Origin: an uncultured Acetobacteraceae bacterium
Lineage (GTDB): Bacteria; Pseudomonadota; Alphaproteobacteria; Acetobacterales; Acetobacteraceae
NCBI GenBank assembly: GCA_964247035.1
Contig: CAXTTH010000001.1
Span: forward strand, 1-39,200
Direction of reading: 5' to 3'
Length of the DNA: 39,200 bases
Both the position numbers and the translations under genes were made by a program. Shown one piece after another: positions 1-39,200 of the stretch. Position 1 is the stretch's first letter. Each line of letters starts with the position of its first letter. Below the pieces are notes generated by a model. It searched no databases. It was not told the DNA's origin and worked only from the letters and a program-made list of their open reading frames with translations.

Positions 1-122
1 ACGACGGCCACGCCGATGCCGCCAACTATCCCGTCCTCGCCGCCGCCGTCCATGCGGGCCGACCCGCTCCCGCCTGCCGCAGGAACCACGGCCAGCCCGG
101 ACGCCAGCAAGCCAACTATCTT

Positions 123-160
123 GGGGGTCCGGTAGCAGCGGAACCGAAAGTGCATTTCAG
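123..160 (+). repeat. Tn3-family left terminal inverted repeat (38 bp)
   Basis: GGGGGTCCGGTAGCAGCGGAACCGAAAGTGCATTTCAG is 38 bp, starts GGGG and ends TCAG. Its internal AGCGGAAC-GAAA is in the same register as in the IR at 30517. It lies upstream of tnpR-tnpA. Confidence 0.75.
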
Positions 161-193
161 AAGGTGGTGGCCTATGTCCGCCGCTTCCGACAC

Positions 194-433
194 TCAGCGG
201 ACCTTGAGCAAACCGCCACTCTTTTTGAGTAGCGAATCTTCACCCCTATTTTTTATGTGATGAAGGGCCGTGCGTCGGCACTTATGGTCGGCATTTATTT
301 GCTGTTCGACCCATCGCCGCCATTCAGGGCGGGAGAGGGCGATCCGCTCGGCTTCTAAGATGCTCGCGTCGTGCTCCGCTCGCAGCTCTTTAATCAGCAG
401 AATCCAGCGGTTTCGTTCTTCACCCATGCCCAC
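194..433 (-). CDS. Hypothetical protein (79 aa), transposon passenger
   Basis: ATG-started ORF with GGAGG upstream, lower GC than its neighbours, located between the IR and the resolvase. Confidence 0.55.
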   Translation of the reverse strand: MGMGEERNRWILLIKELRAEHDASILEAERIALSRPEWRRWVEQQINADHKCRRTALHHIKNRGEDSLLKKSGGLLKVR

Positions 434-625
434 CGTCTAGCTACCTCCAGACGCATGATCTACTCAGCATAGACGATGGCATCCGGGTTCCCCCCAAGCG
501 GTGCTATCTCCGTTGAGGTAGACTCTTGTGGCATCCTCGCGCGGAACGCTTCTGACGTGCCATTAGGGTTGCTTCCGGTATTCTGGAACAGTAGCGTTCC
601 GGGGTCTAGACCCTTTCGGAACAAA
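434..625. promoter_or_regulatory. Probable res site and tnpR promoter region
   Basis: Non-coding, lower-GC region directly upstream of a serine resolvase inside a Tn3 element. Subsites were not mapped. Confidence 0.4.
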
Positions 626-1192
626 ATGGCCTCTTACGGCTACGCACGTGTCAGCACCCTCGACCAGGATCTCACGATCCAGCGTGCGGCCCTCAAGGCG
701 GCCGGCTGCAGTGTCGTTCGCGCCGAGAAGGCAAGCGGTTCCCGCCGCGACGGGCGAACCGAGCTGCAGGTGCTGCTCGACTTCGTGCAGCCCGGTGACA
801 CTCTGGTCGTGACCCGCATCGATCGCCTTGCCCGCTCGATGAAAGACCTGCAGGACATCGTGCATGAGTTGAAGGGCCGCGGCGTGGCGCTGCGCGCAAC
901 CGAGCAGCCCGTGGACACCGGAACGGCGGCTGGCAAGGCGTTCCTCGACATGTTGGGCGTGTTTGCCGAGTTCGAGACCAATTTGCGGCGCGAGCGTCAG
1001 CTTGAAGGTATCGCGCTTGCCAAGACACGCGGCGTCTACAAGGGGCGCAAGCCCAGTGTTGACGCTGCCGAGGTCAGGCGTCTGCGACATGAGGAGAAGC
1101 TGGGACCCGCCGCCATAGCGCGCCGGCTTGGCATCGGCCGTACCAGCGTCTACCGCGCTCTTGAGACCGCGATGGTCGTCGGCCGCGTGTGA
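626..1192 (+). CDS. tnpR: Serine recombinase (resolvase) with C-terminal HTH
   Basis: MASYGYARVST catalytic Ser motif, VVTRIDRLARS, AEFE..LRRERQ..GI..AK..G...GRK, and C-terminal HTH (AIARRLGIGRTSVYR). Start taken at ATG 626. Confidence 0.95.
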   Translation: MASYGYARVSTLDQDLTIQRAALKAAGCSVVRAEKASGSRRDGRTELQVLLDFVQPGDTLVVTRIDRLARSMKDLQDIVHELKGRGVALRATEQPVDTGTAAGKAFLDMLGVFAEFETNLRRERQLEGIALAKTRGVYKGRKPSVDAAEVRRLRHEEKLGPAAIARRLGIGRTSVYRALETAMVVGRV

Positions 1193-1225
1193 TGAGTAGC
1201 ACCCTCACGCGTTTCGGCTGAGCGG

Positions 1226-3627
1226 GTGCCAGTCTCGTTCCTGACCGCCGAACAGGAACGGCGCTATGGCCGGTATGCCGGCGAACCGAGCGCGGAGCAG
1301 CTCGCGCGGCATTTCCACCTCGACGATGCCGATCGCGAGCTGGCCGGCACCAAGCGTTGGGATCACATGCGGCTCGGGTTCGCCGTCCAGCTCGGCACCG
1401 TTCGCTTCCTCGGCGCGTTTCTGGATGAGCCTGCCGCTGTCCCTGGCGGGGTCGCAGGCCATTTGGCCCAGCAGCTTGGCATCCCCAATGCGGGCTGCCT
1501 GACCAAATATGCCACGGCCCGGGGTCGATGGCTGCATTCGGCGGAGATCAAGGAGCGCCACGGCTACCGCGAGTTCGCCGATCCTTCCGTCCACTTCCGC
1601 CTGGCGCGCTGGCTTTACGCGCTCTGCTGGACCGGCACGGACCGGCCGAGCGTGCTGTTCGACCGCGCGACCGTCTGGCTGGTGACGGAGAAGGTGCTGC
1701 TCCCGGTGCGTCCGCTCTTGAGCGTCTGGTCGCCCGCATTCGCGCCCGGGCCGCCCGTCGCCTCTGGCGCACGCTCGCCCGTGATGTGACCCACGAACAG
1801 CGCGCGAAGCTTGATGCCCTGCTGATCGCAGGAGAGGGCGGCCGTCCCAGCCCGCTCGACCGCCTTCGGGACGGTCCCTACCTACGCAGCGGTGCCGAGC
1901 TGTCCCGCGCCGTCAGTCGCCTGGACGAGATCCGGGTGCTGACGCGGGGCCTGCCAACCACCGATCACGTGCCGCCGGGCCGGGTCACAGCGCTGGCCCG
2001 GTTTGCAACCGTCGCCAAGGCCCAAGCTGTAGCGCGCATGCCGCTGGAGCGGCGCACGGCGACGCTGCTCGCCTTTGTGCGGACACTTGAGGCGACCGCG
2101 CAGGACGATGTGCTCGACCTGTTCGACATCGTGGTCACCGCCCTGTTCACCGACGCGGCCAAAGTCGGCAAAAAAGCGCGGCTGCGCACTCGCCGCGATC
2201 TCGACGCCGCCGCTCTCCAGCTCCGCCAAGCTGGCGGGGTGCTCATGGACGACGCGGTAGAAGACGGCGCCGTGCGCGGGGCGGCCTTCGCAATCGTGCC
2301 GCGCGCGATGCTCGCGGCAGCGTTGGAGCAGATCGACGCCATCGTGCGACCGCCCGGCGATCTCTACTTCCTCGAACTTCGCGCCCAGCCCGGCAAGCTG
2401 CGCTTCCTGCCGGCCATGCTGAGGTCCGTCTCCCTCGGTGCCACGCCGGCCGGACAGCCAACGCTGGACGCGGCGCGCCATCTGCGCAGCACAGATGGGC
2501 GCGGCCCGGCTCCGTCGGCACCGCTCGGCTTCGTGCCGAGTGGCTGGAAGCGACAGGTCAAGGCCGCCGATGGCGGCGTGGACAGCCTTGGTTACCGGCT
2601 CTGCCTGCTCGACGCGATGCGGATCGGGATCCGGCGGCGTGACCTGTTCGCGTCACCCAGCCTGCGCTTTGCCGACCCGCGGATCGGCCTTTTGGCGGGT
2701 TCAGCCTGGGAAGCGGCGCGGCCGTCTATCTGCCGCACCCTGGGCCTCTCGACCGACGGGCCGGCCGAGATTGCGCGAATGGCCGAGCGCCTGGACGCCG
2801 CCTATCAGGATACCGCGGCGAACCTGCCCAAGAACGCCGCCGTGCAGGTGGACGGCGGCGAGCTGGTGCTGTCCGCCCTCGACAAGCTGGAGGAGCCGCC
2901 CAGCCTGGTCGCGCTCAAGGCGGCCGTTGCCGCACGCATGCCGCTGGTGGATCTGCCCGAACTGCTGCTCGAAATGCACGTTCGCACCGGCTTTGCCGAC
3001 GGGTTCACCCATGCCAGCGAAGGCGGCGCACGGGCCGGCGGCGTTGCCACCAGCCTATGCGCGGTGCTGCTGGCCGAAGCGTGCAACACCGGCTTCGAGC
3101 CGCTCATCCGGCGCGACAACGCGGCGCTGCGCCGATCACGGCTGAGCTGGGTTCGGCAGAACTACATCCGGGCTGAGACGCTCACCCGGTCGAACGCCGT
3201 CCTGGTCGCGGCCCAGAACCGCATCCCGCTCGCCCGCGCGTGGGGCGGCGGTGATGTGGCCTCTGCGGATGGACTGCGCTTCGTGGTGCCAGTCCGCACG
3301 ATCCATTCGGGGCCGAACCCGCGCTACTATGGCCAGGAACGTGGGGTGACGTTCTACAACCTGGTCTCTGACCAGTTCACCGGGCTTAACGGCATCACCG
3401 TGCCCGGCACTCTGCGCGACAGCCTGACCCTGCTCTCGGTCGTGCTGGAGCAGCAAACCGAGCTGCAGCCGACCGAGATCATGTCCGACACCGGGGCCTA
3501 CACCGACACGATCTTCGGCATCTTCCATCTGCTCGGCTACCAGTTCAGCCCGCGTCTGGCTGACATAGGTGGCACCAGGTTCTGGCGCGTGGGCCGGAAG
3601 GCCCATCCGCGTAAAAGCGCACGATAA
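1226..3627 (+). pseudogene. tnpA: Tn3-family transposase, frameshifted and 3'-truncated
   Basis: The N-terminus (RLGFAVQLGTVRFLG) is in the 1226 frame and continues after a 1-nt shift near 1703 (KVLLP/GASALERL) in the 1528 frame. ASADG and SDT aspartates are present, but the protein ends at RKA (~3603) before the catalytic Glu. Confidence 0.92.
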
Positions 3628-3637
3628 GGACGGCCTG
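3600..3637 (+). mobile_element. Putative transposon end (GGCC-starting, Tn3/IS1071-like) that truncates tnpA
   Basis: GGCCCATCCGCGTAAAAGCGCACGATAAGGACGG begins exactly where TnpA homology ends. It has IR-like composition (GATAAG). The resemblance to IS1071-type ends is from memory, and no partner end was found. Confidence 0.35.
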
Positions 3638-3708
3638 TTTGAGCCGTATCTGGCCGTTTAGGGCCTGATCCATTGATATTTGGTTCGACTTCGGCATGAG
3701 CTACCTGT

Positions 3709-3913
3709 TTATTGCGTGCAATAACTGCGTGCAATACATATTGGACGCATTGACAGTTTTCGAGCCGGCGTATTGCACGCAGCAAACAAGGGGGCTAACG
3801 CAAGGGGTGAGATTGCGTGCAATACATATAAACTTGCTCTCCCTCTGACTGTCGCCATTGGGTTTCAGGCGCGCTGCCGATCTCTCCGGCTTCGCCCAAA
3901 CATTGCGTGCAAG
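3709..3913. repeat. Cluster of five palindromic ATTGC(GT/AC)GCAAT-type boxes
   Basis: TTATTGCGTGCAATAA 3709-3724, TGCGTGCAATACATA 3726-3740, TATTGCACGCA 3771-3781, ATTGCGTGCAATACATA 3812-3828, ATTGCGTGCAAG 3902-3913. Confidence 0.8.
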
Positions 3914-4188
3914 CCGCTACCGTGCGTTTTCGCGCCGTTGGGCCTTCTGGCCCACCAAGCGCGGCGCGCACCTTCTGCTGCAGACTTGAACGCGAACCCT
4001 CGACGGCACGCTCCGGCCGCTGTTCGAGCAATGGTATCCGGGACTCGCCAACGACAACGGAACCGAAGCAACTTGTGACGACGCGACGTGAACACACCAT
4101 AGATCCTGATGCTCTCCGCAGCGATCTCCTCGCGCAAAGTGTAAACGGCAGCAGCGGCCGAGCACCGCGTCCGGGCCAACGTTTTTGC

Positions 4189-4212
4189 GATCTGTGATCA
4201 CAAGAGTTGACA
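4189..4212 (+). promoter_or_regulatory. Putative GntR operator next to a -35 hexamer, upstream of the GMC gene
   Basis: GATCTGTGATCAC(A) is followed 5 nt later by TTGACA. The same 13-mer plus TTGAC recurs at 8314. Confidence 0.65.
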
Positions 4213-4319
4213 TCCGTCGGCGTTCGAGGTGAGGTGCGATAGAGCACGAGAGGTCAAGGCTTCGTCTTCCCCACCAGAATTATGACAGGGCGCGTAGACG
4301 CCACCAACGAGGAACGACC

Positions 4320-5954
4320 ATGGCAGACTACATCATTGTGGGCGGCGGCTCCGCAGGATGCGTGCTGGCAAACCGGCTATCGGCCGACCCGTCGGTGACG
4401 GTCACGCTGGTGGAGGCCGGCGGCTGGGATCGCAGCCCGTTTATCCACATGCCGGCCGGCTACTTCCAGCTGATGCGCACCGGCCAGCTTGACTGGCGCT
4501 ACCACACAGAGCCGCAGGAGCACCTCGATGGACGGCGACTATTCTGGCCGCGCGGCAAGGTGATGGGCGGCTCTAGCTGCGTTAACGGAATGATCTACAT
4601 CCGTGGGCACGCGTCGGATTACGATCGGTGGGCCCAGTTTGGCAATCTCAACTGGTCCTACGCGGAATGCCTGCCGTATTTTCGCCGTTCTGAAACCTGG
4701 CAGGAGGGCCAAGGCGAGTTCCACGGCACGGACGGGCCGGTCAAGACTAGTCGCTACGGGCTGCGCCACCCCTTGGCGAAAGCGTTCGTCGAGGCCGGAC
4801 GACAGGCCGGCTATCCCGTGACCTCGGACTTCAACGGCAGCCAGCAGGAGGGTTTCGGGCCGTGCGACAGCACGCTCGACCGCAGTGGCTGGCGGGCGAC
4901 TCGGTCAAATGCCGCGCACGCCTACATCCGCCCGGTAAGGCAGCGCAAGAACTTGACGGTCATCACTGACGCTTTGGTCGGCCGCGTCATCATTGAGAAA
5001 GGCCGGGCACGGGGCATCGAATACCGGCATCGCCGTCGGACGCACAAAGCCTGGGCCGACCGCGAGGTCATCCTGTGCGGCGGTACGGTTAACTCGCCGC
5101 AGCTCCTGCAGCTCTCCGGCGTCGGTGAGCCTGCGCATCTACATAGCCTCGGCATCAACATCGTCGCCGATGTACCCGGTGTCGGCCAGAACCTGCAGGA
5201 CCACTTGGCCGTTGGGCTTAAGCAGCGTGTGTCGCAGCCAATCTCGATGTTGCCCTACGTGCAGCCGGTCAAGGCCGCGCTCTCGCTCGGCCAGTACATG
5301 ATCGGCGCTGGCGGGCCCGGTGCCTATCACGGTATTGAGGCGCTCGCCTTCGTCAAAACCCGCTTGGAGCTCGTGGCACCCGATCTTCAATACCATTTCG
5401 TCATGATCATGTACGACGACCATGGCCGCTCGATTATTCCGGAGCATGGCTTCATGCCCTACTTCAATGTCACGCGCCCGGAGAGCCGCGGCTCAATCCA
5501 AATCAGGTCCCGCGACCCGGCCGCTTACCCGGTCGTCCAGCCAAACTATTTTGCGCGACCCGAGGATATGCGGGTGATGCGGGAAGGTATCAGAATTAGC
5601 CGCGACATCGTCGCGCAGCATGCGTTCGATCCATATCGCGGTGCCGAGTACGCGCCCGGGGCGGAGGTGACGACGGATGCTGAGATTGACGCCTATTTAC
5701 GCGCCAGGGTAGAGTCAATCTACCATCCGGTCGGCACCTGCAAGATGGGTTCGGACACGATGGCGGTAGTTGACGACCGCTTGCGCGTGCGCGGCGTAGA
5801 GGCGCTACGAGTGGTCGACGCATCGGTGATGCCGACGCTGGTTACCGGCAATACGAACGCGCCGACAATCATGATCGCCGAACGGGCCGCAGACTTCATC
5901 CGCGGCACTGTGGCGGCCAGCGTTCAGCATAGTTCCGAAAGCCTGGTAGCCTAA
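4320..5954 (+). CDS. GMC family FAD oxidoreductase (choline dehydrogenase-like)
   Basis: GGGSAG FAD motif, GKVMGGSSCVNGMIYIRG, YHPVGTCKMG, GNTNAP (His/Asn pair), and GAGGA RBS. Confidence 0.95.
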   Translation: MADYIIVGGGSAGCVLANRLSADPSVTVTLVEAGGWDRSPFIHMPAGYFQLMRTGQLDWRYHTEPQEHLDGRRLFWPRGKVMGGSSCVNGMIYIRGHASDYDRWAQFGNLNWSYAECLPYFRRSETWQEGQGEFHGTDGPVKTSRYGLRHPLAKAFVEAGRQAGYPVTSDFNGSQQEGFGPCDSTLDRSGWRATRSNAAHAYIRPVRQRKNLTVITDALVGRVIIEKGRARGIEYRHRRRTHKAWADREVILCGGTVNSPQLLQLSGVGEPAHLHSLGINIVADVPGVGQNLQDHLAVGLKQRVSQPISMLPYVQPVKAALSLGQYMIGAGGPGAYHGIEALAFVKTRLELVAPDLQYHFVMIMYDDHGRSIIPEHGFMPYFNVTRPESRGSIQIRSRDPAAYPVVQPNYFARPEDMRVMREGIRISRDIVAQHAFDPYRGAEYAPGAEVTTDAEIDAYLRARVESIYHPVGTCKMGSDTMAVVDDRLRVRGVEALRVVDASVMPTLVTGNTNAPTIMIAERAADFIRGTVAASVQHSSESLVA

Positions 5955-5955
5955 G

Positions 5956-6080
5956 GAAGAAGTGTTCTTCTAAAAAGAAGCAAAAGAGGTTTGTCTCCTA
6001 ATGTGCACTTTGCTGACATGGACAGACAAAGCTTAGCGGATCGAAGCCTTTGCTTCTTCTTTGAAGAAATAGAACTCTTC
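5956..6080. repeat. AT-rich imperfect long inverted repeat (intergenic REP/MITE-like hairpin)
   Basis: TTCTTCTAAAAAGAAGCAAAAG (5965-) pairs with CCTTTGCTTCTTCTTTGAAGAA (-6068), with an inner TTTGTCT/AGACAAA pair. Confidence 0.6.
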
Positions 6081-6125
6081 ATACATCGATATCCATCAAT
6101 CTCCGTTTTAGGACACCCCCCGAAA

Positions 6126-7433
6126 GTGGCACACATCCTTAAGGCCGGACGCACGCAAGCGGAACAGGCGGATGAGAGCAGAAAAGTTCGTGCGCTAGTT
6201 GAGCAGATGCTGCTCGACATCGAACGCCGCGGCCAAGCCGCCGTGCGCGAGTTATCCACCCGATTTGACGGTTGGGACCGTGATGACTTTCGCCTAACCC
6301 ATAACGAGATTGCCGGCTGTGTCGCAGAGCTCTCCGCCGACGAGGTCGACGACATCCATTTCGCGCAGACGCAGATCCGTAATTTCGCCGAGCACCAGCG
6401 CGGTGCTTTGCTTGACCTTGAGGTGGAGACGCGGCCTGGCATCATTCTTGGCCATAAGAACATTCCGGTAAACTCGGTCGGCTGCTACGTGCCCGGCGGA
6501 AAGTATCCTCTGCTTGCCTCGGCACACATGTCAGTCGTGACCGCCAAGGTCGCGGGCGTGCCGCGCGTTGTCACCTGCGCGCCGCCGTTCAAGGGGCGGC
6601 CGGCCGCCACCATCGTCGCCGCCCAGCATCTTGCCGGTGCGGACGAGATCTACTGTCTCGGCGGCGTGCAGGCGGTCGGTGCGATGGCGCTGGGGACGCA
6701 GAGCATGGAGAGTGTCGACATGCTCGTCGGCCCTGGTAACGCCTACGTCGCCGAGGCCAAGCGACAGCTGTTCGGTCGCGTCGGCATCGACCTGTTTGCC
6801 GGCCCAACGGAGACGCTGGTGATTGCCGACGACACCACTAGTCCCGAGTTCTGCGCGACCGACCTGTTGGGCCAGGCCGAGCACGGGGTTAACTCGCCGG
6901 CCGTGCTGCTGACGACCTCCGAGCAACTCGCACGCGACACACTCGTCGAGATCGAGCGGCTACTTAAGATTTTGCCGACCGCCGACGTCGCTCGGCAGGC
7001 CTGGGCCGACCACGGTGCGATCATTCTCTGCGACGACGAGGAGGAGATGATCTGCGAGGCCGACCGAATCGCCTCCGAGCACGTGCAGGTGATGACGCGC
7101 GATCCCGGCGTGTTCCTGGCGCGGATGACGAACTATGGCGCGCTGTTTCTCGGCCCGCGCACCAATGTGGCCTATGGCGACAAGGTCATCGGCACCAATC
7201 ACACGCTGCCGACCAACGGGGCGGCGCGCTACACTGGCGGCCTTTGGGTCGGCAAGTTCCTGAAGACGGTAACCTACCAGCGCATCGAGACCGATGCGGC
7301 AAGCGCCGAGATCGGCGCGTTCTGCTCGCGGCTCTGCATGCTAGAGGGCTTCGTCGGCCATGCCGAGCAGGCAAATGTCCGGCTGCGGCGCTATGGCGGC
7401 AGCAACGTTCCCTATGCTACTGCCGCGGTGTAA
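6126..7433 (+). CDS. Histidinol dehydrogenase-family paralogue (HpsN-like, Zn/NAD-dependent)
   Basis: [51 protein letters not shown]. Start taken at GTG 6126 after AGGA. No his operon genes lie nearby. Confidence 0.9.
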
Positions 7434-7452
7434 TACGGAGCTTATGAGCGCA

Positions 7453-8235
7453 TCAGCCCGTCGCGTTGGGGGAGCGCCTACTACTGGCCGCACGACGGCG
7501 CGGCGACTGGGCAATGGGATCGCAGACCTGCTTTTTTCCGCCCGCATCATCGGCCGCGTTGATCGCCTGGGACTTCGACCAGAACCATTTTGCTGTTGTC
7601 TCGATGTCGTCACGCAGGGAGCGGGCCGCGCCCTCGCCATCCCCGGCCTCCAGCGCGGCCAGGATACGGACGTGCGAGGCCGCTGCGTCGAAGAACGCGT
7701 CGATGCCGCGCCGTTCCGCCGCTAATGCCGCAAGGTATGGGCCGCTACGAAGCCAAAGCATCTCGATGATCTCAATCAACGTCGGGTTGCCACAGGCCTT
7801 GTAGATCAGGAAGTGAAACGCCTGGTTATGCTGTAGGATACCCATCGCGTCCGAGCGTGACAGCGCCCATTTCATTGCGTCGTTCGACTTGCGCAACCTC
7901 TCAATTAGCACGGTGTCGGCCAACTCGGCGGCGAGCTCCGTCGCCCGGCCCTCGACCATGACGCGGATCGGCATCACCTCGCCGAACCGCTCGGCGGTCA
8001 GGACCGGAATTTTGAAGGTTCGATTGGATTGTTGGGTCAGCGCCTTTTCCGCGACCAGGCGTTTGATCGCCTCGCGCACGGGCATTTCACTCGTGCCGAA
8101 ACGGGCCGCAAGCGCGCGTATGGTCAACGGCTCACCCGGCGTGAACACGCCCTGACGGATGTCTGAGCGGACTCGGTCGTAGACGCGCTCCTGCACGCTT
8201 CTCACGTCGATTGACTGGTGCTTGGGCTCCGTCAC
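7453..8235 (-). CDS. GntR-family (FadR/FCD) transcriptional regulator
   Basis: N-terminal wHTH (LAARFGTSEMPVREAIKRL) and FCD motif (NQAFHFLIY...N...H). Divergent from the ABC operon. Confidence 0.93.
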   Translation of the reverse strand: MTEPKHQSIDVRSVQERVYDRVRSDIRQGVFTPGEPLTIRALAARFGTSEMPVREAIKRLVAEKALTQQSNRTFKIPVLTAERFGEVMPIRVMVEGRATELAAELADTVLIERLRKSNDAMKWALSRSDAMGILQHNQAFHFLIYKACGNPTLIEIIEMLWLRSGPYLAALAAERRGIDAFFDAAASHVRILAALEAGDGEGAARSLRDDIETTAKWFWSKSQAINAADDAGGKKQVCDPIAQSPRRRAASSRRSPNATG

Positions 8236-8313
8236 GTCCGATCCTCGGAAAATGATTATGTATGCACGAAAAGAGCGACCGCCAGTCTACGTCAACCAAA
8301 GCCGGCATCCTAT

Positions 8314-8336
8314 GATCTGTGATCACGCAGTTGACG
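8314..8336 (+). promoter_or_regulatory. Putative GntR operator and -35 between gntR and the ABC operon
   Basis: (T)GATCTGTGATCAC palindrome followed by TTGACG. The identical 13-mer is at 4189. Confidence 0.65.
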
Positions 8337-8471
8337 GCTGGGGCGCTGTCTGCCAACGTCGCAGTAACAATGAGCTCGGCAGGACGAACAATCCGGTAGC
8401 TTGGCACCCAAGATCGGCAGAAGCAGCAGCTCGAAACAAGTGAAATACTGCCAGCATCAGGGAGACGAACA

Positions 8472-9572
8472 ATGAAACAACCGCGCAGTGAGTTCGGGCG
8501 GCCCAGCCGCCGCAACATTCTGAAGCTGATGGGTGCTGCTTCCGGCACCGCAGCCATGGCCGGTGGCTCTGCTTACGCAGCGGACCGCCCACTACTCGGC
8601 TTCAGCAACAAGAGCCTAGACTTCTACTTCTTTCGCATCCTGCAGGAGGCCGCACAGCGCGCCGCAGCCGGGAAATCCTGGGATTTCCAGGCAGTGAACG
8701 CTAACTTCAACAATACCATACAGATCCAGCAATGGGACTCGTTGCTGCTTCGCCGTCCCATCGCAATGATTGGCGACACCGTCGACAGCCAGGCAATGGT
8801 CAGTGCGGTGAAGAAGGCTAATTTTAGCAGCATTCCCGTCGGCATGGTCGACAGTCTGACCATCAGCGGCAACGTCGCCGTCTCCGTCGCCTTTGACAAC
8901 AACCAGGGCGGTGTGATGGCCGCGAACGCCGTCATTGACCTGCTGAAGAAGAAGTATAGCGGCCAGGCCAAGGGGACGGTGCTGAACTGCTACGGCTCGC
9001 TGCAAAGCGATGCCTGGCGGGCGCGCAAGGTCGGCTGGGACGCGACGTTCGTGAAGTATCCCGATATCAAGATGCTGGACCGGCCGACCGAAGGGCTGCT
9101 CAAGAATATGCTGAGCGTCACCGTCGACACGCTGTCCGAGTATCCCGACCTCGACGCTGTGCACGCACCAAGCGACACGCCCGCGCGCGGCGTTGTGACG
9201 GCGCTAAAGCAGCGCAACAAGTGGTTCAAGATCGGCGACCCGAAGCACGTGATCTTCGTCACCATAGACGGCGAGCCAATCGGCCTGCAGTGGATCAAGC
9301 AGGGCTACCAGGACGCCGACATCTCGCAGGACCCGATAGCCTACAGCGAGATCGCGGTAGAGATGCTGGCGAAATACGCTATTAACGGCGAGGCGGTACC
9401 GCTCGGTCGCTACGAGAACAAGAAGTATTATTGGGAAGCCGGCGAGTTCGTCCAGGGCGTGAGCGGCCCGCGGCTGATCATCCCGCCCTTCGTCGTCAGC
9501 CCGTCCAATGCAGACGACCCACGCCTCTGGGCCAACGTGGCGTCGAACGACTGGGGCATCGCCTATGAGTAG
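8472..9572 (+). CDS. Sugar ABC transporter substrate-binding protein (RbsB-like), Tat signal
   Basis: Twin-arginine SRRNILK signal ending AYA, plus class I PBP features (FF..L, DN..GG..AA, VTIDG, QDP). Confidence 0.9.
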   Translation: MKQPRSEFGRPSRRNILKLMGAASGTAAMAGGSAYAADRPLLGFSNKSLDFYFFRILQEAAQRAAAGKSWDFQAVNANFNNTIQIQQWDSLLLRRPIAMIGDTVDSQAMVSAVKKANFSSIPVGMVDSLTISGNVAVSVAFDNNQGGVMAANAVIDLLKKKYSGQAKGTVLNCYGSLQSDAWRARKVGWDATFVKYPDIKMLDRPTEGLLKNMLSVTVDTLSEYPDLDAVHAPSDTPARGVVTALKQRNKWFKIGDPKHVIFVTIDGEPIGLQWIKQGYQDADISQDPIAYSEIAVEMLAKYAINGEAVPLGRYENKKYYWEAGEFVQGVSGPRLIIPPFVVSPSNADDPRLWANVASNDWGIAYE

Positions 9573-11130
9573 CGGTTGGCCGGTGGGGGGAGGCGTGGCG
9601 ATCGACAGCATCATTGAGGTCCGCAATGTCGAGAAGCGGTATGGCGGCGCGTTTGCCCTGAAGGGCGTATCACTCACGGTCGCTCGGGGCACGGTACACG
9701 GCTTGCTCGGCGAAAACGGCGCGGGCAAATCGACGCTGGTGCGCATCATCGCCGGGCTCACGCCACTAAGCGGCGGCGACGTGCTGCTCGACGGGGTGGA
9801 CGTCGGCGTTGCCGACGTGCGCGAGATGGAGAGCCGCGGCGTGTTCCTGGTGACGCAGGAACCGATGATTGTCGAGCCGATGACGGTCGCCGACAACCTA
9901 ATGCTCGGCCGCTGGCCGGCCGTGCGCGGCTTCGTGCGGCAGGGCGAGATGCTGCGCCTCTCCGCCTCGTTCCTGCACGACGCGCGGCTCGATCCGCGTC
10001 GCCGGGCCGGCTCGCTGACCGCGGTCGAGAAGCGCAAGCTGAATATCCTTCGTGCCCTGCACAGCGGCGGACGCTTTATCATCCTCGACGAGCCGACGAC
10101 GGCGCTGACGGTCGACGACAAGTCGCAGCTCTTCGAGTTCATGCGCCGGCTGGTGCATCAGGGCGTCTCGTTCCTGTTTATTTCGCACTACAACGAGGAG
10201 ATCCTCGAGATCTGCGACGAGGTCTCGGTGCTGCGCGACGGTCGGATGATCGCCGAGCGACAGACGGTCTCGCACCTCAACTCCGACGCGCTGAGCGAGA
10301 TGGTCGTCGGGCGCGACGTGCGGCTGTTTCACCGCGTGCTGTCGGCCGCAGAGAAGCCTAGGGCCTGGTCGTTCCGCGTCCGGGCACCAGGCTTGCAGGT
10401 GGACCGGTTGGAGCTGCGTCGCGGCGAGATCGTCGGGTTTGCCGGCCTGCCCGGCTCCGGAGCGAGGGAGCTCGGGCGCGCCATCTACGGCTTGCTGCCG
10501 GGTGCGAAAGGCGAGATCGAGGAGGGCGGTGTCTCGCGCCCCCTGCCGCACGATCCAGCCGAGGCGCTGCGGTCCGGCATCGCGTTTCTTTCCGAGGACC
10601 GGTTGCGCGACGGCGTGGTCCCAATCGGCTCGATCGGCCAGAACATGGGGCTTTCTAGCCTGCCAGCGCTATCCCGCTTCGGCATGATGTCGCGCCCCGC
10701 CGAGGTCCAACTCATCGAGCGGTTCACCCGGCTGTTCGCAATCAAGGCGCGCTCGGCCACCGCGCCGATCTCCTCGCTCAGCGGCGGCAATCAGCAGAAG
10801 GTTTTGCTTGCCCGCCTGGTCGCTACCCAGCCGCGCCTCGTCATCCTTAATGAGCCGACCCGTGGCATCGACGTCGGCGTTAAGGAAGAGGTGCATCGCC
10901 TGGTGGACGGCCTGACGCGGCAGGGCGTTCCGGTGATCGTCATTACCAGCGACCTCGACGAGATGCTGCGCGTGGTCGACCGGGTGGCCCTGTTCGTCGG
11001 TGGCCGGATCTCCTCCGTCGTGCCCGCGAGCGGCCTGACCAAGGAGGACGTCTTCGCCGCCGCCTACTCTACGGGCCAGCCGCCTATGTGCCCCGCTACG
11101 CCCATGCCGATCAGAGGAGTTGCATCATGA
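9565..11130 (+). CDS. Sugar ABC transporter ATP-binding protein (RbsA-like, two NBDs)
   Basis: GENGAGKST, ILDEPT, LSGGNQQK, EPTRGIDVG. The start is uncertain (ATG 9565 or GTG 9595). Confidence 0.92.
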   Translation: MSSGWPVGGGVAIDSIIEVRNVEKRYGGAFALKGVSLTVARGTVHGLLGENGAGKSTLVRIIAGLTPLSGGDVLLDGVDVGVADVREMESRGVFLVTQEPMIVEPMTVADNLMLGRWPAVRGFVRQGEMLRLSASFLHDARLDPRRRAGSLTAVEKRKLNILRALHSGGRFIILDEPTTALTVDDKSQLFEFMRRLVHQGVSFLFISHYNEEILEICDEVSVLRDGRMIAERQTVSHLNSDALSEMVVGRDVRLFHRVLSAAEKPRAWSFRVRAPGLQVDRLELRRGEIVGFAGLPGSGARELGRAIYGLLPGAKGEIEEGGVSRPLPHDPAEALRSGIAFLSEDRLRDGVVPIGSIGQNMGLSSLPALSRFGMMSRPAEVQLIERFTRLFAIKARSATAPISSLSGGNQQKVLLARLVATQPRLVILNEPTRGIDVGVKEEVHRLVDGLTRQGVPVIVITSDLDEMLRVVDRVALFVGGRISSVVPASGLTKEDVFAAAYSTGQPPMCPATPMPIRGVAS

Positions 11131-12137
11131 CGAGTGCCAGGTCGCCGGCGGTGTCCGAGGTGCTGACCCTGCCGGCCCGCACGCGCCGGTCGGAGTTCAC
11201 GCTCCATCTGCTGCTGAAGAATATCGTCTGGGTCTGGCTGGTGGCACTCGTCGCTATCTTCGGAGGCCTGAACAGCTTCTTCTGGTCGACCGCGAACCTG
11301 CAGAACATCATGACGCAGGCGACCGTGCTCGGCCTGCTCGCGCTCGCCGCCTCGCTGCCGCTGCTGGTCGCCGAGATCGACCTCTCGATCGCCGGCAACC
11401 TCGGCATCTCCTCGATGCTCGGGGCGCTGACGCTGTCCGGCACCGGGCTGCCGGCGCTCGCCTGTGCCGGCATCGGCATCGGCGCGGCGACGCTGATCGG
11501 CTTCGTCAACGGTTTTTGCATCACCCGGCTGCGCATGGTGTCGTTGATCGAGACGCTTGGCATGATGATCATTCTGCAGGGCGGCCTGCTCGCCATCACC
11601 CAGGGCTCGACATTCACCAACTTTCCGACCTCCTACCTGTGGGTTGGGCAGACAACGCTTGGCGGCTGGCCGGTGATGCCGGTGGTGCTGTTGCTCGCCT
11701 TTGTCTGCATGGCGGTGCTGCTCCGTCGCTCGGTGTTTGGCCGCCAGCTTTACGCGACCGGCGGAAACGCCGCGGCCGCGCACGTAGCCGGCATCCGCGT
11801 CGACCGGGTGAAAATTTTGGCCTTCACCCTGTCCGGGTTCCTCGCAGGCCTTGCGGGCTACCTGCTCGCCTCGTGGCAGATGGCGATCACCTCGGACCAG
11901 GGCGAGGGCTTCCTGCTTTACTCAATCGCGGCCCCAATCATCGGCGGCGTTAGCGTGTTCGGCGGCCGCGGCAATGCGCTCGGCATTCTTGGCGGCGTGC
12001 TGCTGATCACTGTGATCCATGTCGGGCTCGCGATTATCAACGTGCCGTCCTTCTACGTCGACATGATCGGCGGCTTCCTGATCTTCATCGCCGTCGCGGT
12101 CGACGCGCTGCGGGTCGGCGTCATCGGAAGCCGCTGA
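11127..12137 (+). CDS. Sugar ABC transporter permease (RbsC-like)
   Basis: Hydrophobic protein with IDLS, FGRQLYATGGN..AA..AGI and IAAPIIGGVSVFGGRG. ATGA overlaps the ATPase stop. Confidence 0.93.
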   Translation: MTSARSPAVSEVLTLPARTRRSEFTLHLLLKNIVWVWLVALVAIFGGLNSFFWSTANLQNIMTQATVLGLLALAASLPLLVAEIDLSIAGNLGISSMLGALTLSGTGLPALACAGIGIGAATLIGFVNGFCITRLRMVSLIETLGMMIILQGGLLAITQGSTFTNFPTSYLWVGQTTLGGWPVMPVVLLLAFVCMAVLLRRSVFGRQLYATGGNAAAAHVAGIRVDRVKILAFTLSGFLAGLAGYLLASWQMAITSDQGEGFLLYSIAAPIIGGVSVFGGRGNALGILGGVLLITVIHVGLAIINVPSFYVDMIGGFLIFIAVAVDALRVGVIGSR

Positions 12138-12176
12138 CCTGCAAGGAGCTAAGATCCAAACTTAGGAGAGCAAGCA

Positions 12177-13673
12177 ATGACCTACATCGGCAAGGATAGC
12201 GTAATCAGCCCCGCGAACCGCGAATTTCTCAAGCGGCGGCACCGGCTGCTGATCGGCGGCGAGTGGTCGGACGCTCGTTCGGGCAAGACCTTCGCCGTGT
12301 TCAACCCCTCGGACGGCAAAGAAATCGCACGAGTCGCCGAGGGCGGCGTGGAGGACGTCGACCGTGCTGTCGTCGCCGCTCGGCGCGCCTTCGAGGACGG
12401 ACCGTGGGCCAGGATGAAACCGGTCGAGCGCGGCAAGCTCGTCTGGCGGCTCGCCGATTTATTGGAGGCGCATGCCGACGAGCTCGCCCAGCTCGAAAGC
12501 ATCGACAACGGCAAGCCGGTCACCGACGCGCGCAACAGCGATGTCACCTTCTCCTACGAGCTGCTGCGCTACATGGCCGGCTGGGCGACCAAGCTGACCG
12601 GCGAGAGCATCCCGGTTTCGCTGCCCGGTGACTGGCTTTGCTACTCGCTGCGGGAGCCGGTCGGCGTCGTCGGCCAGATCATCCCGTGGAACTTTCCGTT
12701 GATGATGGCGACGTGGAAGATCGCGCCAGCGCTCGCTGTCGGCTGCACGATCGTTCTCAAGCCGGCGGAGCAGACGCCGCTCACCGCCCTTCGCCTCGGC
12801 GAGCTGGCACAGGAGGCAGGCTTGCCGGACGGCGTGCTGAACGTGGTCACCGGCGATGGCACGGCGGGTGCGGCGCTGGCCGCCCACCCGGACGTCGACA
12901 AGGTCGCGTTCACCGGCTCGACCGAGGTCGGCAAGCTCGTCGTCAAGGCGGCTGCCGGCAACCTCAAGAAGGTCAGCCTTGAGCTCGGCGGCAAGTCGCC
13001 CGTCATAGTGTTTCCGGACGCCGACATGGACGTGACGATCCCGGGCACCGCCTCGGGCATCTTCTTCAACAGCGGGCAGTGCTGCACCGCCGGATCGCGC
13101 ATGCTCGTCCACAAGCGGGTATTTGATAAGGTGATGGCGGGGCTTGCCGAGCAGGTGCCGCGGTTCAAGGTCGGTCCGGGCCTTGATCCGGAGACGCGCA
13201 TCGGCCCGCTCGTCTCTCAGGAGCAGCTTGACCGCGTGACCTCCTACATGGAGGCCGGCAAGCGCGACGGTGCCGAGGTGGTGACCGGTGGCGAGCGCTG
13301 GGGCTCGGAGGGCTACTTCGTGACCCCCACCGTATTCGCCAATACTAATCCGCAAATGTCCGTCGTGCGCGAGGAGATCTTCGGCCCCGTCATCTGTGCG
13401 ATGCCGTTCGACGACGACGACCTAGCGCGCATCGCCGCGGAGGCAAACGCTACGCCGTTTGGGCTCAGCGCGAGCATCTGGACCAGGGACATCGGCGTCG
13501 CTCACAAGCTCGCGCGCAAGATCAAGGCCGGCACGGTCTGGATCAACGCGCACCTGCCGAACGACGTCGCGCTGCCGTTCGGCGGCTACAAGCAGTCCGG
13601 TTGGGGCCGCGAGATGGGGCGCGAGGCGCTCGAGCTCTACACCGAGGTCAAAGCGGTCGCCGCTAACCTCTAG
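12177..13673 (+). CDS. NAD(P)-dependent aldehyde dehydrogenase
   Basis: IIPWNFP, FTGSTEVG, LELGGKSP, NSGQCC (catalytic Cys), EEIFGPV, and AGGAG RBS. Confidence 0.96.
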   Translation: MTYIGKDSVISPANREFLKRRHRLLIGGEWSDARSGKTFAVFNPSDGKEIARVAEGGVEDVDRAVVAARRAFEDGPWARMKPVERGKLVWRLADLLEAHADELAQLESIDNGKPVTDARNSDVTFSYELLRYMAGWATKLTGESIPVSLPGDWLCYSLREPVGVVGQIIPWNFPLMMATWKIAPALAVGCTIVLKPAEQTPLTALRLGELAQEAGLPDGVLNVVTGDGTAGAALAAHPDVDKVAFTGSTEVGKLVVKAAAGNLKKVSLELGGKSPVIVFPDADMDVTIPGTASGIFFNSGQCCTAGSRMLVHKRVFDKVMAGLAEQVPRFKVGPGLDPETRIGPLVSQEQLDRVTSYMEAGKRDGAEVVTGGERWGSEGYFVTPTVFANTNPQMSVVREEIFGPVICAMPFDDDDLARIAAEANATPFGLSASIWTRDIGVAHKLARKIKAGTVWINAHLPNDVALPFGGYKQSGWGREMGREALELYTEVKAVAANL

Positions 13674-13684
13674 TCGGCCGAGCC

Positions 13685-13712
13685 GGCCCGGGCACAGCGT
13701 TGCGCCCGGGCC
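13685..13712 (+). terminator. GC-rich hairpin between the ALDH and SDR genes
   Basis: GGCCCGGGC-N10-GCCCGGGCC. There is no immediate U-tract, so it may be a stability or pause element rather than a terminator. Confidence 0.35.
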
Positions 13713-13742
13713 TCGACCGGCACCAGCTTTTAGGAACGCGGC

Positions 13743-13960
13743 ATGCAGATCGAACTGCGCAACCAGCGCGTACTAGTCACGGCGGGAGCGTCCGGCATCG
13801 GGCTTGCGATCGGCCTGGCATTTGCCCAGTCCGGCGCCAGGGTCCACGTGTGCGACGTCGACGAGGAGCGGCTCGCGCGGGCGCGCCAGGAAGGCCTTGC
13901 AGCAAGTATCGCGGACGTTGCGTCGGCCGACCAGGTTGATGCCCTTTACAATCGGATTCA
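13743..13960 (+). pseudogene. Short-chain dehydrogenase/reductase, 5' fragment truncated by IS5
   Basis: VLVTAGASGIGLAI Rossmann motif and ADVAS..QV. The frame runs into an IS end after about 73 codons, with no YxxxK. Confidence 0.9.
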
Positions 13961-14801
13961 GAGCCTGTTTGATCACGCGGCCATGTATTCGGAACGCTGG
14001 TAGGCGCGCAATAGGCGATGGCAGTTGGCGAGGCTGATGGCGTCCTCGGCGGCTGCTGGGCTTTGCTCCAGGTTGCGGGTCAGGCGGTGCCAGCGGTTGG
14101 CCAGCGTGCCGAACGTTGCCTCGATGCGCCAGCGCAGCGGCAACGGCCTGAAGCCCGTCACGTCGGCGTCGCGGGTTGTGACCTGCACGTCCACGCCGTG
14201 TTCCGTCGCGGCCTGCGCCATGCGTGGGCCGACGTAGATGCCATCGACCTTGACGCGCTCGATGGACCAGCCGTCCCCAGCCGCAAGCGCCAGCAGCGCG
14301 GCCACCGGCTGCGTGTCGTGCGTGTTGGCCGCCGTGATCAGGATCGCCAGCACGAAACCCAGCGAGCACGTCAGCACATGGCGCTTGATGCCGAGCAGCT
14401 TCTTGTTGCCGTCCACGCCGCGCGGTCCCGCCTGCGGCCCCGACGACACGCTCTGGCTGTCCAAAATGGCCGTCGTCGGCTCGGGCGCCCGGCCCTGCCT
14501 GGCGCGCACGGCCCGTGTCAACAGGCCAGCGATGTCAGTTCAGAGGCCGTCGGCCCGGAAGCGGTCGTGCCAGCTCCGCACGGTCTGCCAGGAACCGAAC
14601 TCCTTGGGCAGGAAACGCCAGGGGCAGCCCGCCTTCTCCAGATACAGGCAGGCGTTGACGAGTTCGCGCAGGTCCGCCGTCAGCGTCGCGTAGCCGCGCA
14701 GCACGGGTTCAGTCGTCTGCCACTCCGCATCCGTAAGATCGCTCGGGTAGCACTGGAACAAGCGAACACGGGGACATACACATGAAACCCGGCTGTAGTG
14801 C
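13961..14801 (-). mobile_element. IS5-family (IS1031-like) element, inactive, upstream end missing
   Basis: End GAGCCTGTTTGATC after TCA and a transposase on the minus strand. The other IR is replaced by an IS630 end. Confidence 0.8.
13973..14761 (-). pseudogene. IS5-family transposase with an in-frame nonsense codon
   Basis: YPSDLTDAEW, GCPWRFLP, ILDSQSV, GIKRH, VDGIY, RWRIEATFG. TGA at 14540-14542 sits where Trp is expected (DGL*TDIA). Confidence 0.9.
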
Positions 14802-15151
14802 TAGAGCGCGTCCTTACCGACCAGAGTTGAAGGGCTTGCCCGACGCGGCGCTGATCTGATTCAAGCTGCTGGCTGGGTTTGGAGGCCAGCGCTCATGGCC
14901 AAGACGTATGGAGAGGACTTGCGCGGTCGGGTGATCGCGGCGGTGGACGGCGGCATGTCACGCAGTACCGCAGCCGTGCGGTTTGAGGTTGGCAAGGCGA
15001 CGGCGATTGCCTGGCTGCGGGCCTGGCGCGACGACGGGCGCAGCGCTGCCAAGCCGAAGGGGGGCGACACCTGCTCGCACCGGATCGAGGCGTTCAGCGC
15101 GGTGATCCTGGCGGCTGTAAAGGCTCGCAAGGACATCACCCTGGACGAGCT
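14802..15151 (+). mobile_element. IS630-family fragment (left end plus N-terminal HTH, CDS from 14895)
   Basis: TAGAGCG end at a TA dinucleotide, and MAKTYGEDLRGRVIAAVDGGMSRSTAAVRFEVG...DITLDEL. Cut by a Tn3 end at 15152. Confidence 0.85.
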
Positions 15152-17081
15152 GGCCCGTTCCCAACAGTCGTGACACCAGCCGCCATTTCGAGTCATGCGA
15201 GAGCGGCGATGCGGGTTCGCATGTCGAGTTCCTGGCGGCCGTAGGGGTTGACGTGTTCCCAGATCAGCGGGGTGAGCGCCTTGCGGTCGCGATCCGTCAG
15301 CCGGCCGGCCCAGTGCGGCCGCGCGAGCACCTGCTGGAGCATGAGCGTGTTCACGAACACCATGCAGTTCTGCAGCAGGTGCAGGCTGAGCATGCTGACT
15401 TCATGGTCTTCGCGGCGGTTGCTCGACATCTCGCCGCGGCGAGCGAAGAACACGAAGTCGTTGGCGCTGTTCCAGTGCTCGACCACGTTCAGCCCGTCGT
15501 TGATCTCGCGTCGGACCGCCTCGTCCGAAAGGTAGCGGCAGAGAAAGCAGGTCTTGATGGCCTTCCCCAGCTCCAGCAGCGCCTTGTAGGTTGGGTGCTG
15601 GACGTTCTCGCGGGTGAAGCGCCGCAAGATCACATCGGCCTCCGCCGTGCCCAGGCGCAAGGCGGTCGCGTACTTGACCATCTCGTCGTAGTGCCGGCGG
15701 ATCAGCTCCCAGTCGATCGGCCGCGACAGCACGGGCTGCAGGCGGGGGTAGAGGTCGGGCTGTCCGGCATCGGGCCGATAGAGGCGCTGCTTGCCGATGC
15801 GCTTGAGCCGGGGCATGAGCTGGAAGCCAAGCAGCTTGGTGAACGCAAACGCCACGACCGACTGCCCGTGGCTGTCCACGTATTGCCGGTCCACCGCCAT
15901 CTCGGTGCAGTGGCGCAGCACGCCCTCGATCATGCTGGCCACCTCGGACGAGGAGGGCGACTTCAGCTGCGAATGGAGGCACAGCGAGTTGCGTTCGACG
16001 TGCCAGTAGATCATCACCCCGCGCCCGCCATACCGGACGTGCCGTTGAGTGGTGAGGTTCTGGTCCCAGGCGCCGAAGTGCTTGCTGTCGGACGCGCAGG
16101 CCGTGGTGCCCTCGCCCCAAAGCAGCGGATTGCGCGCGCGCAGCGTGCCGTTGGTCACCACGGCGATGGCCTCGCGCAGCCGGTCCGGCGTGAGGTAGCG
16201 CCGGCGCACGTAGGCAAGGTCGCGGTAGCTCGGGCCGCCGTCGCGCGAGGTGTCCAGCCGCCGCAGGCCCGCATTGGTGCCGAGGCCATACAGGCACAGC
16301 AGCAGCCGCGGCCGCAGCTCGGTGCGGTCAAGGGTCTCATAAGCCGTGGGGCTGCCCAGCGCGTCGGTGAAGCCGAGCCGCAGGTCGGCTTCCTTGACCA
16401 TGTCGAGCAGGCCCGTCATCGGCCAGTCCGCCGTCACCTCGGCTTTGACGGCGTCGATGTTCTCCGGGTCGGACCGGGCCCGCAGCGGCGACACCGTGAT
16501 CCAGCCCCCACGACGGTTCGTGATCCTGACATGCGGGTTGCGCGGCAAGCCGGCATCGAGCCGGGCAAGGCCCGCGCGCATGTCCGCTTGCAGGCCGGCG
16601 ATGAACGTGTCGGCGTCGAGCGGCAGCCCGAGCGCCTCGTAATACGGCGCGCGCCGGTCCGCGAAGTCGGCGGGCAGGTCTTCATCCGGATTGCGGTAGC
16701 GGTCGGCGCCGATCACCCAGACCTCCTTGGAGCGCAGCCGCTCGCGCAGCGCCTCCAGCACGCAGATCTCGTAGGTGATCCGGTTGACGCGCGGCTTGCC
16801 CTTGGGGCCGGGGTCGAGCACAGCATCCCGCCAGAGCGGGCGCACGACGCCCTCCATCGGCACGGTCTCGTGGGCGGGGATGTGGCGCTGCCGCGTTGCG
16901 GCATACCGCCGGACCAGCGCGAGCGCCTCGATCACCGGCCGATGCACGGCGTTGTTGGAGCGGAAGTCGAGGGCATCGAGGAGCTTGGGCACCATGCGCC
17001 GGTAATGCCCGGCATAGGAGCTGCGGATCGTGGTGCGCAGGCTCGTGCGGTAGGTCGGCCCGGACTGCCACTCGCGGACTA
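15152..17081 (-). mobile_element. Tn3-family transposon fragment (one end plus the 3' two-thirds of tnpA)
   Basis: A ~40-bp end GGCCCGTTCCCAACAG...TTTCGAG lies just after the tnpA stop. The 5' part was removed at an IS5 insertion in CTAG (17079-17082). Confidence 0.8.
15193..17081 (-). pseudogene. tnpA: Tn3-family transposase, N-terminally truncated
   Basis: [15 protein letters not shown] and LNVVEHWN give the DDE triad. The frame continues upstream of 16995 ([12 protein letters not shown]...) to the IS5 junction. Confidence 0.9.
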
Positions 17082-17841
17082 GGGTCGAGACTCATTCAGG
17101 TCCACCACATGACGATGGCCACGAGTGCGACGGCTGATGCGTAGTTGATGGCGAGCTTGTCGTAGCGGGTTGCGATGCGGCGCCAATCCTTGAGCCGGCA
17201 GAACATCCGCTCGACGGCGTTCCTCGTCCGGTAGGCTGTCTGATCAAACGGGTGCAGCCGCTTGCGCGTTGGATTGTTGGGGATAACCGGCAGCGTGCCA
17301 CGGCCCTTGAGGAAGGAGCGCAAGCCGTCGCTGTCGTAGCCTGCATCGGCAAGACAAGCGTCAGATGGCGGTAATGGGGCGAGCAGACCGTGAGCTGGCC
17401 GGTGATCGCTGACCTGCCCGCCAGTGATGGTGAACGCGACCAAGCGGCCGATCGCATCGGCTACGCCGTGGATTTTGGTCCCTGGCCCGCCTCGTGAGCG
17501 TCCGATGGCTTGGGCCTGGGCCCCCCTTTTCCGCCCGCTGATGCGCGCTGCGCCTTGGCCGTCGCGCTGTCGATGGCCTGGATACCGCCGGGCGTCACCT
17601 CCACCAACGCTGCGAACAGACCCTGCCAGATGCCGCGCTTGGACCATCGATGGAACCGGTTGTAGACCGTGGTCGAAGGACCGTAGATCGCTGGCGTGTC
17701 CTGCCACCGGCACCCGATCTTCAGCACGTGGACGACGCCGCTGAGCACGCGACGATCGTCCACCCGCTTCGCACCAGGCTGGTTGGTTGGCAGAAGCGGC
17801 TCTATCGCCGCCCACTGCTGATCGCTGAAGAAGAACTCCGA
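17082..17841 (-). mobile_element. IS5-family (IS427-type) element with two-frame transposase; start removed by IS256
   Basis: End GGGTCGAGACTCATT after TA. orfA: SDQQWAAIEPLLP...DDRRVLSG...IDS. Slippery GGAAAAGGGGGG near 17520-17532. orfB: IGRSRGG.GTKIH, ADAGYDSD, RNAVERMFCRLKDWRRIATRYDK. Confidence 0.88.
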
Positions 17842-19263
17842 GGTTGTGTCCCAGGGCGTGGTGTAGGAGCTGTGGGTAAGTAGCTCGTTGGAGCGACCGC
17901 CAAGCGTCTGGCGCAGGCGGGCTACTTACCCACAGCGGTGATCACCGCGGCGGCGCTGGGTAGGGTCGGGTTGCAACACGCACCTCTAGCCCGAGGACCA
18001 CCACGATGACCGACGACAAGATCGCCCTTCGCGAGCTGCTGGAGAAGGGTTCCGACGCGACTTTCCTGCGCGAGATGATCGGCTTTGCCGCCGAACGCCT
18101 GATGGCGCTGGAGACCGAGACGCTATGCGGTGCCGGACCCGGCGAGCGCAGCCTTGGGCGAACCAACCAGCGCAACGGCTATCGCGACCGCGACTGGCAG
18201 ACACGGGCTGGCACGGTTGAGCTGCGCATCCCCAAGCTGCGCCACGGCAGCTATTTCCCAGGCTTTCTGGAGCCCCGCCGCATGGCCGAGAAGGCGCTGA
18301 CGGCGGTGATCCAGGAAGCCTACATTCAAGGCATCTCGACCCGCTCCGTCGATGACCTGGTCAAGGCTCTCGGCATGGAGGGCATCAGCAAGAGCCAAGT
18401 CTCCCGCCTGTGCGGCGAGATCGATGAGCGTGTGCACGCCTTCCTCGACCGGCCGATCGAAGGCGATTGGCCCTATGTCTGGTTGGATGCCACCTACGTC
18501 AAAGTCAGGCGTGACCACCAGATCGTCTCCGTCGCAGTGATCGTGGCCGTCGGCGTCAATACTGATGGCCGGCGCGAAGTGCTGGGCATGACCACAGGCC
18601 ACAGCGAGGCAGAACCCTTCTGGGTCGAGTTCCTGCGCAGCCTGGCCCGGCGCGGCTTGCGCGGCACCAAGCTGGTGATCTCCGACGCGCATGAGGGACT
18701 GAAAGCCGCCATCACCAAGATCCTCAGCCCCACCTGGCAGCGGTGCCGCGTGCACTTCATGCGTAACGCCATGGCCTACGCAGGCAAAACACAGCGCCGC
18801 ATCGTGTCGGCCTGGATCGGAACCGCGTTCGCCCAGGATGACGCACCGGCTGCCCGCAAACAGTGGCGCGAGGTTGCCGATCAAATGCGCCCCCGCGTGG
18901 CCAAACTGGCAGCCCTGCTCGACCACGCCGAAGAGGACGTGCTGGCCTACATGGGCTTCCCCGCCCAACATCGAGCCAAGATACACTCCACCAACCCAAT
19001 CGAGCGACTGAACGGCGAAATCAAACGGCGAAGCGACGTCGTCGGCATCTTCCCCAACGAAGCCGCGGTTACCCGGCTAATCGGCGCGATCCTGCTGGAG
19101 CAAAATGATGAGTGGGCCGTTCAGCGCGCCCGCTACATGACGCTGGAAACCAGCGCGCCACTCAGCGATGATCTCACCGTCAGCCTGCCAGCATTGGCAG
19201 CCTGATCGAGCAGCCAACCCTGCTCAGTAGCGCTGTTCCTACACCACGGCTCGGGACATGATC
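17842..19263 (+). mobile_element. IS256-family insertion sequence, apparently complete
   Basis: Imperfect IRs GGTTGTGTCCCAGGGCGTGGTGTAGGA and TCCTACACCACGGCTCGGGACATGATC. The flanks do not form a target duplication. Confidence 0.85.
18006..19205 (+). CDS. IS256-family (Mutator) transposase
   Basis: [42 protein letters not shown]. Confidence 0.97.
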
Positions 19264-20463
19264 ATCAACCGGTGCGAACGCGCTGCTGACACCGCGCTCG
19301 AACCGGGCTTGATACCCTTTTGGCCGTTCGGTGTCCTCCAGCGGTATCGGCGCTGTCGGACGGTCAGCCTGTCGGACGAGGCCAGGCCGCTGCTGCTGCG
19401 CGTGCAGGAATACCTCCTTTCGAGCGCACCGAACGAAAACGATCAAGGCCTCGCAGGCGCAGGAGTTGGGGCCGCCCAGAGGAAACGAAGGCCGCGCGTC
19501 CCTTGGGCGCGGCAGCTGAAGCGAGGTGAGGTCGTCGAGGTTCTGCGAAGGCTTTGCTTTCCCCTGCTGGGGCCGCTTTGGGAGGAAGCGCAACAGCCGT
19601 CGGATTGTTGGAGCAAGGAAGCAAGTGGGTGGACGCTGCTGGACGAATGGACGCCGGGATGCCTGCCGCCGGCCGTTGCTGCCCCCACCTTGCTTGCGGC
19701 GGTCACCTTCCTGGCTGCGGAGGGCGGCACGCGCCTGATCGGCGTGAGCTGGGAACCCCTCGTCCTGCTCAACGGCGAGAACTCCAAAATCGATGGCGAA
19801 ACATTGCCGTGGCACCTCACCGCGACGGATGCCAACCTCGCCCGCCGCCTGTTCAGTGCGGTCCTGGAGCCGTTCGGGCTTCTGCTTGGCGCCCTGTGCG
19901 GTTCCGGCCGTGCACTTGCCACCACACGGGAGGACAACCGGCGCCGATACGGCATTGGCGGTGGGATGCGCGAGGCCAGGTTGACCGCGCGGGATCGTGC
20001 GAATGAGACCGAGATGGCCAGGGAGGCACGAGAAGGGCGGGAGCGTTACAGCCCGCCGCCGACGGAGCGCTTCGCTTTCAGCAGGCTTATTCCCGAGGCC
20101 CCTGTTCCACCCCGACCGCGAGAGTGCTTCGAGCGTGCGCTCATCGGCGCCCTCGTCTTGGCTGCCCAGGGCACCGACCCTGACAACTGCGACATCATGC
20201 ACCGCTTCGGCGTGACCAGGACCCTGATGGAAAGCCGCTACGTTCGCTATTGGGTGTTGCGCCACATCGACCACGACACCCAGCATTTGGCGACCACCCT
20301 GGCGGATGCCCTCGATTTGGCTCGGGCGACGAACCGCAGCCTGCTGTTGCCGGAGTGGCCGCCCGTGCCACCCCCGGCTGCCCGCCTCACGCCACCACGA
20401 AGGCTCTCCACGCCGCGCGCCCGGTCGCCTCGCGCAGCACGCCGGCCGCCACCAGCTGCTTGA
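19264..20463 (+). CDS. Hypothetical protein, probably 5'-truncated by IS256
   Basis: A ~400-codon open frame with protein-like composition starts at the IS256 end (the annotated ATG lies in the IR). Its 3' end overlaps the next gene by 77 bp. Confidence 0.45.
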   Translation: MNRCERAADTALEPGLIPFWPFGVLQRYRRCRTVSLSDEARPLLLRVQEYLLSSAPNENDQGLAGAGVGAAQRKRRPRVPWARQLKRGEVVEVLRRLCFPLLGPLWEEAQQPSDCWSKEASGWTLLDEWTPGCLPPAVAAPTLLAAVTFLAAEGGTRLIGVSWEPLVLLNGENSKIDGETLPWHLTATDANLARRLFSAVLEPFGLLLGALCGSGRALATTREDNRRRYGIGGGMREARLTARDRANETEMAREAREGRERYSPPPTERFAFSRLIPEAPVPPRPRECFERALIGALVLAAQGTDPDNCDIMHRFGVTRTLMESRYVRYWVLRHIDHDTQHLATTLADALDLARATNRSLLLPEWPPVPPPAARLTPPRRLSTPRARSPRAARRPPPAA

Positions 20464-21511
20464 GCAGGACCAACGCCGCCTGCGGGCTGAGTTTGAGTTG
20501 GTCGGCCAAGCCACGTGCCGTGAGCACCGGACGGCGGATGGCGAGCGCCGCGGCGACAGGGAGCTGCGAGCGGGCCGTGCGGTGCAGGGCAGCTGCCTTC
20601 TCCGCCGCCGCTTGCAGCCGGGAGAGCTCCTGACTGGCGCGCCGGGCCGCGTCTGCGATCGCCAGCAGGAAGCTGGACGTCCAGGCCGATCCTGCGGTGA
20701 GCGCGAGGTGCTCCAGCTGTCCCGGCGTGGCCGACCAGAACGGCAGCGCCAGCATCGGGGTCGTGCCCGCCTGCCGCCATACGCAAGCCGCCAGGAACAA
20801 GGCGGCGGTTGCGAGATGGTCTCCCCTCCCCTGCCCCGGCTCGTGTTGCGACCAGGCCTGCGCTGACTGCGCTGTCCGCAGCAGGGCCGGCAGGGTGGCA
20901 TCAGCCGGGGCTGAGCGGCCGGCGAACTGGCCAAGCCATGCGTTCATGGCTTCCTCGACCGGCGCGTGATGGCCCAGTTGCGCCAGGAGCGGCTTCAGGG
21001 CAGCCGCATCGGCCAGCGGTGTCCAGGTTCGGTGCTCCGCCAGGCGCAGCCAGAGCCGGCCGAGCTGCAGCGCCTGGACGACGCCCAGGTCCTCCGCAAG
21101 CGCCTCCGGCAACGGTGCATCCTCTGTGGTCGTCGGCAAGGTGGCGCGCAAACGCCCGCTCATCGCCGCAATGGTGATGGAGCCGGTCAACCCGGCGGCA
21201 CGCAGGCCGAGGTCGGTCGGATGCACCCAGGCTCCATGCTGGTGCGCCAGCCATCCCGCAGCCTCGCGCAGGGCGAGGCGGGCGCGCAGCCCTTCGGCGA
21301 CGGCCGGGTTAGCGGCCTCAATCCGGGCATCGAGCCGGGCGAGTGCGGCGCTTGCCTCGGCGAGGGGCGCCAACAAAGCGGGCGCGTCCAGTCCCGGAGC
21401 GACACCCGGTCGCTTGCTGGGAGGCATGCCGGGCGGGTCGAGACCGTCCTCGGCGGATTCGTCCTCCCACACCGGGTGGAACCATAGGTCGTCTTCATCC
21501 TCGGTCGACAT
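20387..21511 (-). CDS. DUF1612/RHE_PE00001-like protein with C-terminal HTH
   Basis: LAEASAALARLDAR and WVHPTDL in the N-terminus; RPVLTARGLADQLKLSPQAAL...LREATGRAAWRAF in the C-terminus. Divergent from the recombinase. Confidence 0.75.
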   Translation of the reverse strand: MSTEDEDDLWFHPVWEDESAEDGLDPPGMPPSKRPGVAPGLDAPALLAPLAEASAALARLDARIEAANPAVAEGLRARLALREAAGWLAHQHGAWVHPTDLGLRAAGLTGSITIAAMSGRLRATLPTTTEDAPLPEALAEDLGVVQALQLGRLWLRLAEHRTWTPLADAAALKPLLAQLGHHAPVEEAMNAWLGQFAGRSAPADATLPALLRTAQSAQAWSQHEPGQGRGDHLATAALFLAACVWRQAGTTPMLALPFWSATPGQLEHLALTAGSAWTSSFLLAIADAARRASQELSRLQAAAEKAAALHRTARSQLPVAAALAIRRPVLTARGLADQLKLSPQAALVLLKQLVAAGVLREATGRAAWRAFVVA

Positions 21512-21635
21512 CGGCCTTTTCGGTCCTTGAGCCTCGATATTAGAATCCTCTAACCTACTGTAGCGTAACAGATTTGCACGTTTTTTGAAAGGTAATAGCC
21601 ATATTGCATTCGCATAGGCGGCAGTTTGTGCAGCT

Positions 21636-21663
21636 ACTTGTGTTAATAGCCGCTAACGCAAGT
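21636..21663. other. Putative tyrosine-recombinase crossover site (lox-like)
   Basis: ACTTGTGTTA-ATAGCCGC-TAACGCAAGT: inverted arms matching 9/10 around an asymmetric 8-bp spacer, 46 bp upstream of the recombinase ATG. Confidence 0.55.
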
Positions 21664-21709
21664 TGACTGGCACAGAACCGCCCGGCTAGCCTCGCCAGAG
21701 GAGGATTCC

Positions 21710-22789
21710 ATGCCGGACGACACCGCGGCAGCGACGCTCACCACACGACCGGACGCCCTATCGGCCACGGCAGCAGCCGTGCTGTCCGAGACCGCCCTGG
21801 ACTACGCGCGCCAGGCACTCTCCCCTGCCACCCGGCGGGCCTACGGCAGCCATCTGCGGGCCTGGGAAGCCTGGTGCCAGGCCAGGAATATCGGCCCTGC
21901 CCCGGCCGCCCCCGCCCTGGTCGCGAACCACCTGGCGGAGCTGGCCGGCAAGCGCGCCTACGTCACCCTCACCAGCCGGCTCTCCGCCATCGTGCAGGCT
22001 CACGCCTTGCTCCGCCTGCCGTTCGACAGCCGCGACCCCGAGCTGCGCAAGACCCTGCAGGGCATCGCCCGCGCCCACGGCACCCGGCCCAAGCGACAGG
22101 CTGCCCCGCTACTGGCGGCCGACGTCATCAAGCTGGCCAGCGTTTGCGGCGGCGACCTGCGTGGCGAGCGGGATCGGGCATTGATCATGCTGGGGTTCGC
22201 CGGCGCCTTCCGAAGGTCCGAGCTGGTCGAGATCAAGATTGGCGATCTGAGCTTCGGACCGCAGGGACTGAGCGTGTTCCTGGCGCGGTCCAAGGCGGAC
22301 CAGCTCGGCGAGGGCACGGTCGTGCACGTCGCTGCCAACCCGCTCAGCGCCCAGTGCCCGGTCGCAGCGCTCCAGGCCTGGCTGGGCAGCGCCGGGATCG
22401 AGCAGGGCTGGGTGTTCCGCCGCATCACCCGCGACGACGCGATCGGCCGGCAGGGCCTGGCTGCCGAGAGCGTGCGGCTGATCCTGAGGGAACGAGCCTG
22501 GGAGGCCGGCTACCGGGGCGCAGAGCTCGCTCGCATCACCCCCCACAGCCTTCGCGCGGGCTGCATCACCACCCTGGCCCAAGCCAGCGTGCACGAACGC
22601 GACATCATGAAGCACTCCCGCCACGGGTCCCAGGCGGTGATGCGCAGCTACATCCGCGCGGCAGGCGTCGAAGAGGCGTTCACCTCAGGCGCCCTGTGGC
22701 GGCAAAACGATGGTAAGCCAAGATCAGGTCCAAACGCAGTCGCACGATCCAGGGGCCAACGTCCCCAGCGCTCAAAGCGGACGACGTGA
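21710..22789 (+). CDS. Cre-like tyrosine recombinase
   Basis: RDRALIMLGFAGAFRRSEL (R), RSKADQ (K), HSLRAG (HxxR), SRH, SYIR (Y), and GAGGAGG RBS. Confidence 0.95.
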   Translation: MPDDTAAATLTTRPDALSATAAAVLSETALDYARQALSPATRRAYGSHLRAWEAWCQARNIGPAPAAPALVANHLAELAGKRAYVTLTSRLSAIVQAHALLRLPFDSRDPELRKTLQGIARAHGTRPKRQAAPLLAADVIKLASVCGGDLRGERDRALIMLGFAGAFRRSELVEIKIGDLSFGPQGLSVFLARSKADQLGEGTVVHVAANPLSAQCPVAALQAWLGSAGIEQGWVFRRITRDDAIGRQGLAAESVRLILRERAWEAGYRGAELARITPHSLRAGCITTLAQASVHERDIMKHSRHGSQAVMRSYIRAAGVEEAFTSGALWRQNDGKPRSGPNAVARSRGQRPQRSKRTT

Positions 22790-23627
22790 GTCGCATCAAT
22801 GAGGGGAGGCGACACTCTTGCCGATTCTGATCGCTGCCGCAGTTCAGCTACCTTCTCGTCTACGACCCTGCGACAGACCCGGTAGAGATCCTCCGATGCG
22901 TGCATACCTCCCACGATCTGCCACGTGCGCTAGGGGAGCTGCGCGGACCAACAGCACCTTAAACTGATGGGCACAAGTAACGCACTCGGGAAAGCCGCTA
23001 GAGTCGGACCAGTTCTGCCCCGCTCACCAAATCGCATGATTGGAGCGGCGTTCAAACGCGCAGCGGGCGGAGTTTCATGGGTTTCCAGAGAGAAGTTTCC
23101 GTGTGTTGTCATATATTTACAGCCGATAAACTGGGTTGTCGATCGTGGCATAGCCAAAGCGGACAATACTAGCCGCGTCTACCGCGCCGCCGAAGGGGCT
23201 GGTGCGTCCGCTACGACCTCCCACCGCTGCCCCTCCAGCTAGAACGTGGCCGCCCTTCTCGTCGGCGAACGTTTCTAACGCTGAGCGTTCACACGCCGCG
23301 AAGAATGTGCAGCAGCTCGCCATGTTCGACAGATCAAGTCTAGGCGGCTGCGATTGCAACCCGATCGAACAGGCACTGCATTGCCTCTAGCGCTACCAGG
23401 GCAACATTGACCGCTTCTTCACTCGGCACGTTGAGCAGCTTCCACTGATGTGCGCGAGCGACGCTGTTGATGAATTATAAATCTGATCCCAGGCTCGTCC
23501 CATGTCGCCGTTGCTTCTTCGCTGTGACGGACCGCGGCATTAATCACCCCAGGTACGAAAGCGTTCACGCGCTTATCGTGCCGAACAAGCTACGTCCATG
23601 TTTGGACGGTGGCTCGCGTCGACGGGG

Positions 23628-23753
23628 CTTTCGCCGCGAAAGGTTGTTGTCGGCCTAGCTCATTAGCAGGTGTTGACACCTGCTTTCGCGGCGTAATGAC
23701 GTCTCGGACTGGACCGCCTGTTGCACATCGTGGAGAGCTTTCGCGGCGAAAAG
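23628..23753. repeat. Three palindromic CTTTCGC(C/G)GCG(A/T)AA boxes at 55-bp spacing; putative parS/centromere
   Basis: Copies start at 23628, 23683 and 23738, upstream of parA. Confidence 0.7.
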
Positions 23754-23919
23754 CACCATCGGCGCACTCGTCTCTAATGTCTTCCAAGCTGATCCACAGC
23801 AGTGTTCGCTGCCTACTCGTGTCAGCAAGGCAACATTGAGCTCCGAATCCGTCCCGTCGCGGTAGTCGTTCCGGTTTTCGCCTTGGCGGCGTGCTCCGGT
23901 CGGGAGCACAGTCTGTTTA

Positions 23920-24645
23920 ATGGAGGGCATGGTTGTGCTTCAAGATGAGTTGGTTGCATCGCGCTCTTTGCGCGCGGTCGGTCCGCCCCGGATAGTGCTG
24001 CTCGTGGCGCCGAAGGGGGGAGTGGGAAAGACGACGACGGTTACGGCCCTCCTCGTGTCAGCCCGACTAGCCGGAATGACGGCGCTCGGAGTCGACATGG
24101 ACGACCAGGAAAGCCTCATGACCTGGGGAGCTTGGCGTCGGGACACAATTGCGGCTAATCCGGCGCTCGGCCTGGTGGACGTCCTGGTCCGGAAGATGGA
24201 CTTAGGGGAGTGGCGCTCGCTGCGGAAACTTAATGATTACGATATCGTAATAGTAGATACGCCACCTGGCATTGGCGAAGCTCGACAATCCATCCGCTCG
24301 TTGTGCGAGGTGGCGGACATCGTCCTGATCCCTACATCGGCCAGTCCCGCGGACCTGGAGAAGGTGGTCCCGTTCGGTCGATCTATTGCTGGTACAAAAG
24401 CATTTTTTGTGCTGAATAGGGTCAATCGGCGGACCAGGTCGTGGGCGCAGGCAAGGGTGGACCTCACGGCGGACACAAGACTCGCGCCTTCCGACATACC
24501 CGCCCTTGACGTCGTCACCACGCAATTCGGCGCGGGTCTGACGACCACGGACATGGCGACGGCTGGGGCGGATGCGTTTGCGGCGCTCTGGAACTTCGTG
24601 CGCCTGGAGATTGGCCTGAAGTCGGAGGCCGGCATCAATGGCTAG
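23920..24645 (+). CDS. parA: ParA-family Walker ATPase (short, no N-terminal HTH)
   Basis: KGGVGKTT, VDMDDQESL, IVIVDTPPG, ADIVLIPT, VLNRV. Confidence 0.92.
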   Translation: MEGMVVLQDELVASRSLRAVGPPRIVLLVAPKGGVGKTTTVTALLVSARLAGMTALGVDMDDQESLMTWGAWRRDTIAANPALGLVDVLVRKMDLGEWRSLRKLNDYDIVIVDTPPGIGEARQSIRSLCEVADIVLIPTSASPADLEKVVPFGRSIAGTKAFFVLNRVNRRTRSWAQARVDLTADTRLAPSDIPALDVVTTQFGAGLTTTDMATAGADAFAALWNFVRLEIGLKSEAGING

Positions 24646-25471
24646 ACATCGAATCCAGCCCGCGCGCAACTGGGGGACTTCGGCGCCCGCCGAGGCGAAC
24701 GGCGGCGTCAGCCCGGCTCTCGTTCTGTCCTCTCCGCCTCGCGAAGCGGAGGGAGCGCCGCCTGTTCGCCTTGTTGCCGGCCGCGGGGCCACGGTGTCGC
24801 GGGTCATGCGGGTTATCTCGTCCGAGCGACTGGACCTGATCCGTAAGGCGGTCGGCGTTGCCGTGATCGAGGACCAAGCCAAGCTCGTAGCCGTCGTTAA
24901 CGCGATGGACGGCGTTGCCGAGCAGACCGACAAGGTCCTGAAGGCGAGCGTGGAAATCGGTCGCGAGCTAAACGCCATGCTGGACGAGCTCTCCGAAGGG
25001 GAGGGGAGGGCGGCCCTGCGAAACTCCGTCGCCCTGTTCGCCGGCTGGTCTGCCGGCAACCTTCGCAAGATGATGGGAGCGGCGAGGATTTTCGACTCAG
25101 GCTGGGTAGACCGGGAGATACTGCCAACCAGCTTCACGACGCTCTACGAGCTCAGCCATCTCGACGAAGCCGGAATGCGCCGGGCCGTGGAGGGCAAGTT
25201 GATCAGACCTACGCTTTCCCGCAACGAGGCGGAGAGCATCTGGAAGCTCGTGGCGTTGCAGTCGGACGCGCCCGCCGGCCCCGCGACGGGGAACCCGACC
25301 TCCCGCGCCGCCCTGCCGCGGGAGATCATCGAGATCGACGCGGAGATAGACGCCCTCCGCGCCGAGATTAGAAAGCTCGCGTCGAGGCGGTCTAGGCTGA
25401 TGGCGAAGGCCGCCAAGGACCGGAGGAAGGCTGCTACGGCAGGGGAGGGGGTCACAACCCGAGAGACGTAG
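24638..25471 (+). CDS. ParA-coupled hypothetical protein, DUF3102-like core plus C-terminal coiled coil
   Basis: Overlaps the parA stop. VEIGREL...MMGAAR...LPTSFTTLYELSHL...IRPTLSR resembles DUF3102. No ParB GxxR motif is seen. Confidence 0.7.
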   Translation: MARHRIQPARNWGTSAPAEANGGVSPALVLSSPPREAEGAPPVRLVAGRGATVSRVMRVISSERLDLIRKAVGVAVIEDQAKLVAVVNAMDGVAEQTDKVLKASVEIGRELNAMLDELSEGEGRAALRNSVALFAGWSAGNLRKMMGAARIFDSGWVDREILPTSFTTLYELSHLDEAGMRRAVEGKLIRPTLSRNEAESIWKLVALQSDAPAGPATGNPTSRAALPREIIEIDAEIDALRAEIRKLASRRSRLMAKAAKDRRKAATAGEGVTTRET

Positions 25472-25554
25472 CGCCCCTCGTCCGCACCCTTCCTTGTGTC
25501 TCCCGGTCCAGACGCCTTCGGGCTGGATCCAACGCGCCGAACTTGTAGAACGTG

Positions 25555-26049
25555 TCATGTAACTTGACTTCGGGCTTTCCATGGCGCGCCACTGCGCTGC
25601 TGATGAACTGTGTGTTGGATGCGGTCCTTTCCTCTGCCATCTGTCAGTTTCTCTAGAGTGGCCCGATGTATCCCATAGAGTTCGGCCGTTCTATCGGCCT
25701 CCTTGGCCGCCTCCTCCAGGCTGTCCTCGTTCAGGTCCGGACGCATGTGCAGAAGACGTCCTTGCACGCGCTGAAGTAGGCCGCTATCGGGTCCGGGCGA
25801 GCCTGGTCCGTGAATGCGCTTTGCGAACATCGCCGCGCCGGCGCCGATCGGGACCAGCATCGTTTTGTCAGGGGGCCGGTGCGGTGAGCTATCTACGGCG
25901 TCTTCAGCCGCACGCGCTCCAACCATTCCTCTAGGCCGTCCTCGCGGACGACGGGGTGTTGTCAAATGCTTCTCGGCGCAGTCAGCCGCATCGTTCTCGA
26001 CGGGCTTAATCGCGGCCGACCGTGCCGCCTCGTCCGCGTCGATGGGCAC
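25555..26049 (-). CDS. Hypothetical protein with AT-hook-like motif
   Basis: 164-aa ORF containing RRPRGRPRG, between the par and rep modules. Confidence 0.45.
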   Translation of the reverse strand: MPIDADEAARSAAIKPVENDAADCAEKHLTTPRRPRGRPRGMVGARAAEDAVDSSPHRPPDKTMLVPIGAGAAMFAKRIHGPGSPGPDSGLLQRVQGRLLHMRPDLNEDSLEEAAKEADRTAELYGIHRATLEKLTDGRGKDRIQHTVHQQRSGAPWKARSQVT

Positions 26050-26283
26050 ACTAAGCCTGACGAGCCTCTCGCCGCTGGAGCTTGATGATGTCAGTGAATT
26101 TTAAGAGCAGCACCTTCATAGTCACTTACTTCTTTGGCATGTTCGCGCCCCTGTCTTGGTAATTCCGTGTCAGCAGTTCGAACTCATCGGCTGGGCTGGC
26201 GTGCCGAGCGTAGTTCTTCCATAGATGCCCCGCCGCCGTTACAGCCGCGGTACTTCGCCTCTACCCCAGCGTCCGCCGCAACC

Positions 26284-26757
26284 GTGAGGAAATGCCAAAA
26301 GCAGGCTCCGGGATAAACCTGTGGGCTGGTTATCTGTCCTGCGCGGCGTAGGGAGCTTTCGATGCAGGTCGCCCGCGCCGGTCTTGGTAACGCTGTTTCT
26401 GCCGCTTTTGCGCCGGCGGCGTGAGCAAGTGCCAAGGCCTGTCAGGCACGCCTGCCGGCCGTGAGCAAGTGCCAAAAACCCTGCGCAATTTGCGCGCCAC
26501 AAGCGTCTTATACGAGGACGGAATACCCGTGGCGCAAGGATATGCCAAGCGGGTGCCTCGAATCGACGATGCTGCAGGGCGTCGCCAAACGGGATGCGGG
26601 CGCCGAGCGAGACGCGGCGAGCAAGAACCCACTGGCACTTGCTCACGGTTTTTTGGCACTTGCTATCGAAATTTCAGTTATACACTGGCACATTCCCTCG
26701 CAACCCTAATAACTAATCACTAATACCCTTCAAATAGCAGCCGTGAGCAAGTGCCAA
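26284..26757. repeat. Iteron cluster / putative oriV upstream of repA
   Basis: GTGAGCAAGTGCCAA forward at 26421, 26461 and 26743 (degenerate at 26284), reverse at 26632-26646 and 26653-26664. AT-rich CTAAT x3 tract at ~26706-26725. Confidence 0.85.
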
Positions 26758-26794
26758 GTTGACACACCGGCGAGCTATCAGCGCAATGAGGCCC

Positions 26795-27733
26795 ATGAGC
26801 CAAGTCCACGACATCCTCCTTCGGCACGGGATCGCCGAAGCAAAGCGCTTCTCGGCAACAAGCAAAAGCGAGGTAGCATGCCTGGACGCCGCCCACGCCG
26901 TCTTGTCCGACGAAGATATGGAGATTGACATTGCTCATGCCGGCTTTGCGATGGCGTCGCTACCGCATCGCAGAACGACCGAGCAAGTTTGGGAACGCGA
27001 GGGCGGGCCAATAAAGTTGCTCATCGAGAGCGGTCTAGACTCCAACAAGGTTCCGGTCGGCATCCCTTACGGCGCCATAGCCCGGATGATCCTGCTCTAC
27101 TTGCAGACGCAGGCGGTCAAGACGAAGAGCAGAGACGTCGAACTCGGCTCGTCGATGAATGCGTGGCTCACCACCATGGGGGTGCCAATCGGGGGACGGA
27201 CCTACAAGAGCGTCAGGGAACAGGCGAGCAGGATAAGCCGGTGCCGCCTTACCTTCTTCGAACGGACAGCGACCGTGGAACTCGTGCGCAACGGGGCATT
27301 TGTTCGCGACGCCATCCTACCGCTGGACTCCTCCAAGGGTGGCCAGGCGAGCCTGTGGCAGGAATTCGTGCGGCTTGACGAGGGGTTCTACCAGTCGCTA
27401 ATCGACCACCCTCTTCCGCTGCGCGAAGCAGCTATCCAGGAAATCTCGGGCAAGTCGATGGCGATCGATCTTTATATGTGGCTGGCATACCGGCTCCACG
27501 TGCTTAACAAGCCAGTGCCAGTTACCTGGGGTTCCCTACGCAACCAGTTTGGTCCCGAGTATAGCGTGATCCGATTTTTTAGGAGGGACATGCTGCCGCA
27601 GCTAAACCTCGCGCTGGCGGTCTACCCGGAAGCCAGGATTGACATCGACGAGCGGAAGGGCATTACGCTTCACCCGTCGGCCCCTCCGGTGCCTCCGCGC
27701 TCGGGCAAGCCGATGGCTATCCGCCGGGGCTGA
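26795..27733 (+). CDS. repA: Plasmid replication initiator, RepA_C family
   Basis: HAGFAMASLPHR, GIPYGAIARMILLYLQTQAV, SMAIDLYMWLAYRL, LRNQFGPEY, LALAVYPEA. The likely start is ATG 26795 (ORF open from 26759). Confidence 0.92.
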   Translation: MSQVHDILLRHGIAEAKRFSATSKSEVACLDAAHAVLSDEDMEIDIAHAGFAMASLPHRRTTEQVWEREGGPIKLLIESGLDSNKVPVGIPYGAIARMILLYLQTQAVKTKSRDVELGSSMNAWLTTMGVPIGGRTYKSVREQASRISRCRLTFFERTATVELVRNGAFVRDAILPLDSSKGGQASLWQEFVRLDEGFYQSLIDHPLPLREAAIQEISGKSMAIDLYMWLAYRLHVLNKPVPVTWGSLRNQFGPEYSVIRFFRRDMLPQLNLALAVYPEARIDIDERKGITLHPSAPPVPPRSGKPMAIRRG

Positions 27734-27744
27734 CGGAAAGCAGG

Positions 27745-27833
27745 TTTGCATTTGCTCACGGGACAAGACCCACAACTTGAAAATACAGTTGTTTGGGGTT
27801 TTCTCACGCATCCGACTTTTGGCACTTGCTCAC
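27745..27833 (-). repeat. Two iteron copies downstream of repA
   Basis: TTTGCATTTGCTCAC 27745-27759 and TTGGCACTTGCTCAC 27819-27833 are reverse copies of the upstream 15-mer. Confidence 0.8.
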
Positions 27834-28160
27834 GGCCGCAAGACCAGCAACGCAGCTCGGTAGGATCAAAGAGCAACGGCGCTGCCTCAAGTATCTGAAG
27901 GCACAGCGTTAATTGTCATGCAGACAACCCTATGAATGAACAAGCAGGGAGCATCGACCGTCTCTGGACTGTGGTGGACCATTTTGGGACGTAAGACGGT
28001 TACGAGATGTATTCTATGGACGGATCTGGATGTCTTTGAAGTGAGTTCCAGTAGGCGTCCAGAAAACGTCTTATTGCTGGACAAACCAGTGATATCAGAG
28101 ACTTAGATATCCGCTTAGGCTTAGCGTTGTCTGCATGACAACCGACGATATAATCCTCAA

Positions 28161-28287
28161 CTCGCCCTCATCGCTGCGATGCGCAAGCTGCTCCACGCCG
28201 CCTACAGCGTCACCGAGAACCGCAAGCCGTTCACGATCAAACCTGTCGAGGCGTGAAGAAAATACTTGCTGGAGGAGACGGTATTTC
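28161..28287 (+). pseudogene. IS110-family transposase C-terminal remnant plus right end
   Basis: 28161-28256 translates LALIAAMRKLLHAAYSVTENRKPF, the typical IS110 C-terminal A.MRKL...PF motif. It is followed by CTTGCTGGAGGAGACGGTATTT, which resembles IS110 right ends. Not in the ORF track. Confidence 0.7.
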
Positions 28288-28337
28288 ACTGGGCCTTGTA
28301 GGGTGTCACAAGAGTCCGACGCTTCGTAAAGCTGGCG

Positions 28338-29838
28338 CTACTTGGGACCGGTCACCGTCCACCTCGCATCAAGCCAGAACTGCCGGTCACGTTGACCCTG
28401 GGCAACGCCGGCTGATGACCAGAAGTCATGCGCCACAACGGGAGCCCCGCCCAGGATTCGGGACATCAGCCCATGGGTGCGGTGCTTCCTGTCCCGGTAT
28501 GCGTCGTCGGCGAACGCCATCGTCTCCATGATGACGACGCCATGTTGGATGGCATGATTCGCCTCCGCCCAGAGGACGAAGTCGGGCACGCAGGGATCGC
28601 GGGCTTCCTGGTCGCCTTAAGGTCGGTGCTTGATGCCCAGCTCACGGAGCGTGGTCAGACTGGCGCGGTGTGCGTCTCCGATCCTCGTCAGCAGAGCCGC
28701 AGCTTCGACAGGGGCTCCTCCAACGGCCTGGGCCGGTGCGGGGGCCGATGACCAGCTAAGATCGAATACCGGCTTGTCGATCGTCACCCGCACCTTCCGG
28801 CGCTTGCCCAGCCAGTCCTGCAGGCTGAGCAACAGCGCCAGGGTCTGACGCTCCAGGTTGCTGTCGACCGGCATCAGGTGCCCCTGTGAGGCACAGGGGT
28901 GTAGGTAGGCCTTGAGCACTTTGACCGGTTCATGCGGCGCCATCTGCCAGACGACGCAAGCCGCGAGGTAGGGCGACCGGGCCCGACGATCGCCGGCCGG
29001 CTCTTGGCCATGCCCATCCCGCTCGCCGAAGATCGCGATTCCGCCGCGGACCGGGATGGGGTCGCCACGGAGCGGCCTGATGTGGCCCTCGGCTGCCTCG
29101 GCCGCCATCGTCACCAGCAGCACATGCGGGCAATGGCTACGCCGGAAGCGCTCTGGCGGCGTGCGAGCGATCTTCGCCATGAGCTCGGGCAGGGCAGGGA
29201 GGTAGGTGCAGAGGAAGTTCGCCAGGATGACGTCCTCCTCGAGCTCGATCTCGCGGGCGGCCATGCGCAAGGCCCGGTACTGGTCGGCGATCGAGGGTAG
29301 CGGCTGTCCGGGACTAACGCGTTAGCCCAGCCTTCTCCAGCAGCAGCATCAGCAACGTCGCCAGCCGGCCCCGATAACGGTCGCGGCTGCGACCCGTGAC
29401 GGCCGCTGTGGTGTGCTCGGCACTTTTGTAGCGGGTGACGAGCGGGATCGGCTTGCGCGGCACCGGGCGGGTGTAGCTGCCGCAGATCAGAAGCTGCTCG
29501 GCCCGGTCCCGGTAGAAGTCGCAGGCCGGGTCATGCGCTGGCCAGGGCGCCTCGGTGTGGCGTCGGATGTGATCCTCCGTCACCGGGATCAAGGCAGGAG
29601 GCCGCGGCACGTTGCCCAGGCAGTCGCACAGGAACCAGCGTCCAGCCCCTGAATGCTGATGGCGGCGGACGACCGTGGCCCCGATCGTCCGATCCTCGAT
29701 CTTGCCGCAATGCCCGAAGGCGCGACGCAGCGCCAGGTCCTCGTCGACCGTCAGCTCCCTGAGCTCGGCCACTTCGCCTCGACGTGTCAGCCGCAACACG
29801 GCCACCTCCAACGCTGATTTGATCCTCTCAAGCTGCAT
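28338..29838 (-). pseudogene. DUF1173-like protein (putative PD-(D/E)xK nuclease), broken into three ORFs
   Basis: CDC...HDPACDFY, MPVDSNLER, IDKPVFD, PDFVL...IMETM...YRDRK. Frameshift near 29315 and an in-frame TAA at 28617-28619. Confidence 0.6.
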
Positions 29839-30050
29839 GCCCCGGTGCGAACGAGAACCGGCCCCGGAAAAACTTCGGTGCGACGGGTGCCGGTTCGCAC
29901 CGCAGGCGGGGAGCCTGGGAAGGAGAAAGCCAGAATCGGAGGTCGTGATGGCGATACCGCTGCTGCTGGGCGCGCCACAAGGGGGCGTTGCTGCGCTCCC
30001 GCCTGCGGTGCAGGCGCCCTTGTCCCGCGCCCCGCGCGCGGTCGCCGGGA

Positions 30051-30516
30051 TGGAGTGGACCCCTGAAGTGAGACAGGTAAATTCGGACAGCTCCCAACGA
30101 GGAGAATGGACCGATGTCCCTGAGCGAGTCCGGACGTCACAGCCGGGAGTTCATGCTAAAAGCCGTTGAACGGCTGGAGGCTGGCGAGCGCGCAAGCGCC
30201 CTGGCCATCGAGCTGAACCTTCAGCGAACGATCATTTATCACTGGCGTGACCGGTTCCGCGCGAACGGCGCGGAAGGGGTGACGAGCAAACGCGGGCGCC
30301 CGCGCACGCCAGAGGTCCTTGTGGCGGAGAGTACACGCGCATCGCGGGCCAGGGCGGATGGCTTGGTCCAGGCGCGGGCCCAAATCGCTGAACTGGAGCG
30401 CAAGGTTGGCCAGCAACAGCTGGACCTGGATTTTTTCAGGGGCGCCTTGCAGCATATAGAGGGTTCACGCCGGCCGAGCGACGGGCCTAGCGTGACAGCG
30501 TCTTCGCCCACATCCA
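30051..30516 (+). mobile_element. IS3-family fragment (left IR plus orfA from 30114), truncated by Tn3
   Basis: TGGAGTGGACCCCTGAAGTGAGACAG end, and an OrfA HTH plus leucine zipper (SREFMLKAVERL...IAELERKVGQQQLDLDFFRGAL). No orfB. Confidence 0.85.
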
Positions 30517-30558
30517 GGCCTGTGCGGCTGAGCGGAACAGAAAAGCAGCATAAGGCTT

Positions 30559-31107
30559 CTATCGCTCCAGGACGCGGTAGATCGTGGCTGGATGGACGTT
30601 GAACGTCCTGGCGACGGCGCTGATGGATTTCCCGTCTCGGACGAGGTCTCGTGCGAGTTCCTGCTGGTCGGGCAGCATTTTCTTTGGCCTGCCGAAGGCC
30701 ACGCCGCGCGCCTGAGCGGCCAGCCTGCCTTCCTGTGTGCGGCTGAGAATGAGGGTGCGCTCGAACTCAGCGATGCCGGCAAAGACCGTCATGATCATCC
30801 GGCCGGACGGGCTTGTCGTATCGGCCCACGGCTCGTCAAGTGACTGTAATCCTGCTTTCTTTTCGGTGATGCGCTCAGCGATCCGCAGCAGTTCGGAGGT
30901 GGAGCGGGCCAGCCTGTCGAGGCGCGTCACCACCAGCACGTCGCCTTTGCGGAGTTGATCGAGCAGCTTCTCAAGCTTGGGGCGGTGGCGCGCGACGCCG
31001 GAGATCTTTTCTTCGAACAGCTTGTCGCATCCGATGGCGGACAGGCGTTGGCATTGGCTGGTCAGGGTTTGTTCGTCCGTCGAGACCCGGGCATAGCCGA
31101 GCTTCAC
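30559..31107 (-). CDS. tnpR: Serine recombinase (resolvase)
   Basis: MKLGYARVSTDEQ, VVTRLDRLARS, AEFER, GRP, and HTH (VARTFNVHPATIYR). GTG start at 31107. Confidence 0.95.
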   Translation of the reverse strand: MKLGYARVSTDEQTLTSQCQRLSAIGCDKLFEEKISGVARHRPKLEKLLDQLRKGDVLVVTRLDRLARSTSELLRIAERITEKKAGLQSLDEPWADTTSPSGRMIMTVFAGIAEFERTLILSRTQEGRLAAQARGVAFGRPKKMLPDQQELARDLVRDGKSISAVARTFNVHPATIYRVLER

Positions 31108-31238
31108 GAGAGGTCCCCCGGGGCTTCGCAAAACATATTGCTAAAAGGACGGTTTCCGCATAGGTGTTCTGCGAAGAAAAAGGCGTGTGATTTCAGTTGG
31201 CATCCTCTCTGCCGCAAATGTCCTAAGTTCCGCACGAC
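31108..31238. promoter_or_regulatory. res site and divergent tnpR/tnpA promoters
   Basis: AT-richer intergenic region between divergent resolvase and transposase, the Tn3 arrangement. Confidence 0.6.
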
Positions 31239-34200
31239 ATGCCCACCCGCCACCTGTCCGACGAGCAGCGGCGGCACTACGCCCGTTTTGCCGCCGCACC
31301 CTCGCCGAACGAACTGTCGCGGTATTTCCACCTGGACAGCGGCGACCGGGAGGTCGTCGATGGGCTGCGTGGCGACCACAACCGCTTGGGCTTTGGCCTC
31401 ATGCTCGGATCGGCCCGATTCCTGGGCGCCTTTCCCGGCGACGACTGCGACATCCCTCAGTCGGTCACGGCTTTCCTGATCGGCCAGTTGGGGCTGCCGC
31501 CACAGGCCGGGTTCAAAGGCTATTTCGACCACGGCGGCCAGCGCCTGCGCCACCTCGCCCTGATCCGCGAGCGCTACGGCTTCAGCGAGTTCGCCGACAG
31601 CGGACCGGCCCGGTTCCGCCTGACCCGATGGCTTTATGCGCTGTGCTGGAGCGGTGAAGACCATCCCGGCCCGCTGATCGAGCGCGCCACGTCTTGGCTG
31701 GTCGTCAACAAGGTGCTGCTGCCAGGTGTCAGCGTCCTTGAACGCTTTGTCGGCCGCATCAGGGACCGAGCACACAAGCGCCTGTGGACCCGCCTGGTGG
31801 CGGCGCTCGATGAGCAGCAGCGCACGCGGATCGCAGCCTTGTTTGACGAGACCAGTGAGGCCAACCTCGCCGCCCTGGACGAGCTGCGGACCGTGCCGAC
31901 GCAGCGCTCCTCCGGTGAACTTCTTCTGCACTTCGACAGGCTCGAAGCCATCCGTGCCTTCGACCTGCGCCCGTCGCCACCCAAAGGCGTGCCGGCGGCG
32001 AGCCTGGAGCGGTTGGCGCGGGTCGCCCGAGTGGGCAAACCCTCCGCGATTGCGGCACTTCAGGAACCCCGCCGAACGGCGACCGTGGCGGCGCTGTTCC
32101 ACACGCTGGAGACGGCGGCCCAGGATGACGCGGCCGAACTGGCTGAAGCGCTGCTCACCGACCTGGTCAAGGATGCCGAGGGCGCCGAAAAGAAAGCCCG
32201 GCTGAGAAGCCTGCGCGACCTCGACGACGCCGCAATCCTGCTGCGCGACATGGCGGCACTGGTCTTCACGGAGGATGCGCTGCCATTGGATCAATGGCGC
32301 GATGCGCTGTTCGAGCGGCTCCCGCGTGCCGACCTCGTTGCCGCCATGGCCGAGGTCGACGCGATTGCCAGGCCGCATGACGCCAGACCCTACGCAGAGC
32401 TTCGCACCCGATGGCGCCGGGCACGCCGCCTGTTTTTCAACATCGCCACCCGGCTGCAAATGGAGGCCGGACCTGGCGGCAAGGCGGTGCAGGAGGCGAT
32501 GGACTATCTCGCCGGCGTCGCCGACTGGTCCAGTGCCAAGATGCGCGATGCGCCCACGGTGGCGGTCCCGAAAGCGTGGCGGGCGCATGCGCTGGACGCG
32601 CAAGGCCGTGTGGCCGATGCCAAGGCCTATGTGTTTGCGCTGATCGATGCCTGGCGCACCGCCGTCAAGCGCCGCGACATCTTTGCCAATCCCGGCACAC
32701 GCTACGGCGACCCACGGCGTGGCTTGCTGGACGGAACGACTTGGCAGGAATCCAAGCTCGTGGTGTGCCGCGCGCTGAACCGCTCGCTTGATGCCGACAT
32801 CGAGATCGCCGGGCTGGCAAAGCTGCTCGACGGCGCCTACCGCACCGTGGCCGAGCGGGCGGCGAGCAACCCAGACCTGCGCTTCGAGACCGTGCAGGGC
32901 AGGACGCGCCTTGTCGTCGCACCGCTCGACCGGCTGGAGGACCCCGAAACCCTGCGCGCCCTGCGTCCGGCCATCCAGGGCAGAATGCCGAAGGCCGCCA
33001 TGCCCGACCTCTTCCTGGAGGTCATGCAGCGCACCGGCTTCGCCCAGGCCTTCACGCACCTGAGCGAACGGCACGCCCAGGTCGAGCAGTTCGAGACCAG
33101 CCTGTGCGCCGCCCTGGTCGCCGAGGCCTGCAACATCGGCATCGAGCCGGTCAGCCGGCAGGAGGTTCCGGCTTTGCGGCGCGAGCGCCTGGCCTGGGTC
33201 ACCCAAAACTTCATCCGCCCCGACACCATCGCGGCCGCCAGCGCGCGCATCGTGTCCGCCCATGCCGCATTGCCGCTCGCCAGGCTCTGGGGAGCAGGCG
33301 ACGTCGCCTCGGCGGACGGCATGCGCTTCACGGCACCCGCCAGCGCCATCCATGCCGGGCCCAACCCGAAATACTTCGGCCAATCCCGGGGCGTGACCTG
33401 GTATAACCTGATGTCCAACCAGTTCAGCGGCCTCAACGCCATCGTGGTGCCCGGCACGCTGCGCGACAGTCTGGTGCTGCTTGCCCTCCTGCTCGAGCAG
33501 GAAACCGAGCTGGAGCCGATGGAAGTCATGACCGACACCACGGCCTATTTCGATGCCATATTCGGTCTGTTCTGGCTGCTGGGCTACCAGTTCAGCCCGC
33601 GGCTGGCCGACCTGGGTGACGCCAAGCTGTGGCGGATCGACCGCAAGGCCGACTACGGCCCGTTCAACAGCGTCGCCAAAGGCACCATCAACCCCGGCCT
33701 GATCCGCGAGAACTGGTCCGACGCGATCCGCCTGGTCGGATCGCTGAAACTCGGCCATCTCAAGGCGGCGGGCATCATGCGCACCCTCCAGGTCCGCGAC
33801 AAACCCACCACACTGGCCCGCGCGCTCGCCGAAATCGGCAGGATCGCCAAGACCGTCCACATCCTGCGCACCGTCGACGACGCCGGGTTCCGCAGGCGCA
33901 CCCTCACCCAGCTCAACCATACCGAACTGCGCCATCGCCTCGGCCGCCGCATTCACCACGGCGAGCGCGGCGAGATCAGGAGCCCGCTTCGGCAAGGGCA
34001 GGAAGAGCAACTCGGATGCCTCGGCCTCGCGCTGAACGCCGTCGTGCATTGGAACGCCATCTACATGCAGGAAGCCATCCATCAAGCCAGGGCAGACGGC
34101 ACGGATGTCCGCAACGATGACCTCGCCCACCTGTCCCCATTGATCTGGCGCCATCTCAACTTCCTCGGGCGATACGACTTCTCGCTGCCCGACACCGTCC

Positions 34201-34253
34201 TCAACGGCGGACTCAGGCCCCTCAGGAACCCTAATTCCGCATGGGAGTTTTGA
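31239..34253 (+). CDS. tnpA: Tn3-family transposase, intact (1004 aa)
   Basis: Full length, with ASADGMRF, MTDT, LNHTE (DDE) and LSPLIWRHLNFLGRYDF. Confidence 0.96.
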   Translation: MPTRHLSDEQRRHYARFAAAPSPNELSRYFHLDSGDREVVDGLRGDHNRLGFGLMLGSARFLGAFPGDDCDIPQSVTAFLIGQLGLPPQAGFKGYFDHGGQRLRHLALIRERYGFSEFADSGPARFRLTRWLYALCWSGEDHPGPLIERATSWLVVNKVLLPGVSVLERFVGRIRDRAHKRLWTRLVAALDEQQRTRIAALFDETSEANLAALDELRTVPTQRSSGELLLHFDRLEAIRAFDLRPSPPKGVPAASLERLARVARVGKPSAIAALQEPRRTATVAALFHTLETAAQDDAAELAEALLTDLVKDAEGAEKKARLRSLRDLDDAAILLRDMAALVFTEDALPLDQWRDALFERLPRADLVAAMAEVDAIARPHDARPYAELRTRWRRARRLFFNIATRLQMEAGPGGKAVQEAMDYLAGVADWSSAKMRDAPTVAVPKAWRAHALDAQGRVADAKAYVFALIDAWRTAVKRRDIFANPGTRYGDPRRGLLDGTTWQESKLVVCRALNRSLDADIEIAGLAKLLDGAYRTVAERAASNPDLRFETVQGRTRLVVAPLDRLEDPETLRALRPAIQGRMPKAAMPDLFLEVMQRTGFAQAFTHLSERHAQVEQFETSLCAALVAEACNIGIEPVSRQEVPALRRERLAWVTQNFIRPDTIAAASARIVSAHAALPLARLWGAGDVASADGMRFTAPASAIHAGPNPKYFGQSRGVTWYNLMSNQFSGLNAIVVPGTLRDSLVLLALLLEQETELEPMEVMTDTTAYFDAIFGLFWLLGYQFSPRLADLGDAKLWRIDRKADYGPFNSVAKGTINPGLIRENWSDAIRLVGSLKLGHLKAAGIMRTLQVRDKPTTLARALAEIGRIAKTVHILRTVDDAGFRRRTLTQLNHTELRHRLGRRIHHGERGEIRSPLRQGQEEQLGCLGLALNAVVHWNAIYMQEAIHQARADGTDVRNDDLAHLSPLIWRHLNFLGRYDFSLPDTVLNGGLRPLRNPNSAWEF

Positions 34254-34477
34254 ATAGCCTTATGCTGGTTTCCTGGTCCGCTCAGCCGCACAGGCCAAGT
34301 AGGCCACGGAAACGACCAATCTCTGTCGGCTCAATTGTTAGACCTATCGTGCTTGCGTAGTCTTTGACTTCGTGCACAATGGCGAACAACACGGCGGAGA
34401 CGATCCATGGTCGCAGTGATGAGCTTGTTCGAGGGCAGAGGCGGTTTGCAGGCAGGTGCTGCCGGACGCGCACAGCC

Positions 34478-34927
34478 GTGAGCGGCAGCAGCAGAGCGCG
34501 CTTCATCAGCCCGGGCGCCATCATAGGCATCGTCGTGCTGGTGCTGCTGACGATCGGCAGCGGCATGGTAGGCTGCCCGATCTACAACGTGTGGCATGCC
34601 CAGAAAGCCGGCGAGGCCGAGCTGGCGCAGGCGGACCAGAACCGGCAGATTGCGGTCGCCCAGGCCCGAGCCAAGGCGGAGAGCGCCCATTTCGAGGCCG
34701 ACGCCGAGATTACCCGGGCTGAGGGTGTCGCGCGCGCCAACGAGATCATCGGCAAGAGCCTGCAGGGCAACGAGGCCTACCTGCGTTACCTGTGGATCAA
34801 CGGGCTGGAGCAGAACCGGAACGCGGTCATCTACGTGCCGACCGAGGGCAACCTGCCCATCCTGGAAGCCAGCCGCCTGCCACAGCTGCCGAACGCACAG
34901 CCTGCGACCACCCAGCCCGGCCCGTGA
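34478..34927 (+). CDS. Small membrane-anchored SPFH/prohibitin-related coiled-coil protein
   Basis: One TM helix, then PIYNVW..GEAELAQA...RAEGVARANEIIGKSLQGNEAYLRYLWI..VIYVPTEGNLPILEA. The start (GTG 34478) is uncertain. Confidence 0.75.
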   Translation: MSGSSRARFISPGAIIGIVVLVLLTIGSGMVGCPIYNVWHAQKAGEAELAQADQNRQIAVAQARAKAESAHFEADAEITRAEGVARANEIIGKSLQGNEAYLRYLWINGLEQNRNAVIYVPTEGNLPILEASRLPQLPNAQPATTQPGP

Positions 34928-34982
34928 CAAGGTGGGAAGCTGTTTGGCCACCGTCGTCGCTTCACGAAGAGGGATGTGTCTG

Positions 34983-35219
34983 ATGCCAGATCCTGAGGAT
35001 CGCGAGATCATTCGTGAGCCGCATCCCGAAATGGTGCGCTGGGAAGAGTATAGGCCCTGGCCGGCGGACAAGCCGTTCCTGCTGACGCCGCTGGAGGCTT
35101 GGTATGTGATGCAGGGCTATACGGTCAAACCTGCCGCCACGTTCACCTTCGACGAGTTCATGGAACTCCCCGGCGCCCTCGAAGGCGGCCCGGACGGGGT
35201 CATGCTGCGCCAGAGCTAG
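34983..35219 (+). CDS. Hypothetical protein (78 aa)
   Basis: MPDPEDREIIREPHPEMVRWEEY... follows GAGGGA and ends 6 nt before the metallophosphoesterase. Confidence 0.6.
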   Translation: MPDPEDREIIREPHPEMVRWEEYRPWPADKPFLLTPLEAWYVMQGYTVKPAATFTFDEFMELPGALEGGPDGVMLRQS

Positions 35220-35225
35220 CCAGGT

Positions 35226-35984
35226 ATGGCGCGGCTATGGCTGATGTCCGACCTGCACCTGGAGGCGGTGCCTTACCCGGAGGCTTTCCGGCCTGTGCGT
35301 CCGGCCTTCGACGTGCTGGTCATCGCCGGCGACGTGTGGGAGGGCAGCAGCGCCCGAGCCCTCGCCATTGTGGCCGAGTTGGCGGGCGGCAAGCCGGCCG
35401 TGTTCGTGCTGGGCAACCACGAGCCTTGGCACCGCGACTTGGCCGAGGAACGCAGCGTGGCCTGTCGTGCCGCCGACCGGCACGGAGTCACGCTGCTGGA
35501 CGACGATGAGGCCGAGTGCGCCGGCGTGCGCTTCGTGGGTGGCACGCTGTGGGCCGATGGCGAGCTTGCCGGCCAGGAGAGAGCCCCGAGGCGGGCGACG
35601 GGCGAGCAGATCTACGTCGATCGCAGCCGCGGCGCCCGCTGGATCACCAACGGAGACGAGGCGGCGCTGCATCGGGAAACCCGGGACGTGATCGCCACGG
35701 CGCTGACCCGGCCGCGCGACGTCCGGCCCGTGGTGGTGGTGACGCATCATGCGCCGCACCCATGCTGCCTGCCAGCCGCCACTCGGACAGGCTGGGTGGC
35801 GAGCAACTCGGCGTCGGATTTGTCGTACCTGACGGACGCGGGCTTGGCCAACCTGTGGGTGCATGGGCATGTTCACCACTCGATCGACCTGGTCCGCCCG
35901 GGCGGCACCCGGATCGTTTGCAATCCAGCCGGACCCGGGTTCAGCAATCCCGACTTCCAAGACGAGCTGGTGGTGAAAGTTTGA
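35226..35984 (+). CDS. Calcineurin-like metallophosphoesterase
   Basis: SDLH, AGD, GNHE, THHAP and HGHVH motifs. Confidence 0.93.
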   Translation: MARLWLMSDLHLEAVPYPEAFRPVRPAFDVLVIAGDVWEGSSARALAIVAELAGGKPAVFVLGNHEPWHRDLAEERSVACRAADRHGVTLLDDDEAECAGVRFVGGTLWADGELAGQERAPRRATGEQIYVDRSRGARWITNGDEAALHRETRDVIATALTRPRDVRPVVVVTHHAPHPCCLPAATRTGWVASNSASDLSYLTDAGLANLWVHGHVHHSIDLVRPGGTRIVCNPAGPGFSNPDFQDELVVKV

Positions 35985-36259
35985 GGGCAGGGCGTCCAGG
36001 TGGCAGTCCTGACGCGGACAGCGATACGGTTCGGTTAAGGGAGAGCGCTATGGACACCCAGCCGCAACGATACAATGCCGACACTTGCGATCACAATCAG
36101 GCGGTGTTCGCATGGTTGGCATCGGAAGCGTTTACCGACTTCATAGCACTGCTTTCGGCGCGGCGGTGAAGCAGGCGGTGGACGAGCAGGTCGCCAAGGG
36201 CGTGACCAGGCCCCAGTGACGCGGCCGACAGGATCAACGGCGCCGGAAATCCACCTTGG

Positions 36260-36580
36260 CTAGGCTGCGCCTACCAGGTCCCCGATCACGACCACTGGCG
36301 CCTTGTTGCTGAAGTTGGGCACGTCGCCGAACACCGGGCCGCCCTCGGCCGCCACAGCGGCCTTGAACTGCTCGGCGGTGTCGAACTCCAGGTTAGCGAT
36401 GATGCTGTAACGAGGCTTCTCGCCGGTGGGAGTGCCAACAGCCTTGAGCACACGCCATCCCTTGATGCCGAAAGGTTTGAACTTCGCATCGACCAACGGC
36501 ATGTGTTTCGCCATGTAGTAGTCGAGATCGAAGGTCGCATCATCAACGTTATCGTACATTACGGTGATCGTGGTCGGCAT
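36260..36580 (-). CDS. EthD-family protein
   Basis: TVMY...FDLDYYMAKHMPLV...DVPNFSN..P. ATG 36580 with a GGAG RBS. Confidence 0.9.
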   Translation of the reverse strand: MPTTITVMYDNVDDATFDLDYYMAKHMPLVDAKFKPFGIKGWRVLKAVGTPTGEKPRYSIIANLEFDTAEQFKAAVAAEGGPVFGDVPNFSNKAPVVVIGDLVGAA

Positions 36581-36879
36581 CGCGCACTCCGGGAAGTTGC
36601 GCTCCAAATTACTGGAGCAAGATTACTGGGGCAAGGCTTGTGCCGCATGATGCTCGCCGCAGACGGAAGCTTCGTATGTCCAGCAGTGTAACCGAGCGTG
36701 ATGGAGGCGCTAGGTCCGCTGCCTCGGTCATGGCCGCAAGCTGCCCTGACGCGTGCGCACAACACCGTGGTTGACAGGCGACGTCAGCCTGGTGGCACGG
36801 CAGCCTCTTTCCATCCCGATCGCTCCCGCAAAGCTCCCCCGGCTTTCGCCAGAGGAGCCTTGTCCCGAAAACTCGCCGC

Positions 36880-37458
36880 TCAGCCGTGCCTTGCCCGTTT
36901 CAGCAGGTCGTCGGGCTCCTCCGTGCCTGCGTCGTTCGCTGTTGGACCATGCTTCCCCGAAAGCCCGTGCTGCCCACCATCCGGTCCAGTGGGCGCGTTG
37001 ATGCGCCGGACCGTGCCGCCGTTGTCAGCGGCCAAGGTTGCAGCCTCGTCGGGCGTGGCCATGCCTTCCCAGTGCTGGAACACCTTGCTGTATCGGAACC
37101 CGGCGGCACGCAGCTTGGCCGTGGCGTCTTTGGGCAGCGGGGTGGGGAAGGTGAGGACAATCGGCTCCTTGCCTTCGTCGCGCAGCCGGGCCTCCCGCGC
37201 AAAGGCCCGGCCACCCAGGGCCGCCCACTGCGCCACCTGTTCCTTCCCGGACGCCCCTTCTTTCAGCGAGAGCAGGGCGCCGTAGAGGGCATTGGGCTCG
37301 AGTTCGAGCAGGCTGGCTTTCTCGACCAGCCCGCCGGCCTGGTAGATCTTGGTGTTGCGCGCCTTGCGCCCGTCGGCCTTGAGCTTGGCTTCCTTCCCGG
37401 CGAGGCGGGCCTTTTCCTGTTCGTGGGCGCTGAGCCGTTCAGCGAGCGATTTAGCCAT
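36880..37458 (-). CDS. Conjugal transfer TraD-like protein with C-terminal extension
   Basis: RKARNTKIYQAGGLVEKASL...ALYGALL...W...G..AF matches the alphaproteobacterial TraD pattern. ATG 37458 with an AGGAG RBS. Confidence 0.75.
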   Translation of the reverse strand: MAKSLAERLSAHEQEKARLAGKEAKLKADGRKARNTKIYQAGGLVEKASLLELEPNALYGALLSLKEGASGKEQVAQWAALGGRAFAREARLRDEGKEPIVLTFPTPLPKDATAKLRAAGFRYSKVFQHWEGMATPDEAATLAADNGGTVRRINAPTGPDGGQHGLSGKHGPTANDAGTEEPDDLLKRARHG

Positions 37459-37635
37459 GACCGTCTCCTGTATGCTGCGGGCGAAGGTGCCGCGGCGGTT
37501 AGGATCGCCGCAGGCGTTGCGAACGGCGAATGCCGAAAATCGGCCAGGCCGGTCGATGTGCGGCAACCGCATCTCCCGCCAATGCGCAGACGGGTGAGTG
37601 ACCGCGAAGCTGTGCGAAATGGCCATTTGGACGGT

Positions 37636-39042
37636 TCAGTTCCGTAAATGTTCAACCCTCAGTTCCTGCCACAGCCAGGTGAAGTCGTAGGTTGCCATGG
37701 GATCGGCGCGGCCATCGGCATGACGCGACTGGCGTGATTGGTTTTCGAGGTGCTTGAGCCAGACCGCGAGGGTCTTGCGGCCGCGCGCGCTGCGGGCAGC
37801 CGCCTTTGGCGAGAGGTCGCCCAGCATGGGGACGGGTTCACCGAGGAGAGCGCGATATTGCCGGTCCAGCATGTCGTGCACGAGCCCGGCCTCCACGTCA
37901 GCCGGAAGCGGCGTGTCCGGCTGGTCGTCGCGGCGTGGGGGAGGGAAGGCCCGCATCTGCGCGACGGTCTGGATCTCGGTCAGGGGCTGGCCGACCAGCC
38001 CGCCGAGCGCTGCCGTCACCAGCGTGCTGCCCCGTTCGGCCCGTGCGGCGGAGCTGACGCTGAGAGCAACGATGCGGCCCTTGATCTCGACATTGCCGAG
38101 GACAACGGCGCCGTCATCCATCGACACGTCCCACACGAGCGCCCGCTCGCCTTTGGGCCGGGCGCGCCGTGGTGGCGCCTTGCCGATCCAGTTCCAGAAG
38201 GTGGGGTTCTCCTGCCGGAATTGCTGGACAGCCGTGAGGCGGCGTTCGATCTCGTTGGCCACGGCGTCCGGCGTCAGTGGGAAGTTGACGGTGTGGAAGA
38301 CCACCTCGTCGCCGTCGCTGTTGAACAGGGTGGGCGGCTCGGTCCGCAGCGCTCGCGGCAGCACGTCGGATAGCCAGGCCGTGGTGAACAGCGGCGCGGC
38401 TTGCCGAAGATCGTCGTCCGAGCCACGCCACCCCTCCAACGCCCCGTCGCGTGTCTTACCCCCTCGCCGGTTGCCCCCTTGACTGCCCTGCTCGCGCAGT
38501 TGGGCTAAAAGCTGCTGCGATCCCTCCAGGGTAAAGGCGAGCAGTCCGCCGGCTAGGATCCATGCATCCCGTTGCGGGACGATGCGTGCAGCGACCCGGT
38601 CCCAGAGCTTCAGCGTTTGACTCGCCGAGCGTTCGGTGACGAGGACCGGTTCACCGCCACGGACCAAGTCGCGGGCGCGCAGGGATTGCCCCGGCACGAT
38701 GTCGCTCACTTCGTAGAGGCTCATGACCGAGCTTTGCAGCGCGGCCATGTAGGCGCGGGTGGCGACGCTTTCCTTCCATCCGCGCTGCTTCAGGTAGGCT
38801 TCCACCGGGTTGGCATTGTCGGGGCCGAAGCGCCGGGTCAGAGCATCCTCAAAGGCGCATCCCCAAAGCACCCTGTCCCAGGTGCCGCCCAGCGCTTCCC
38901 CGATCGCCTCGAACGTCAGCCCAAAGGCGTCCATCGCAGGCGTGAAGTGCTCGGCCATCACAGCATCGACATGCGGTCGCCAGTCGTCGCGTGCCAACCA
39001 TTTGATCAGCTCGCTGAGGTCGTGACCGGGACGCGCGCTCAC
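37636..39042 (-). CDS. Hypothetical protein (468 aa), C-terminus MbcA/ParS-like
   Basis: Long ORF with protein-like composition; C-terminal EPVPMLGDLSPKAAARSARGR...WLKHLEN. Confidence 0.75.
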   Translation of the reverse strand: MSARPGHDLSELIKWLARDDWRPHVDAVMAEHFTPAMDAFGLTFEAIGEALGGTWDRVLWGCAFEDALTRRFGPDNANPVEAYLKQRGWKESVATRAYMAALQSSVMSLYEVSDIVPGQSLRARDLVRGGEPVLVTERSASQTLKLWDRVAARIVPQRDAWILAGGLLAFTLEGSQQLLAQLREQGSQGGNRRGGKTRDGALEGWRGSDDDLRQAAPLFTTAWLSDVLPRALRTEPPTLFNSDGDEVVFHTVNFPLTPDAVANEIERRLTAVQQFRQENPTFWNWIGKAPPRRARPKGERALVWDVSMDDGAVVLGNVEIKGRIVALSVSSAARAERGSTLVTAALGGLVGQPLTEIQTVAQMRAFPPPRRDDQPDTPLPADVEAGLVHDMLDRQYRALLGEPVPMLGDLSPKAAARSARGRKTLAVWLKHLENQSRQSRHADGRADPMATYDFTWLWQELRVEHLRN

Positions 39043-39200
39043 CGAGCATGACCCGAGTGGATGCGGACAAGCTTGACGGGTAGAAACATCATGACGAACT
39101 CGAGCAACCGGGACACGGGCGAGTGATTCTAGCCACGGACTAGCTGACCTGACCAGTCCCAGCCTTGAGCAAACCCCGCAGGTTCGGCACCCGGGAGCGG

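What the first reader, a model, noticed from the sequence alone, without database searches (positions are those of the whole stretch)
4320..13960. Uncharacterised catabolic pathway: HisD/HpsN-like dehydrogenase + GMC oxidoreductase + ALDH + SDR + sugar-type ABC importer under GntR
Seen: four different oxidoreductase families cluster with a CUT2-type importer whose binding protein has a Tat signal. The HisD-family protein keeps QAEH, EH and the C-terminal His but reads GDK rather than the GDY of biosynthetic HisD, and no his genes are nearby. Known: HisD and HpsN (sulfopropanediol 3-dehydrogenase) carry out 4-electron alcohol-to-acid oxidation, and GMC plus ALDH do the same in two steps. Inference: this is a degradation route for a sugar-like or polyol substrate with more than one oxidisable CH2OH group. 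I do not recognise it as a described pathway.
Basis: partly seen in the sequence, partly recalled or inferred. Interest (0 to 1): 0.72.

Follow-up and report, generated by a model that had tools for sequence, protein, structure and literature searches.

The report
Orphan deoxy-polyol catabolic cassette, partly truncated
This is a real gene cassette on a plasmid-like contig, conserved in scattered alphaproteobacteria, that likely imports a small deoxy-polyol and oxidises it to an acid; its histidinol-dehydrogenase-like enzyme belongs to an uncharacterised third branch of that family, predicted to turn 3,4-dihydroxybutyrate into malate, and the last gene of this copy is cut by an insertion sequence.

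Summary
The cluster is real. Seven intact genes (GMC, HisD-like, GntR, three-part CUT2 importer, ALDH) lie among transposases on a plasmid-like contig. The SDR is only a 73-codon stub cut by an IS5-type element. The set is co-conserved in several gene orders: 8 of 11 loci with a close binding-protein ortholog carry the HisD-like gene, against 0 of 10 with the sister binding protein. [quoted passage not shown] GntR, SDR, BKACE and the operator (GATCTGTGATCAC) are homologous to the published deoxyribonate oxidation module, but the SDR lies outside its subgroup (44-47% identity). The HisD-like protein is neither HisD nor HpsN: motif GKYPL, HpsN's sulfonate His lost, its Lys kept (GDK is shared with HpsN). 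Best reading, untested: a neutral 2-deoxy-polyol is oxidised by GMC and ALDH to a 2-deoxy-3-hydroxy acid, then to a dicarboxylate by the HisD-like enzyme or cleaved by SDR/BKACE. My best guess is 1,2,4-butanetriol to 3,4-dihydroxybutyrate to L-malate. I found no description in ten literature searches. The scan noted the same HisD-like clade in other clusters on other DNA, but not this arrangement.

The parts
4189..4212 (+). Predicted GntR operator GATCTGTGATCAC abutting a TTGACA (-35-like) box upstream of the GMC gene
   Evidence: 2 matches in the window vs 0.07 expected, 0 of 100 shuffles reach 2; conserved upstream of GMC and/or SBP in 7 of 9 cluster loci examined; core shared with the deoxyribonate-type promoters
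4320..5954 (+). GMC oxidoreductase, choline-dehydrogenase-like, no signal peptide; likely oxidises a primary alcohol to the aldehyde
   Evidence: PF00732/PF05199, NF002550 above cut-off, betA below; YHPVG and GNTNAP motifs; 70-87% identical in cluster copies
6126..7433 (+). HisD/HpsN-family Zn/NAD dehydrogenase of a third clade (motifs [13 protein letters not shown]); GTG start
   Evidence: HpsN 389 bits vs HisD at most 257; tree; model pLDDT 89.6 with best match HpsN 9CP7, TM 0.94
7453..8235 (-). GntR/FCD regulator, homolog of the deoxyribonate-cluster GntR
   Evidence: PF00392+PF07729; 53-84% to cluster orthologs, 31% to the L148 regulator
8314..8336 (+). Second predicted operator plus TTGACG box, between gntR and the importer operon
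8472..9572 (+). CUT2 (ribose-fold) solute-binding protein with twin-arginine leader; ligand unknown
   Evidence: PF13407; 23 orthologs at 70-88% identity, then a gap to 66% or less; best PDB profile match only E 1e-35
9565..11130 (+). CUT2 ABC ATPase with two domains (start uncertain between 9508 and about 9595)
11127..12137 (+). CUT2 permease
   Evidence: PF02653
12177..13673 (+). Aldehyde dehydrogenase, phenylacetaldehyde-dehydrogenase-like; catalytic motifs LELGGK and GQCC present
   Evidence: NF045735 best but below cut-off; PDB 4O5H best
13743..13961 (+). 5' stub (73 codons) of an SDR of the deoxyribonate-dehydrogenase family; lacks the catalytic half
   Evidence: 49-56% identical to intact cluster SDRs over the stub; PF00106 positions 2-71 only
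13961..14800 (-). IS5-family element that interrupts the SDR (far end approximate)
   Evidence: DDE_Tnp_1 at 13973-14521; sequence
476..3627 (+). Resolvase and broken Tn3 transposase bounding the cassette on the left
   Evidence: PF00239, DUF4158 and a truncated DDE_Tnp_Tn3 (profile 1-218 of 389)

Best explanation
This GntR-operator-marked cassette likely imports a small neutral 2-deoxy-polyol and oxidises it, through GMC and ALDH, to a 2-deoxy-3-hydroxy acid, which the HisD-like enzyme is predicted to oxidise at its terminal CH2OH to a dicarboxylic acid. My committed guess is 1,2,4-butanetriol (or 2-deoxytetrose) to (S)-3,4-dihydroxybutyrate to L-malate. Shown: the genes, their co-conservation in shuffled orders, the conserved operator, the separate clade, and the homology of GntR, SDR and BKACE to the deoxyribonate module. 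Inferred step 1: the CUT2 importer takes up the neutral compound. Inferred step 2: the cytoplasmic GMC oxidises the CH2OH next to the deoxy carbon, and the ALDH, whose family acts on R-CH2-CHO, gives the acid. Inferred step 3a: the HisD-like enzyme binds X-CH2-CH(OH)-CH2OH on Zn as HpsN does, with X a carboxylate, and carries out the 4-electron oxidation. Inferred step 3b, only in fuller copies: the SDR oxidises C3 and BKACE cleaves the beta-keto acid with acetyl-CoA to acetoacetate plus an acyl-CoA. In this window branch 3b is dead, so only 3a could run. The broad scheme (a 2-deoxy-3-hydroxy acid as hub) I put near 0.6; the figure given is for the four-carbon version.
For: Co-conservation: of 11 loci with an SBP ortholog at 74% or more, 9 have the GMC (70% or more), 8 the HisD-like gene, 5 an SDR ortholog and 4 a BKACE; the three without the HisD-like gene are short contigs or end beside the SBP. 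Controls: 0 of 10 loci with the sister SBP (56-66%) have the GMC or HisD-like gene; 0 of 5 loci with GMC at 56-64% have the HisD-like gene or the SBP ortholog. Deoxyribonate link: PMC6365646 describes GntR + SDR + BKACE with the palindrome GTGATCAC. Locus L148 matches that paper's primers with 0-2 mismatches and has GntR-SDR-BKACE-lactonase-MFS-MFS. Cluster SDRs are 44-47%, BKACE 65% and GntR 31-38% identical to it, and the operator core aligns. HisD-like site: in HpsN the sulfonate contacts Zn, His126 and Lys353 (PMC11382572). The window protein keeps the Lys and all catalytic and Zn residues but has Leu129 for His126; none of the 35 clade rows has that His. A two-oxygen carboxylate would need only Zn and Lys (inference). 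L-cysteate mimics R-sulfolactate in HpsN, which by CIP rules maps to (S)-3,4-dihydroxybutyrate and L-malate (inference). No kinase, aldolase or lactonase is conserved in the cluster, and copies without SDR/BKACE keep GMC + HisD-like + importer intact (window, L040, L041, L043), as expected if the product is a central metabolite. Cluster HisD-like genes are not one clade (p-AU 1.8e-5), which suggests an interchangeable activity.
Against: There is no biochemical, genetic or expression evidence, and no docking was possible. The SBP has no close liganded relative, and its sister clade sits with xylulokinase, RpiA and an FAH-family gene, which points to five-carbon ligands. BKACE and SDR fit C5 deoxyribonate at least as well as a C4 acid. 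The HisD-like clade occurs in very different clusters (aromatic, acyl-CoA, aldolase/cupin, tetronate kinase/PdxA), which one substrate may not explain. Several copies are decaying (frameshifted HisD-like gene in L001 and L110, broken ALDH in L042 and L045, cut SDR in L046), so retention patterns may reflect decay. L040-L043 and L047 are near-copies and count as one lineage. 1,2,4-butanetriol is usually treated as non-natural (titles). The group for the AU test was named after I had seen the first tree.
Confidence: 0.35

Rival explanations
1. The substrate is a five- or six-carbon 2-deoxy sugar or alditol (2-deoxyribose, 2-deoxyribitol, a 2-deoxyhexose). GMC and ALDH replace the molybdenum dehydrogenase and lactonase of P. 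simiae. SDR and BKACE are the main route, and the HisD-like enzyme oxidises the terminal CH2OH of the acid or of the cleavage fragment.
For: GntR, SDR, BKACE and the operator are homologs of the deoxyribonate module; ribose-fold SBP whose sister clade lies in pentose clusters; one clade member lies beside a tetronate-type kinase and PdxA.
Against: Cluster SDRs fall outside the 7-row subgroup (support 89) that holds L148, and differ in the substrate loop (SSTAGRIGMPMRTPY vs ASVAGRLGYAWRTPY). No lactonase or glycerate kinase is in the cluster. Copies lacking SDR and BKACE keep the other genes intact.
Confidence: 0.27
2. The substrate is another multi-alcohol compound (an amino alcohol, a cyclic ether or heterocycle with CH2OH groups, or a synthetic polyol), and the cassette is a patchwork in which the three dehydrogenases oxidise different CH2OH groups.
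For: Mobile context; repeated exchange of the HisD-like gene; GMC relatives in the PDB act on choline, chloramphenicol, pyridoxine and HMF.
Against: It does not explain BKACE, which needs an unsubstituted beta-keto acid, the SDR family or the shared operator. Orthologs are 70-88% identical across distant hosts, so the unit is not recent.
Confidence: 0.18
3. Whatever the ancestral route, this copy is a decaying remnant: without SDR and BKACE it only converts the substrate to an acid that is not used further.
For: SDR cut and BKACE not found in the assembly; comparable breaks in L001, L042, L045, L046 and L110.
Against: Seven genes and both operators are intact; an independent lineage (L040, L041, L043) keeps the same core; the assembly is only 71% complete, so BKACE may lie elsewhere.
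Confidence: 0.13
4. The HisD-like protein is an HpsN, and the cluster degrades DHPS or another sulfonate.
For: HpsN is the nearest solved relative in sequence and fold; GDK is shared.
Against: It lacks the G-R-Y-A/S-H motif that defines HpsN; separate clade; no hpsO/hpsP orthologs in the window and no sulfonate lyase or ComDE among the conserved neighbours.
Confidence: 0.05
5. It is a redundant biosynthetic histidinol dehydrogenase.
For: Passes the TIGR00069 cut-off (439 vs 244 bits); no full-length HisD was found in this incomplete assembly.
Against: HpsN-type proteins are annotated hisD too. It lies outside the HisD rows (support 100) and has GDK instead of GDY. All 8 same-genus genomes with a full-length clade member also hold a separate match at about 40% identity, one of them in pieces.
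Confidence: 0.02

Closest known systems
Oxidative deoxyribonate pathway of Pseudomonas simiae WCS417 and Paraburkholderia (PS417_07240-07265; PMC6365646)
   Same: GntR with a GTGATCAC operator, an SDR of the same family (44-47%), BKACE of the same subfamily (65%); beta-hydroxy acid to beta-keto acid to cleavage
   Different: CUT2 ABC importer instead of MFS; GMC + ALDH instead of Mo-dehydrogenase + lactonase; an added HisD-like enzyme; SDR outside the deoxyribonate subgroup; SDR cut and BKACE not found in this genome
HpsN, (R)-DHPS 3-dehydrogenase (PDB 8V35, 9CP7, 8WWE; PMC11382572, PMC11131964)
   Same: Fold (TM 0.94), Zn ligands, catalytic Glu-His, Lys after the Zn-binding Asp; 44-49% identity
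   Different: GKYPL instead of GRY[AS]H (no sulfonate His); conserved His134; separate clade; no hpsOP or sulfonate genes nearby
HisD, L-histidinol dehydrogenase
   Same: Family, Zn site and catalytic dyad; 31-44% identity
   Different: GDK instead of GDY; outside the HisD rows; catabolic context
BKACE15 cluster of Paracoccus denitrificans (PDB 8RIO; NF053538; PMC11961710)
   Same: BKACE directly upstream of a HisD-like gene of the same clade, with GntR and an SDR of the same family; the paper states that the physiological role is unknown
   Different: Branched-chain-type ABC permease/ATPase genes, a 3-hydroxyacyl-CoA-dehydrogenase-like gene and a second SDR; no GMC, ALDH or CUT2 importer
Choline dehydrogenase / betaine aldehyde dehydrogenase (BetAB) and similar GMC + ALDH pairs
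   Same: Two-step alcohol-to-acid pair
   Different: Below the betA and BADH cut-offs; sugar-type importer; different regulator

Membership tests
HisD (biosynthetic) | Zn ligands and catalytic Glu-His | tested here: met
   Q250, H253, D352, H412, E318, H319
HisD (biosynthetic) | GDY motif and placement among HisD sequences | tested here: not met
   GDK; inside a 43-row non-HisD group with support 100 (quick tree, long branches flagged)
HisD (biosynthetic) | his-gene context | tested here: not met
   No his family among 39 window ORFs scanned
HisD (biosynthetic) | Oxidises L-histidinol and complements hisD | not testable with these tools
   Needs an assay
HpsN | G-R-Y-A/S-H motif with His126 (PMC11382572) | tested here: not met
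   G-K-Y-P-L in the window; none of 35 clade rows has the His, 4 of 4 HpsN-type rows do
HpsN | Lys353 contacting the anion | tested here: met
   K353
HpsN | hpsO/hpsP neighbours and sulfolactate-degrading genes | tested here: not met
   No ortholog in the window or cluster loci (best 26-35%), against 51-61% beside HpsN-type rows
Deoxyribonate oxidation module | GntR with GTGATCAC operator | tested here: met
   GntR identity only 31%
Deoxyribonate oxidation module | Orthologous deoxyribonate dehydrogenase (50-60% among the genetically tested ones) | tested here: inconclusive
   Same 15-row family (support 95) but 44-47% identity and outside the L148 subgroup; the window copy is a stub
Deoxyribonate oxidation module | BKACE in the cluster | tested here: not met
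   Not found in the window or the 71%-complete assembly; present in L032, L033, L045 and, broken, L046
Deoxyribonate oxidation module | Growth on deoxyribose or deoxyribonate depends on the genes | not testable with these tools
   Needs genetics
BetAB choline oxidation | TIGR01810 and TIGR01804 cut-offs | tested here: not met
   618 vs 732 and 550 vs 669 bits
CUT2 sugar ABC importer | Ribose-fold SBP, tandem ATPase, BPD_transp_2 permease | tested here: met
   one permease gene only

The most novel reading that the evidence does not exclude
The GKYPL clade is a third, widespread activity of the histidinol-dehydrogenase family: a one-enzyme, 4-electron (S)-3,4-dihydroxybutyrate dehydrogenase that makes L-malate, the carboxylate twin of HpsN. 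It is plugged into many unrelated catabolic clusters and mis-annotated as hisD. This cassette would then be a natural pathway for 1,2,4-butanetriol or 2-deoxytetrose that I could not find in print, and would suggest a natural role for the BKACE15 cluster.
Probability: 0.28. Interest if true: 0.72.

Novelty: new variant of a known kind. Interest (0 to 1): 0.52.

Why it matters
The HisD-like clade is common: 129 of 388 plasmid records with a HisD-family match have their best match at 60-80% identity, and 20 of 60 related genomes carry one at 64% or more, one of them in pieces. Wherever the records name it, it is called a histidinol dehydrogenase. This cassette ties the clade to a tractable upstream module and gives one cheap, decisive assay. 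If right, it fixes a large mis-annotation, names a sink for a C4 deoxy-acid formed when sugars degrade (recalled knowledge), and supplies an enzyme linking 3,4-dihydroxybutyrate or butanetriol to malate. The cassette itself is rare (2 of 400 family genomes complete, 1 remnant; 0 of 400 class genomes), and all its enzymes belong to known families, which limits the surprise.

Tried and rejected
Single-sequence AlphaFold gave pLDDT 41 and was not used; the 18-row alignment gave 89.6. The genome-contig scan with the SBP found only 2 sister-clade loci. The class-wide search found 0 of 400. Search for the SDR's C-terminal half in the window and genome: none. Search for a true HisD in the assembly: only a chimeric-looking fragment beside Ns on C177. 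The BKACE on the Sphingopyxis plasmid lies in an acyl-CoA cluster, not with this GMC. Literature: ten searches found no paper on this clade or cluster. My recollection that E. coli FeaB oxidises 3,4-dihydroxybutanal was not confirmed (0 papers) and is not used. PMC5445326 and PMC7105596 mention histidinol dehydrogenase only in passing (passages). Supplements of PMC9007349 (4 files) had no hit. The 5 supplements of PMC6365646 were listed but not read. The library lacks most subscription journals, and I did not see the original BKACE family paper (reference 12 of PMC6365646), which may discuss this genomic context. DHPS, choline and histidine readings were rejected as above. No complex prediction was run, as a homodimer score would not bear on the substrate.
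Full report
Observation. The window is contig C1 of a 2.5-Mb, 71%-complete assembly. RepA_C, a ParA-like ATPase, TraD, three Tn3 transposases and IS5/IS256 transposases mark it as plasmid-like. Between a broken Tn3 transposase (ends at 3627) and an IS5-family element lie GMC (4320-5954), a HisD-family gene (6126-7433, GTG start), gntR on the minus strand (7453-8235), a CUT2 importer (8472-12137), an ALDH (12177-13673) and the first 73 codons of an SDR (13743-13961). Intact orthologs of that SDR have 270-272 residues; the rest of the gene was found neither in the window nor in the assembly.

The HisD-like protein. Against solved structures it scores 389 bits with HpsN and at most 257 with HisD. 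A model from an 18-row alignment (pLDDT 89.6) matches HpsN 9CP7 best (TM 0.94). Among 60 related genomes the hits fall into tiers at 64-79%, 46-52% and about 40% identity. A 58-row quick tree places the window protein in a 35-row clade (support 99), apart from four HpsN-type rows (100) and from the HisD rows. One HpsN row comes from a locus with TRAP, SDR, Zn-ADH and comDE genes. The careful search did not finish and long HisD branches were flagged. PMC11382572 (passages and section 2.4 read) separates HisD (G-S-A-P-L) from HpsN (G-R-Y-A/S-H) and shows the sulfonate held by Zn, His126 and Lys353. The clade reads G-[KR]-[YF]-P-[LM], lacks that His in 35 of 35 rows, keeps the Lys in 35 of 35, and has a His at position 134 in 34 of 35. 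It is therefore neither HisD nor HpsN, though it should work like both: Zn-bound X-CH2-CH(Y)-CH2OH oxidised by two NAD+. Keeping the Lys while losing the His is what a carboxylate in place of a sulfonate would predict; this is my inference, not a result. The carboxylate twin of DHPS is 3,4-dihydroxybutyrate. Because L-cysteate mimics R-sulfolactate in HpsN, the bound form maps to the S acid and the product to L-malate.

Co-conservation. The SBP has 23 relatives at 70-88% identity and then a gap to 66% or less. I obtained 11 loci with an ortholog at 74% or more: the Ponticoccus plasmid p-SCP1 (L001), G375 (L032), G419 (L033) and eight metagenome contigs. Nine hold the GMC at 70% or more, eight the HisD-like gene, five an SDR ortholog and four a BKACE. 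The three without the HisD-like gene are short or end beside the SBP, and L040-L043 with L047 are near-copies. G105 adds a remnant (GMC 87%, frameshifted HisD-like gene, gntR, then a transposase). Gene order differs among the window, L001, L032, L033 and L045. None of 10 loci with the sister SBP (56-66%) has the GMC or HisD-like gene; several carry xylulokinase, RpiA and an FAH-family gene instead. None of 5 loci with GMC at 56-64% has the HisD-like gene or the SBP ortholog. L032 and L033 hold all nine genes; in L032, L033 and L045 BKACE directly follows the HisD-like gene. The cassette is rare: 2 of 400 family genomes have the SBP ortholog and 0 of 400 class genomes.

Regulation. GATCTGTGATCAC occurs twice in the window, at 4189 and 8314, each just before a TTGAC box; 0.07 matches are expected and 0 of 100 shuffles reach two. 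The same element lies upstream of GMC and/or SBP in 7 of the 9 cluster loci examined; L001 has a degenerate version and L044 none. That GntR binds it is inferred.

Link to a known module. PMC6365646 (passages, part 2 of Results, Discussion and one Methods section read) describes deoxyribonate oxidation by an SDR and a BKACE under a GntR whose proposed site is GTGATCAC. Locus L148 matches four of the paper's primers with 0-2 mismatches and reads GntR-SDR-BKACE-lactonase-MFS-MFS; I use it as a proxy for the tested genes. Against it the cluster's SDRs are 44-47% identical, BKACE 65% and GntR 31-38%, and the operator core aligns. The paper gives 50-60% between its tested orthologs. In a 17-row tree the cluster SDRs belong to the same family (95) but lie outside the 7-row subgroup holding L148 (89), with a different substrate loop. 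The chemistry (beta-hydroxy acid to beta-keto acid to cleavage) is probably shared, and the substrate may differ. The BKACE passes NF053538 and is close to BKACE15 of P. denitrificans, whose physiological role PMC11961710 calls unknown (passages).

The wider clade. In 30 hand-picked or top-scoring loci outside this cassette type, 25 have a second, KduD/HpsO-like SDR at 49% or more, often with LacI, and the other neighbours vary widely. The five cassette copies tested do not form one clade (p-AU 1.8e-5; group named after the first tree). That fits repeated recruitment of one interchangeable activity, but the variety of contexts also warns that the clade may be broad in substrate.

Mechanism. 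Shown: genes, conservation, operator, clade, homology to the deoxyribonate module. Inferred: the importer brings in a neutral 2-deoxy-polyol; the cytoplasmic, choline-dehydrogenase-like GMC and the phenylacetaldehyde-dehydrogenase-like ALDH make the 2-deoxy-3-hydroxy acid; the HisD-like enzyme oxidises its terminal alcohol to the diacid; in fuller copies SDR and BKACE give a parallel cleavage. For four carbons this is 1,2,4-butanetriol to (S)-3,4-dihydroxybutyrate to L-malate, which needs no further enzyme. That would explain why no kinase, aldolase or lactonase is conserved and why copies without SDR and BKACE keep the rest intact. Against it: the SBP's sister clade points to pentoses, deoxyribonate fits SDR and BKACE equally well, many copies are decaying, and nothing has been assayed. 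I give 0.35 to the four-carbon version, 0.27 to a C5/C6 deoxy sugar, and the rest to other substrates, a dead remnant, DHPS or histidine.

Novelty. Ten literature searches found no description of the clade or the cassette, but the library lacks most subscription journals. PMC11131964 was seen as passages only. Earlier scan notes cover the same clade in other cluster types; none matched the SBP or my word searches. Verdict: a new variant of a known kind. It is a deoxyribonate-type lower module joined to a new upper module and an uncharacterised third branch of the HisD family, here in a truncated mobile copy. Interest 0.52.

Noticed in passing
window:23920-27733 and 36880-37626: ParA-like ATPase, RepA_C replication protein and a TraD-like gene: the contig looks like most of a small plasmid whose main metabolic cargo is this cassette.
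   Followed up: partly
window:476-3627, 13961-21511, 30114-34253: Dense mobile-element graveyard: resolvase, two broken Tn3 transposases, one full-length Tn3 transposase (31239-34253), IS5 pieces, an IS256/Mutator transposase and an integrase (21710-22789).
   Followed up: no
window:35226-35984: Metallophosphoesterase gene beside the full-length Tn3 transposase.
   Followed up: no
window:37636-39042 and 24638-25471: Two ORFs of 468 and 277 aa with no Pfam match.
   Followed up: no
window:5955-6125: A+T-rich 170-bp spacer between the GMC and HisD-like genes, possibly the junction where the HisD-like gene was brought in; it is not aligned in the G105 copy.
   Followed up: partly
L002, L003, L019, L020, L037-L039: The sister SBP clade (56-66%) sits in a second recurring cluster with some or all of xylulokinase, RpiA, RpiR, HAD, an FAH-family gene and ALDHs; possibly an uncharacterised pentose or pentitol route.
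   Followed up: partly
L097:2240-11645 (Sagittula stellata plasmid): GntR-SDR-3-hydroxyacyl-CoA-DH-like-BKACE module with a TRAP transporter and a degradative HMG-CoA reductase, another 4-electron alcohol oxidase, and no HisD-like gene.
   Followed up: no
L062, L072: Two HisD-like paralogs of different clades within 10 kb (71% and 48%; 68% and 48% identity to the window protein); a fourth clade (GRYP[LI]LSA, SDK) exists.
   Followed up: partly
L115:11180-17861: HisD-like gene with LacI, a metallo-lactonase, SDR, a four-carbon acid sugar kinase and PdxA, linking the clade to tetronate catabolism.
   Followed up: partly
G000:C177:355-582: A HisD-family fragment sits next to a run of Ns inside a glmS-like reading frame, probably an assembly artefact.
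   Followed up: partly
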